A DNA stretch of 48,760 bases, from the NCBI GenBank assembly GCA_037141675.1, contig JBAXCC010000003.1, positions 1 to 48,760 on the forward strand, read 5' to 3'. The notes beneath the pieces are model-generated. The model searched no databases and was not told the DNA's origin. It saw only the letters and a program-made list of their open reading frames with translations. Source of the DNA: a bacterium (lineage in GTDB: Bacteria > Verrucomicrobiota > Kiritimatiellia > RFP12 > UBA1067). The position numbers and the translations under genes were made by a program. Below are positions 1 to 48,760 of the stretch, one piece after another. Positions within the stretch are counted from its first letter, which is position 1. Each line of letters starts with the position of its first letter.

Positions 1-107
1 ACGAGGCGATCGACCTTGCGAAATATTTCAGCAATGCCGATGCCGGACGTTTCGTCAACGGCATTTTGGACCGGATGCACAAAGACATGGAACAAGAGAA
101 AGCGTAA
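1..107 (+). CDS. nusB: Transcription antitermination factor NusB, C-terminal fragment (runs off the window start)
   Basis: The frame from nt 3 reads [34 protein letters not shown], with TAA at 105-107. It matches the NusB C-terminal EAIxLAK...FVNGILD motif and lies next to rib genes. Not in the ORF track. Confidence 0.9.
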
Positions 108-138
108 CGCGGCGACCTGTCGCGCCGCTTCACACCTC

Positions 139-1230
139 ATGACGCCCTCCGACACAACCTTTATGCGACGGGCTTTGTCTCTTGCACGCAAAGCCATAGG
201 GCACACACGCCCGAACCCGCCCGTGGGCGCAGTCGTCGTGAAGAACAGTCGTGTCATTGGTGAGGGCTTCCATACGTGCGCAGGCAAACCCCATGCCGAA
301 GTTGAGGCTTTGGATGCGTGCTCCCGTTCACCGCAAGGAGCGACGTTGTATGTGACGCTGGAACCCTGCTGTACGCATGGACGCACACCTCCCTGCACAG
401 AACGGATTTTGAAAGAGCGGATTGCACGGGTGGTGGTTGCATGTCATGACGAGAACAGCTGCCACTGCGGACGCGGACTTGATATTTTGAGGAAAAAGGG
501 CGTAGATGTTATTTTTGGCGTTTGCGAGACTGAAGCGAAGGACTTGGTCCGCCCCTTCTTCAAACATGTGAACACCGGTTATCCCTTCCTGACGCTAAAG
601 CTCGCCATGACGCTTGACGGGCGCATTGCAGACAGCCAGGGCGCCTCCAAATGGATTACAGGCGAAACCTCGCGCAAGGCTGTGCAGCAGATGCGCAAAT
701 ACGCTGATGCCATCATGGTCGGCGCCGGCACAGTCTGCGCGGACAACCCCTCCCTGCTCTATCGCGGCAAGAGCCGTGATAACCTGATGCGCATCGTCGT
801 CGATGCAACAGGCCGGACACCAGCAACAGCCACGGTTCTCACCGATGCCGCAGCAGCTCGCACCATTATGGCCACATTGACCACCACAGCAAAAAAGAAA
901 ACCGATGCGTGGCAACAGCAGGGCGCCGTTGTCTGGACCTTCAAACCGGACAAAGACGGACATGTTCCACTAAAGCACCTTCTTCAGCGCCTTGGCAAGG
1001 CTGGCTATCTGCACATCCTGTGCGAAGGCGGAGGAACATTGGCAGGCGCATTGCACGATGCGAGGTTGATCGACGAATACTGTCTCTTCTATGCGCCAGC
1101 GATCTTAGGCGATTCACACGCGATCAGCGGCTTTTCGGGCAAAGGCGTAAAGATGAAGAACCTGGAGCGACTACAGATTCAATCGGTCAAACGCGTTGGC
1201 GATGACATTCTCATCCGCGCGTGCCGGTAA
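139..1230 (+). CDS. ribD: Bifunctional riboflavin biosynthesis deaminase/reductase RibD
   Basis: Deaminase motifs PNPPVGAV, HAE and TLEPCCTHGRTPPC; reductase motifs TLDGRIA..SKWIT and EGGGTL. Start moved to ATG 139 because the ORF-track start at 16 overlaps nusB. Confidence 0.96.
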   Translation: MTPSDTTFMRRALSLARKAIGHTRPNPPVGAVVVKNSRVIGEGFHTCAGKPHAEVEALDACSRSPQGATLYVTLEPCCTHGRTPPCTERILKERIARVVVACHDENSCHCGRGLDILRKKGVDVIFGVCETEAKDLVRPFFKHVNTGYPFLTLKLAMTLDGRIADSQGASKWITGETSRKAVQQMRKYADAIMVGAGTVCADNPSLLYRGKSRDNLMRIVVDATGRTPATATVLTDAAAARTIMATLTTTAKKKTDAWQQQGAVVWTFKPDKDGHVPLKHLLQRLGKAGYLHILCEGGGTLAGALHDARLIDEYCLFYAPAILGDSHAISGFSGKGVKMKNLERLQIQSVKRVGDDILIRACR

Positions 1231-1236
1231 CTTCAA

Positions 1237-1273
1237 TGGAATGATGGAATATGGGAAGGGTGGAAGGATGGGA
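1237..1273 (+). repeat. Degenerate 8-nt tandem repeat (TGGAATGA-like, about 4.5 units)
   Basis: TGGAATGA TGGAATAT GGGAAGGG TGGAAGGA TGGGA, just after the ribD stop. Confidence 0.65.
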
Positions 1274-1275
1274 CG

Positions 1276-1335
1276 GGAGGGACGTGCTCCGTCACGACCG
1301 CCGCAGGGACCGGCCACGACAGAGCGTGTCCCTCC
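1276..1335. repeat. REP-like 25-bp imperfect inverted repeat
   Basis: Left arm GGAGGGACGTGCTCCGTCACGACCG (1276-1300). The reverse complement of the right arm (1311-1335) is GGAGGGACACGCTCTGTCGTGGCCG. The spacer is 10 nt. Confidence 0.7.
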
Positions 1336-1382
1336 ATTGAGCTGGAAGGAGTATGCTTCGCATCTCGAAGCAGAGGGAAACT

Positions 1383-2024
1383 ATGTTTACAGGACTCGTA
1401 CAAAAAGTTGGTCTCTTAAAGACCATGATGCGCTCACACGGCGGCTGGACGCTCACTGTTGCGCATGACGCTTGGGATGATTCCCTTGTCCTGGGCGAAA
1501 GCATCGCTGTGCAGGGCGCATGCTTGACTGTTACGCAATTCAGCGACGGCTGGTTCACGGCTGATGTCTTGGATGAGACTGTGCAACGCACAGCATTGCG
1601 CGCATTACGGGAAGGCTCACGCCTCAACCTCGAACGTGCACTTGCCCTTGGAGAGCGGCTGGGGGGTCATATTGTGAGCGGCCATATCGACGAGACCGGC
1701 ACGCTGGTCAGCATTGAAGACCGCGGACGCGATGTGGCCTGGCGCATCCAGTGCTCGCATGCGCTTGCACGCCAGACCGTGATGAAGGGCTCCATCGCCA
1801 TTGACGGCGTCAGCCTGACCGTCAGCGGACTGGGGGATGAACATATTGAAGTCAACCTGATCCCTCATACCCTGCAAGTAACCAGCCTATGCGACCGTCA
1901 ACCAAGTGACGCACTGAACCTGGAAGGCGACATCCTCGGTAAATATGTTGCTCGCCTATTGGGCCGAGACAACTCTTCAAGCAGCATCACTGAAGAGATG
2001 CTCCGCGAAAACGGGTTTCTGTAG
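1383..2024 (+). CDS. ribE: Riboflavin synthase (alpha chain)
   Basis: Canonical MFTGLV start at ATG 1383 behind a GAGGGA RBS. Motifs SIAVQGACLTV, NLERAL..G.RLGGHIVSGHID, KGSIAIDGVSLTV and NLEGDILGKY. Confidence 0.96.
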   Translation: MFTGLVQKVGLLKTMMRSHGGWTLTVAHDAWDDSLVLGESIAVQGACLTVTQFSDGWFTADVLDETVQRTALRALREGSRLNLERALALGERLGGHIVSGHIDETGTLVSIEDRGRDVAWRIQCSHALARQTVMKGSIAIDGVSLTVSGLGDEHIEVNLIPHTLQVTSLCDRQPSDALNLEGDILGKYVARLLGRDNSSSSITEEMLRENGFL

Positions 2025-2029
2025 ACTAG

Positions 2030-2084
2030 AAAAAAAGAACCATCGGAACGCTGTATTCGTACAGCTCCTCCGATGGTTTTTTCT
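2030..2084. terminator. Bidirectional intrinsic terminator between convergent ribE and recA
   Basis: A-tract, then AACCATCGGA-ac-GCTGTA-TTCG-TACAGC-tcc-TCCGATGGTT, then T-tract. Confidence 0.85.
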
Positions 2085-2103
2085 ATTCAGTATCCGCTAC
2101 TGT

Positions 2104-3138
2104 TTATTCGTCATCCGCCTTCGGCGTAGCCTTACCGATCGCCAGGGCGGGTTCGCTCTTAATCTTCTGGATGATTTGATCTACGATTTCCGGATGGCTG
2201 CGCAGAAACTCTGTCGCTGCGATCGATCCCTGGCCGATTTGCTCCGTGCCAAAGCTCAGCCATGAGCCACGCTTGGTCACGACATTGCGCGCGATCCCCG
2301 CATCCAAGACTGAACCTTCCCACGAAATGCCACGGGCGTATAGGATATCGAATTCGGCTTCCGTGAAAGGCGCCGCCATCTTGTTCTTAACGACCTTCAC
2401 ACGCGTGCGGTTACCGATGACCGTACCTGCAGGATCCTTGATTGCCCCGATACGCTGCACGTTCAAACGGACAGATGAATAGAACTTGAGCGCCTTGCCA
2501 CCGGGCGTTGTTTCAGGATTGCCGAACATCACGCCGATCTTATCACGCATCTGGTTGGTGAAGATACAGAGCGTCTTGGTCTGGGAAATGATACTTGTGA
2601 GTTTGCGCATCGCCTGAGACATCAGACGTGCCTGAAGGCCCATGTGAGAATCGCCCATGCTACCATCAATTTCCGCTTGCGGGGTCAATGCTGCAACCGA
2701 GTCGACGACCACAACATCCAATGCACCACTCCTAATCAGTTGCTCCGTGATGGTCAGGGCCTCTTCGCCCGAGCTCGGCTGGGAGACCAACAGGTCGTCC
2801 AGATTCACCCCGATACGACGCGCATAGTTTGGATCCATCGCATGCTCCGCATCCACAAACGCGGCGAGGCCGCCAGCCTTCTGCGCATTCGCGATCACAT
2901 GCAGCGCAAGCGTGGTTTTACCCGAAGATTCCTGACCGAAACATTCGACGACACGTCCACGCGGCAAGCCGCCGATGCCCAATGCTAAATTCAATGAATA
3001 GGCTCCTGTTGAAATAACAGCTATATCCTTGTTCGCCTCCGCATCGCCCATACGCATAATTGCCGCGTCACCAAATTCTTTTCGAATTTGCGTCAAGACG
3101 GCTTCAAGCTGCGTATTTGATGATTTTTTTTCTGCCAT
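2104..3138 (-). CDS. recA: Recombinase RecA
   Basis: [10 protein letters not shown], Walker [32 protein letters not shown] and [21 protein letters not shown] upstream. Confidence 0.99.
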
Positions 3139-3286
3139 ACCTACGACTCCTTTTTTTGTATAAATAGTGTGAATATATTATCAAAAGGGATGAGATAAAC
3201 AAAGGAGTAACTTCTTAAAAACAAACACCGCTGAAGTTAAAATTTGGCCATAAGTAACACGCGTTTTAGCTTGCGTATTTCTTCGT

Positions 3287-4372
3287 TTACTTGTCGGTCC
3301 GCGTTAACACATCATATCCATTACGCGTGACCAGTACGACATCCTCGATGCGAACGCCAAAGCGCCCAGGCAGATAAATGCCAGGCTCAACGGTCATCAG
3401 CATACCCGGTTTCAGAAGCGTATGGCATACGTCGGCAAAACGGGGTGTTTCGTGAATCTCCAAGCCAAGCGAATGTCCAAGGCCATGCCCAAAGTGCTTG
3501 CCGTATCCGGCCTTCTCAATATGTTTACGCGCAATGGCGTCAATTTCACTGCATGCACGTCCGGGACGAATCGCCCGAATGGCTTTGAGATTAGCCTCCA
3601 GAACGACTTTATAGACATCCCGATATTCAGCCGTTGCCTTCCCAAGGCAGAAGCTACGCGTCATGTCCGCGCAGTAATAATCCTTCATGACCCCCATGTC
3701 GATCAGGACAGGACCGTTTTCGGAAAGCGGTGTTTCGTCTGGATGATGATGGCACTCTGCGCCATTTTGGCCACTGCACACAATCGTGTCAAAGGCTTCA
3801 CCCTGTCCGCAAAAGTCAGCGCCACGCCGAATGAGGTTGCGAACCTCCCACTCCGTCATACCTGGTGCAAGTTGTGATCGCGCAGCCGCAAACACGGCAT
3901 CTGTTGCACGGACGGATGCACGAATGCAACGTTGCTCATTAGGCGACTTGATGCTTCGCAGAGCGTCTATCGCAGTCGAACTATTGAGGAACTCCGCCGA
4001 CTGAAGTGCCTCTTTCCATTTACCAAAGCGCTCCGCCGGAATTCCGCCTTCATAGCCAATGCGCTTCCACTGTTTCCCCATTTTAGCAAGGGTTGCTGCC
4101 TCATCCGCGCCCTTCCACATATTCTTGGTTATTAAAAAAGGCAAGGCCTTTTTTGCAGCGCCCAAATAGCGAAAATCAGTAAAAAAGATTTGATCGTCAG
4201 CCAGCAGCAACACACCATTCGAAGCACAAAAGCCAGTAAAATAATAACGGTTAACCTCCGATACGATCAAAATGGCGTCCAGTTTTTCCCGTTTTTGATA
4301 AGCCTGTAATTTTCGCAGGCGTCCTATAAATTCAGCTTGGGGAAGCGATTTTGCGGAAACAGATTGATTCAT
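3287..4372 (-). CDS. Xaa-Pro aminopeptidase/dipeptidase (M24B, with creatinase-like N-domain)
   Basis: Metal-ligand motifs IDMG..YCADMTR, HGLGHSLGLEIHE and TVEPGIY...GVRIEDVV. Confidence 0.93.
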   Translation of the reverse strand: MNQSVSAKSLPQAEFIGRLRKLQAYQKREKLDAILIVSEVNRYYFTGFCASNGVLLLADDQIFFTDFRYLGAAKKALPFLITKNMWKGADEAATLAKMGKQWKRIGYEGGIPAERFGKWKEALQSAEFLNSSTAIDALRSIKSPNEQRCIRASVRATDAVFAAARSQLAPGMTEWEVRNLIRRGADFCGQGEAFDTIVCSGQNGAECHHHPDETPLSENGPVLIDMGVMKDYYCADMTRSFCLGKATAEYRDVYKVVLEANLKAIRAIRPGRACSEIDAIARKHIEKAGYGKHFGHGLGHSLGLEIHETPRFADVCHTLLKPGMLMTVEPGIYLPGRFGVRIEDVVLVTRNGYDVLTRTDK

Positions 4373-4381
4373 ATGACCTCT

Positions 4382-4413
4382 TAAAATAAAAAAGGCGACC
4401 CAAGGCCGCCTTT
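4382..4413 (-). terminator. Intrinsic terminator downstream of the M6 protease gene
   Basis: Minus strand reads AAAGGCGGCC-TTG-GGTCGCCTTT followed by TTTATTTT. Confidence 0.75.
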
Positions 4414-4437
4414 GGCCGTCCGTTTAAAGACCCATGC

Positions 4438-7400
4438 TTAGGGCTTCAATTCAACCCCGAGACGGAGGAAACGTTGTGGTGCATTGGTTACAGGCGTTGT
4501 ATGCACATTGTAAACCCACGACCAAACATCCGTCTCGCCCACAATCCATGGTGAGTGCTCCACAATATTATTGGTCAGCCAACTTCCTGCAGCATCGGCC
4601 AGATTGGTTGTGCCTTTCACAAAGAAGTCCAAATCTGTAGCCGTGAGTGAACGACGATAACCTAAATACAGATAGCGTCCGTCAATGAGATTCGTAAGTC
4701 CACCAAGGATATAAACTCCTGTGTTCCTGTTTGTCGGATTCAAGCCCATGCCATACTTGATCAAATTGGGGATACCGTCTCCTGACTGGTCAATCGCATC
4801 TCCCGAATAGGAGAACGGAAGCGGGAAGTATGTTGCCTTCCACGTATCAAAGGGGGCCATAGTGCCTCTCTGGATTCTCAGGGTAAACTCGCCTGTCGTA
4901 ACAACATTATTTTCGTCCTGAACAGTCACGCCAAAGGTATAGAGGCCATACTGGGTCGGCGTTCCACTGATAACGCCGGTATTCAGGTTCAACGTCAATC
5001 CAGGCGGGAAAATATCTGAGGCCACAACGCGCCACGTATAGTTCGACGGTATTGTTCCTCCGGTCGCTGCAAGGGTTACATTCGGATAGAGCACCAAGTT
5101 CGTCCCTTCCGGCAAAACCGGCGACGTTGTAATCACCAGCGGCGGCACATCCTTATACCCGCGCACATCGACATCGTCAATGCAGATACCCCACCCGCCC
5201 CGTGTGGAACCTTCAAACTTAAGTCTGTACGTTGCCGAGGGTTCGGGCAACTGGAATGTCTGCTGTGTCCAACTCGAAAATAATATTGCATTGGTGCTTG
5301 AAAAATAAGCTGTATCATACGCCGCCAAGAGTTTCCATGTCCCCTCTTCATGCGAACGATAATAAACGGACAACCAGTCTTGGTAGTTATTATATCGCTT
5401 CATACATAGCTGGAAGGAGACCGTTGTATTCGTACACCCCGCCAGATCAAAGGGTTTTGTGATCAAGTCGGCAACCTGATAAGCCCCCAGACTACCCCAA
5501 AGACAAACATTGTAATTAGTACTAAAAGGGCTCAGCGGGGCGCGGGTTGCGTCTGCCATAGAATAAGTGCTATATGTACCTACCGTCGTCTTCCATGCTA
5601 CAGCACCGTACGTTGTCACCTGATTCCAACCCGTTGGCAATGTTGTTTCTGTAAAGGACTCAAAATAAGGAACAATGCCTGGAGGCAGAATCTTCAGCGA
5701 AAAGATATTTGTTGATGCCCTGTTGTCATATCCCGTCACTGCGACCCGGAAGGTTGTCTGAGTGGCTCCCACCGGAATACCGCTGATTATCCCAGTATCC
5801 AAATTCAAGACCAAACCGCGCGGCAACCCATTCGAGACGACAGTCCAGCGATAAGGTGTTATGCTTCCCACAGCTTCAAGGCGCGTCTCATAGCTAAAAT
5901 TATCAAATCCGGAAGGCAACACGTCACGCGTGAGAATCACTGGGGCGCCACCATCATCCGTAATGGAAACATTATCCACACAAACACCATAGCCGGACCT
6001 TGCAAATCCCTCAAATGCGATTTGATAGGTACTCGAAGCCAAAGGTAATGGGATGATACGCTGGGTCCAACTGGCCACGTTGTTGGTATACGTTTCTAAC
6101 AGGGTCCAAGGCGCTCCAAGGACATTCCGATAATAAACGCGCAATTGATCTTGCCCGCCCCAGAACTGCATGAAATGCCAGAAGACGAGCCTTGAGTTGT
6201 TCGGCATCTGAGTCAGATCAAAAACAGGCGAGACAAGCTTCGAACACGTGTAGGCGCCTACACCGGGCGTCCCGAAGAAAAAGGCATATTGATAACCGCT
6301 TTGTGCTGCTGAAGGCGGCGATCTGCCATCCTTCCCTCCGGCATAACACGTCCTCCAGTCAACCGTATTGGCCACATATTCGGTGGTCCAGCCTGAGGGT
6401 AGCTTGCTCGTATTAGTCGAGAAATTCTCTTGCAACACTGGTACACGCGGATATTCGACCGCAAACCCGAGCGTATTCGTTGCCTTGGCCCCGCTAATAA
6501 GGTCAGTGACTTCAACATCAAATGGAATCAGCGCAATAACGGTATTCCACTTTCCAGTAATCACGCCTGTGGGTGTCAGCCTAAACCCCGAGGGCAAAGC
6601 CGTTCCATTTACGACAGTGTATTGATAGTTTGTCTGATCATCTATTATGCAACCTTCTGACTGGAGTGTCACCAAAGGAATCGCGAGCGTATAATTGGTC
6701 TCGCAGAGGGCGATCGGCAAGGGTGTAGGCGTGATGATCCGAAGGGGGGGCACCGGATCATCGATCTGTATGGCATCCAAACTGATACCATATCCGCCCA
6801 GAGCCGAGCCTACAAAGGCAAAATAGAAACCCTTTCCAGCGGCCGACTCCGGCAACGTAAAGCTCTGCTGCTGCCACACGGGATCCGTGGCATTAAAAGT
6901 TGCAAGAGGACCTGTCCAATTATCGGACCAGGATGTCTTATAGTAAACGCTCAATGAATCCCTGAGATACGTGATTCTGTTTTCCAAATAATAGGCAAAC
7001 GAAATACGAGCTCCACGTGCAGTAGGCCCAAATTTGATCATCGGAGAGATCAGTCGGGTGATATGATAAGGAAGAGCTGCTGTGCCATTATCGTTGAAAA
7101 CGCCTAAGTAAGCATTCTGCTCGCCCTCATAGGGTTGCGAGGGACGCCCGGAGGGTGCCCTGATGCACGTACGCCACAAGAGGTTATTTGAAACACTCTC
7201 TTGGTGCCATCCAGTCAAAGGACCTTCCATGGCACCATTAAAACCTTCAAAAAAGGGTGCAGTATAGGCAGGAAGAATGACAATCTCAAATGTGTTAGTT
7301 GTTGTAATGGGGGAACGCCCCTTCACAACAATAACAAAGCTGTTTGTCCCAGCCAAGGTCGGCACACCACTCAGAAAACCTGACGGAACTAACGTGAGAC

Positions 7401-9195
7401 CTGCAGGGAGTGCCGCAGCATCTAAAACTGACCATGTATTAGAGGCATAATTATCCGTGGTTGAAAATTGCAGCCAGTAGGGATTCCCCACGCGGCCATC
7501 CGGCAACGGACTCTGGTTTGCAATTTCCGGAGCTGGCTTTATCAACGACATGGTCATACTCGCACCAGACACACTAAAACTCCCTGCAAATAAGCTGGAA
7601 AGCGAACCGTCCCACCATCTTGCGCTTGGAGCGCTCAGGTCTGAGAACTCGTTCCGATAGACTGCCGACGGATTCCCGTAGTAATAGAGATCCGCTTGCT
7701 CACCTCCACCTTGATTTTTATTCAAATGCCATTGGTTATCAGCCTGCATCAGCTGAACTTCATAGTTCTGATGCCCAGTATTATACGCATATAGCTGATT
7801 ATCCCGATTACCAAGCTCATCACAATGCCAGATCGCAATACCGCTGCCAGGTATATTGGCATCGCGTCCCGACCGCTGTCTGTTTTCAAACAGATAATAC
7901 TCGGTTGAGACTGTAGGCTTTGTATACTTATAAATCGTGGTGTCGGCTGTTGTCAGCGTCAACACATAATCTGGTACTGTTTCAATATTAACAAGATCGA
8001 GCCAGCCTGCATGCATCCGCAAATATCCACATGGCTTAGTGGGATTTCCCCCACCTCCGCCGTAATCCATTATACAGAAATTGCCTGCGCCGCCGGCTGA
8101 ATCATAATCATAGTCGTAAATATCCGGGAACCCGCACAACATGTGTCCATTCTCATGACAGAAGGTCCCAAGGGTAAGCGAATCGCCGATATCGGTCATC
8201 TGATAATTAAATATGTAAACCCCGCCTCCTAGAGATTGCCGACCCACATTATACAGACCCCAGGAGTGTGGCCATAGCCCTTGACTCCAGCCGATATCAG
8301 CACCGCCGGCATAAAACACGCTACAGGCCACCGCGTTACCGCTACCATCCACCGTCAGCGCTTGCTGCAACTGCGGCCCGATCTCCGTCGCATAATTCGG
8401 TAACGCCCTCAGAACATCAAGCGCATCCTTCACCAACAAATTGGCAGCGACGCCAAAACTCGGGCTAAGCGTATTATAATATGTTTTTGGATGGGGCACA
8501 CGAAGATATACGGTCACAATGTTTGTGTACGTCAGTCGATTATTTGAAACATCTTGAAAGTATTTTTTGACTGACCCGTTGTTGCCATACCCCGTGAAAT
8601 TGTCACCATTACAGAAGTCATCAATGGTGTTTTGCGAAACAGTCGCAGGGTCATCGCTGAAGTCGACCAGCAGACAGAGCCCCGCCTTGTTCCCTGTGGT
8701 GGGGTTCCCTGGAGGGGAAAGTGCAGGGCCATCCGCAGGAGAAGCCGTGGCAACCGGAGACGGGCTGAGCAATTTAGCTGTACGTTCTTTGCGGGCTTTC
8801 CAGCGTGCACTGTTTTGTGTGACCTCATCCCAGCGGTTGAAACGCTCCTGCCGCATCTGTTTTTGAACGGCAACATCTGGCCGAAGATGCTGCTGAAGAT
8901 TCAATGTCGCGGGTGCATCCCGTCCGGCCACAAGCGGACTGGGGACAAGCCTGCCGTCCGCAGTACGCTGCGCATAAACATAGAAGGATGTCGCCGAGTC
9001 AAAGAGGATCGTATACCCGCCCACCTCCATATCCGCAGAGAAGTCATCGCCCTTGCCATGAATCTGAATGACCGTGCCGTCAGGTTGCTTAACCTTCCAA
9101 ACGCGGTCGAACGGGGCAGCAAACAATTGCACCCCTGCTAAGGCTGCCATTGCAACCGTTAACCAGACCCTTTTGCTATTCCATACAAACTTCAT
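4438..9195 (-). CDS. Secreted M6-family (immune inhibitor A-like) metalloprotease with alternating putative-Ig and MAM-like domains
   Basis: Signal peptide, then an M6 pro-region (QPDG..I...GDD), LLVDFSD, GSVKKYF, LWPHSW and the zinc motif HENGHMLCGFPDIYD near 8150. Four putative-Ig units (LP.GL.L...G.ISG.PT) alternate with three jelly-roll/MAM-like units (L.SP.FDL...L.VYYR...W...AFEG...G..ID). Confidence 0.88.
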   Translation of the reverse strand: MKFVWNSKRVWLTVAMAALAGVQLFAAPFDRVWKVKQPDGTVIQIHGKGDDFSADMEVGGYTILFDSATSFYVYAQRTADGRLVPSPLVAGRDAPATLNLQQHLRPDVAVQKQMRQERFNRWDEVTQNSARWKARKERTAKLLSPSPVATASPADGPALSPPGNPTTGNKAGLCLLVDFSDDPATVSQNTIDDFCNGDNFTGYGNNGSVKKYFQDVSNNRLTYTNIVTVYLRVPHPKTYYNTLSPSFGVAANLLVKDALDVLRALPNYATEIGPQLQQALTVDGSGNAVACSVFYAGGADIGWSQGLWPHSWGLYNVGRQSLGGGVYIFNYQMTDIGDSLTLGTFCHENGHMLCGFPDIYDYDYDSAGGAGNFCIMDYGGGGGNPTKPCGYLRMHAGWLDLVNIETVPDYVLTLTTADTTIYKYTKPTVSTEYYLFENRQRSGRDANIPGSGIAIWHCDELGNRDNQLYAYNTGHQNYEVQLMQADNQWHLNKNQGGGEQADLYYYGNPSAVYRNEFSDLSAPSARWWDGSLSSLFAGSFSVSGASMTMSLIKPAPEIANQSPLPDGRVGNPYWLQFSTTDNYASNTWSVLDAAALPAGLTLVPSGFLSGVPTLAGTNSFVIVVKGRSPITTTNTFEIVILPAYTAPFFEGFNGAMEGPLTGWHQESVSNNLLWRTCIRAPSGRPSQPYEGEQNAYLGVFNDNGTAALPYHITRLISPMIKFGPTARGARISFAYYLENRITYLRDSLSVYYKTSWSDNWTGPLATFNATDPVWQQQSFTLPESAAGKGFYFAFVGSALGGYGISLDAIQIDDPVPPLRIITPTPLPIALCETNYTLAIPLVTLQSEGCIIDDQTNYQYTVVNGTALPSGFRLTPTGVITGKWNTVIALIPFDVEVTDLISGAKATNTLGFAVEYPRVPVLQENFSTNTSKLPSGWTTEYVANTVDWRTCYAGGKDGRSPPSAAQSGYQYAFFFGTPGVGAYTCSKLVSPVFDLTQMPNNSRLVFWHFMQFWGGQDQLRVYYRNVLGAPWTLLETYTNNVASWTQRIIPLPLASSTYQIAFEGFARSGYGVCVDNVSITDDGGAPVILTRDVLPSGFDNFSYETRLEAVGSITPYRWTVVSNGLPRGLVLNLDTGIISGIPVGATQTTFRVAVTGYDNRASTNIFSLKILPPGIVPYFESFTETTLPTGWNQVTTYGAVAWKTTVGTYSTYSMADATRAPLSPFSTNYNVCLWGSLGAYQVADLITKPFDLAGCTNTTVSFQLCMKRYNNYQDWLSVYYRSHEEGTWKLLAAYDTAYFSSTNAILFSSWTQQTFQLPEPSATYRLKFEGSTRGGWGICIDDVDVRGYKDVPPLVITTSPVLPEGTNLVLYPNVTLAATGGTIPSNYTWRVVASDIFPPGLTLNLNTGVISGTPTQYGLYTFGVTVQDENNVVTTGEFTLRIQRGTMAPFDTWKATYFPLPFSYSGDAIDQSGDGIPNLIKYGMGLNPTNRNTGVYILGGLTNLIDGRYLYLGYRRSLTATDLDFFVKGTTNLADAAGSWLTNNIVEHSPWIVGETDVWSWVYNVHTTPVTNAPQRFLRLGVELKP

Positions 9196-9217
9196 GTTTG
9201 ATCAAACCTGGATTCAG

Positions 9218-9261
9218 AAAAATGAGGGTTGGGCGACGGGAATCACTCACGTCGCCCAACC
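9218..9261 (-). terminator. Strong hairpin (terminator or processing site) between the giant gene and the M6 gene
   Basis: Perfect 12-bp stem GGTTGGGCGACG (9227-9238) / CGTCGCCCAACC (9250-9261). On the minus strand it is followed by CTCATTTTT. Confidence 0.65.
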
Positions 9262-9263
9262 GT

Positions 9264-12200
9264 TCAATAATTCGGTACGACTTCGATATAGAAGAAGCCG
9301 GTCATGCCTGTAACATCAGCATCCGTTACGGTGCTTCTCATCGAGCCATTCTCACTGCTCGTCGTGGACTGGACAGTCCGCCACTCACTCCGGGGCGTTG
9401 CAAGCGATTCAGAGTACTTGACATTATAGGTGTAGCTCTTCGGAGCCGCAGAACTCTGCGCACCTGAAGCCATCTGGAACAAAGCCAGGAACGTCGAGGT
9501 GGTTGTCTGTGCCGGTGTCAAATCCCAATTTAGTGTTGCGCCTGACGGGACAAAGACCAACTTCTGGATCGTCACAGCATCGCTTGTCGTCGAACTGCTT
9601 CCATCAACAGCCAAGTTGAAGATAGCAGCCTGCTGCGCGCTTGAGCCAGACGCCATGGACAGCATCACCCGCATAAAGCCACTGGCATCATTAGTCGTAG
9701 TCAGACTTGGATTGATTTCAGTATCACCGCGCGTATACCATCCGTCGTTCGGACCTGTCAATTCCATGAAGTTCGTAGATGCAGGATTCTGCTCGAACTC
9801 GTAGACATCTGGGAACCAGTCCTGATCTGTATCGGCATCCTCAATATAGACCGTAGCCAGCGGGCTGAGCGCCGAGAACGAAACCTCAAGAGGGCGAGCA
9901 TCGTAGAGGGACTTGTTCTCGCCATAGTAGTTCCCATAACCCCATGACTCCCAGACGTCAAGGACGCCATTGGTATTCGAGTCAATAAATGCCCGAACAT
10001 AATAGGTGTCCGGCGTCAGGCCGCGCATTGGGATCGCGTTCGTAGCGGACAGACTCATATTCGTGATTGACGTAAACTGGTTTGCCGTATACAGATACTG
10101 TGCAGCGGGCATGCCCGTGAATCCACGATTTTTAAACGCCTGCAGGACGACACGGTCCGTGAGACCCGTTGCCGCGCCAAAGTACTTGACCATAGCCCTG
10201 AGCTGTCCATAGCCAGACGACGAGCCGTTTTCACTTGTCGCGGTGCCAGCAGCAGGCATCGGCTTGTTGACATCCCAGCGGAAGGATTTCCAGGAAGACC
10301 ATTCTGCCGCAGTATTAACCGTGCTGTATCTCGAATTCAGCAACTGAACGCGCCAATAGTAAACACCATTGTTCACCACATTCTTGTCGCCCATGTAGAA
10401 CGGTGCTTCCCAGACGTAGTTACCGGTCTGCGTATCCTTCAACGGGGCTTGACGAATGGTTATTGGATAGACCAACGGTCCGGTTGCTGAACCGCGACGC
10501 ATTTCGAAAGCGAATGCATTATATCCTCCATTCACAGAGGTCACCGACCAGGTGAATGACGGACGCGCCGTATAGACATAAGCCCCCGACGCTGGCAGAA
10601 CACTTGTAGGAATAGCACGCGCGCCATCAAACTTGTTGGTAAAGGTGGCAACAAGCGTATTGGCGGAATAGGGCTCGAGATCGCCAACATAGACCTTGTA
10701 TTCGATCGCGCCAACAGCATTGGGCGAAAGAATACCCTTGAAGCCCCAATCCAATCCATATCCTGCATAGACAGGCATAGTCATCAGATCGCCCTCATGG
10801 ATGTAATCACGTCCGAAGATGGTCTTATCAAAGACCGGCCCCGCCGTGAAGCTACTGGTCTGTACTGTAGCACGAATGATACGGACACGTTGATAACTTC
10901 CGCCAGCTGCTTGCTGTCCGCCACCGCCTTGGGCATTTCCAGCTGTTCCGAAGATAACATCCTCAGAACGCAAGCCCGTGGTCAAGGAAAGACGCAGGTT
11001 ATACGGCGTATAGTCTGTCAACTGAATACTGAGCGGGTTGTTATCCCACCCGATATCCGTCTCAAACGGTGTAGGAATACCTGCCGGCTCACCGGCATCC
11101 CAGGCACCATTGCCATCAACATCCATGAAGGCGAAGAAGTAATGCTTACCTTCCTTCAGCGCTCCCGTTGCACCGCGCCCCAGGTAGATATGTTGCGGCC
11201 AGCCAGTCGGCAGCTTGGAACTATAGGTCATCTCAAAGTAAGATAAGCTCGCATCAACATAACTGTTGCGCGCCGCTGGGTAGGTCGCCTGATTAAGGAT
11301 GATGTTTACCGTCTCAAAGTAACTCATGTCAAACACCATTTCGCCTGTGATATAATTGATGGTGCCAATCGGGTCCCAGACATTATTGACCATCATGGAA
11401 TAGATGACTCCGTCCATGTCAAAACCTGTCAAACTCGTTCCCCCTGTCCAGCTATCGGTCAACCGAATACGGAGCGTATTCGGCACCACCGAACCAGGCG
11501 AGAGGTGGGTCCTAATCGTCTTGGCCGCATAGAATCCGAGAGGCTGCGTGTTCGGCTGAACATTGTTCTGCCCAAAGGCGATATTCCATGTGGCATCAAC
11601 AATTCCATCCATCGCTGGCGTAGAGAAAGCCTGAATAACGACGTTTCCACTTGCCTGGACTCCCTTATAGTTTAGGCGAGTATCCACAATCGGAATTGGG
11701 AATTCGTATTCCCTGATCCCGTTGACCATGACCAATTCGCGCTGATCCGGACGGACCGCTGCAATGGCCTGACTGTAACGCGCTTCAGCCCAATTGGACC
11801 ATCCATCAGCGTCATAGTCAGTCTTCGAATCAAACACATACGCGTTTGCTGCTGTCGGCGAGTACAGCTCTTCCCACCAGTCTTCAATGAAATCATGGTC
11901 AGAGAACATTGCACCATAGATCAGCTTGCCACCCGTCGGTTTCAAGAAGTAGTCAGACACCGGCTGAGCAGGATTGGTCTTGAACTTTAGCGGGCTTGAA
12001 TAACGGAAAGCATACAATTCCGTAATCTGGTATTCCGCATAGTTGGAGAGTCCATCCTTGTCTGGATCGCCCAGCGGACCATTGTCGCCTGTCTTATCCA
12101 TAATGGTGAGACCATAGAGGCGCTTCCACCAGTCCGGCAAACCAGCGCCACTGCTGTCAGCCTTCTGTACATACAGATCATTGTAGTCGGATGCGTTGGC

Positions 12201-15200
12201 TGCATTCGGCAACATACCCTTAGCCAAATCACGCTGATAGGCTTCTCCATTGGTCATACCATTTAACTTGTAATAAGCATTTGTACCGTTATAGAGGTCA
12301 TTCCATCCGCCTGTTGTGCCATGCAATGTTGTCCACCACGACGGCAGACCGTCATCGGTTGTCCCGCTGTTTTCCAGCCAGTTACCTGATGCGCCCTGAT
12401 CATCCCAGAAGTCGACGCACTGCTTCGCCCATGCATCACCGATCGGCAGCAAATCAACAGTGTCCAGTATGTTGGTTCTGTTATACGTGAAACCATACGG
12501 ATTGTTGCTATTCGGGAAGCTGTTCTGCGTTGCATTGGTCCCTGCTGCACGGCGTGTCCAGTAGATAGAGTCAGACACGACATTATCATTCAGGAAGGTT
12601 GCGGTTGCATTTGCATTCGTGCTTACGAGCGCAGTCACGCGCGGCATGTGAGCCGGTACGTTCTCAATCCAGGGCAGATAGTTGTAATTGTTGTAGACCG
12701 TATTTTTCACAAGGCATTGATCCCACCAACCGACTGTTGCGCCAGCTGCAGTACCGCCCGGGCGATTTGCATTGACCGGCACGCTATTGAAGCCGCGCGG
12801 CACCTGAGCGACGTACTGATTAGTATGTGCGCTGAACAGATTGTTGAAGGTGTAATAGTTCATCAGGATCGGCGAGAGGAAGTTATTCATGGAGAGCGCA
12901 TTACGGCTAGCGCCGCTATTGAGCTCTTGCAGAATCATGGTCCGATTCGCGATGATATCCTCACGTGTTAAGCTCTTCCTGAAGTTATCATTTATCTCCT
13001 GGTTGCTGCGTGCGCCATCCCATACACGGACTTCATCCATCCAACCACGATAGAACTTCTCGTAGTAACCTGGCGCCCATGATGCATCCCACGTCATGGC
13101 TGAGCCAATATCTATCCCAAGAGAAGTCGGCGTGATATTTGCAGCACCCAGAATCAACGTGCCAAGACGATAGACAAAATTATACACCTGTGACTGCGTG
13201 GGATAATAACGGTCCGGATCAAGGCCTGTCGCAGGAATCAAGGTGGTTGACATTTCGCCTTGCGAAACGCCATTGACAAAGAGCGTGAACTTCTGAGTAC
13301 GGCCATCCATACGGGCTGCCAGGTGGACCCACGTGTTGGCGACAATCTTTTCGCCGAAGAGACGGACCGAATCTGTATGTTCGTCATGGCCACCAGCATT
13401 GTCAAAGCCGCCAAAGACGCGGCCATCCGCGGCAATGCCGATCAGGAAATTGCGACGTAAACGCAATCCAGCAACCTGGCCGGCATCTGACTGGCCATAG
13501 TTGAAGGCACGTTCAATCAAAATCTGATCGTTGCGATTCGTCGCCCATTCCGGACGAACCCACAATTCTACCGTGAAGCTGCGGAACGCCTGTTCCATAT
13601 CCGCGAAGCTCTGTCCTGCGACAGAATATATATCCGTATACATGTACGGCGTCGTAGCAGCGGAGTTCGCGCCGCTGAACCAAATCGCCTGACGGCGAAT
13701 CGGATCTTCGCTGTCGCGCGGGTCAGACTTCGCATTCCGATTCGTGACTTGTTCATCCTTATCGGAGATGCCGTCTTTATCCGTATCGTATCCTTCATTC
13801 ATTTCAAATGGGAAGGTGAAATAGGGCAAGATGGTCGAGGGCCAGAAGTACATGTCCCTATATAAAGGAATTGCTCCACCGCCTGGTTTGTACCCCGTAT
13901 ATCCATAAGGCGCGTAGAATCGTGCTGTAATACTATTAATATTCGACGGGTCGGTCATCCACAACGGAGACGGATCCGTGTTCCTGTTTTCAGGCAGCGG
14001 CATATTGATCGCCAGCATTTCCTCCAGGTTCAGAAGACCGTCAGCGTCCGGATCTGCATGCGGCATACCGTTCACCCAGGGATAGCTGACAAAGTTCATT
14101 TGGAACGCCAGAGGAGTAACCCAGTAGTTGCTATCATACCAAATGGTTGGCCCAGGACTCAACCAGGCATACGCAACCCGGTCATCTAAGAAGTCTGCCC
14201 TTAAACCATTGCCGAGCAACGGATTCAAACCATGATACATTTCATAATAGTCATCCATGCCGTCAAAGTCCGAGTCCGGATTGCTCGGATCTGTCGAGCA
14301 ATATCCATTCGGACCCGCAGGCTTCATGTACCAGAGTACATCAGCAGGTCCTGGCCATCCAAAATGACACTGGTCCCATGTATTCGTCACTTCTGTGAAC
14401 AAGCCGGCTATTTCACAGGTGATATCCATAGGGAGTCCGACTTGGCCCATCCCATTGGTTGTACCCACCGCTGTTATATCATAACGATAGCCACGGATGG
14501 ACTGCGTCATGTATTCCTGGTAACTTGCAAGACCGTCAAGATCCACGTCCTTATATTGATCAGCAACTGTACCGTCCTGGCCATTGCTGATGGTCATGGC
14601 GACAGCTATTGCTGGCTGGCCAGGGAGGACAGGCGGCAGGGTCGTTACTCCAGTAGCGGTAGCTGGTGTGCCTGCGAACTGATTTTCCCAAGCATCTGGG
14701 AGTGCATCACGGTCGGTATCGATCGAGTTCGGATTCAAACCGCCGCCCGCGATGCAGACGCCACCGTTATCAACAGCATTGCCATAGATGAACGCGCGCT
14801 CGGCACCATCACTCACACTGTCACCATCCGTGTCTGGACTCCACGGATTGGTCGGCCAGAATTTATTGACCCAGAACGTGTCCGCATGACCTGCAGGCCG
14901 CTGGATGGTGATTACCCCTTTCATTGGATTGCTATTCGTAATGCCGCCATAGTAGAGTGCAGCATTTTGATAAGGCGTAACCGAATCCGTTGCCCAGAAT
15001 TCACACTGGTACGTGACTGCATCCCCCGTCGGTTTCAAATTGACGTCAATGTCCTCGGCATAGTCATTAGGATCCCAGGGCGAATTAATGAAGTTTCCAA
15101 AGGCAGGGCGAGGGACTCCGTGGGGGACAGGCGGCAGCGCCACATACAATTCCCAGCCGTCTGGGACACCGTCTGACAAAGCTGGCGATGCGTCCGTATC

Positions 15201-18200
15201 GGGTGTGCATGGATGTGTGGTAAAGCGTGACCAAGCTTCCTGCACCAAGAGGCGCGTGCTTGCATTCGCTGCGATTGCAGCATTCACGCGGGCAATCCAA
15301 CCCAGATTGTTCGTTGCCACCATACCATTAAGCTGGTTTTCATACATGAACTTCATGAGCAGATATTCATCAACCGATGTAAACGGACGTGTATTCGGCG
15401 CGTTGCCTGGAACCCAGACACCAAAGCGTTCAGAATTCACATACCCCCATCCAGCCGGAGCTCCGCCGCCCGCTCCATAACCGCCAAAGCGTCCCACCGA
15501 GCCAACCCAGGCTGTACGGGGATCAAAGCCCTTTTCATCGCGCACCTGGAAGTGCATAATCAATGCGGTAATCAACTCATTCGTGCTGGAAATGCGATTA
15601 GCTGGCGTCAGAACAGCAACAGGAACTGACCGTCCAACCGCCCAAGGCCCTGTGGCATCATCACCATAGCGATAAGCTGTGGTGAGCGTATTGCTGAGGA
15701 CACCCGTCACATCAATCGTCGCCAGGTAGTGGTTGGTTGAGATTGTGGTCACAACCTGCCCTACCAGTACTGTATTGGTAACGACAACCTGAATATGCTG
15801 ACGAGACACGGTCGATATGGCGAAGAAGTCGCCATCCGGGTTGTTCTGTGCAGGCAACAATCCATCACGTTCATCGCAGGGATTTAAACCACGAAGGATT
15901 TCCCATCCGTCTGCCATAAGGTCGCCATCGGTATCCCAGTTGGTCGGGTCTGTACCGAGTACAAGTTCCTCGATGTCAAGGAGGCCATCATTGTCAAAGT
16001 CATCACGCCAACGCGCATTCGTGTAGGCATTGCGACTACGGTTCTGATCAAAGGCGTCTTGAATATCCGGCCAGTCAATGAAATCACCCTGCGCGATATT
16101 GAACGGATTATAGCGTGACCCCGTGCGATGATTAATTTTGGATTGATACCAGAACCAATATTCCCAGCCATCGGGATAACCATCCCCGTCGGTATCCAGC
16201 ATCGTCGGATCAGTCAGTGGGTCGTCGGACGTCCCCAGTAAGCCATCATAACCACGTATTTCCATAAAAGCTGTAAAGGCATTCACGGCAACCGCATTAG
16301 CCGCGGTGTTGGGATTCGGTACGGGACGGAAATCCATCACGCCCTGGGCATCGCCAGTCGGATAGACCGGCAGGTAATCTTCGTCAGTATTGTACGCCCT
16401 GAGATTTAGTAGCCAGACTGGATCCAATGCAGTAGCCGTAGCCGCTGCGGTGGCTGGGTTGATGAAGTAACGTTGGACCAGACGGTCTGGTATGCCGTCT
16501 TGATTAAGGTCGCCATTATTGACGCCTGTTGGATTCTCAACATCCCCGGGGTCATATTCAAGGGTAAAGATGGCGCTGACCTGAACCATCGTGCCGTTGA
16601 GGGTCGTATTGCCAGTCCCACCGCCCCCTCCAGTCCCGGCTGTTCCAGTCGGCAAATTGATAATAGTCAGAGCCGGAGCTAGGGGCTTCGTCACATGCGC
16701 CGTATTCTGGAAGGCTGCAAGCGGGCCGTCCCATGCGAAGAAGTAACTTTTCCTGCCCTCCGCATAAAGAAGGGGTGTCGGGTCCGGAATCGCGCGCAGT
16801 TGAGCTGTCATTGCATCTGCGCCAAAGTAGAAGGTATAGAAATAATTAGGCGCACCACTATACGGATCAGGAATCGTGGCCGCTGCAGGTGCGACTATCG
16901 TGCCTGTCCCCAAGAAGGTGTAGCCATTAAAGCCTGCTGTGTTCGGTCCGATCGGCAACGCGATGACCGTCTTGGAGTCCTTGACCGTGACATAGAAGAT
17001 GATGGAACTGGTGCCGCCATCCTTGTCAGTCGCTTTCACCTTCACTGTCACCTGTGGGGACGCTGTGTTAAAGGTGTGATTAGTTGTCCCCGAAGCGCCC
17101 GTTGTGGTAGTTGTTGTGCCATCACCCCAGTCCCAGAAGAGCGTCATGCCCGGCAGATCAGCATCCACATCGAGGACCTGCCAGGTAAAGGCACGAGACT
17201 GCCCTACGGTTGCAACCGTGTTTGTGCTCTGGTCACGCGGGTCTTGGATAACTGGCGCCGTGTTTTGAATTAAGACCAGACCGGGTTGTTTATCCTTATA
17301 GGTATTAACCGCGACTACATTGCTTGGGTCAATGCGAGGCGTGACCGTGAAGCCGCTCGTTGTACTCAGCCGCGTACCATCCATAACCGTGAAATTAACC
17401 GTCTTGTTGGTCTGTGACGAATAGAATGTGACGCTTTGCGTGGCAGGGATGTCCACTGCCCCGTTGAGCCCGCTATCAATGGGCGTCCTATCCAGGTAGA
17501 CGATCATTGGGTCTGTGATGCCAGCCGAAGCAGGCGTTTGAGACAACGTCACGGTGAGCGTATAGAGTCCCGTGGACGTTTCAGGAATGAGGACCCCAGG
17601 ACCGGTAACGGTGACGGAGGGTACCGGCAATGCAGGAACAACATTGATCAAGAAGGTAACGGTGCGAGTGCCGCCATCTTTGTCTCTGGCGGTCATGCTC
17701 ACTTGCTGGATTCCCAAATAGGCAGACGTAAAGATCTTTGTCACCGTGCCGTTTGCACCAATCGAATTCGTCGTTGTGCCATCCGGGAACGTAAACAAGA
17801 CGCTAATCGGCTGCGCTCCATACATGTCCGCGCCAACGTCAGACGCATTATAGCGGAAAGTAAAGGGCTTATTTATTTCAATAGCGTTGAAGGCCGAAAT
17901 AGGAGTCGCCGTCATCGGCTGGCTTTGGGGGGTGGTATCAACCCTAGGTGCGACATTCTTGATAATGATAATACCGGGATAGGCCTTTGTATACTGGGCT
18001 TGAGCCGCTGCGTTTGTAATAGTCGGCATAATATCGATACCGGATACGGTAGCGGCGGTGCCGTCTAGAAGCGTCATCTCGAAGGATGTCGAGTTGGTGA
18101 AGTATTGGCGGATGAGAATATTGGTTGTTGCCAAGGAGAGACACGCGTCCGCGGGTGTCCCATCCGGGTACTGACATCTCAGCTGCACATACGTATCCTG

Positions 18201-19925
18201 TTGAGCAGGCTCTGAGAGGATAACTCGATAGGTGGCATTCGTATCCCCTTCGTTATAGGTCAAGTCGGCACGATCCACAACCACCGAGACGTTGGGAGGT
18301 CTGACCGGCGGATTAATGGTTATCGTATGTTCCGGCAGTGTGTATGAACCGCCATCAGCATCCGTAATCGTCAGATTAACCTTGTACTGCCTTGCCGTGG
18401 ACCCGATATTTTTATACGTCTTTTTGGTCTGGCCAGATGCCGTATAGTTCGTCTCCGTAATACGCGCTAGACCATCACCAAAATCCCATGAAAAGATGAT
18501 TCCCTTGGCCAAGTCGGCCGTCACGTCATTCAGATTAAGCCAGTTAAAGGTCAGTTCCGTGTACTCGAACCCAGTAGCTGGAGGAGTCCACTGGACGGTC
18601 GGGGCAACATTGGCAACGTTCAGAATGCCGTCAAAAGATACCTTGTATTTGGCCGTGTTCGTTGCGGCCGGAGTGATAATGACAAATGGATCGGCGGAAC
18701 TCAATGCAGTGCCATCCTTGACGCTAAACTGATACCAACCTGACTCTTCTGCATTTGCGGGAACGGAATATCCACCTGGTTGCGGTCTAATAATGATATT
18801 CGTTGCTGTGCTGGGCTGTATGTCAAACTGAACATAGACGGGGCTGGTGTCTGACTCAGAGAGGACAATTTTGAACTCACCTGAATACAGACCATTCGTT
18901 TCAGATAACGTCTGTGTCGGCAATCCATTCCGGAACAGCAGACTGATCGTCGGATCGGTAGGAGGGTCAATACGGATTACGTTGCTGATAAAGTTCGTAA
19001 CGCCTGTTGCGTTTTTATCATAATCCGAACGGCGCTGCACATAAACCGTTGCATTTGTGGCGATCGCATTGGTGGACAGGCCCCTTATCTGAAAGTCGGC
19101 AAAGCTCGAACCCAATGGTATGGTCATCTCTAGTGCGTTGCCCGGAATAGCACCTACTGGGCCAGAGCCTACTATTTGGAGGACATTCGTTTGAGGTGTC
19201 CAGATCACGACGTTTACATCCGTCAAATTTGTTCCGCCGGTCTGAACACGCCACGTGGTTGCCGGCTGACGTGAGACCAGACTCTGGGGGTTTGAATTAG
19301 CATAATTCAGTGTTTTAATACGAATCTGCTGCCACCAAAGATCTGCATCCCCCTGGACAATATTTTTAGAACTATCCGAATCAATACTTGGATAATCATA
19401 ATAACTGTTTTCAAGTTGCCACGTGACATTATTACTGAAGCTACCGTCCGCATAGGCCTTAAAAAACCAGCATTGGGCTGTGTCAATCACATACAACGGT
19501 TGTAGTGGGGGCAGCGGTTTATAGATTAACAGAGGATCTGCCATATCCCCAGGGCGGACAACATACTCAAAGGTGAAATCTGTACGGCTGAGGGAAGTGA
19601 ACATCCCGTTCACAAATGTCGATCCTACGAGCGTCGCATACGCATCAGAGGAGGTGTCTGAACCGACTTGCATTTTGATCTTCGGCTGCTGATAGATCAC
19701 ATTGAACAGATTCGACACGCCAATCGTTCCATAGAAGCGAACTGTGAATTGCACCTTTGTACCCGGGGTCGTTTTGGTTTGATTCGCAAATGACGACGAA
19801 TAGAACCCGATAATATCCCCTGTAGACGTTTGGGCAAACGCGCCTGTCGCACACATCATGCCACAGGCAACGAGAGGCAGCACCATTTTCTTAATCATAG
19901 TTGTGAACCGTGTTGTTGTATTCAT
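9264..19925 (-). CDS. Giant (~3,553 aa) secreted surface or adhesin-like protein: three Calx-beta-like + PKD-like pairs, many Ca-binding DxDxDG repeats, LamG domain
   Basis: Uninterrupted 10.7-kb ORF. ATG 19925 has a GGAGA RBS, and the signal peptide ends AFA|Q. PKD-like motifs NVAP...WDFGDG...TDADGG; repeated DTDGDGxPDGWE...G.NP motifs; LamG motifs FTVELWVRP, WVHLAA and GWMDEVRVW. Confidence 0.85.
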   Translation of the reverse strand: MNTTTRFTTMIKKMVLPLVACGMMCATGAFAQTSTGDIIGFYSSSFANQTKTTPGTKVQFTVRFYGTIGVSNLFNVIYQQPKIKMQVGSDTSSDAYATLVGSTFVNGMFTSLSRTDFTFEYVVRPGDMADPLLIYKPLPPLQPLYVIDTAQCWFFKAYADGSFSNNVTWQLENSYYDYPSIDSDSSKNIVQGDADLWWQQIRIKTLNYANSNPQSLVSRQPATTWRVQTGGTNLTDVNVVIWTPQTNVLQIVGSGPVGAIPGNALEMTIPLGSSFADFQIRGLSTNAIATNATVYVQRRSDYDKNATGVTNFISNVIRIDPPTDPTISLLFRNGLPTQTLSETNGLYSGEFKIVLSESDTSPVYVQFDIQPSTATNIIIRPQPGGYSVPANAEESGWYQFSVKDGTALSSADPFVIITPAATNTAKYKVSFDGILNVANVAPTVQWTPPATGFEYTELTFNWLNLNDVTADLAKGIIFSWDFGDGLARITETNYTASGQTKKTYKNIGSTARQYKVNLTITDADGGSYTLPEHTITINPPVRPPNVSVVVDRADLTYNEGDTNATYRVILSEPAQQDTYVQLRCQYPDGTPADACLSLATTNILIRQYFTNSTSFEMTLLDGTAATVSGIDIMPTITNAAAQAQYTKAYPGIIIIKNVAPRVDTTPQSQPMTATPISAFNAIEINKPFTFRYNASDVGADMYGAQPISVLFTFPDGTTTNSIGANGTVTKIFTSAYLGIQQVSMTARDKDGGTRTVTFLINVVPALPVPSVTVTGPGVLIPETSTGLYTLTVTLSQTPASAGITDPMIVYLDRTPIDSGLNGAVDIPATQSVTFYSSQTNKTVNFTVMDGTRLSTTSGFTVTPRIDPSNVVAVNTYKDKQPGLVLIQNTAPVIQDPRDQSTNTVATVGQSRAFTWQVLDVDADLPGMTLFWDWGDGTTTTTTGASGTTNHTFNTASPQVTVKVKATDKDGGTSSIIFYVTVKDSKTVIALPIGPNTAGFNGYTFLGTGTIVAPAAATIPDPYSGAPNYFYTFYFGADAMTAQLRAIPDPTPLLYAEGRKSYFFAWDGPLAAFQNTAHVTKPLAPALTIINLPTGTAGTGGGGGTGNTTLNGTMVQVSAIFTLEYDPGDVENPTGVNNGDLNQDGIPDRLVQRYFINPATAAATATALDPVWLLNLRAYNTDEDYLPVYPTGDAQGVMDFRPVPNPNTAANAVAVNAFTAFMEIRGYDGLLGTSDDPLTDPTMLDTDGDGYPDGWEYWFWYQSKINHRTGSRYNPFNIAQGDFIDWPDIQDAFDQNRSRNAYTNARWRDDFDNDGLLDIEELVLGTDPTNWDTDGDLMADGWEILRGLNPCDERDGLLPAQNNPDGDFFAISTVSRQHIQVVVTNTVLVGQVVTTISTNHYLATIDVTGVLSNTLTTAYRYGDDATGPWAVGRSVPVAVLTPANRISSTNELITALIMHFQVRDEKGFDPRTAWVGSVGRFGGYGAGGGAPAGWGYVNSERFGVWVPGNAPNTRPFTSVDEYLLMKFMYENQLNGMVATNNLGWIARVNAAIAANASTRLLVQEAWSRFTTHPCTPDTDASPALSDGVPDGWELYVALPPVPHGVPRPAFGNFINSPWDPNDYAEDIDVNLKPTGDAVTYQCEFWATDSVTPYQNAALYYGGITNSNPMKGVITIQRPAGHADTFWVNKFWPTNPWSPDTDGDSVSDGAERAFIYGNAVDNGGVCIAGGGLNPNSIDTDRDALPDAWENQFAGTPATATGVTTLPPVLPGQPAIAVAMTISNGQDGTVADQYKDVDLDGLASYQEYMTQSIRGYRYDITAVGTTNGMGQVGLPMDITCEIAGLFTEVTNTWDQCHFGWPGPADVLWYMKPAGPNGYCSTDPSNPDSDFDGMDDYYEMYHGLNPLLGNGLRADFLDDRVAYAWLSPGPTIWYDSNYWVTPLAFQMNFVSYPWVNGMPHADPDADGLLNLEEMLAINMPLPENRNTDPSPLWMTDPSNINSITARFYAPYGYTGYKPGGGAIPLYRDMYFWPSTILPYFTFPFEMNEGYDTDKDGISDKDEQVTNRNAKSDPRDSEDPIRRQAIWFSGANSAATTPYMYTDIYSVAGQSFADMEQAFRSFTVELWVRPEWATNRNDQILIERAFNYGQSDAGQVAGLRLRRNFLIGIAADGRVFGGFDNAGGHDEHTDSVRLFGEKIVANTWVHLAARMDGRTQKFTLFVNGVSQGEMSTTLIPATGLDPDRYYPTQSQVYNFVYRLGTLILGAANITPTSLGIDIGSAMTWDASWAPGYYEKFYRGWMDEVRVWDGARSNQEINDNFRKSLTREDIIANRTMILQELNSGASRNALSMNNFLSPILMNYYTFNNLFSAHTNQYVAQVPRGFNSVPVNANRPGGTAAGATVGWWDQCLVKNTVYNNYNYLPWIENVPAHMPRVTALVSTNANATATFLNDNVVSDSIYWTRRAAGTNATQNSFPNSNNPYGFTYNRTNILDTVDLLPIGDAWAKQCVDFWDDQGASGNWLENSGTTDDGLPSWWTTLHGTTGGWNDLYNGTNAYYKLNGMTNGEAYQRDLAKGMLPNAANASDYNDLYVQKADSSGAGLPDWWKRLYGLTIMDKTGDNGPLGDPDKDGLSNYAEYQITELYAFRYSSPLKFKTNPAQPVSDYFLKPTGGKLIYGAMFSDHDFIEDWWEELYSPTAANAYVFDSKTDYDADGWSNWAEARYSQAIAAVRPDQRELVMVNGIREYEFPIPIVDTRLNYKGVQASGNVVIQAFSTPAMDGIVDATWNIAFGQNNVQPNTQPLGFYAAKTIRTHLSPGSVVPNTLRIRLTDSWTGGTSLTGFDMDGVIYSMMVNNVWDPIGTINYITGEMVFDMSYFETVNIILNQATYPAARNSYVDASLSYFEMTYSSKLPTGWPQHIYLGRGATGALKEGKHYFFAFMDVDGNGAWDAGEPAGIPTPFETDIGWDNNPLSIQLTDYTPYNLRLSLTTGLRSEDVIFGTAGNAQGGGGQQAAGGSYQRVRIIRATVQTSSFTAGPVFDKTIFGRDYIHEGDLMTMPVYAGYGLDWGFKGILSPNAVGAIEYKVYVGDLEPYSANTLVATFTNKFDGARAIPTSVLPASGAYVYTARPSFTWSVTSVNGGYNAFAFEMRRGSATGPLVYPITIRQAPLKDTQTGNYVWEAPFYMGDKNVVNNGVYYWRVQLLNSRYSTVNTAAEWSSWKSFRWDVNKPMPAAGTATSENGSSSGYGQLRAMVKYFGAATGLTDRVVLQAFKNRGFTGMPAAQYLYTANQFTSITNMSLSATNAIPMRGLTPDTYYVRAFIDSNTNGVLDVWESWGYGNYYGENKSLYDARPLEVSFSALSPLATVYIEDADTDQDWFPDVYEFEQNPASTNFMELTGPNDGWYTRGDTEINPSLTTTNDASGFMRVMLSMASGSSAQQAAIFNLAVDGSSSTTSDAVTIQKLVFVPSGATLNWDLTPAQTTTSTFLALFQMASGAQSSAAPKSYTYNVKYSESLATPRSEWRTVQSTTSSENGSMRSTVTDADVTGMTGFFYIEVVPNY

Positions 19926-19972
19926 TCTGTTTCTCCAATTTAGATTGCTCAAATAAAACAAAAATCCGTGTA

Positions 19973-20494
19973 TTACTTTTTCTCTGCCGTCTTAGTCTTG
20001 GTCTCTGAGGCGCCATCAATAGCCTTTGCTTTTCCTTCAGCAACAGCCTGCTGCGCACGTACCTCTTCCTGCATACGCTGTCTGATTAAATTCTGAGCCT
20101 GCTGCATTGTGGCATTCGCGGCTGCCTCCAGTTTCTTGGACTGTTCGGAAAGCGAAGTCCACTCTGAATCAGCCACAAGCGCCTTCGTCAGCGCTTCAGT
20201 CGTTGCATCAGCCGGAAGCATACCTCGTACGCGCGTCACGCACTGTGTCATCTTCATTGAGACAGCCAGGCGTGCGTGACCGTCCTGGACTTGCTGTTGG
20301 CGATTGGTCATGAGTGAGGAGATATATTTTTTATCATTCGCACGATTCGTATACACCTCATCTTGCTTAATTATTTCTTTGCGCTTGCTGCATCCGGCAA
20401 GCACCACAATCGCTAAAATAACGAGCACTGATTGCCCGACAAACCATTTAACTTGGCTTACATTATACATTGTCTGCTTACACGCACACCGCAT
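19973..20494 (-). CDS. Hypothetical alpha-helical (coiled-coil) lipoprotein
   Basis: Hydrophobic stretch with an LAG|C lipobox and a Q/A/E/K-rich helical body. It ends 47 nt before the giant gene. Alternative start at ATG 20470. Confidence 0.75.
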   Translation of the reverse strand: MRCACKQTMYNVSQVKWFVGQSVLVILAIVVLAGCSKRKEIIKQDEVYTNRANDKKYISSLMTNRQQQVQDGHARLAVSMKMTQCVTRVRGMLPADATTEALTKALVADSEWTSLSEQSKKLEAAANATMQQAQNLIRQRMQEEVRAQQAVAEGKAKAIDGASETKTKTAEKK

Positions 20495-20572
20495 AAAGCT
20501 ATCTCTTCCTTAAGTAAAAAGGACACTCCTTCACCCTATTCGGGGCGAAAGACACTACACAAAAGTTTCAAT

Positions 20573-20602
20573 ATCATACCATGACCCTAATGCTGTAAAC
20601 AA
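20573..20602 (-). promoter_or_regulatory. Candidate sigma70 promoter for the lipoprotein/giant-protein cassette
   Basis: Minus strand reads TTGTTT-N18-TATGAT with an extended -10 (TGgTATGAT), in an AT-rich divergent region. Confidence 0.4.
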
Positions 20603-20627
20603 GGCAAAAAATGGGTTTTTTTTTGCA

Positions 20628-20656
20628 TTGACTAAAACGATTTAACCTGTGAAAAT
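20628..20656 (+). promoter_or_regulatory. Candidate sigma70 promoter for mutS
   Basis: TTGACT (20628-20633), a 17-nt spacer ending TGT, then GAAAAT (20651-20656), 8 nt before the ATG. Confidence 0.5.
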
Positions 20657-20664
20657 TCGCACGT

Positions 20665-23163
20665 ATGGCTTCTGAAGAACTCACACCTATGATGCGGCAA
20701 TATCGGCGAATCAAATCCGAACTTCCGGAGGGCGTTATCCTCCTTTTTCGTCTCGGCGACTTTTATGAGATGTTTTTTGAGGACGCACGTGCCGCTGCCC
20801 CTATTCTCGGTGTTGCGTTGACACAACGCGCTGGAACCCCCATGTGCGGTGTCCCCTACCATGCTATTGACGCCTATCTTGCCAAGCTTATCCGCGCAGG
20901 GAAAAAAGCGGCCATCTGCGACCAAATGGAAGACCCCGCACAAGCCAAAGGAATCGTCCGCCGGGAGGTCACCCGAGTGATCACGCCCGGCACCGTGACG
21001 GAGGACGAAATCCTTGATGCTTCCCGCAATAATTTTTTAGCATCCCTGTATGCCGTTAATACGGACATTGGTCTTGCGCTTCTCGACCTCTCAACCGGCG
21101 TATTTATGGCGGAAATCCTGCCTGACATCCCCTCGCTTATGGAGGCCTTGAAGCGCTACGCCCCGAGCGAGTGCCTGGTCGGCCAGACACAACGTTCCGA
21201 CCCCCGCCTTTCCGAAATCCTTATACCCTCCATTGCGGGCGCCGTAACGGACATTGATGACTGGACACTGGAGTATGATTGCGCTTATGACCGGCTCCTA
21301 CGCCATTTCAAGGTCCACTCTCTCCAGGGATACGGGTGCGAGAGCGTCCCAGCGCTCGTCTGTCCGGCTGGCGCGCTTATACAGTATGTCTGCGAGCAAC
21401 TTCACCATAACGCCGGACACATCCGATCCCTCCAGGTCCGCCATTCTGCCCATTTTCTGATGCTGGATGACAACACCTGCGGTAACCTCGATCTCGTCCC
21501 TCAACGGGGTAAAGCCAAGGAGCATACGCTTCTGGGTGTCTTGGATAACACCCTGACGCCCATGGGCGCACGCCTGCTCCGCTCCTGGCTCGTCCGTCCG
21601 CTACGCCAACAGGCTGAGATCCACGCCCGTTTGGATACGGTTGAGTTTTTTACACGTAACCGTATTGTTTTAAATAGCTTACGTGAAAAATTTGCGAGCG
21701 TCCGTGACTTAGAGCGTTTGATATCCAGAATTGACGCCAATCGATGTAATGGCCGTGATGTCAAGGCGTTAGAGGGTTCTCTCCTCCCGATGCCCGAAAT
21801 CCGAGACTGCATGGTGAAAACCGGAAATGCACTGCTTTCAGAGCTATCAAACCGTATCCACCCCCTTCCGGAACTCGTGGATTTGATCCACGCAGCCATC
21901 GATGATTCGCCTGCCATCGGACTCAAGGACGGCGGCATTATTCGGCAGGGCTATAATCGGGAATTGGACGAATTCCGGGCTTTAGCCTCGGAAGGACATG
22001 CCTGGCTCGCCAAGTACCAAGCCTCGGAACAAGACCGGACAGGTATTAAGACCCTCAAGGTGCGCCACAACAAGATTTTTGGCTTTTATATCGAAATTTC
22101 TAAGGGGCAAGCGGCCTCCGCACCCCCGGAATACGAACGCCGCCAGACGCTCGTCAATGCGGAGCGCTTTATCACCCCAGAACTTAAGACGTACGAGCAG
22201 AAGATCTTCGGTGCCCAGGATAAGGCCGTTGCCATGGAATTTGAGCTCTTCTGCGAAATTCGTGAGAAAATAGCCACCCATACCGCAGAAATCCAGGAAA
22301 CTGCCGATGCGCTGGCGCAACTCGATGTGCTTGCTTCGTTCGCAGACCGGGCGCTCGCGCTTGGATATGTACGGCCTGAAATGACAGTGGAGGACACCTT
22401 AATCATTAAGGAAGGACGCCACCCCGTCATTGAACAGCTTCCCGACGCCGAACAGTTCGTCCCGAATGATGCGCTGCTTGATTGTACGCAGAACCAGATC
22501 ATGCTGATCACCGGGCCCAACATGGCTGGCAAGTCCACCTATATCCGCCAAGTTGCGCTGATCGCGATCATGGCGCACCTGGGCTCCTTTGTCCCCGCCC
22601 GCGCTGCGAAGATCAGCCTCCTTGACCGTGTCTTTACACGCGTCGGCGCCGGCGATGACCTCGCACGAGGGCGCAGTACTTTTATGGTGGAGATGCAGGA
22701 GACGGCGAACATCCTGAACAACGCGACTGAAAAGAGCCTCATCGTGCTCGATGAAATCGGACGCGGGACCAGTACCTTCGATGGCATCAGCATCGCGTGG
22801 GCTGTCGCGGAATATCTGCACAATATTCCCCGCGTCAAGGCCAAGACGCTCTTTGCCACACATTATCATGAACTGACCGATCTGGCCATCACCATGAGCG
22901 GCGTCAAGAACTACACCGTCCAGGTACGCGAACATGGAGACAGTGTGGTCTTCCTGCGCCGCATCGCGCCAGGCACAGCTGACAAGAGTTATGGCATTCA
23001 CGTCGCACGCCTTGCCGGCATGCCAGATGAAGTAATCAATCGCTCAAATGAAATTTTAGCCAACCTCGAAGAGGGCGAACTCGAGGCTGGCCTGCCCAAG
23101 CTCGCCAAACCTCCGTCAAAAAAGAAAAACCAATCACCCACAAATCAATTAACCCTCTTTTAG
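20665..23163 (+). CDS. mutS: DNA mismatch repair protein MutS
   Basis: TPMMRQY, FRLGDFYEMF, ITGPNMAGKST, STFMVEM, DEIGRGTSTFDG, LFATHYHEL and SYGIHVARLAG. Confidence 0.99.
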   Translation: MASEELTPMMRQYRRIKSELPEGVILLFRLGDFYEMFFEDARAAAPILGVALTQRAGTPMCGVPYHAIDAYLAKLIRAGKKAAICDQMEDPAQAKGIVRREVTRVITPGTVTEDEILDASRNNFLASLYAVNTDIGLALLDLSTGVFMAEILPDIPSLMEALKRYAPSECLVGQTQRSDPRLSEILIPSIAGAVTDIDDWTLEYDCAYDRLLRHFKVHSLQGYGCESVPALVCPAGALIQYVCEQLHHNAGHIRSLQVRHSAHFLMLDDNTCGNLDLVPQRGKAKEHTLLGVLDNTLTPMGARLLRSWLVRPLRQQAEIHARLDTVEFFTRNRIVLNSLREKFASVRDLERLISRIDANRCNGRDVKALEGSLLPMPEIRDCMVKTGNALLSELSNRIHPLPELVDLIHAAIDDSPAIGLKDGGIIRQGYNRELDEFRALASEGHAWLAKYQASEQDRTGIKTLKVRHNKIFGFYIEISKGQAASAPPEYERRQTLVNAERFITPELKTYEQKIFGAQDKAVAMEFELFCEIREKIATHTAEIQETADALAQLDVLASFADRALALGYVRPEMTVEDTLIIKEGRHPVIEQLPDAEQFVPNDALLDCTQNQIMLITGPNMAGKSTYIRQVALIAIMAHLGSFVPARAAKISLLDRVFTRVGAGDDLARGRSTFMVEMQETANILNNATEKSLIVLDEIGRGTSTFDGISIAWAVAEYLHNIPRVKAKTLFATHYHELTDLAITMSGVKNYTVQVREHGDSVVFLRRIAPGTADKSYGIHVARLAGMPDEVINRSNEILANLEEGELEAGLPKLAKPPSKKKNQSPTNQLTLF

Positions 23164-23188
23164 TATGGGCAGGGCCCTGTCCCTGCCC
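23163..23188. repeat. Short REP-like hairpin
   Basis: GTAT-GGGCAGGG-CCCTGT-CCCTGCCC: a perfect 8-bp stem after a GTAG-like tetramer, with no U-tract. Confidence 0.5.
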
Positions 23189-23208
23189 CTTTAGAAAGGA
23201 AAACCACA

Positions 23209-24090
23209 ATGCCAGCAGCAATTCTCGACGGCAAGCAACTTGCCGCAACCATGAGAACAGATATCGCAAAGCAAGTAGCGGAACTCAAGGCCAAGAAGGG
23301 CATCACGCCCGGCCTTGGAGTGATCCTCATCGGAGTCGACCCCGCATCCACCTCCTACGTAACAGCCAAGGAAAAGGCCTGCGAGGAGGCCGGCATGCAC
23401 TCAGAGGATGTGCGCGTGCCCGCGACAACCACACAGGAGGAGGCCCTAGCCCTCGTCCAGAAGATGAATGCCGACCCGCGCATTCACGGCATTCTCGTGC
23501 AACTTCCGCTTCCGAAACATATCGATGAAGCCGCCGTCATTAACGCCATCGCACCGGAGAAGGATGTGGATGGCTTCACACCGATCAATGTAGGCCGCAT
23601 GATGATTGGCGAGACCTGCTTCCTGCCCTGCACGCCGCACGGTATCATCCAAATGCTGATCAGCGCAGGCATCGAGACCTCCGGCAAACATGCGGTCGTC
23701 ATCGGACGCAGCAACATCGTGGGCAAGCCCGTTGCGCATCTCTTAATGCGCAAGGCGAAAGGCGGTAACGCCACTGTGACTGTCTGCCATACCGGCACTA
23801 AAGACTTGTCCGCCTTCACCCGGCAAGCGGATATTCTGGTGGTTGCCGCAGGCCGTCCGAACACGGTCACGGGCGATATGATCAAGCCTGGCGCCGTCGT
23901 CATCGATGTCGGCGTAAACCGCATTCCAGATGCCACCAAGAAAAACGGCTTCCGTCTTGTCGGCGATGTCGACTTCGATTCCGCCGCACAGGTGGCCTCG
24001 CTGATTACACCTGTTCCGGGCGGCGTCGGTCCCATGACCATTACCATGCTGCTTTATAACACCCTCGAATCCGCCTCGCGCATGAAATAA
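23209..24090 (+). CDS. folD: Methylenetetrahydrofolate dehydrogenase/cyclohydrolase FolD
   Basis: [30 protein letters not shown] and [11 protein letters not shown]. Confidence 0.98.
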
Positions 24091-24094
24091 TAGT

Positions 24095-24493
24095 ATGAAA
24101 ACAATCAATACCCCCACCGCCCCCGCAGCCATCGGCCCTTATGCACAGGCCATTGAAGTCAACGGCCTAGTCTTTTGCTCAGGACAACTCCCGATTAACC
24201 CGGCGACCGGCACGATCGAAGTTGCCGGACCTGCGGAACAAACCATGCAAGTGCTCCTCAACCTCCGCGCTGTCCTTGATGCAGCGGGCTCAAGCTTGAG
24301 TAAAGTCGTGAAGACAACGGTCTTCCTCACCGACATGGGTGAGTTTCCCTTCATGAACAAAGTGTATGAGGAAATGTTTGCAGGTCACAAACCTGCGCGC
24401 GCAACCGTTGAAGTGTCTCGCCTCCCCAAGAACGCCCGCGTTGAAATCGAGGCCATCGCTGTTGCCGCCGAGCCGCATTATTGCAGCATATAG
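24095..24493 (+). CDS. ridA: RidA family reactive-intermediate deaminase
   Basis: APAAIGPYAQA, FCSGQ, VVKTTVFL, PARATV and VEIEAIA. Confidence 0.93.
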   Translation: MKTINTPTAPAAIGPYAQAIEVNGLVFCSGQLPINPATGTIEVAGPAEQTMQVLLNLRAVLDAAGSSLSKVVKTTVFLTDMGEFPFMNKVYEEMFAGHKPARATVEVSRLPKNARVEIEAIAVAAEPHYCSI

Positions 24494-24499
24494 CACTAA

Positions 24500-25072
24500 A
24501 TGAAACGCTTATTTGACATTGCACTCACGCTTCTCACTGCAGCGCTGTGGTTGCCATTATTGGCGCTGGTGGCCTTCGTAGTGTTTATCGTTATGGGGGC
24601 CCCCGTTCTCTTTGTGCAAGATCGTCCTGGCTTGAAAGGAAATATCTTTCGGCTATTCAAATTTCGCACCATGCGTTTGGGCGATGCCCCGGATGCCGAA
24701 CGTCTGACGCGCACCGGACGTTTCCTGCGCGCCACAAGCCTCGATGAACTGCCGGAACTTATAAATGTGCTGAAGGGTGACATGTCGCTTGTAGGTCCAC
24801 GCCCCCTGCTTGTACGCTATTTGTCGCGCTACACGACTGAGCAGATGCGCCGCCACGACGTACGTCCCGGTCTGACAGGATGGGCGCAAATCAATGGGCG
24901 CAACGCGATTACATGGGAGCAGAAATTCGCTTATGATGTCTGGTACGTTGACCATCGGACGTTGTGGCTTGATCTAAAAATTATGGGGCTCACCGTTTGG
25001 TGTGTCTTGACGCATCAAGGCATCAGTGCAGAGGGCGAAGCCACAATGGGTGAATTCAGGGGAGTGAAATGA
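24500..25072 (+). CDS. Undecaprenyl-phosphate phosphoglycosyl transferase (PglC/EpsL-like)
   Basis: MKRLFD, KFRTM, LRATSLDELP, GDMSLVGPRP, RPGLTGWAQING and DVWYVD: a small monotopic PGT. Confidence 0.93.
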   Translation: MKRLFDIALTLLTAALWLPLLALVAFVVFIVMGAPVLFVQDRPGLKGNIFRLFKFRTMRLGDAPDAERLTRTGRFLRATSLDELPELINVLKGDMSLVGPRPLLVRYLSRYTTEQMRRHDVRPGLTGWAQINGRNAITWEQKFAYDVWYVDHRTLWLDLKIMGLTVWCVLTHQGISAEGEATMGEFRGVK

Positions 25073-25689
25073 AAAAAATCATCATCATCGGCGCAAGCGG
25101 TTTCGGCAAGGAAATCGCATGGGTTATTGACCGCATGAATCATGCGGGTTGTGAATTGGGCCTGATCGGTTTTTGTGATGATGCCCCTAATAAGCAAAGG
25201 GGATCCTTTGCGGGGTTTCCTCTTCTTGGGAGATTGGAGGATGCCGCCGCGCAACTGCCTGGCTCGCGCTTCATCTGCGCCATCGGCAATAATCGCGCAC
25301 GTCAATCCGTTGTCGCGCGCGCTGAAGCTGCTGGGTTTCTCCCTCACTCCATTATTGATCCCTCTGCTACAATCGCGCCTGACACGACGATTGGCAAAGG
25401 TTCGTTCATCGGCATCAGTAGCATTGTCTCGACAGGCGCTGTCATTGGCTGTCATGTCATCGTGAATCACCAAGCCTGCGTTGGTCATGATGTGACCATT
25501 GCTGATTTCGCCCAAGTCTGTCCTGGCGCCCGCATCTCCGGTGGCTGTGACATCGGAGAAGGCGCACTCCTCGGAACAAATGCAGCAACGATTCCGCTCA
25601 TCAAAATGGGGGCGTGGTCCACGCTCGGCGCCGGTACGACCGCCTTGACCAGCATCCCCGACTATACAACCCTTGCCCGCTTGAAATAG
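25069..25689 (+). CDS. Sugar N-acetyltransferase (PglD/NeuD/EpsM-like)
   Basis: IIGASGFG Rossmann-like N-domain, AIGNN.R and hexapeptide repeats including VGHD. ATGA overlap with the upstream gene. Confidence 0.92.
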   Translation: MKKIIIIGASGFGKEIAWVIDRMNHAGCELGLIGFCDDAPNKQRGSFAGFPLLGRLEDAAAQLPGSRFICAIGNNRARQSVVARAEAAGFLPHSIIDPSATIAPDTTIGKGSFIGISSIVSTGAVIGCHVIVNHQACVGHDVTIADFAQVCPGARISGGCDIGEGALLGTNAATIPLIKMGAWSTLGAGTTALTSIPDYTTLARLK

Positions 25690-25700
25690 CTGCTATTGTT

Positions 25701-27257
25701 ATGCAGATATTCACTGATAACGCTTCAAAACCAAACAAGCTTTTTTATGGACTCCTCTTTGCTTGTTTCTTCCTCCTCTATGCGGTAACGGCTCAACGGG
25801 GTGTAAGCTGGCAGGACAGCGGTGAATTTCAGTATCGCGTACTCGTGCATGACTATTCCTGGATATCAGGCATCGCCATCGCCCATCCTGCCTATATTGT
25901 CGGTGCAGAACTTTTTTCCTGTCTTTTCCCCGCCTCTTGTCGCTTTTATGCGATCAATCTCTTTAGTGGCCTTGGCATGGCGTTCGCTTTGATGTTTCTC
26001 GCACGCCTCCTCACGCTGTTGCGGTTGAAAACTTCTACCGTCATCCTCACTGTGCTGACGCTCGGTTTGTCGCACATGGCGTGGTGGCTCTCCACTATCT
26101 CGGAGGTCTATACCTGGTCCCTCGCCTTTCTCATGGCGGAGCTTTTCTGCATGGCGAAGCTCTGCGGAGAGGGATCCGAAGAAAAGATGAAAGAGGAAGG
26201 AGAAAGGAGACAGGGTCACGGGGCGACAAGGATCTGGCTCCTTCTGGCGTTACTCAACGGCCTTCATGCCTCTTTTCACAATTTTGCCTTTCTCAACCTG
26301 CCAGTCTATGCCATTCTGTTTATTTGCCTCCAGTGGCGCAGAAACCTACTTCAGAGCATCGCCCTCCTGCTACTCACGGCCTGCGCGTGGCTCGTGGGTG
26401 CTTGCCTGCTCGTCGCCCTCTTCTACCTCGAATGGTCTGCGACGCAGTCCTTCACTGCAACACTTAAGAGTCTTCTGTTCAGCCACGAGTTTGAAGATGT
26501 TGTCACAGGGACGCGGGCAATCAACTGGTCCCTCGCAAAGATGAATCTCGCCTTGGCCAGCATCAGCTTCTTGAGTCCGGCATGGCTCTTTGTCTATTTT
26601 GCAGGACGCACCCGTAGCACTTATCCGTATTTCAAGCTTGCGCTTCTCAGCTTGACGATACTCCATTTTTTCTTCTGGATCCGCTATTTTGTACCTGATC
26701 AAGCGACGTTTCTCCTGCCGACTCTGGGGCTGCTCGCCATCTGGGTTGGGATTGGACTGGACAGTCTTACACTCAGACGGAAGCAGGTGGTGCTCCTTGG
26801 CACCGCCATACTCCTGTTCGCCATTGTAACCCCGTTGTTACTCCACCACATCCTGCTCGTCAAACAAGGCGGTGTCAAACGCATGCGTGAGCTGCCCTTC
26901 CGCGAAGAGAGTAGCTATTGGATATTCCCCTGGAAACACAACGAGCGATCTGCCGCTCGCTTTGTCGAGCATGTCTGTGCTATTCTAAAAGCTGGAGATG
27001 TTTTAATTGCGGATAATACGGCTGCAGGTCCTGTCATGGTAGCGCAAGCGGCTGGACTTTTAACATCCAATATTCGCATCATTACTTTTTTTACAGGCGA
27101 GACCGACGAGGAAATCATCCAACTGATCAGGACAAAAGAGCGCGTTTACATTGTGTCACCTATTGCCGGGTATGCATCAAGTGCCTTGCTAACAGGCCAG
27201 TTTACATTTGAAAAAGAGGATGCTCTTTATCGCGTCAGGAGTGCACGTCATGACTAA
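25701..27257 (+). CDS. DUF2723/TMEM260-like GT-C membrane glycosyltransferase
   Basis: WQDSGEF after TM1, AHPAY, STISEVY and about 11-13 hydrophobic helices. Start at ATG 25701, since the ORF-track start overlaps the previous gene. Confidence 0.75.
   Translation: MQIFTDNASKPNKLFYGLLFACFFLLYAVTAQRGVSWQDSGEFQYRVLVHDYSWISGIAIAHPAYIVGAELFSCLFPASCRFYAINLFSGLGMAFALMFLARLLTLLRLKTSTVILTVLTLGLSHMAWWLSTISEVYTWSLAFLMAELFCMAKLCGEGSEEKMKEEGERRQGHGATRIWLLLALLNGLHASFHNFAFLNLPVYAILFICLQWRRNLLQSIALLLLTACAWLVGACLLVALFYLEWSATQSFTATLKSLLFSHEFEDVVTGTRAINWSLAKMNLALASISFLSPAWLFVYFAGRTRSTYPYFKLALLSLTILHFFFWIRYFVPDQATFLLPTLGLLAIWVGIGLDSLTLRRKQVVLLGTAILLFAIVTPLLLHHILLVKQGGVKRMRELPFREESSYWIFPWKHNERSAARFVEHVCAILKAGDVLIADNTAAGPVMVAQAAGLLTSNIRIITFFTGETDEEIIQLIRTKERVYIVSPIAGYASSALLTGQFTFEKEDALYRVRSARHD
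26181..26232 (+). repeat. Purine-rich 7/8-nt tandem repeats inside the GT-C gene
   Basis: GAAAAGA TGAAAGA GGAAGGA GAAAGGA, then GACAGGGT CACGGGGC GACAAGGA. It encodes the charged loop EKMKEEGERRQGHGATR. Confidence 0.55.
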
Positions 27258-28413
27258 ACGTATTTTTTTATCGCCCCCATGGATGGGCGGGGACGAACGC
27301 AAGCTCGTTGAAGCAGCGTTCGATTCGAACTATGTTGCACCTTGCGGTCCTATGGTCGACCAGTTTGAAAAAGATTTCACTGCATTCACCCATCAGCCGA
27401 GCGCCTGCGCACTCTCCAGTTGCACAGCAGCACTTGATCTGCTTTGCCGCGAACTGGACGTCCAAAAGGGTGATACCCTCTTCTGTTCTGATCTAACATT
27501 TGTCGCGTCAATTGCGCCGGCCGTCCATCGAGGCGCGACACCCGTCTTTATTGACAGTGACGAACACACGTGGAATATGAATCCGGACCTTCTTGCAGAA
27601 GCACTGGCGGATGCTGAACGAGACAATCACTTACCCAAAGCGGTTATAGCGGTTGACCTCTACGGGCAATGCTGCGATTACAATCGCATCGAGTCGATCT
27701 GCGCCTCTTACGAAGTTCCGCTGATCATTGATTCCGCTGAGGCGCTTGGCGCGATGTATCAGCAACGCCAAGCTGGTGACGCCGGATGGGCTTCTGTCTA
27801 TTCATTCAACGGAAACAAAATCATCACCACGTCCGGTGGAGGCATGTTAACATCCCGCGATAGTGCCATTGTCGACCGTGCACGCAAACGTTCACAGCAA
27901 TCGCGTGAGAATCACATCTGGTACGAACATGGCGAACTCGGCTATAATTATCGTATGAGCAATATCGTTGCGGCGATCGGTGTCGGACAACTTCAAGTCT
28001 TGCCTGAAATCATTCGGCGCAAACATCAAATTTTCGGTTGGTATCGCGCAAACCTAAAAGACATTTCGGGCTTAGCTTTTATGCCCGAAGCGGCTTACGG
28101 CAAAGCCACACGCTGGTTAACGGTCATCACCCTCAACGCTGAACATGCGACACCTGACACGGCATCACCTTCACAGGAGGTTTTTAACGTGATGCAGGCA
28201 TTGGCAAACGAAAATATTGAGGCCCGCCCGATTTGGAAGCCCATGCATCTGCAACCCGTTTTTCGCTCTGCAAAAATTTACGGTGGCGCGGTCAGCAAGC
28301 GCTATTTCAACGCGGGACTATGTCTCCCATCTGGCGCTGGCTTGACTCAATCCGATGTCGACCGTATCTGTAGCATTGTGAAGCAGTCGCTTTTTAATAC
28401 ATCAAGCATTTGA
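27250..28413 (+). CDS. DegT/DnrJ/EryC1/StrS sugar aminotransferase (PglE/EpsN-like)
   Basis: RIFLSPP, VDLYG, DSAEALG, the PLP-lysine motif SFNGNKIITTSGGG, GYNYRMSN, RPIWKPMHLQP and GLCLPSG. ATG 27250 has an AGGAG RBS and overlaps the upstream stop. Confidence 0.94.
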   Translation: MTKRIFLSPPWMGGDERKLVEAAFDSNYVAPCGPMVDQFEKDFTAFTHQPSACALSSCTAALDLLCRELDVQKGDTLFCSDLTFVASIAPAVHRGATPVFIDSDEHTWNMNPDLLAEALADAERDNHLPKAVIAVDLYGQCCDYNRIESICASYEVPLIIDSAEALGAMYQQRQAGDAGWASVYSFNGNKIITTSGGGMLTSRDSAIVDRARKRSQQSRENHIWYEHGELGYNYRMSNIVAAIGVGQLQVLPEIIRRKHQIFGWYRANLKDISGLAFMPEAAYGKATRWLTVITLNAEHATPDTASPSQEVFNVMQALANENIEARPIWKPMHLQPVFRSAKIYGGAVSKRYFNAGLCLPSGAGLTQSDVDRICSIVKQSLFNTSSI

Positions 28414-28425
28414 CAAGGAATACCG

Positions 28426-30111
28426 ATGAGCACGCAGAAACAAATACTTGATTGGATGCGATTTGCAATGCTCGCCATTATAGCTCTCTTTGCCTATTTT
28501 AATTATTCATGGATGATAGGTTACACCATGATGATGTTTAACGAACCCCTGGAGGATATGTCGCATGGATGGGTCATCCCGTTTGTCAGCCTCTTTGCAA
28601 TCTGGAAGCTGCGGGCTGATTTTTCAAAAGCCATGGCCACCGGGAGACCTTCCTGGCAAGGGTTTTTTTGGTCCGTTCTGTTTCTTGTCATCGCTTGGTT
28701 TGGCGCACGGGGTCAACAATCTCGCATTGAGCAACTGTCTCTTATTGGGCTTATTTGGTCTATACCATATGCCCTTTGGGGTCGGAATATAGCGCAACTC
28801 TTGTTGTTCCCGGCTGGGTTCCTCCTCTTTACAATCCCTATTTCTTCCTTTCTTGATTTCTTCACTATGCACCTGCGCATATTTTCTTCTGGCATGGCCA
28901 CTGGCATTCTTAATGGATTCGGCATGGTCATTGAGCGTTCGGGAACAGCACTTTTCTCTCGCGTACCCGGAGGTGAGTTCAATGTGGATGTTGCTGACCC
29001 GTGTAGCGGTATTCGTTCGCTCTTCGCCATGATGGCACTTACAGCCGCCTACGCTCATTTCACGTTAAAGACGCGCCTTCAAAAATGGTTTCTTTTTGCA
29101 TGTTCGTTGCCCATCGCGATGGTTGGCAACATGTTCCGAATCTTTTCCATTTGCATTGTTGCACGTTTTTTCGGACAGGAAATCGCGACTGGCTTCTATC
29201 ACGACTATTCAGGCTTCGTCATTTTTATCATCGGTGTATTATTGATGTTCGAAACTGGCCGATGGGTCGTTAAAGTTGACACATGGGCCCAAAATGCTTT
29301 TCCACGTCTCCGCTCATTCTTTTCCCTTGCTCCTGAAGAGCATGCATCTGAGAAGCAACCGAACCGAATATACTTCATTCAGGCAGGGCTTATCTTTTCG
29401 CTGGCACTCTTTGTTTTTATCAGCAACCGAATGGTTGGGGCCCCTCTCTATGATCCAACACGTTATATTGTTGCGGATCTTCCCAAACAGATCAATTCCC
29501 TCATCGGCGATCAGCCCTGGTTCTGCCACAACGAACAATGCAATAATCATTCTGAAGAACGAATTCTTATAGAACAAAAATGCCAACAAGGCGACGGATT
29601 TACGTGCCCAACCTGTGGTGGTAAAATGAAAAAAGTCTCGATGGGCGAATTGCAAGACCTTCCAACAGATACAGAAATTCTTAAACGTATCTATCGTTCT
29701 TCGGATGGCCTCACTTATTCTGTAAGCGTTGTCATTGCTGGACAAAGCCGTGGGAGCATTCATCGGGCGGAACTTTGCCTGCCGGCACAAGGATTCGTAA
29801 TGCTCAGTGCGAAAAAAGAAAAGCTGAACATCAAGACCGGTCACCCCCGGGAAGCGCGGATCATCCAGGCTCAACGCTCGTCTTCCGATGATCGTTTTTC
29901 GCTCGTCTACTGGTTCGTGAGCAGGAATCATGAGTGCGCTTCGCATGCTGAGCGCATTTTACTCGATATCTGGGACCGGTCCATCCATAATCGTATCAAT
30001 CGTTGGGCCATGATTGCCGTAAATGTATCAACCCCGCTGGATACTCCTGAATCGAGAATATCGTTCGAAGCCTTTGTAGATGATCTTTACCCGAAAATAC
30101 TTCTCAAATAA
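28426..30111 (+). CDS. Exosortase (EpsH family) fused to an EpsI-like periplasmic domain
   Basis: SHGWVIP and the catalytic triad motifs VADPCSGIRS (Cys193), NMFRI and FYHD, across about 8 TM helices. C-terminal IHRAELCLPAQG and VYWF are EpsI-like motifs. Confidence 0.9.
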   Translation: MSTQKQILDWMRFAMLAIIALFAYFNYSWMIGYTMMMFNEPLEDMSHGWVIPFVSLFAIWKLRADFSKAMATGRPSWQGFFWSVLFLVIAWFGARGQQSRIEQLSLIGLIWSIPYALWGRNIAQLLLFPAGFLLFTIPISSFLDFFTMHLRIFSSGMATGILNGFGMVIERSGTALFSRVPGGEFNVDVADPCSGIRSLFAMMALTAAYAHFTLKTRLQKWFLFACSLPIAMVGNMFRIFSICIVARFFGQEIATGFYHDYSGFVIFIIGVLLMFETGRWVVKVDTWAQNAFPRLRSFFSLAPEEHASEKQPNRIYFIQAGLIFSLALFVFISNRMVGAPLYDPTRYIVADLPKQINSLIGDQPWFCHNEQCNNHSEERILIEQKCQQGDGFTCPTCGGKMKKVSMGELQDLPTDTEILKRIYRSSDGLTYSVSVVIAGQSRGSIHRAELCLPAQGFVMLSAKKEKLNIKTGHPREARIIQAQRSSSDDRFSLVYWFVSRNHECASHAERILLDIWDRSIHNRINRWAMIAVNVSTPLDTPESRISFEAFVDDLYPKILLK

Positions 30112-30122
30112 ATAGGCGAAAT

Positions 30123-31184
30123 ATGGAAACAAAAATTTTAGAGTGGCTACGCGCATTGACGTTGTTAGTGCTAATCCTTCTCGGATGCCTCCATTTCAAG
30201 AGTGTCTTGTTAAGCGCCATGGCGATTGACTTCACGAAGATATCGGCCACACAACTGATATCATTCGAATGGATCGTTCCCTTTATTTGTTTCTATGCTC
30301 TCTTTACCCGAAGAGAGGAAATTTCGCGGGCCGCCTCTCTTCCATCTTGGACCGGGTTTGCGATGACGTGCTTTTTTCTTGTTGCGCTCTCCGCGTCTGC
30401 ACATACAAACAAGCCACCGCTCCAGCTTCTCTCCATTGCAGGATTGATCATGGCTGTTACCCATGCATTCTGGGGAAAAGAAGCGGCAAAATTATTATGG
30501 TTTCCCATGGGATTTTTAGTCTTCGCCGTCCCTGTTTTCTTTTACCTCGATTGTCTCAAAATACTTTCTGAATCCCTTTCCGATATGATCATCCGCTTCG
30601 GAACATCCGTTGAACAAACCGGCTTTAAATACTTCCGAGATCTGCTGGGCGTTAAGGGGTTCACCTTAAAGCCGGCAGACCCCGCCAGTGGCATACGTTC
30701 TCTCTTTGCCATGTTAGCGATTGCAGTAACTCTTGCACATTTTACAGTTAAGACTCGCCAGCAACGTTTCGCGATTTTCTGTTACGCAGTCCCTATTACT
30801 ATCGTTGCTAATATGATCCGCTCGTTCATCATCTGCCTCATCGCTCTCAAACTCGACCGGGAATGGGCGGTAACGTTTTATACTCATTATTCTCAATATG
30901 TCACGTTCCTCATAGCTTTGATCTTTTTTTTCCAATTGGCGAACTTCATTGTCTACCTCAGCGAAAGATATAAGAAGCCAACATCAAAAGAGTGGTTACA
31001 AAGCATTCATGAACAAGAAACACTGGTCGATGTCCCAAAACAAAGTATTGTTAAATCAGCCGCCATTATCTGTTTTATTTTTATATTCGCAATGACCGCT
31101 TTCTTCTTTACGAACACCCATAAACTAAGCGCTAAGTGCGACAAAAAGGCAAGCCCTGCAGCATCATCCACTGGTGGCAAATAA
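30123..31184 (+). CDS. Exosortase paralog lacking the catalytic cysteine (probable pseudo-enzyme)
   Basis: Collinear with the upstream exosortase (PSW.GF, LS..GLI, WG...A.LL.FP.GFL, SGIRSLFAM.A...AHFT.KTR.Q). It reads PADPASGIRS (GCC at 30684-30686) and FYTHYS. The ORF is intact and has no EpsI domain. Confidence 0.85.
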   Translation: METKILEWLRALTLLVLILLGCLHFKSVLLSAMAIDFTKISATQLISFEWIVPFICFYALFTRREEISRAASLPSWTGFAMTCFFLVALSASAHTNKPPLQLLSIAGLIMAVTHAFWGKEAAKLLWFPMGFLVFAVPVFFYLDCLKILSESLSDMIIRFGTSVEQTGFKYFRDLLGVKGFTLKPADPASGIRSLFAMLAIAVTLAHFTVKTRQQRFAIFCYAVPITIVANMIRSFIICLIALKLDREWAVTFYTHYSQYVTFLIALIFFFQLANFIVYLSERYKKPTSKEWLQSIHEQETLVDVPKQSIVKSAAIICFIFIFAMTAFFFTNTHKLSAKCDKKASPAASSTGGK

Positions 31185-31200
31185 GAGAAATCCCCTTCTC

Positions 31201-31881
31201 TTATTGGACGAATGACGTTTGGCCTGTTGCGTCCAAGGAGGGCGCACAGGGATAGAAGAGCCAGTCCTGCTCCACGGTGCAAATCACTGCCGAGCTGTGT
31301 AAAAATCCAACCCAGTTTTCTGCTGTGTACGTGCGGGCTTTTATACCTGCAAGTAACGCCGCAACAAAAATATCGTGCGACACGAGCACGTTGAGTTGCT
31401 GGGTTGTCATGCGTTGCATCCAGGCGACCATCTGGGGTGTCGCAACAGCAACATCATGCGAGTATAGCGCAGACCCTGTCCGCAAGTAATCGAGCATGTA
31501 TTGAATATAGCCGCACCGCATCATCTCGCCGGGCAGCTTCTCCGCTTCATCATAATAAAAATTCTTCAGCCCTAAAATCGGCTCATCCGCCACCTCTGCG
31601 TCCGGGCATCCCATGCCCTCTGCAAGACAGGACGCGGTCATCTGACACCGTACCATCGGACTCGACAGGAAACGGACATCATACGGCCCTGCCAGCAATC
31701 GGCCTGCCTCTCGGGCCATCTCTTCGCCTCGCGGTGTCAACGCCAGGGAGTGCCCAAAGGTCGTATCACCTGGCGTAATCTTAGGACGCTCCGAGTGCCG
31801 TATCAGCAACGATACTTTGCATCCCTCTGCCAAAAATTGTTTTACCCTCTTAAAATCAATCGTCTCTGTAAAAACCTTCAT
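31201..31881 (-). CDS. Histidine phosphatase superfamily protein
   Basis: LIRHSER, LTPRGEEMA, SSPMVRCQMTA and VSHD. ATG 31881 has an AAGGA RBS and lies just after the tilS stop. Confidence 0.88.
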   Translation of the reverse strand: MKVFTETIDFKRVKQFLAEGCKVSLLIRHSERPKITPGDTTFGHSLALTPRGEEMAREAGRLLAGPYDVRFLSSPMVRCQMTASCLAEGMGCPDAEVADEPILGLKNFYYDEAEKLPGEMMRCGYIQYMLDYLRTGSALYSHDVAVATPQMVAWMQRMTTQQLNVLVSHDIFVAALLAGIKARTYTAENWVGFLHSSAVICTVEQDWLFYPCAPSLDATGQTSFVQ

Positions 31882-31883
31882 TC

Positions 31884-33293
31884 TTATTTCCTTACGACTT
31901 CGATCCTCAAACTCGCTGACTGCTTGCCATTTACAGCAAAACGGTTCGCAATACGGTATCCCGGAATCCAGACCACCTCGTCGCCGCACACCAAGAGTGG
32001 CACAGCATCACGAATGTGCTCAGGTACTTTCGCATCCACAAAAACATCCTGCACCTTTTTCGTCCCCTTCATTCCGTAAGGCTGGATGCGATCCCCAGGC
32101 TGGCGACTCCTCGCCATGAGAGGCTTCCCAGCCAGCGCATCCGGATCGATCGTGCACACTGCAGGATAGCCCCCTGCCCCATGCGCGACACTCTCAATCC
32201 CTTTTGCAACCTTGCAGATGATGGTCACATCCCCCCATTGCGTCTGCCCCCGAGGATTCACCTTTTGGGCCAGCCTCTGAATGGGCGTTGTGTGGATGAT
32301 CTGTAACGCACCAGCCCGAAGAATCGCATACACGTCTTCACCAAGCTGCTCCTTGTCGCCCTCTTCCAAGGCGAGTAGCCGCTCAACCGTCTCAAAGCCG
32401 CTTGGCAGAGGAGCCTCCGCATGCCAGAGCCACAGCCGCATTACACGCCGCTGCAATGCCACGGGAGAGGCCTTGAGTTGTTTCATATCCAATACGTCAG
32501 TGCGCTTTTCGCGCGAGATAATATCCTGCGCCATCTCCTCTAAGAGCGAATCTTCCTCTTGTAAAATCTCTGCGGTCCTACACAAGTTCATCCGCAGCGC
32601 GTTACCGAAATTGTGCTCTAAAAAGGGCAAGATCTCAACCCGCATCTTGTTACGTGGAATCGTCACGTCCCTGTTGGTCGTGTCTTCACGCCAGGTGATT
32701 TTCTTCTGTTTGAGCCAGCCACGGACGGCCTCGCCCGAGACATGTAACAAGGGACGCATAAAACCGCGCGACCGATCTTTCAAAGGTGCCAAACCCGAGG
32801 CCCCCGCCCCGCGCATCAAACGCAGCAAGACAGTCTCCGCCACATCATCCGCCTGATGTCCTGTGGCAATCGCATCGAGTTTGAGCCGCGCGCGGCACTC
32901 TGCGAAGAATGCTTGCCGCATCTCCCGCGCAGCCATCTCAACAGAGATTGCCTCGGTTTGATGTGCCGTGACTTCACGGCGTTCCGCCACACATGACGCA
33001 CCTGTTTTTTTCGCAAGCGCTTTAACCCATTTCGCATCCTGTGCAGACGTGCTGCGCAGCCCGTGATCCAGATGGAGGACGACGAGTTTAATTTTATTCT
33101 TTTTACAGATCGGCGCCAGCAGGGTTAACAATGCGACCGAATCCGCGCCGCCTGACACCGCCACACCCAGACGCTTCACACCCTGCAACAGTCCCTTGCG
33201 TTCGATCACCGCTTGCACAGTGTCCGCAAGGCCGTCTGCATCATCACAATAGAGGGGTGCTTGATTTCGCATTTTCTGCAACTTGACGTTCAC
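31884..33293 (-). CDS. tilS: tRNA(Ile)-lysidine synthetase TilS
   Basis: AVSGGADS PP-loop, HLDHGLR, E.AARE.R, TGHQADDVAET, RPLL and C-terminal RQPGDR..KKVQDVFVDAKVP. The GTG start is uncertain. Confidence 0.96.
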   Translation of the reverse strand: MNVKLQKMRNQAPLYCDDADGLADTVQAVIERKGLLQGVKRLGVAVSGGADSVALLTLLAPICKKNKIKLVVLHLDHGLRSTSAQDAKWVKALAKKTGASCVAERREVTAHQTEAISVEMAAREMRQAFFAECRARLKLDAIATGHQADDVAETVLLRLMRGAGASGLAPLKDRSRGFMRPLLHVSGEAVRGWLKQKKITWREDTTNRDVTIPRNKMRVEILPFLEHNFGNALRMNLCRTAEILQEEDSLLEEMAQDIISREKRTDVLDMKQLKASPVALQRRVMRLWLWHAEAPLPSGFETVERLLALEEGDKEQLGEDVYAILRAGALQIIHTTPIQRLAQKVNPRGQTQWGDVTIICKVAKGIESVAHGAGGYPAVCTIDPDALAGKPLMARSRQPGDRIQPYGMKGTKKVQDVFVDAKVPEHIRDAVPLLVCGDEVVWIPGYRIANRFAVNGKQSASLRIEVVRK

Positions 33294-33382
33294 GTATGGG
33301 CAAACTTGTTTTCGGAATTACGACAACCAAGCTATCGGATGCCCGCCATTTTATCGGTCTCGCAGATTCCGACGTACTTCAT

Positions 33383-34675
33383 CTATCCGGCCATCAGTCC
33401 GGCAACCGCTGCGCCGATCACAGGCGATTCGTCCACCTTGATGAGGTCGTAGGAGATTCCTCGGGGCTTCAGAAGCTTCGCCAGCTCTTGCTGTACGCGA
33501 TTCTGGAAGTCAGCAGTCAGCGTCTTATAGTAGGTCGAACCATCCACATTCACACAGACCGGACGCTGCGGATCTTTGCCTTCGCCAGTCTTGAGAATCG
33601 CGGAAGCCAGATTAATTGCCGTCAGCACAGCAGCCCGCGCATAGACAGGCGTGCACAACTGTTTGACGGTCTCACGGTCAGCAGCAGTAAATGCATCGAC
33701 CATAAAGGGATTATTCGCCTGCGGCTTGTCACCGCAGAACGCATCCAGATCCATATTTGAAAGCTTGCTCCATGCTTGGATCGTCGCAACGGCCGAGGCT
33801 GAGAAGAGGCTCTTCTTCGCCGCCACTTTGAGCACCTCAAAGCCGATACGGCCAAGATAAGCGCCTGATATCATCTTCTCAAAGGCATAATGTCCACAAT
33901 CATTGGTCTGAGCATCCATAGCCTGATCAAAGGCGGATTGCGTCACGCGGCTAAACCCGCCGGATTCAACATTGATGACCTGCGACTCCGTCTGATTCAA
34001 ATCGTTACGCTTGGTGATGCGTGCATTGCGTTCAACATACGCCGTATTTGTCCCTGTCCCCAAGATGAACCCTACATACGCACTGTACGCTTTTGCCACC
34101 CCCGCGCTCTTGCCCGCAAGCAGCGTCGCAACCGTGTCATTCAAAATGATGGCCTTGCGCGTGAAGCCACGTTTAGCCAATTGGTTCTGCAAACCAGAGC
34201 CGATCAGCGTGCCAACGACAGCGGGAACCTCGATCTGCTTTGTCCAGCAAATGAGCTTCGCATCGCACGTCGGCGTGATCTCAGCCGGATAGGAGAAGCA
34301 GAAGCCGATCGTCTCGGACGTAGCGATGACCGGCATGAGAAAATCTGCGAAGGCATCGTAAAATGCTTCAGCCGAGAGTTCCCCTGTCGTTCCTGGCATC
34401 GGACGCTTTAAGAAGGAACCGATAGCTGCCTTGCCGCTTGCTTCAATCGTGACAACAGCCGAGCGCAAATTCGTCCCGCCTGCATCCAGCACAACAACCG
34501 GCGTGTTCGTCTTCACAGACTTATCAATCGTGATGAACGAAGGAATCATCATCAGGCTTGAGCGCTTGCCCGCCAACCCGGCATCCATCTCCTCTATAAA
34601 GGTTGCGAGCAATGCCGCACGATCAATACCCTCAACATCCAGGCCGTTCTCTTTCAAAAAAGCACTTGCATCCAT
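33383..34675 (-). CDS. Eukaryote-type hexokinase (Hexokinase_1/2 family)
   Basis: LDAGGTNLR, GFCFSYP, WTK, NDTVATL, ILGTGTN, INVESGGF, FEKMISGAYLG and DGS. ATG 34675 has an AAGGGG RBS. Confidence 0.93.
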   Translation of the reverse strand: MDASAFLKENGLDVEGIDRAALLATFIEEMDAGLAGKRSSLMMIPSFITIDKSVKTNTPVVVLDAGGTNLRSAVVTIEASGKAAIGSFLKRPMPGTTGELSAEAFYDAFADFLMPVIATSETIGFCFSYPAEITPTCDAKLICWTKQIEVPAVVGTLIGSGLQNQLAKRGFTRKAIILNDTVATLLAGKSAGVAKAYSAYVGFILGTGTNTAYVERNARITKRNDLNQTESQVINVESGGFSRVTQSAFDQAMDAQTNDCGHYAFEKMISGAYLGRIGFEVLKVAAKKSLFSASAVATIQAWSKLSNMDLDAFCGDKPQANNPFMVDAFTAADRETVKQLCTPVYARAAVLTAINLASAILKTGEGKDPQRPVCVNVDGSTYYKTLTADFQNRVQQELAKLLKPRGISYDLIKVDESPVIGAAVAGLMAG

Positions 34676-34691
34676 GATATTCCCCTTGTCA

Positions 34692-37600
34692 TTAAAATCC
34701 AAAGTTGCCTCCCACGCGTGTGCGCCCCGGTTGCACCAAGTCACGGAAGGGCGCTGGTAAATTCTGCTGTTGCCACATGGGCTGGAAGCGGCCTTCTGTG
34801 CGCAATTGATTGCGCGTGGGTTCACCGCCTAATTCAACGGCACGACGCCAGGCATCATACCCTTCGGTGCTCTTGCCTTGTAGGATGTTCAGCCACCCCA
34901 TTTCAACCCAGCCCCTCGGGTCACGGGGTACAAGCGTCACATAACGACGGAAGGCGTTCATCGCCAAGTCCATCCGGCGCACGCTGTTCAGCAGTGTACC
35001 CACCTGGAAGAAGCACTCTGCGGGGGCCTTCTCGTTATTGAGCACCATGCCGCTCAACTGGGACAACTCGTTTTGAAGATTTAACCGAGCATAAATCGTC
35101 AGCAACTCCATGATGTCGTTGACGTCTGCGCCTGTACCTAATTTCGCTTGAAGTTCCGTACGCCGCTTATCACAGGTCTCAATGTCATTAATCTGATCGA
35201 GAAAACCCTTGGCGCTTGTATTGTATTCGTCAATCTTCAGATAGGCGGCAATCAGTTGACGCGCATCCGCATACCGGCGTTGATTCATGCAGAGTTCCGC
35301 CAAGCGGAAATTACCCTCGGGGCTTTCCGGGCACAGCTCAACAGACTGACGGAACGCATATTCAGCCTCCGCAATCATCCCTCGGTACAGATAGAGTCCT
35401 GCAATCGCCGAACGCATCTTGGAGAAGGATTTTTTTGCGTCGGCATTGCGACGGAATTCTTCACGCGCTGTAAACTCCTTGGTCAGCTTATCCCAGTACG
35501 CCTTGTCCTTGGCGACAATATCCTGCCACAGCTTGGGATTCTGCTGCGGCGCCGGCAGCACATCCTTCTCAATTTTCATAATGACGCCTGCAGGACTCAG
35601 ATAGGGATACATCCATTGGATAACGTAGCTCTCTTCAACGTAGAATGCATGGTTGGTCTTGTTCCAATCAAAGATATACTTAGCTAGAATACCATTGATT
35701 TCCATGACCGCCAAGGCACCCGTCACTTGCACGCGGCCATTTTCAATGACAATGTCTCCGCGATTCGGCCTCGCCCCGCTCTGCACTTCTGACACAAACT
35801 GCTGGAACGCCCGCGCACTGTCATCTGGCGTCGGGATGCGAATCGGCGCTTTTGGAAAATCATTTTTACGATCCAATGCATTCCAGCCCCACTTGAAGAC
35901 ACTCCGCTGCCACGGGCTGAACTTTTCGAGCGTCTTGGGATCTTCCGGATTGGGACGGCTATAGTCGTAATGATCGCGGATATAGTTCATGTAGGTGCCA
36001 TCCGCCAAGGCATTCTGCGTAATGATGTAGACATCCGAACGATCAAAATCACGCCCCTTTGATTCCGGCAGGTGCGGACTCTGAAAGCGGTGCTGCGGTT
36101 TCACACGGCTTTCACAGAAGATCATGTAGGTCGGCACAAAACGCCCCGGATCTGTCCCTCCGTATAAGACCGCATCCTTCTCCATATCCGGATATCCGCC
36201 ACCCGGGCAAAACATGCGATAACCGAACTGATAGCCGAAATCATGCGTCGTGAGCGAACAGAGGCTCCAGTTCTTCGCATACGGAATATAAGGCAAGGCA
36301 AGCAGCGCTAGACAGGCCACATAGACCAGCGCCTTGGGGATCGTTCGCCAAACCGAGAGCACATACGCGAAGGTCATCGCAATACCATACCCAATCAGCA
36401 TGGCATAAAAGCCATGAGCCGGCGCAAAGAACTTAATCGTGATTTCCTGTTCCTGACGATCGAGCTTAGGATTGATAATCATGATCAGCCCGAGACTGGA
36501 CGCAAGGAAGGCCGCCCATACGAAAATTCCCCAGGAGCGTCCCGGCCATTCCAAGTAGAGCCAAAAGATAATCAACAAACAGAAGAGCGTTGAGAGTCCG
36601 ACACCCCAAATCATGAGCTGGGGCGAGAAGGCGAACGGCAGTTTCAACACCGCCGTACGTAAGACGGAAATCGCGATCATGGAAGCCGGTATCGCCGCCA
36701 GCCACACCAGCAAAATCCAGACGTAACTTTTGGCCTCACGCGTGAGCCGCTTGACCATCCACCAGGTCGAGACCCCCAGCGTCACCAGGCCGAAGAGACA
36801 GAGCGGCAGCGAATACTGCCTCAGCAAGCCCCGAATAAAGACCCATATCTGGATATGGATAATGGACCCACACGGATCCGCCATTTGAAGCTTCTCATAT
36901 TGGCCACGCGTAATCGCATGGAGGAAACCTTCTTTCGTTGAGGCAAAACCCCAGTTCATGGGCGGATTGGTCGATGCGGCGATCGGCATATACATATACA
37001 ACGCACAACCGCACAGAAAGAGTCCTGTATAAATGAACGCATAGCGCGGACTGACCCAGCCCGCCTTGAATCCGGCACCCAGTAAGATCGCGCCCGCCAC
37101 AGCTAACGCAATGATTCGAAATGCCATCGAGCTATCGGCACGCAACCAGGCAAAGAGCGAAAACACCGCGGCCAAACTGAACAGCACGGCAACTGTCAAA
37201 TCCCAGAAGGTCGTCAGAGATGTCATCATCAACTGAAAGGGCTGCACTTTGACTTTTGCTGCAAGCAGTTCAGCGCGCTGCTGGAAAAACTTATCCAAGC
37301 CCAATGCCAATGTGCCCGCCACCAGCGCCAAGGCCATCACCGCTACGGTCTGATGATTCGTCATACTCAGCCCGAACGTCAGCAAGGAGGCATAAAGAAA
37401 TCCCTTTCGCCGAGGCTGGACCATCCACGCAAAGAAAAAGCAGGCGATCAGAATAAACGAGAAGGCGTTCAACACGCGCATTTCCGACACGCTTGCCCAG
37501 AGCCAAACACCGCGATTGAAGCCGAACAACAAGGAGGTGCTCGTACCCACGGCCAAGGCAATCCAGTGCAGCAACCGGTCATCGACCTTCTTAGACCACG

Positions 37601-37985
37601 GAAGCGTATGCAGCAAGACGCGCGTACTGCGCGTCATCATCAGCGTCATCACGCCCACCGTCAGACCGCCGGTAACGACAGACATCATTCCGATGCGCCA
37701 GGCAGGATTTCCAAAGGGAATGATGAAATGACTCCAGATATAGCCCAGGAAGGCCCACAGCGGATATCCGGGCGGATGCGGGACACCGAAGGTAAACGCC
37801 CCCGTCACCAGTTCACCGGAGTCTTGCAACGTCACCTCAGGCGCCATGTTACGGATAAAAATAAATGTCGAGAAGAGAAAGGACAATACCGAGGCAATCC
37901 AGTCTTCCTTCTTGAAGAAGTGCCTCGCCGAATCTTTCTCTGAATCTTCCTGACTCTCCACCGCATTCTTAAGTTGTTCACTCAT
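34692..37985 (-). CDS. DUF2723/TMEM260-like GT-C glycosyltransferase with C-terminal TPR repeats
   Basis: QDSGEL......GVPHPPGYP, SEMRVL, GLSMTNH, NPPMNWG and many TM helices. The C-terminus has TPR-like repeats (AEAEYAFRQSVELCPES; AMNAFRRYVTLVPRD). Confidence 0.88.
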   Translation of the reverse strand: MSEQLKNAVESQEDSEKDSARHFFKKEDWIASVLSFLFSTFIFIRNMAPEVTLQDSGELVTGAFTFGVPHPPGYPLWAFLGYIWSHFIIPFGNPAWRIGMMSVVTGGLTVGVMTLMMTRSTRVLLHTLPWSKKVDDRLLHWIALAVGTSTSLLFGFNRGVWLWASVSEMRVLNAFSFILIACFFFAWMVQPRRKGFLYASLLTFGLSMTNHQTVAVMALALVAGTLALGLDKFFQQRAELLAAKVKVQPFQLMMTSLTTFWDLTVAVLFSLAAVFSLFAWLRADSSMAFRIIALAVAGAILLGAGFKAGWVSPRYAFIYTGLFLCGCALYMYMPIAASTNPPMNWGFASTKEGFLHAITRGQYEKLQMADPCGSIIHIQIWVFIRGLLRQYSLPLCLFGLVTLGVSTWWMVKRLTREAKSYVWILLVWLAAIPASMIAISVLRTAVLKLPFAFSPQLMIWGVGLSTLFCLLIIFWLYLEWPGRSWGIFVWAAFLASSLGLIMIINPKLDRQEQEITIKFFAPAHGFYAMLIGYGIAMTFAYVLSVWRTIPKALVYVACLALLALPYIPYAKNWSLCSLTTHDFGYQFGYRMFCPGGGYPDMEKDAVLYGGTDPGRFVPTYMIFCESRVKPQHRFQSPHLPESKGRDFDRSDVYIITQNALADGTYMNYIRDHYDYSRPNPEDPKTLEKFSPWQRSVFKWGWNALDRKNDFPKAPIRIPTPDDSARAFQQFVSEVQSGARPNRGDIVIENGRVQVTGALAVMEINGILAKYIFDWNKTNHAFYVEESYVIQWMYPYLSPAGVIMKIEKDVLPAPQQNPKLWQDIVAKDKAYWDKLTKEFTAREEFRRNADAKKSFSKMRSAIAGLYLYRGMIAEAEYAFRQSVELCPESPEGNFRLAELCMNQRRYADARQLIAAYLKIDEYNTSAKGFLDQINDIETCDKRRTELQAKLGTGADVNDIMELLTIYARLNLQNELSQLSGMVLNNEKAPAECFFQVGTLLNSVRRMDLAMNAFRRYVTLVPRDPRGWVEMGWLNILQGKSTEGYDAWRRAVELGGEPTRNQLRTEGRFQPMWQQQNLPAPFRDLVQPGRTRVGGNFGF

Positions 37986-38029
37986 CGTTCATTCATCCTT
38001 CGATCTTAACCTATGCCTTGTTGCAATAC

Positions 38030-38083
38030 GGTAGCGAGGTTTCGCCTCAACCGCCGCTGACGGCTCGACGAGCCATTTCTACC
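38030..38083. repeat. GTAG-type REP doublet in inverted orientation
   Basis: Left unit GGTAGCGAGGTTTCGCCTCAACCGCC. The right unit's reverse complement is GGTAGAAATGGCTCGTCGAGCCGTC, which has an internal GGCTCG-T-CGAGCC palindrome. Confidence 0.65.
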
Positions 38084-38090
38084 ATCGCCC

Positions 38091-40124
38091 TTACTTCACG
38101 GTCGCCCCAGCATTCGCACCTGCATCCGGAGAGACAACAAATAATGCTCCATCCGGATTACCCGCCGCCAAGATCATGCCTTCGGACATGCCAAACTTCA
38201 TCTTGCGGGCCGCAAGGTTCGCAACCATCACCACCTGACGACCTATGAGCGTCGCAGGGTCATACGCTTTGCGGATGCCCGCAAACACCTGCCGTGGCTT
38301 TTCCTCGCCAATGTCCAACATCACCTTCAACAGCTTGTCCGCGCCTTCAACATATTCCGCGCTCACCACCGTCGCTACGCGTAAATCGGTCTTGGCAAAG
38401 GTGTCGTAGTCGATGGTTTCTTTGATTGGTTCGATAGAAGCGGGGGAGCGAGCGGTCGCCCCAGCAGATGCCGGTTGCGCCACAGGCGCAGCCGCCTTGC
38501 TCGCCTCGATCATCTTTTCCACAACCCCCACATCGACGCGCGTCGCCAGATATTCGTATGGGTTGATGGCCACGTTTTCAATCGCCTTCTCTAAATCTGA
38601 CCACTGATAGGCTTGCTCTCCAAAAAGTTTAGCCACGCGTTCGGAATAAACCGGCAATACAGGTTGCAAATAAATCGCCAGCACCCGGAAGATGTTGAGT
38701 ACAGAGGTCATCACTTGCCGCGCTGCCGCCAAATCGGTTTTCACGAGCGCCCAAGGAGCCTTCGCATCAAAGTACTGGTTAGCCGCATCCGCGATGTCAC
38801 GGATTTCAACCATAACCTTTCCAAAATCGCGGGCTTCGTAATAGGCGGCCACTGCTTCGGAGCGGCCACAGGCAACCTGCCACAAGGCGCGGCCTTCTGT
38901 GTCCATCACGCCGGTCTGGCCACCCAAGCTCTTGTGCAGCATCTGCGCGCCGCGTGAGGCTAAGTTAGTGATCTTACCGACCAGGTCGGAGTTCACGCGG
39001 TTCACAAAGTCGCCCAGATTCATGTCCAAGTCGTCTGTAGTACCATTCAACTTGCAAGCATAGTAGAAACGCAGGTCTTGCGGGTTCAGATAATCCAGAT
39101 ACGTACGCGCCTTGACAAAGGTGCCTTTGGACTTGCTCATCTTCTCGCCATTGACTGTCAGGAAGCCGTGCACAAACACGTGGTTCGGGGTCTTGATGCC
39201 CGCCACCTTCAACATGGTCGGCCAGAAGAGACAGTGGAAACGGACGATGTCCTTACCAATGAAGTGATACAACTCCGCGTCCGGGTTGTTCCACCAGGCG
39301 TCGATGTCCTGCCCGTGGTCAGCACACCATTTCTGAAGCGAAGCCAAGTAACCAATCGGCGCATCCACCCACACATAGAAAAACTTGCCAGGATGGCCCG
39401 GGATTTCAAAACCAAAGTAGGGTGCGTCGCGCGAAATACACCAGCCGCGCAATGGCTCGTTAAACCATTCCAATAGCTTGTGCGCCACGTCCGGAGCCGT
39501 ATGCTTCGGAATCCATTCCTTTAGAAAATCACGGAAAGGCTCGAGTTCAAAGAAGAGATGTTCGCTGTTGCGCATGACTGGCGTAGAGCCACACGTCACA
39601 CAGGTCGCATGTTTAAGTTCTTCCGCAGGATAAGTCTGACCACACACGTCACAGGCATCCCCATACTGGTTCTCCGCGCCGCACTTCGGGCAGGTGCCCT
39701 TGACAAACCGGTCTGGCAAAAACATGGCATCGTGCTCGCAATAAAGCTGCGGGAGCATTTGAACCGTGATTGCGCCACTCTTCTGCATCGCAGCAAAAAT
39801 GCGGTTGCTGAATGTCCGGTTCTCTTCTGAATTTGTCGAATAGTAGTTATCGAAACGAATCTGAAAGTCCGCGAAATCCTTGCTGTGTTGCATATGGCTG
39901 CGGCCGATCAGCGTCTCAGGGGAGATTCCTTCGGCGCGTGCCCGCAACATGATAGGCGTACCGTGCGTATCGTCCGCACAAATATAGAGGCAGTCATGGT
40001 TGCGCATCTTCTGGAAGCGCACCCAAAAATCAGTTTGCAGGTACTCCACCAGATGGCCAATATGAATATCGCCGTTCGCATAAGGCAAGGCCGCTGTCAC
40101 AACTATTTTTCGCTTTGTGTTCAC
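38091..40124 (-). CDS. metG: Methionine--tRNA ligase with C-terminal tRNA-binding domain
   Basis: LPYANGDIHIGH, zinc knuckles CPKC/CDVC/CVTC, YVWVDAPIGY, KMSKS and C-terminal DLRVA...SEGMIL. GTG start. Confidence 0.98.
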   Translation of the reverse strand: MNTKRKIVVTAALPYANGDIHIGHLVEYLQTDFWVRFQKMRNHDCLYICADDTHGTPIMLRARAEGISPETLIGRSHMQHSKDFADFQIRFDNYYSTNSEENRTFSNRIFAAMQKSGAITVQMLPQLYCEHDAMFLPDRFVKGTCPKCGAENQYGDACDVCGQTYPAEELKHATCVTCGSTPVMRNSEHLFFELEPFRDFLKEWIPKHTAPDVAHKLLEWFNEPLRGWCISRDAPYFGFEIPGHPGKFFYVWVDAPIGYLASLQKWCADHGQDIDAWWNNPDAELYHFIGKDIVRFHCLFWPTMLKVAGIKTPNHVFVHGFLTVNGEKMSKSKGTFVKARTYLDYLNPQDLRFYYACKLNGTTDDLDMNLGDFVNRVNSDLVGKITNLASRGAQMLHKSLGGQTGVMDTEGRALWQVACGRSEAVAAYYEARDFGKVMVEIRDIADAANQYFDAKAPWALVKTDLAAARQVMTSVLNIFRVLAIYLQPVLPVYSERVAKLFGEQAYQWSDLEKAIENVAINPYEYLATRVDVGVVEKMIEASKAAAPVAQPASAGATARSPASIEPIKETIDYDTFAKTDLRVATVVSAEYVEGADKLLKVMLDIGEEKPRQVFAGIRKAYDPATLIGRQVVMVANLAARKMKFGMSEGMILAAGNPDGALFVVSPDAGANAGATVK

Positions 40125-40290
40125 AATGAAAAAATCCTCTTTGAGAAAGTGTTATAGTATATAAAAAATGACCAAAAAACTCAATTCGATAATGTTTTTA
40201 AAACAAATCGCCTTTCCATGGCCTCGTTTAGCTTGTCCCTCAAGCGGTTTTTAGTTATATTATTTTTCTTTTTAAACAAGCGAGGGCAAG

Positions 40291-41196
40291 ATGAAATACG
40301 ACAAAAACCATGCTTTAATTCAAAGTGAAATCCCCGGACTTCCCCCACCCCGCCGCGGCAAAGTGCGCGACCTTTATGATCTGGGGGACAGCCTGCTACT
40401 CGTGGCCACGGACCGCATCAGCGCCTTTGACGTGATTATGCCCAATGGCATTCCGGACAAAGGACGCATCCTGAATACCCTGAGCATGTTCTGGTTTGAC
40501 CTTCTGAAGTGGATGCCGAACCACATCATCACCGCGAATGTGGACCAATATCCGGCAGCCTTGCAGTGCGCAAAAGAGGACCTGCGCGGACGTTCCATGC
40601 TCGTCAAGAAGGTCTCGATCGTCCCCTTCGAGTGTATTGTCCGCGGCTACCTCACAGGCTCCGGCTACAAGGAATATCAGAAGAGCGGCACCGTCAACGA
40701 GCAGAAACTGCGTGCAGGCTACCAGAATGGCTCCAAGCTCGATGTCGCGCTCTTCACGCCCAGCACCAAGGCTGAACAGGGGGAACATGACCTGCCGATC
40801 TCGCTCATTGACATGGCTGCCCAGATTGGCGAGCAACAGACGAAGGAACTCGCGGACATCTCCCTCCGCTGCTACTCCAATGCGGCAGACTATGCCGCGC
40901 AACACGGGATCATCATCGCGGATACCAAGTTTGAATTCGGCGTGGACACCCAAGGCAAGTTCATCCTCGCGGATGAAGTGCTGACCCCCGATTCCAGCCG
41001 CTTCTGGCCGCAGGAAAGCTACGCCGTCGGCAGCAATCCACCCAGCCTGGATAAACAGTTCGTGCGCGACTGGCTCGATAGCGTGAAATTCAATCACCAG
41101 CCTCCAGCCCCTGTCCTTCCGGATGACGTCGTCACCAAGACACGCGAGAAATATGTCGCGGCATTCGAGACGTTAACCAAACAGAAATTCATCTAA
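40291..41196 (+). CDS. purC: SAICAR synthetase
   Basis: RGKVRDLY, TDRISAFD, ECIVRGY, TPSTKA, ADTKFEFG, DEVLTPDSSRFW and LDKQFVRDWL. Confidence 0.98.
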   Translation: MKYDKNHALIQSEIPGLPPPRRGKVRDLYDLGDSLLLVATDRISAFDVIMPNGIPDKGRILNTLSMFWFDLLKWMPNHIITANVDQYPAALQCAKEDLRGRSMLVKKVSIVPFECIVRGYLTGSGYKEYQKSGTVNEQKLRAGYQNGSKLDVALFTPSTKAEQGEHDLPISLIDMAAQIGEQQTKELADISLRCYSNAADYAAQHGIIIADTKFEFGVDTQGKFILADEVLTPDSSRFWPQESYAVGSNPPSLDKQFVRDWLDSVKFNHQPPAPVLPDDVVTKTREKYVAAFETLTKQKFI

Positions 41197-41203
41197 TCGT
41201 TTC

Positions 41204-41240
41204 AGAGGTATCCGCTCTCCTGCGGGTGCCTCTTTTTTTT
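41204..41240 (+). terminator. Intrinsic terminator after purC
   Basis: AGAGGTATCCGC-TCTCCT-GCGGGTGCCTCT running into a T8 tract. Confidence 0.88.
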
Positions 41241-41250
41241 GGAGAATACC

Positions 41251-43104
41251 ATGAAATACCTCATCCCCCTCCTCCTCGCAACAGCTTCGCTCCAGGCCGC
41301 AACGCTCAAAAGCCCGGATGGCAAAATCAGCGCTGAACTCAAAAAGGATGCTGCCGGCCAGCTCGTGTACTCGCTGTGCGCCGACGGCACGCCGTTATTG
41401 GATGAATCCCCGCTGAATATCTCGCTGGACAACAAGCAGCTCGGACAGTCCGTCACATCCATTCAGCAAGGTGAGGTGCGCAAAATTGATGAGACCTATT
41501 CCCTCATCGGCAACCACCCCACGATCCGCTCATGTGCCTCCGAGACCACCTTTGAAATCGAAGCACAGGGCATCAAATACGGACTTGTCGTACGTGTCGG
41601 CAATGATGGCGTCGCCTTCCGTTATCTGCTGCCAGAATCCGCCACCCTGGTTACGGGCGAGAAGACCTCCTGGTGCTTCCCGAAATCCATCAAGAAAATC
41701 GTCTGGCAGGGCATGAGTTCGTGCTATGAAAACTATACCTTCTACACCAGCTTCTCCGAAATTCCAGAGGAGAAAACATTCCTCGGACCACTGACTGTTG
41801 AAGTCGGCGACTATTTCCTCTGCATCTCCGAAGCTGACTGCCAGGCCTTTCCTGACATGGCCTTTCGTCGGAAGGGTAACCAGCTTTATACCGATCACCC
41901 GTCTTCCAAAACATGGCGCGTAAAGGCTGACTTCAGCAAGGAGCCTCGGGTCAAGCTGAACGGCACCTACCTCGGACGCATCGCCTCTCCTTGGCGTTAT
42001 ATCGTTGTTGCAAAAGAGCTGAATGACCTCCTCAACAGTGACATGCTGACGAACCTCTGTCCTCCCCCGATGGAGGACTTCTCATGGGTCAAACCCGGAC
42101 GCGCCATGTGGCAGTGGTGGAGCGTCGGCGAGCCTATGTATCCGGATCAGAAGAACTGGTATGACGCCACCGCCAAGTTGAAATGGGAATATTACATGAT
42201 CGACGACGGCTGGCGCGTCTGGAAAGAGGGAAGCCGGGGGCAGTGGGAACTGTTGAAGGAGTGCGTCGACTACGGAAACTCCATCGGTGTCAAAACGCTC
42301 GCCTGGGTGAACTCCAAAGAGATGCGTGACGCACCATCACGTCGGTCCTATCTTGAGAAGATCAAAGCCTGCGGCGTGGTCGGCATCAAGATCGACTTTA
42401 TCCCGGATGCCACGCAGGACATCATGATCTGGTATCTCGGAGCCATCCAGGATTGTGCTGACCTGAAGCTACTCGTCAATTTCCATGGCGCGGTCAAGCC
42501 TACAGGCTTACGCCGCACGTTACCAAACGATATTACCCGCGAGGGAGTCCGCGGCAATGAATGGCAGATGACGCGATACAAACGCATCATGCCTGCGGAG
42601 CAATACACGGTCATGCCCTTTTCACGCTTTCTGGCAGGCCCTGCGGACATCACCAGCACCATGCTCGACCCTGTCCAGCTTGAGACAGGCAAATTCACAT
42701 GGCCCAATCAAATGGCCCAACTGGTTGTCTTCCTCTCGCCTGTCACCCACTTCTGTGACCAATACAAGTTCTATGTGAATCACCCGGCAAAGGATTTGTT
42801 TGAAGAGGTCCCCGTGGAATGGGATGAAACGCGCGTTCTGAAAAATACAAAGATCGGCGAAGTGGTTGTCTATGCACGACGCAAGGGAAACGTCTGGTGG
42901 CTCGGCGCCATTAACAACAGCTATTTACGAGAGATCGACCTCGCCTTTGACTTCCTGAAGAAACCCGGAAAGGCCGTGATGATTTATGACGACCCCAAGG
43001 TCAATGCGGCGATCAAGCGTGTTGAAGAGACACTTCAGCCTGGCGATGTCCGTAAAATCCTGTTGCGACCCTCTGGCGGATTCTTCGCTAAGATTAGTGA
43101 GTAG
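41251..43104 (+). CDS. Secreted glycoside hydrolase family 97 (probably retaining type)
   Basis: Signal peptide, SPDG, NDGVAFRY, SPWR, SWVKPG..WQWW, IDDGW, GIKIDF, VNFHG.KPTGL.RT.PN, TREGVRGNE and WDETR. ATG 41251 has a GGAGA RBS. Confidence 0.93.
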   Translation: MKYLIPLLLATASLQAATLKSPDGKISAELKKDAAGQLVYSLCADGTPLLDESPLNISLDNKQLGQSVTSIQQGEVRKIDETYSLIGNHPTIRSCASETTFEIEAQGIKYGLVVRVGNDGVAFRYLLPESATLVTGEKTSWCFPKSIKKIVWQGMSSCYENYTFYTSFSEIPEEKTFLGPLTVEVGDYFLCISEADCQAFPDMAFRRKGNQLYTDHPSSKTWRVKADFSKEPRVKLNGTYLGRIASPWRYIVVAKELNDLLNSDMLTNLCPPPMEDFSWVKPGRAMWQWWSVGEPMYPDQKNWYDATAKLKWEYYMIDDGWRVWKEGSRGQWELLKECVDYGNSIGVKTLAWVNSKEMRDAPSRRSYLEKIKACGVVGIKIDFIPDATQDIMIWYLGAIQDCADLKLLVNFHGAVKPTGLRRTLPNDITREGVRGNEWQMTRYKRIMPAEQYTVMPFSRFLAGPADITSTMLDPVQLETGKFTWPNQMAQLVVFLSPVTHFCDQYKFYVNHPAKDLFEEVPVEWDETRVLKNTKIGEVVVYARRKGNVWWLGAINNSYLREIDLAFDFLKKPGKAVMIYDDPKVNAAIKRVEETLQPGDVRKILLRPSGGFFAKISE

Positions 43105-44053
43105 GCGAAGCGCCGTTGATGACCAGTCCGATCGGGGTGCATTGCTTGAAGATCATACGCCCCAGGTTATGGTCTTCATTGCTGTCTGCAACTTTTGACC
43201 CTTCTACCCGTGAAATTAAGCCCACCACATTACCGCAGGCGTCCATCACCGGACCGCCACTGGCGCCTCGTCCAAATTCAGCAGTAATCTCCAGCCACTC
43301 CGTCACACCCAAAATATGCCTTTCCTTCGCTGTTCCCTGTACAGAGTGCGTTTTGCCCTTCCCGTACCGCGCCACATTCCCCTTCCCAAAGGAAAAAAAA
43401 TGTTCATTCGGATGACTCACCAGAAAGACTTCAGAGCCCACTGACACATTGCCCTTCAAGGGAAGCGGGTTAAGTTTAAGTTCCGGGATGCGGATCAGAG
43501 CCCAGTCCTCAACCTGATTAGCCGCGAGTACTTCTGTTACACCCGCGACCTTGCCATCCGCTGTAATAGCGACCATGCCGAGCGCGTTGGTGTCACTAGA
43601 GACCACATGATGGTTCGTCAGAAAAACACCCTCTTCTGAAACCGCAAAGCCCGCAGCTGTGCTCAAATGCAGGTTTTTACACTTCCCACACAAATAGACA
43701 GAGCCTATGATCACAACACTTGGCCGGGCATACTCATACTGTTCACTCTCAGAAAGGACATGGGAATTGGGCGTCGTAAACGTCACCTTTGTCGTCTTGC
43801 GACTCAACTGACCTCGCAAAGTCTCGCCAGGCGTCAGCGTCTTGGCATTGAGCCTCATTTTTGCTTCCGCCAAGAGTTGATCCTTCATCCACTGATCATC
43901 AATGGCGCCTTTGAGAATCCCCGCTTTCGCTCCTCGCGAAGGCGTCTCGTCTCCAAACGTCGTACACCCCTGAATCAACAGTACAACCACAATACCCATC
44001 AATCCCAATACGCTATTTCGAATGTGCATATACTTGCTCTCTTTCTCAGCCAT
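43094..44053 (-). CDS. Trypsin-like (S1) serine protease, probable lipoprotein
   Basis: IQG|C lipobox and triad motifs LTNHHV, DWALI and GASGGPV. Alternative start at 44029. Overlaps the GH97 stop by 11 nt. Confidence 0.85.
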   Translation of the reverse strand: MAEKESKYMHIRNSVLGLMGIVVVLLIQGCTTFGDETPSRGAKAGILKGAIDDQWMKDQLLAEAKMRLNAKTLTPGETLRGQLSRKTTKVTFTTPNSHVLSESEQYEYARPSVVIIGSVYLCGKCKNLHLSTAAGFAVSEEGVFLTNHHVVSSDTNALGMVAITADGKVAGVTEVLAANQVEDWALIRIPELKLNPLPLKGNVSVGSEVFLVSHPNEHFFSFGKGNVARYGKGKTHSVQGTAKERHILGVTEWLEITAEFGRGASGGPVMDACGNVVGLISRVEGSKVADSNEDHNLGRMIFKQCTPIGLVINGASPTH

Positions 44054-44145
44054 TCAAACTGAATAGTCGGAATAGTAGCAGGTGCTTCGCTTATTGACAA
44101 GCGCACACCTTGCATGGGGAAACGTCGTTACCCAAATAATTTCAA

Positions 44146-44226
44146 GACTTGCGACTCGGAACGTGGGACGTGCGGTAGCCTACGACCTACTACCTACCCT
44201 CCTACGACCTGCTACTGACTGCCACT
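44146..44226. repeat. Two adjacent 7-nt tandem repeat arrays
   Basis: GACTTGC GACTCGG AACGTGG GACGTGC (44146-44173), then CCTACGA CCTACTA CCTACCC t CCTACGA CCTGCTA CTGACTG (44179-44221). Confidence 0.7.
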
Positions 44227-47200
44227 TCACTCTTCGCAGACCACGCGGAAACCGACGTCGAAGACGGGTTGCCAGGTCCAATAGGCCACGCAGGAACGCT
44301 CTGAGAGCTGTTTCGCCATGGAGGCGAAGGAACCGCCCATCGCAATCGCGCGACCTTCTTTATCCGCGTCAGAGGTCCATTCCCACACATTGCCGAAGAC
44401 ATCATAGAGTCCCGTTTGGCTAGCTGGATAGGTGCAGACAGGCGCGGTCGCACGCACGTTATCATTGACGTTCGTATCCCCAGGACGCCAGTTCATGACT
44501 GCGCCGCTTGGCAAGCCCCAAGGTTTGATCGTCTTCTCCAGATGGAAGGTCAGGTCGGCAAAGTTCCCTTGTCCGCGGCCCGCAGCCTTTGCAAAGGCCA
44601 TACGCTCCGCAACCGTCGGCAACCGATATTTCTTGCCGGTCTTCTTGCTAAGCCATTCGCAATAGGCCTTTGCTTTCGCCTGCGGTACACGCACAACCGG
44701 CTGGTCAGGTTCATTCACGGGGAATCCGCGCTCCAACACAGAGAACTGAAGGAACCCGCCCACTTCGATGCCACTGTCATGCTGCGGATCAAACTCGGCG
44801 AACTCTTTATTGGTGACCTCGTTGGTCGCAATAATGACCTTGGCAGATAGCGGCGCACGCGTCAGCGTCATGATCATATTGGGACGTGTACTCTCAACTG
44901 GCTTGCCATCCAGCTTGGGCTTGGGCGGATTGGCGCGGAACTCATAATCTTCAGGGTCTTCATCGATGTAGGCATAACGCTTCAGAAGTTCACGACGACG
45001 CTCCGCGACCTGCTTCGTACGCGCTTCACCGCTGATTTCCGTCCACGTGCCATGCGCAGGTGTATTGAGATCGATCCATGTATTGATACGGTCCCACGAC
45101 TCCATATCCAGCTTAACGCTCTTATGGCCCGCTTCCAGCATACGCACAAGGTCCGTGGTCGAGGCATGAAACTCGTAGGGCTTTAACAGATGCATGTCGC
45201 TTTCCATGGTGTGGTTACGCACATATTTCTTAAGCGCAAGATAGGCCGGCGGGAAATGGGCGGCACGATAGCCTCCACTGGACGCCATATAGGTCGCGTC
45301 TGGCCGCATCTTGAAGTTGGGCACAGACTTGTCTTCTCCGTCGTGACATCCAACGCAATACTTGTCGAGCACAGGCTGGACTTCGCGATTGAAGGAGAAC
45401 CCACGCGAAGGCCCATACCATGGACGGATTTTTTCGATCGGCTTGTTGTGTGCATCGATGCGATTGGCCGGCGTGGAACTGTTCATAGGCTCATGGCAGC
45501 CCACGCAGGTCTGGACTTCACCCGGCATGGACATCACCCAACTACGCATGAGCTGGACAGCGCGCCCTTTCTCGTCGAGTGGCTGAATCATGATCGGGAT
45601 ATTCGGTGGCACTTCAAAGAATGCGGAACCGTCTTCGGAGACCGGCACGGTACCGATGATACGACGTACATCCCACGGACCGTCTTCGCCCACACGGTCC
45701 ACTTGTCCGCCCATGCCGCGATACGAATACGCATACGTGCCAATGCGCAGGGACTTGATGGTTCCGCGCGGCACACCCGCCAACCCAGGTCCGGAGTAGA
45801 TATCGAGTAGATTGATATAGCCTGGCTTGGCCTTGGCAATCTGCGAAGGCAACACCGGCGGACGCTTGGTCGGCTTGATCAGCACAGGCTCAAGAAACGC
45901 ATACTGGTCATCTTGAGCAATCAGCGTCATATTGTCGAACATGTCCACCAAGTAAAGACCCCAGGGTGTCTTGGCATCTGGCTTCATCGGCGCGATAAAA
46001 TAATTTCCACCCAAGGGCAACGGGTGAAGAAACTTCGGCCACGAAGCGTCCACCAGATGATCCAAAATTTTTGCCTCCACCTTTTGTCCGCGCCCCGGGA
46101 TACGCTGAACCACGCCATCCGTCTCAAAACGCCCCTTGGATGGATCGAACACCACCAGTTCGCCCATGCGCGCAACACCATGATGTCCTGTCACAATCGC
46201 AGCAAATTTGCCAGCCCCATCCGGAATCGGTTTTGCATAAAACATCGCGTTCGGCCAATAGGAGTTACTGCCATAATATTCGCGCTGGGCCGTGCCATCC
46301 GGATTCATAGTAAACAGGATGCGCGCCACAAAATGCGGAAGATCGCTGTATTCCCACCTCAGATACATCACACGTCCATCCGACAGCATCGTCGGATTCC
46401 AGTTATGCTCCTGATCGTATGTCAGGCGGCGAATGCCCTCTTTATCCTGGCGATACATATGATAAATGTGCGAACCCCCGCGAACACACGGAACCCCGAT
46501 CATGGTGGCTGTTGACAAGAAGAGCGTCGCATCGTCTGCAAGCCAGCAACCCGCGAGGTTGTCCACATCATCATCCGGGATCTGCTGCATCTCCGTGAAT
46601 TGTTCGGGCGTATCCAGATTGACTTCAAAGACACGCATCTTCCCCTTTTCGTTCTGCGAGGAAAACATCAACCTCTTGGCATCCCAGTGCAAGGCAAGCT
46701 CACCCAGGTAATCAGTTGGCTTGCGTGGCTTAATCACGGTCCGCGTGGTCGGCACGCCAGCCAGGTTATCCATCATAATCACTTCGTTTGTCAAATTCTT
46801 GCCACTTCCGCGCACATTGTCCCAGTTCGTCGGAAGTGCCAAATTTCTGACACTTCGCTTCACCAATAACAGCTTGGCATCCTTCAGCATCGGCAAACTT
46901 AAGAGCGCCGTGCGAATATCGGCGATTAACTTATCTGCGTCAGCCTCAACCGTGCTGTCTTCCGTGTTCGCAAGCCGCTCCTGCAACTTATCGATCTGCG
47001 GTTGAAGGGCTTCTGCCTTGAGTGAAGTCGCGCCAGGCCATTGGCTCTCCATGTCTTTCAAAGCCAGGGAAACCGATTCCGCTCGAATCATGCCTAACTT
47101 ATTCTTCAACGCAAGGCGTGTCGCAGGAACACTTTTCTGCGCGCGGATGCTCCATTTTGTCATCAGTGAGGCTTCGATCTCTTTGCGCACGCTTTCATTC

Positions 47201-47835
47201 AATGCGCGATCATAGGCCAGCACTTCAGCGATGACGCCCGTATAGTACCGGTTATGCGTATAATTGCCGAAGGCTGTTGCAGCGGATGTTGCCGAAGCCC
47301 CGACTGCCGTTAATAGATAAGGTTGGTTCGGAACGACATCGGCATCTCCGGCAACGACCTGGCCATTCAAGGCCAGGAGGCCACCCTTTGTAAAATCATT
47401 CGCATTCCCTGGATTCCGCCATACAGCCCCGTCTTCCCCCATGCGCAGTCCCAAGTCCTGTCCATAAACACCCCATATCCCCGCGATCGGAGACTGTTTT
47501 TCGCCGTGCTGGGTAACGATGAAAAGTGTTTGAACTTTAGTCGCGGCGTTAGCGACCAGATGCGAAGGGGCTCCTGTACCAAAGGAGACGCCTGAATGAT
47601 TTTCAAAGGCCTTTGCAATCAAGGCTGGTTGCTCGTTAGCCCCTTTCTGCTCAAAGGCAACGGCTTTGCCATCTACGTCCTTCCATGCGGTTACCCGACT
47701 TCCCGTGCAGACCACACTGTCTGCTTTTGTAACATCCAGATGAAAAACCAATCCGTCCGTTGGAAACGTCCCGGCCAAAATCGTCAGCGGCAGCAATGCC
47801 ACAAGTAGACCCCTGTTCATAGTGGTATTATTCAT
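44227..47835 (-). CDS. Secreted multidomain protein: LamG-like, beta-propeller, hydrazine synthase alpha-like middle domain, two CxxCH, C-terminal FGE-sulfatase domain
   Basis: Signal peptide; YTGVIAEVLAYDRAL; DGRVMYLRWEY..NPDGT; GTVPVSEDGSAFFEVP...QPLDEKGRAVQLMRSW; CVGCH twice; RLPT.AE, GLYDVFGNVWEW and VGFRVV. ATG 47835 has a well-spaced GGAG (alternative start 47847). Confidence 0.85.
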   Translation of the reverse strand: MNNTTMNRGLLVALLPLTILAGTFPTDGLVFHLDVTKADSVVCTGSRVTAWKDVDGKAVAFEQKGANEQPALIAKAFENHSGVSFGTGAPSHLVANAATKVQTLFIVTQHGEKQSPIAGIWGVYGQDLGLRMGEDGAVWRNPGNANDFTKGGLLALNGQVVAGDADVVPNQPYLLTAVGASATSAATAFGNYTHNRYYTGVIAEVLAYDRALNESVRKEIEASLMTKWSIRAQKSVPATRLALKNKLGMIRAESVSLALKDMESQWPGATSLKAEALQPQIDKLQERLANTEDSTVEADADKLIADIRTALLSLPMLKDAKLLLVKRSVRNLALPTNWDNVRGSGKNLTNEVIMMDNLAGVPTTRTVIKPRKPTDYLGELALHWDAKRLMFSSQNEKGKMRVFEVNLDTPEQFTEMQQIPDDDVDNLAGCWLADDATLFLSTATMIGVPCVRGGSHIYHMYRQDKEGIRRLTYDQEHNWNPTMLSDGRVMYLRWEYSDLPHFVARILFTMNPDGTAQREYYGSNSYWPNAMFYAKPIPDGAGKFAAIVTGHHGVARMGELVVFDPSKGRFETDGVVQRIPGRGQKVEAKILDHLVDASWPKFLHPLPLGGNYFIAPMKPDAKTPWGLYLVDMFDNMTLIAQDDQYAFLEPVLIKPTKRPPVLPSQIAKAKPGYINLLDIYSGPGLAGVPRGTIKSLRIGTYAYSYRGMGGQVDRVGEDGPWDVRRIIGTVPVSEDGSAFFEVPPNIPIMIQPLDEKGRAVQLMRSWVMSMPGEVQTCVGCHEPMNSSTPANRIDAHNKPIEKIRPWYGPSRGFSFNREVQPVLDKYCVGCHDGEDKSVPNFKMRPDATYMASSGGYRAAHFPPAYLALKKYVRNHTMESDMHLLKPYEFHASTTDLVRMLEAGHKSVKLDMESWDRINTWIDLNTPAHGTWTEISGEARTKQVAERRRELLKRYAYIDEDPEDYEFRANPPKPKLDGKPVESTRPNMIMTLTRAPLSAKVIIATNEVTNKEFAEFDPQHDSGIEVGGFLQFSVLERGFPVNEPDQPVVRVPQAKAKAYCEWLSKKTGKKYRLPTVAERMAFAKAAGRGQGNFADLTFHLEKTIKPWGLPSGAVMNWRPGDTNVNDNVRATAPVCTYPASQTGLYDVFGNVWEWTSDADKEGRAIAMGGSFASMAKQLSERSCVAYWTWQPVFDVGFRVVCEE

Positions 47836-47872
47836 AAACTCCGTCATCCCCCTCTTATTAAGAATTATTTAA

Positions 47873-47922
47873 ATCATACTGCATCACTGCACAAAAAGGC
47901 AATGCCACTTTTGCACAGTGAT
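47873..47922 (-). promoter_or_regulatory. Long inverted repeat overlapping a candidate promoter
   Basis: Minus strand reads ATCACTGTGCAAAAGTGGC-ATT-GCCTTTTTGTGCAGTGAT (47883-47922). A TTGCCT-N18-TATGAT promoter has its -35 at the symmetry centre. Confidence 0.5.
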
Positions 47923-47936
47923 TAAAACTGGTATTT

Positions 47937-48287
47937 TTATTGGATGATAGGCAACTGTGTTTTTCGGGATGCCGAGGAGATCCCCCCGAGATTTTCAACA
48001 TGATTATAGCCCATCTTCTCCATGGTCTGCCGAGCCATCGAGGCACGCCCACCCGAGTGGCAATAGAGATAAATCTGCACCGACTTATCGGGTGCCACCA
48101 CGTGGATCCGTTCGCGAATGGTGTCATAGGGGATGAGCACGGCGCCCGACAAATGCCCGACCTCATATTCTTCAAGCGTACGCACATCGAACAGCAAATA
48201 CTTTTCCGGCATCGTCACGGCTCCTGTGCGACAGCCAGTCATAAAAAGCGAACCCATGATACAGATCGCCCATTTTTTCAAACCCAT
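47937..48287 (-). CDS. Rhodanese-domain (PspE-like) lipoprotein
   Basis: MTG|C lipobox, DVRT.EEY..GHL.GA, active-site YCHSGGRAS and NLGG. ATG 48287 has an AGGAG RBS. Confidence 0.92.
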   Translation of the reverse strand: MGLKKWAICIMGSLFMTGCRTGAVTMPEKYLLFDVRTLEEYEVGHLSGAVLIPYDTIRERIHVVAPDKSVQIYLYCHSGGRASMARQTMEKMGYNHVENLGGISSASRKTQLPIIQ

Positions 48288-48467
48288 AAGTCTCCTCTCA
48301 TATATCAAGAAGTTTTTTACTATAGCATGCTCCAGCACAGACTACAAAAAAAATATTTCCGTGCTTCTCAATTTGAATGGAAACGGATATAGTGTATCTA
48401 CTTAAAGAAACGAAATTGGTTTGAGTATTAAACGTTCCAGATTAAAATCGAAATGAAAAAAGGAATC

Positions 48468-48760
48468 ATGAATACACCCCTCGTCTGCATCACGTGCACA
48501 GCCCTCCTGTCCTGTTCGACAACACTCCTTGCACAGACAAACACTACGGAGTCCGTCCCGGCCACCACGCAAGCCGCCACAGGTGGTCTCAGGTGGGATG
48601 CCGGCGCAGATATACGTCTCCAGGAGGAGATGTATGAAAACATCCCAGGTGTGCTAGGAGGGGACTTTCACAACTATTTCCGTTTGCGCACTCGCGCGTG
48701 GGGACAGGTTGAGAACGATGACTTCCGTCTCTATCTCCGTTTCGCGAACGAGTTTTTCCA
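48468..48760 (+). CDS. Secreted protein, probable outer-membrane beta-barrel (alginate-export-like); runs off the window end
   Basis: AAGGA RBS, then an open frame MNTPLVCITCTALLSCSTTLLA|QTNTTESVP...WDAGADIRLQEE...NYFRLRTRAWGQV...RLYLRFANEFF with alternating amphipathic strands. Not in the ORF track. Confidence 0.65.
   Translation, partial: MNTPLVCITCTALLSCSTTLLAQTNTTESVPATTQAATGGLRWDAGADIRLQEEMYENIPGVLGGDFHNYFRLRTRAWGQVENDDFRLYLRFANEFF

Follow-up and report, generated by a model that had tools for sequence, protein, structure and literature searches.

Exosortase genes have been described as lying nearly always among exopolysaccharide genes, and the account of Haft et al. (2006; PMC1569441) already includes exosortases set amid polysaccharide genes with PF02397 sugar transferases, as well as EpsH–EpsI fusions. 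In type IX secretion the PorU sortase, a C-terminal sorting transpeptidase, attaches its cargo to an amino sugar. Veith et al. (2020; PMC7468200) describe how VimA adds a free aminoacyl amine to this linking sugar, and they raise as speculation the use of a similar amino-sugar compound by exosortases. The sole characterised DUF2723 member, human TMEM260, is reported to be a protein O-mannosyltransferase with its catalytic Asp (D52, tested as a D52A variant) in the first luminal loop (PMC10214176).

The locus described here lies in a 48,760-nucleotide window (the whole stretch of DNA that was analysed) and combines bacillosamine genes, a GT-C fold enzyme related to DUF2723 and two exosortase genes. 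With about even confidence, we regard it as a trimmed, lineage-specific form of a locus type, widespread in Kiritimatiellia, in which envelope-glycan genes accompany an exosortase. Its designation in a preliminary description as a candidate undescribed glycosylation and sorting system is too strong, since polysaccharide loci containing exosortase genes were already on record in 2006 (PMC1569441) and speculation on an amino-sugar acceptor is in print (PMC7468200).

The eight-helix exosortase with its Cys, Arg and His, its fusion to EpsI and the lipid-linked glycan genes around it, including a PF02397 sugar transferase, are as in the PEP-CTERM/EpsH systems described in PMC1569441, and canonical PEP-CTERM substrates are encoded in a genome of the same genus. 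By contrast with those systems, the three cluster-bearing genomes that were searched encode few substrates, between 1 and 6 each; the EpsI domain has a conserved four-Cys insert, and a Cys-less paralogue adjoins the enzyme. In place of the XrtA set, the exosortase is accompanied by bacillosamine genes, a DUF2723-type GT-C and a WecA-like enzyme. The XrtA set consists of chain-length, tyrosine-kinase and FemAB genes, of which only TIGR03013 appeared, as a sub-threshold match. The locus resembles the PorU/Wbp/Vim system (PMC7468200) in that the linking amino sugar of the latter is made by DegT-type and hexapeptide-type enzymes; it differs in that the sorting enzyme is of another family, no gene of the FemAB/VimA kind was detected here, and the 4-amine would be capped by PglD.

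Organisation of the locus

The preliminary description listed six co-oriented genes over 24500-31184, and the coordinates, the strand (all +) and the family matches agree with the identities given there (Table 1). From these coordinates the junctions are, in order, a 4-nt overlap, an 11-nt gap, an 8-nt overlap, a 12-nt gap and an 11-nt gap, with the GT-C start placed at the ATG used by relatives (25701, within the ORF 25614-27257) and that of the PglE-like gene at an internal ATG (27250, within the ORF 27208-28413).

Table 1. Features of the row and of its surroundings in the window
Feature	Position	Strand	Length and family evidence
PglC-like small monotopic phosphoglycosyl transferase	24500..25072	+	190 aa; PF02397 Bac_transf 204 bits
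NeuD/PglD-family sugar N-acetyltransferase	25069..25689	+	206 aa; PglD_N + Hexapep; TIGR03570
GT-C fold membrane glycosyltransferase, divergent DUF2723/TMEM260-like, C-terminal alpha/beta domain	25701..27257	+	518 aa; PF11028
PglE-like PLP sugar aminotransferase	27250..28413	+	387 aa; DegT 284 bits
Exosortase fused to EpsI domain, catalytic residues intact	28426..30111	+	561 aa; PF09721 + PF11984
Cys-less exosortase paralogue, membrane domain only	30123..31184	+	353 aa; PF09721 91 bits
MutS, FolD, RidA, directly upstream, tightly spaced	20665..24493	+	Pfam + NCBIfam
Second DUF2723 GT-C with TPR repeats	34692..37985	-	1097 aa; PF11028 87.7 bits + TPR families

The view of the locus as an operon of six holds for the tight, co-oriented spacing, but not for its boundary, as the row begins upstream at MutS, FolD and RidA, which head it with gaps of 45, 4 and 6 nt and retain synteny with it in three relatives (L038, L040 and L068). 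These three genes and the six may possibly form one transcription unit; promoter and terminator scans of the row stayed within about 1.5 sd of shuffles. Because the row runs on from housekeeping genes, tight spacing alone is weak evidence for shared function.

Pfam scans of 25 ORFs, a part of those of at least 130 aa, detected no STT3/PglB, Wzy_C, Wzx or PglF in the window, and no further glycosyltransferase except the second DUF2723 protein, which lies near the row but outside it and also has the QDSGE motif. The reported absence of PglB/STT3, Wzx, Wzy, PglF and a chain-extending glycosyltransferase from the window therefore stands among these ORFs, with that one exception.

Bacillosamine biosynthesis

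The Campylobacter and Neisseria protein glycosylation loci are built around a Pgl core set, and three products of the row have pgl enzymes as their closest solved relatives. For the PglC-like enzyme these are two N,N'-diacetylbacillosaminyl-1-phosphate transferases, matched over the full length (8g1n, 190 bits; 8e37, 188 bits). The PglD-like protein exceeds the TIGR03570 cut-off (179 versus 160.8 bits) and is closest to a pilin glycosylation protein, a Neisseria acetyltransferase (4m98, 103 bits), with 60 bits to Campylobacter jejuni PglD (3bss). The PglE-like protein matches the aminotransferases 1o61 (309 bits) and 4ztc (306 bits) over its full length, and scores 319 bits against the LegC family TIGR04181, under its cut-off of 420. 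These relatives bear out the assignment of the genes to bacillosamine synthesis.

A PglF homologue of 620 aa is encoded on another contig (C16) of the assembly and is 61% identical to the PglF clustered with these genes in a relative (L022). Of PglF and a flippase, both of which the preliminary description proposed to look for elsewhere in the genome, the former was found; PF01943 had no match in the genome, and no flippase was identified. Unlike the pgl pathway, for which the PglF homologue (inside the cluster in relatives) is a further likeness, the genome yielded no PglB/STT3, Wzy_C-family matches occur only on contigs other than that of the row (C314 and C72), neither a flippase nor an extending transferase is present among the window ORFs scanned, and a GT-C of another family occupies the spot expected for the oligosaccharyltransferase.

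The GT-C enzyme

The match of the GT-C to the TMEM260-like family PF11028 is weak (30.6 bits, cut-off 24.2). The proposed fold is nevertheless borne out by an AlphaFold2 model (pLDDT 88.9, pTM 0.91), for which the top Foldseek match in the PDB is ArnT (5f15; E 1e-6, TM 0.58), followed by STT3, ALG12, PMT and PglB. The QDSGE motif, noted earlier, is real: W37, Q38, D39, S40 and G41 are invariant across 29 aligned relatives.

ArnT is similar in size and likewise consists of a membrane domain and a small C-terminal soluble domain, and a gene for an amino-sugar aminotransferase of the DegT family lies next to each. ArnT is itself an amino-sugar transferase, a point counted in favour of the pathway proposed below. 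By contrast, searches of Pfam and NCBIfam with the GT-C sequence gave no match to an ArnT family, and the loading enzyme of the row is a phosphoglycosyl transferase, giving a pyrophosphate link, not the ArnC-type GT2 of the Arn pathway, giving a monophosphate link. The GT-C matches the Pfam family of TMEM260 above cut-off, has the same fold and likewise carries an acidic residue in its first outward loop; it differs in the weakness of the match, in having no TPR domain and in its donor, which is likely an amino sugar carried by undecaprenyl phosphate or pyrophosphate in place of dolichyl-phosphate mannose. ArnT-like and PMT-like GT-C enzymes take monophosphate-linked donors, but PglC yields a pyrophosphate-linked product, which makes the donor assignment uncertain.

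The active exosortase and its substrates

The exosortase-EpsI protein matches PF09721 (160 bits), PF11984 (DUF3485/EpsI, 48 bits) and TIGR02602 (141 bits, cut-off 105.6), and falls under every named subtype cut-off (XrtA 142 versus 208, XrtD 158 versus 400, XrtW 146 versus 425 bits). The 18 orthologues compared all retain C193, R238 and H259, as well as the four cysteines of the EpsI part (C367, C372, C394 and C397).

Matches to PF07589 number six in the same-genus genome (G197), two in G227 and one in G083; they are small, secreted proteins with a C-terminal VPEPTSMALLALG-type signal, and the six of the same-genus genome are ordinary PEP-CTERM proteins with a high content of Thr, Ser and Gly. 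Neither a PEP-CTERM match nor a homologue of these six was found in the present assembly, which comprises 4.26 Mb in 568 contigs, compared with 6.1 Mb for the sister genome, and may therefore simply have missed such genes.

Conservation and distribution

A survey of gene neighbourhoods in relatives, set beforehand as a test, was split at 38% GT-C identity, with 37 loci at 38% or more and 43 (mostly Planctomycetota) below. Of the former, 24 have Pgl genes nearby and 17 have both an exosortase and Pgl genes; among the 18 with adequate flanks (at least 1.5 kb upstream and at least 6 kb downstream), 12 hold both and six neither. The cluster is thus conserved in relatives, and the arrangement is common to many related uncultured bacteria. 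The genes are usually arranged as PglC-(membrane protein)-PglD-GTC-PglE-PglF-XrtEpsI-GT4; this commoner form includes PglF and a WecA-like transferase, both of which lie here on other contigs. The exosortase is found within or beside the Pgl/GT-C genes over 35-80% GT-C identity, through several rearrangements (L064, L071, L074 and L079 retain it beside the GT-C), and in some of the rearranged forms it is directly upstream of the GT-C. In the GT-C tree, linkage to an exosortase extends to deep branches of the Kiritimatiellia-type clade, and the Planctomycetota-type clade has a single linked row (L079).

Below 38% identity an exosortase is nearby in 2 of the 43 loci, with PglF-like (18/43), DegT-like (16/43) and WecA-like (10/43) neighbours; Pfam scans of proteins from L087, L089 and L100 placed a UbiA gene upstream at two of these loci and GT1 genes downstream at one. 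Of the 19 GT-C loci that bear an exosortase, 12 have it adjoining a WecA-like GT4, and the same holds for 11 of 20 hand-picked exosortase loci without a GT-C. Larger Kiritimatiellia clusters include further GT-C enzymes (GT87, PMT_2), and no Wzx, Wzy or export genes were detected in the part of the cluster ORFs scanned.

Exosortase relatives are present in 194 of 401 genomes of the phylum and the GT-C in 18; in the family to which the window belongs the figures are 17/17 and 6/17, which argues that sorting is independent of this GT-C. Within the phylum sample the cluster lies within 20 kb in 4 of 17 GT-C-positive genomes, and exosortase-free loci of the GT-C family exist in some Kiritimatiellia and in Planctomycetota, where the GT-C adjoins dehydratase, aminotransferase and WecA-like genes. 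The coupling of GT-C and exosortase is facultative, neither part needing the other, and the suggestion that glycosylation is coupled to C-terminal sorting was overstated.

Proposed pathway and alternatives

In the reading that we favour, an exosortase-associated envelope-glycan locus, family assignments suggest that PglF (contig C16), PglE and PglD would yield UDP-di-N-acetylbacillosamine or a closely related 2,4-diamino-2,4,6-trideoxyhexose, which the PglC-like enzyme would attach to undecaprenyl phosphate on the cytoplasmic side. Judging from fold, motif and gene order, the DUF2723-type GT-C could accept the lipid-linked bacillosamine, or a short bacillosamine-primed glycan, once it has been flipped, and transfer it at the periplasmic face, via the invariant Asp of WQDSGE, to an envelope acceptor, for which a protein, a glycolipid and a polysaccharide are candidates. 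The conserved linkage is consistent with the exosortase-EpsI cleaving a small set of PEP-CTERM proteins, and with the glycan of this module and of the WecA-like enzyme being what the cleaved proteins associate with or join; the bacillosamine/GT-C module may be an optional add-on to a core pair of exosortase and WecA-like enzyme.

A possible, if rather doubtful, alternative, and the main reading of the preliminary description, is that the GT-C is a new oligosaccharyltransferase, moving bacillosamine or a bacillosamine-primed glycan from undecaprenyl pyrophosphate to exported proteins, notably PEP-CTERM proteins, in one pathway with sorting. Since a chain-extending transferase is missing from the row, the lipid could carry a single sugar on pyrophosphate, and among GT-C fold enzymes it is the oligosaccharyltransferases that accept donors of this type. 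The resemblance of the Pgl set to the core of the Campylobacter and Neisseria loci, fold matches to STT3, PglB, PMT and DPY19 (all protein glycosyltransferases), the lack of STT3 in the genome, the Thr/Ser/Gly-rich PEP-CTERM proteins of the sister genome and the protein O-mannosyltransferase activity of TMEM260, with its catalytic Asp (PMC10214176), also favour it. However, the best fold match, ArnT, acts on lipid A and not on proteins; the TPR domain of TMEM260 and of the other DUF2723 protein in the window is missing; relatives in Planctomycetota stand beside ordinary Leloir glycosyltransferases without an exosortase; the GT87 and PMT_2 enzymes of the larger clusters look like periplasmic glycan building; and no acceptor protein was identified, nor any PEP-CTERM protein in the assembly. 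The earlier proposal that the GT-C acts on exported proteins or on the exosortase anchor is not supported.

It is unlikely that the Pgl genes and the GT-C form a glycolipid or polysaccharide pathway (e.g. ArnT-like decoration of LPS or lipid A, O-antigen or capsule) with no mechanistic tie to the exosortase, grouped only because envelope-glycan genes cluster: the unequal distributions of GT-C and exosortase, the rarity of linkage below 38% identity and in the Planctomycetota-type clade, the ArnT match, the Wzy_C-family genes elsewhere in the genome and the continuity with MutS, FolD and RidA speak for it, but the exosortase keeps its place across wide GT-C divergence despite rearrangements, and the scanned cluster ORFs lack Wzx, Wzy and export genes.

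The Cys-less exosortase paralogue

The description of a live exosortase beside a dead one is upheld, in that the former keeps Cys, Arg and His and the Cys is absent from the latter and its relatives. The motif DPCSGIRS of the exosortase-EpsI reads DPASGIRS in the paralogue (Cys to Ala); its four orthologues at these loci have L, S, S and S at this position, and all 19 full-length database relatives are without the Cys. The ORF is intact in five genomes at 39-68% identity and, judged by its sequence, it is a retained, non-catalytic paralogue. A literature search (titles and the opening parts of abstracts for 'exosortase' with 'inactive') returned no paper on an inactive exosortase. It may be that the Cys-less gene replaced the WecA-like gene beside the exosortase in this genus-level clade. 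As an analogy, it resembles the iRhom-type dead paralogues of intramembrane proteases, being a retained paralogue without the catalytic nucleophile that is encoded beside the active enzyme. The Cys-less exosortase would most likely act as a binding or regulatory partner.

Composition of the gene row and predicted sugar supply

The best-supported reading of the six genes at 24500-31184 is that of an exosortase-associated envelope-glycan locus, in which a bacillosamine pathway would supply an amino sugar in lipid-linked form, which the GT-C enzyme would transfer on the outer side of the inner membrane. The co-orientation of the six genes noted in the preliminary description is borne out by ORF listing and profile searches, as is their close spacing (no overlap or gap longer than 12 nt) if the third gene is taken to start at the ATG at 25701 and the fourth at that at 27250, as they do in relatives. 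The upstream limit then proposed does not stand, in that the tight co-oriented row already starts at MutS, FolD and RidA (spacing in this stretch 45, 4 and 6 nt); the transcription unit may therefore be longer than the six genes. Scans of positions 20000-32500 gave numbers of promoters (15 versus 10.5 +/- 3.1) and terminators (19 versus 13.7 +/- 3.6) close to those in shuffled sequence.

The product of the first gene has the features of a PglC-type monotopic phosphoglycosyl transferase with a predicted sugar specificity, its nearest solved structures being the N,N'-diacetylbacillosaminyl-1-phosphate transferases 8g1n and 8e37 (190 and 188 bits, residues 1-188). The nearest solved relative of the acetyltransferase is 4m98, a 'pilin glycosylation protein' (103 bits), with Campylobacter jejuni PglD lower in the list. 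The PglE-like aminotransferase matches 1o61 and 4ztc over its full length (309 and 306 bits) and falls under the cut-off of the PglE/LegC-type equivalog TIGR04181 (319.5 versus 420 bits). The dehydratase PglF, earlier remarked to be absent from the window, was located elsewhere in the same assembly (GCA_037141675.1), on contig C16, as a 620-aa Polysacc_synt_2 protein surrounded by unrelated genes and 61% identical to a PglF sited within the cluster of a relative. Given these nearest solved relatives and the PglF on C16, the bacillosamine pathway, as predicted from homology, is well supported.

Features in the window, on other contigs of its assembly (C) and in loci or genomes of relatives (L, G); bit scores are followed by cut-offs in brackets
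Location	Strand	Length	Feature	Matches and context
window 24500-25072	+	190 aa	PglC-like phosphoglycosyl transferase, monotopic, single small domain	PF02397 Bac_transf 204
window	+		PglD/NeuD sugar N-acetyltransferase	TIGR03570 179 (160.8); PglD_N 57
window, from 25701	+	518 aa	GT-C enzyme (DUF2723/TMEM260-like)	PF11028 30.6 (24.2, gathering), weak; residues 91-242 of the long ORF
window, from 27250	+		PglE-like aminotransferase	DegT family 284
window 28426-30111	+	561 aa	exosortase-EpsI	PF09721 160 (25.7); TIGR02602 140.9 (105.55); TIGR04178 signature 72.8 (23); EpsI domain: PF11984 48.4 (26.1), TIGR02914 38.3 (42.8)
window 30123-31184	+	353 aa	Cys-less exosortase	PF09721 91, above cut-off; TIGR02602 77.3 (105.55)
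window 4438-9195; 9264-19961	-	1585; 3565 aa	giant surface proteins, secreted	He_PIG, MAM, PKD, LamG, TSP3 domains
window 33383-34825	-	480 aa	hexokinase-like, eukaryote-type	Hexokinase_1 83; Hexokinase_2 143; between TilS and the DUF2723-TPR gene
window 34692-37985	-	about 1097-1098 aa	second DUF2723 protein, TPR repeats	PF11028 87.7
window 44227-47847	-	1206 aa	hydrazine synthase alpha middle domain, FGE-sulfatase domain	
C1:40988-41431		about 1098 aa	third DUF2723 protein	
C272:87-611; 716-1786	+		adjacent secreted paralogues	terminal transmembrane helix, then RRR or TRR
C22:4007-7285; C96:3227-6574			examples of a 10-ORF family	
L021 5315-7486	-	723 aa	DUF2961 protein, same-genus genome	between PglE and exosortase
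L067 3942-5969			DUF2961 relative	after PglE
L074 4267-5922; 6060-7763			tandem exosortase-EpsI pair	
G197 (same genus)		177-267 aa	six PEP-CTERM proteins	signal peptides; classical C-terminal signal, VPEPTSMALLALG...RRK type

Conservation of the grouping and its limits

Conservation in relatives, put forward at the outset as a check, was addressed by two overlapping surveys, which have several contigs in common and are not independent. In the first, of 401 genomes evenly drawn from the phylum, the GT-C enzyme was found in 18, and in 6/17 of the window's family; Pgl genes and an exosortase lay within the fetched 20 kb in 4 of the 17 other GT-C-positive genomes. The second, in which one genome per species was scanned, yielded 80 GT-C loci. 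The grouping does recur: where the GT-C is at least 38% identical, Pgl genes are present in 24/37 loci and an exosortase in 17/37, the latter always accompanied by Pgl genes. When only well-flanked loci of this kind are counted (flanks of 1.5 kb or more upstream and 6 kb or more downstream), 12/18 have both and 6/18 neither.

Typically, the genes run PglC, a membrane protein of 730 aa that matches no Pfam family, PglD, GT-C, PglE, PglF, exosortase-EpsI and a WecA-like Glycos_transf_4 protein bearing a CoA_binding_3 domain; bigger clusters additionally hold GT-C enzymes of the GT87 and PMT_2 types, a GT1 and a DUF218 protein. In all, 30 ORFs from such clusters were scanned. In the window's clade (loci L038, L039, L040 and L068), PglF and the WecA-like gene are no longer part of the row, and the Cys-less exosortase occupies the usual WecA-like position; in the window's own assembly the WecA-like gene is on C501, a 2.2-kb contig. 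The DUF2961 gene seen in two relatives (table) is not in the window.

Exosortase relatives are far commoner than the GT-C, occurring in 194/401 phylum genomes and 17/17 of the window's family. Among 20 loci without a nearby GT-C that were picked from the top of the exosortase list (16 fused, 4 split), 11 have a WecA-like gene adjoining the exosortase. Thus exosortase plus WecA-like enzyme is the steadiest pair, to which the Pgl and GT-C genes are an add-on. A tree of 76 GT-C proteins, built with FastTree, splits into two halves (support 95). Of the 39 rows in the Kiritimatiellia-type half, 19 are exosortase-linked, the deepest branches among them, and a further 5 have Pgl genes on contigs that are cut short; the other half (37 rows) is mostly from Planctomycetota. 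Of the 43 loci, mostly of the Planctomycetota type, where the GT-C is less than 38% identical, only 2 have an exosortase nearby; the neighbours are a PglF-like dehydratase (18/43), a different DegT aminotransferase (16/43) and a shorter WecA-like protein (10/43). The constant partner of the GT-C is therefore an enzyme set for amino-sugar synthesis and lipid loading, and its linkage to an exosortase is a Kiritimatiellia feature. From these distributions neither the exosortase nor the GT-C requires the other; the survival of their adjacency across rearrangements is an argument that they serve the same product in genomes holding both.

Pfam scans of Planctomycetota neighbours covered proteins from three loci (L087, L089 and L100). 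The order there is GT-C, a conserved gene of 346-372 aa with no clear family (weak TPR in one of the three), a PglF-like gene found by tblastn, then DegT and WecA-like genes, scanned in L089; L091 has a similar ORF layout, as judged from layout alone. A UbiA gene lies upstream on the opposite strand in L087 and L089, and GT1 genes lie downstream of the GT-C relative in L087.

The GT-C enzyme and its acceptor

PF11028 is annotated for many, though not all, of the 120 relatives of the GT-C listed. A confident AlphaFold2 model built with 29 relatives in the alignment (pLDDT 88.9, pTM 0.91) ends in a small alpha/beta domain (residues ~400-518). When the model was compared with the PDB by Foldseek, all 25 matches at E <=0.001 were GT-C enzymes, as were nearly all of the 45 listed; the top match is ArnT (5f15, E 1e-6, TM 0.58), followed by STT3/OST, ALG12/9, PMT, AftA, DPY19 and PglB. 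The predicted structure thus has the GT-C fold and, in its first outward loop, the acidic residue that characterize DUF2723/TMEM260-like proteins: W37-Q38-D39-S40-G41, immediately past the first helix, is invariant in the 29 relatives. We infer that D39 is equivalent to D52 of human TMEM260, an Asp in the first loop on the luminal side that was picked via structural alignment to the catalytic D77 of PMT1, and of which a D52A variant was assayed (PMC10214176). No sequence in the assembly belongs by family profile to the STT3/PglB oligosaccharyltransferases (zero matches to PF02516 across the whole assembly), and PglB is a distant fold match to the model (E 5e-4 to 9e-4).

Two types of acceptor have to be considered. 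A protein acceptor is pointed to by TMEM260, itself a protein transferase, by the absence of extending transferases from the window's row, and by the donor, which would be pyrophosphate-linked. A lipid or glycan acceptor is pointed to by ArnT being the top fold match, by the additional GT-C enzymes of larger clusters, by the Planctomycetota neighbourhood, which is a glycan cluster, and by the GT-C itself, in that no profile match was found in its 518 residues to a TPR domain, such as forms the C terminus of TMEM260. A more far-reaching proposal, which we regard as rather unlikely, is that the GT-C represents a new class of bacterial transferase for pyrophosphate-linked bacillosamine glycans, that it works with the exosortase, either glycosylating PEP-CTERM proteins or building the envelope acceptor onto which the exosortase would join the substrates it has cleaved, and that the Cys-less exosortase holds the sorting signal without cleaving it. 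As to the glycosylation and sorting system first proposed, the observation holds and the interpretation does so in part, the chemistry ascribed to the GT-C being still a prediction.

The second DUF2723 protein in the window also has the QDSGE motif, its synteny is kept in L038-L040, and with its TPR repeats it is closer in architecture to TMEM260 than is the GT-C of the cluster. A third such protein and a hexokinase-like neighbour of the second are listed in the table.

The exosortase-EpsI and its Cys-less paralogue

By its profile scores, the 28426-30111 product qualifies as a member of the exosortase (EpsH) family. C193, R238 and H259, which we take from the exosortase/archaeosortase literature to be the catalytic residues, are invariant across 18 orthologues. 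The protein is under the cut-off for every named exosortase subtype (XrtD 158 versus 400; XrtW 146 versus 425; XrtA 142 versus 208; XrtV 116 versus 313). Its EpsI part has a zinc-ribbon-like insert (residues 367-397), the four cysteines of which (C367, C372, C394 and C397) are invariant in 18/18 orthologues.

The 30123-31184 product is an exosortase homologue rather than an active member of the family and is predicted to be non-catalytic. Ala replaces the catalytic Cys; the position is taken by Leu or Ser in the four orthologues from fetched loci, some of which are without the Arg or His as well, and the Cys is replaced in 19/19 full-length database relatives. The frame is nevertheless intact at 39-68% identity, so that this is a retained non-catalytic paralogue and not a decaying gene; it is limited to the window's genus-level clade. 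A complex prediction for the two exosortases (0.00 versus a mark of 0.32) is uninformative on binding either way. In the tandem pair of L074, which is independent, the upstream copy is also Cys-less, with TEPHIW where ADPCSG is expected; the arrangement of a dead beside a live copy has thus arisen at least twice.

Relation to known exosortase systems

The kind of system was already known. Haft et al. in 2006 listed PF02397 sugar transferases among exosortase-correlated families, and described EpsH-EpsI fusions (PMC1569441). Veith and colleagues showed type IX cargo to be amide-linked to an amino sugar and speculated that a similar compound serves for conjugation by exosortases, the attachment partner being still termed an unidentified compound in that 2020 account (PMC7468200). 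Full-text searches found no paper combining 'exosortase' with 'bacillosamine', nothing but unrelated work for 'exosortase' with 'Kiritimatiell', and for 'DUF2723' nothing beyond the TMEM260 paper; a search on inactive exosortases, covering titles and the starts of abstracts, returned no title on such an enzyme. Therefore, within the literature searched, neither this particular combination nor the dead paralogue appears to have been described; as far as these searches show, the Cys-less family is a hitherto unreported instance of a dead exosortase that has been retained.

The question of what exosortase substrates are attached to goes back to the description of the system in 2006. In the present cluster, which is compact and repeatedly conserved, an exosortase lies between a predicted periplasmic GT-C and the genes for a single defined amino sugar; this provides a small, testable set of parts bearing on that question. 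It would also give bacterial DUF2723 proteins, of which human TMEM260 is the only studied relative, a first functional context. Were the doubtful proposal of a new transferase class correct, the acceptor chemistry that the exosortase pathway has long lacked would be named and a bacterial DUF2723 protein would have its first function. All genomes seen with the full cluster are metagenome assemblies, so experiments need heterologous reconstruction.

Candidate exosortase substrates

A six-frame search of the window's assembly with PF07589 gave no PEP-CTERM matches. The search is sensitive, since it found 6 in the same-genus genome G197 and 2, 1, 21 and 93 in the genomes G227, G083, G023 and G080, respectively. 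The six G197 proteins have no homologue in the window's assembly by tblastn. Further searches of this assembly gave 67 matches to a regular expression for a hydrophobic tail and basic end, with no motif in common, 27 to a direct PEP expression, none convincing, and, when the last 40 residues were compared all against all, no family that ends in a transmembrane helix and a basic tail. The assembly comprises 4.26 Mb in 568 contigs (versus 6.1 Mb for G197), and its PEP-CTERM genes may have escaped assembly instead of having been lost. On these counts, the simplest view is that the exosortase is an ordinary PEP-CTERM enzyme whose clients are few.

The two giant surface proteins were rejected as substrates, their C-termini being without a hydrophobic tail. 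The C272 paralogues, the longer of which has a signal peptide, share no conserved motif and have no PEP motif. PEP-CTERM proteins are common in Planctomycetota, so their proximity to GT-C relatives in 6 loci of that phylum may be chance and was set aside.

Two further sets of shared C-termini were seen in the window's assembly. One is a family of 10 ORFs on ten contigs (156-1213 aa, mostly about 900-1200), with an SGLLGPV-type motif ~10 residues from the end and without a transmembrane helix. The other is the C-terminal end of the 1206-aa protein at 44227-47847, which is common to eight other ORFs.

Follow-up and report, generated by a model that had tools for sequence, protein, structure and literature searches.

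The open reading frame at positions 30123..31184 (+ strand) of the 48,760-nucleotide stretch of DNA analyzed here (the window), in the following designated psi, very probably encodes a pseudoenzyme, i.e. an exosortase copy without the catalytic Cys and His that has retained the membrane fold and is kept under purifying selection. Exosortases are widespread membrane enzymes that trim and sort surface proteins. Psi lies directly behind a gene for a catalytic exosortase, designated X1, and we consider it moderately probable that the best explanation overall is a pseudoenzyme that would be made together with X1 and would act non-catalytically at the sorting step.

X1 (28426..30111, + strand) encodes a catalytic exosortase-EpsI fusion protein of 561 aa, which consists of an 8-TM EpsH domain, a linker helix, and a C-terminal EpsI/DUF3485 domain. 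A spacer of 11 nt (30112..30122, + strand) separates its stop codon from the start codon of psi, with an AGG located 8-10 nt before the ATG. The 353 aa of psi comprise an exosortase domain, an amphipathic segment, and one more C-terminal helix, and they do not include an EpsI domain. Both adjoining ORFs are intact and are located on the same strand, and BLASTP aligned psi with X1 at 38% identity over 239 aa (E 9e-52). In Pfam searches, X1 matched PF09721 with 160 bits and PF11984 (DUF3485/EpsI) with 48.4 bits. The sole match of psi was PF09721, with 91.2 bits versus a cut-off of 25.7 and coverage of the profile positions 19-252 of 254; judged by the gathering threshold of PF09721 over the 8-TM domain, psi is a member of the exosortase/EpsH superfamily. 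The model TIGR02602 (8TM_EpsH, cut-off 105.55) was passed by X1 with 140.9 bits and failed by psi with 77.3 bits. Psi did pass the exosortase/archaeosortase signature TIGR04178 (42.3 bits, cut-off 23), which explains why its relative P0009 bears the database name "exosortase/archaeosortase family protein". Among the named subtypes XrtA, B, C, D, Q, S, T, V, W, and Z, psi remained below every curated cut-off, the best scores being 93.4 versus 425 for XrtW and 85.8 versus 208 for XrtA, and X1 likewise reached no cut-off of a named Xrt subtype. The protein atlas returned generic exosortase clusters only. X1 and psi are the only two PF09721 genes of the window's genome (G000), which is a metagenome-assembled genome of 568 contigs with a completeness of 92.7%.

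According to the original description of the exosortase family, its invariant residues are located in the motifs CxG, NxxR, and HxxxG (Haft et al. 2006, PMC1569441). For archaeosortase A, Cys173, Arg214, and Arg253 were reported to be critical (PMC9263693). X1 has kept Cys193-x-Gly, Asn235-x-x-Arg238 (NMFRI), and His259-x-x-x-Gly (FYHDYSG), and C193, N235, R238, and H259 were invariant in all 33 aligned catalytic exosortase-EpsI relatives. Codon 193 of X1 is TGT (29002-29004), within V-D-V-A-D-P-C-S-G-I-R. The respective column of psi contains Ala188, encoded by GCC (30684..30686, + strand) within P-A-D-P-A-S-G-I-R, so that TGT and GCC differ at all three codon positions. The NxxR motif is retained in psi as Asn230-Met-Ile-Arg233 (NMIRS; 30810..30821, + strand), with CGC as the codon for Arg233 (30819-30821). 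In the column of the catalytic His, psi has Thr254 (30882-30884), followed by His255 (30885-30887; both codons 30882..30887, + strand; FYTHYSQ). In the BLASTP alignment, Thr254 was paired with the His of X1 and the His of psi was shifted by one residue toward the C-terminus; Gln258 takes the place of the Gly in HxxxG. Hence, of the motifs of a competent exosortase, NxxR is present in psi, and CxG (Ala188-Ser-Gly) and HxxxG are absent. A preliminary description of the window had proposed a tandem paralog with a Cys to Ala replacement in an intact ORF and had listed NMFRI/FYHDYS for X1 and NMIRS/FYTHYS for psi, and the ORF translations and the BLASTP alignment agreed with it in every one of these points.

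The loss of the catalytic Cys is a property of the whole psi family. A word-indexed search with psi yielded 20 close proteins (P0001-P0020, 52-99% identical) and five distant exosortases, and a scan of 1.84 billion representatives yielded 1843 exosortase-family matches, among them three psi clusters (P0001, P0026, and the fragment P0020). None of the 22 aligned psi family members contains a Cys in the catalytic Cys column. This former Cys column (188) harbors seven different residue types (A/T/S/L/N/D/Y) and ranks 15th in variability among the 234 core columns; even at 99% identity to the window's psi, P0001 has Thr in place of Ala188. Seven residue types were also found in the former His column (254), which is the 10th most variable of the 234. 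Gly190, beside the former Cys column, is invariant in the family, Asn is present in the Asn230 column of 18/22 members, and the Arg233 column contains Arg in 16 members, Cys in four, and Ser and His in one each. In total, 49 columns are invariant across the 22 members, and the fold-defining Gly and Pro residues are common to psi and X1. D44, H47, and R100 of the exosortase N-terminal motifs have been lost in psi. As judged from these alignments, the Cys loss in the psi family is old and conserved. The preliminary description had also noted a shifted His. It is present in the window's psi, but it is not family-wide, as His255 was found in 17/22 members and is absent from a subfamily designated type B. 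A role of the shifted His as a compensating catalytic residue was ruled out, because type B lacks His255.

The strength of selection was quantified using DNA from the genomes of the genus and from two metagenome loci, with pairs at a dS of 0.5-1.5 and with a maximum likelihood (ML) tree that has long branches; the closest relatives P0001-P0008 (76-99% identity) are outside this dN/dS set. The ML codon model GY+F3X4 was fitted to 8 psi and 7 X1 sequences and gave omega values of 0.16 and 0.095, respectively. The pairwise Nei-Gojobori values at dS < 1.5 were 0.13-0.18 for psi and 0.08-0.13 for X1, including the psi pairs of G005 versus L041 (dS 0.77, omega 0.176) and of G003 versus G001 (dS 0.52, omega 0.178). 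Every complete psi copy is an intact ORF, down to an identity of 39%. In five congeners, the identities to the window were 67/68/45/43/40% for psi and 82/79/72/71/56% for X1, and conservation within the locus is lowest for psi. The codon-based estimates indicate that the constraint on psi is relaxed but real and that the gene is under purifying selection. The term pseudoenzyme generally denotes enzyme homologs that are devoid of catalytic residues and yet conserved under purifying selection, and it applies to psi. The preliminary description had suggested a retained non-catalytic paralog and had named conservation of the Cys loss in orthologs together with a dN/dS below 1 as the way to check it. 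Both were observed, with no Cys in 22/22 members and an omega of 0.16 by ML and of 0.13-0.18 in pairwise comparisons at unsaturated dS, and retention is also evident from the position of psi behind X1 in 8/8 loci. None of the outcomes that it had listed as refuting (a Cys retained in close relatives, a dN/dS near 1, or a Cys codon) was observed. The particular roles that it put forward, i.e. a substrate trap, an adaptor, a lipid-donor binder, or a regulator comparable to iRhoms, would be candidate functions.

Psi is part of a conserved gene order. In the window, Pfam identified four genes upstream of X1, all on the + strand, which encode a Bac_transf sugar-phosphate transferase (24500-25072), a PglD-like acetyltransferase (25069-25689), a TMEM260-like membrane protein (25614-27257), and a DegT-family aminotransferase (27208-28413). 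The loci of the genus share the order PglD-like, TMEM260-like, DegT, X1, psi, with convergent genes for a histidine-phosphatase-family protein and TilS after psi. Two scans for related loci with alignment A2 found three and two loci, of which L040 is identical to that of G005. In 8/8 syntenic loci psi is located directly behind X1, at a distance of 4-15 nt. Types A and B of psi occupy the same slot in different species; five type A loci have junctions of 10-15 nt with AGG or GGAGG, and three type B loci have only 4-5 nt from the stop codon to the ATG. From these junctions, it is predicted that the primary psi copy is co-expressed with X1 from one operon and that its translation is tightly coupled. 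A promoter and terminator scan of 24000-32200 yielded counts no higher than in shuffled sequences. The TMEM260-like gene inside the exosortase operon is a possible link to protein glycosylation. A second TMEM260-like/DUF2723-type polytopic protein, judged by eye from the sequence, is encoded at 34692-37985. In G002 (L034:7315-9486) and in L041 (120-2291), a gene for a 723-aa protein with a signal peptide is located between DegT and X1, which is absent from the window's locus.

Additional copies of psi were found away from X1. G002 contains a second psi, of type B, 45 kb from X1 (L035:4097-6909), which has a four-nucleotide overlap with the stop codon of a gene for a 599-aa double GT2 glycosyltransferase. 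In G003, a partial type A copy is located behind ExbB/ExbD at a contig end. In addition, the two genes do not always share the same history. In the locus L041, psi is close to that of G005 (dN 0.135), and X1 is close to that of G001 (its dN to G005 is 0.344). Because of this mismatch, X1 and psi have been exchanged independently. A comparison of L041:120-3990 with L033 and L037 also revealed that the flanks and psi resemble the G000/G005 lineage and X1 resembles that of G001 (60% to the window), which points to recombination with a breakpoint between the two genes. The lack of co-divergence of X1 and psi argues against a tightly co-evolving interface. Likewise, the extra psi copies away from X1 and the uncoupled phylogenies weaken the idea that psi is an obligate subunit.

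The distribution of psi is narrow. An exosortase is encoded by 59 of 61 relatives, and the short Cys-less form was found in the window's genus only. When a psi profile was run over 221 genomes from 27 genera of the family, psi-level scores (at least 256 bits) were confined to this genus (g1), with eight matches in 6/6 genomes; the best catalytic exosortase scored 250 bits. As far as these genomes reveal, psi is kept across one genus of lake bacteria. In a careful ML tree, 14 psi sequences formed one clade (support 100/100) within the exosortases of the family; its stem measured 1.53 changes per site. The psi clade was sister (96/93) to a group that contains long and short exosortases of the sister genus g20 and the representatives P0027, P0029, and P0037, and psi and the g20 group together adjoined the X1 clade of the window's genus (99/97). 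A tandem duplication inside the genus was not adopted, since psi stands next to the g20 group when the tree is left unconstrained; an AU test did not reject psi and the genus's X1 as one clade (p = 0.293). With a stem of this length, any donor or time assigned to the duplication would be tentative. The short g20 paralogs (G244, G024; 343-446 aa; also P0029 and P0037) belong to the same size class as psi and also have no EpsI domain. However, they differ from psi in that Cys, Asn-x-x-Arg, and His-x-x-x-Gly were retained in 4/4 paralogs checked, and they are presumably active. H47 and R100 have also been lost in these short Cys-bearing paralogs. It is a reasonable inference that the EpsI domain was lost at the beginning, that the loss of the catalytic residues followed, and that the gene then settled under selection.

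An AF2 model of psi, based on a 22-row alignment, was all-helical, with a pLDDT of 73.5 and a pTM of 0.64. The model and alignment A1 revealed the extra C-terminal hydrophobic helix (residues 309-331; 31047..31115, + strand), which lies beyond the exosortase domain and corresponds in the alignment to the linker helix of X1 in front of EpsI (residues about 318-340). A PDB sequence search with X1 gave 0 matches, and a PDB fold search with the psi model gave 0 matches at E <= 0.001. The predicted complex of X1 and psi received a score of 0.00, which counts neither for nor against an association. The EpsI part of X1 contains the four residues C367, C372, C394, and C397 (window 29524-29616, residues 367-397; FCxNEQC...CPxCG), which were invariant in 33/33 exosortase-EpsI proteins. 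The region resembles a zinc ribbon inserted into a domain that is presumably periplasmic.

The potential substrates of X1 were searched for as PEP-CTERM proteins. With the cut-off of TIGR02595, seven were found in G002, five in G001, and one in G005; the tails in these congeners have the form VPEPT(S/A)MALLA...RR(R/K), and the PEP-CTERM proteins of G002 and G005 are small (155-267 aa). No PEP-CTERM protein exceeded the TIGR02595 cut-off in the incomplete genomes G003 and G004, and none was found by the family model, by regexes, or by tblastn in the 92.7% complete G000. The absence from G000, despite an intact and selected exosortase-EpsI protein, could be due to assembly gaps or to a real loss. 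The window also encodes two very large secreted proteins of 1585 and 3565 aa (4438-19961, - strand), neither of which has a PEP-CTERM tail; the former contains He_PIG, MAM, and M6-peptidase-like domains.

Based on these results, the following course of events can be envisaged. An exosortase copy would have lost its EpsI domain first and its catalytic Cys and His later, with the membrane fold retained. Psi would be made together with the catalytic exosortase-EpsI protein X1 from the same operon, with tight coupling of translation. It would then associate with X1, or it would bind the PEP-CTERM membrane anchors of the substrates via the retained fold, and it could hold the anchors, pass them on to X1 for cleavage, or gate their access to it. 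That psi acts at the sorting step without catalysis, by binding X1 or PEP-CTERM anchors, seems plausible to us, if somewhat short of probable.

Several other explanations were considered. The main rival places psi outside protein sorting and states that it serves the surrounding glycan or exopolysaccharide pathway, for instance as a scaffold for a glycosyltransferase or through the binding of a polyprenyl-linked intermediate, independently of the protease chemistry of X1. It is in line with the position of the locus in a sugar-modification operon (Bac_transf, PglD-like, TMEM260-like, DegT), the overlap of the second psi of G002 with the double GT2 gene 45 kb from X1, the uncoupled histories of X1 and psi in L041, and the fact that a PEP-CTERM protein remained undetected in three of the six genomes of this genus, none of which is complete. 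However, exosortase genes generally reside in EPS loci, as the description of the family states (PMC1569441), so that the context does not discriminate between the two functions. Moreover, the primary psi is located 4-15 nt behind X1 in all eight syntenic loci, and the former active-site region (xSGIxSLFA, with the invariant Gly190) stays conserved. We regard a role in the glycan pathway as rather unlikely. An enzymatic function of psi with another nucleophile is much less likely still. Candidates would be Ser188 and Cys238, as Ser occurs in the former Cys column of 10/22 members and Cys238 is invariant in 22/22; the retention of Arg233 in 16/22 and the distant 260-aa group P0023-25, which has Ser alongside retained N, R, and H, would fit. 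Yet no nucleophile is conserved at position 188, as the window's psi has Ala and others have Thr, Leu, Asn, Asp, or Tyr, the His column shows the same freedom, and type B is devoid of a His in its vicinity. Cys238 is not a psi-specific gain either, as it is also present in the X1 of the genus (C243), five residues past the Arg along the helix.

Two further explanations were rejected. If psi were a decaying duplicate, i.e. a pseudogene in the making, its faster evolution in comparison to X1 and its rank as the least conserved gene of the locus would be readily understood; but an omega of 0.16, the lack of frameshifts and internal stop codons in complete copies down to 39% identity, the 49 invariant columns across 22 members, and the preserved position behind X1 with tight coupling make decay extremely improbable. 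For an assembly or sequencing artefact as the source of the Ala codon, no support was found, and the only circumstance that could be listed is that the window stems from a metagenome-assembled genome of 568 contigs. All three codon positions differ from TGT, every ortholog is devoid of the Cys, and contigs from public runs of three other studies match the window across the GCC codon. These were assembled contigs and not raw reads: X3 record 13 had 0 differences over 29973-30896, X4 record 21 had 0 over 30605-30714, and X6 record 30 had one difference, at a position not given, over 30651-31185. An artefact is thus practically out of the question, and the preliminary description had been right in excluding a single sequencing error on the basis of the codon difference.

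The reading of psi as a pseudoenzyme at the sorting step has implications beyond this locus. When the exosortase family was defined, it was not known what accepts the cleaved protein (PMC1569441). A dead paralog that is kept beside a live enzyme is a ready-made probe, as it should still bind the ligand of the fold (a lipid, the anchor helix, or the enzyme) but not turn it over; psi could thus help to trap substrates or partners. To our knowledge, neither an exosortase structure nor the acceptor of the cleaved protein has been settled since then. Furthermore, "exosortase family protein" labels that are derived from TIGR04178 or PF09721 include non-catalytic members, and therefore exosortase counts per genome can overpredict sorting systems. 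A more far-reaching and rather doubtful proposal is that psi represents the first dedicated non-catalytic subunit or anchor receptor among exosortases and archaeosortases, which would decide whether and when surface proteins are cut and would maybe link this cleavage to glycosylation by the enzymes that the operon encodes. If this were true, types A and B of psi and the recurrent Cys loss elsewhere would make pseudo-exosortases a general, overlooked control layer in bacterial surface-protein sorting.

Full-text literature searches, the coverage of which excluded subscription-only papers, revealed no description of inactive exosortase paralogs. Thus, the psi family itself is undescribed in the literature searched, but Cys-less exosortase homologs as such are not unique to psi. 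From the representative search, 148 further members of the exosortase family were aligned, and six of these had no catalytic Cys (P0077, P0106, P0148, P0164, P0128, and P0129, the last of which is a 247-aa piece with an uncertain alignment). With P0077, P0106, P0128, P0148, and P0164, and with P0023-25, which have Ser, psi shares the loss of the catalytic Cys. Unlike psi, these homologs belong to unrelated lineages and are 29-42% identical to X1; P0077 and P0106 have kept EpsI, and P0023-25 have kept N, R, and H. P0023-25 may represent a Ser-nucleophile variant. Because Cys-less homologs occur in unrelated lineages, the loss of Cys recurs in the exosortase family.

Compared with the exosortase/EpsH family (PF09721, TIGR02602, TIGR04178; as described in PMC1569441), psi is similar in its homology over the whole 8-TM domain, the Gly and Pro residues of the fold, the xSG and NxxR contexts, and its location in a polysaccharide or glycan locus beside an EpsI-bearing exosortase. 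It differs from the family in that it has neither the invariant Cys nor the His and Gly of HxxxG, falls below the cut-off of TIGR02602, and is devoid of EpsI. A comparison can also be made with an unrelated group of proteins. The iRhoms and Derlins are inactive rhomboids of eukaryotes for which client-binding and regulatory roles have been demonstrated. Psi is not a rhomboid, as its only Pfam match is PF09721, and the fold and family are unrelated. By analogy only, however, psi resembles iRhoms and Derlins in that a polytopic fold of the intramembrane protease type, which has no nucleophile, has been kept by selection.
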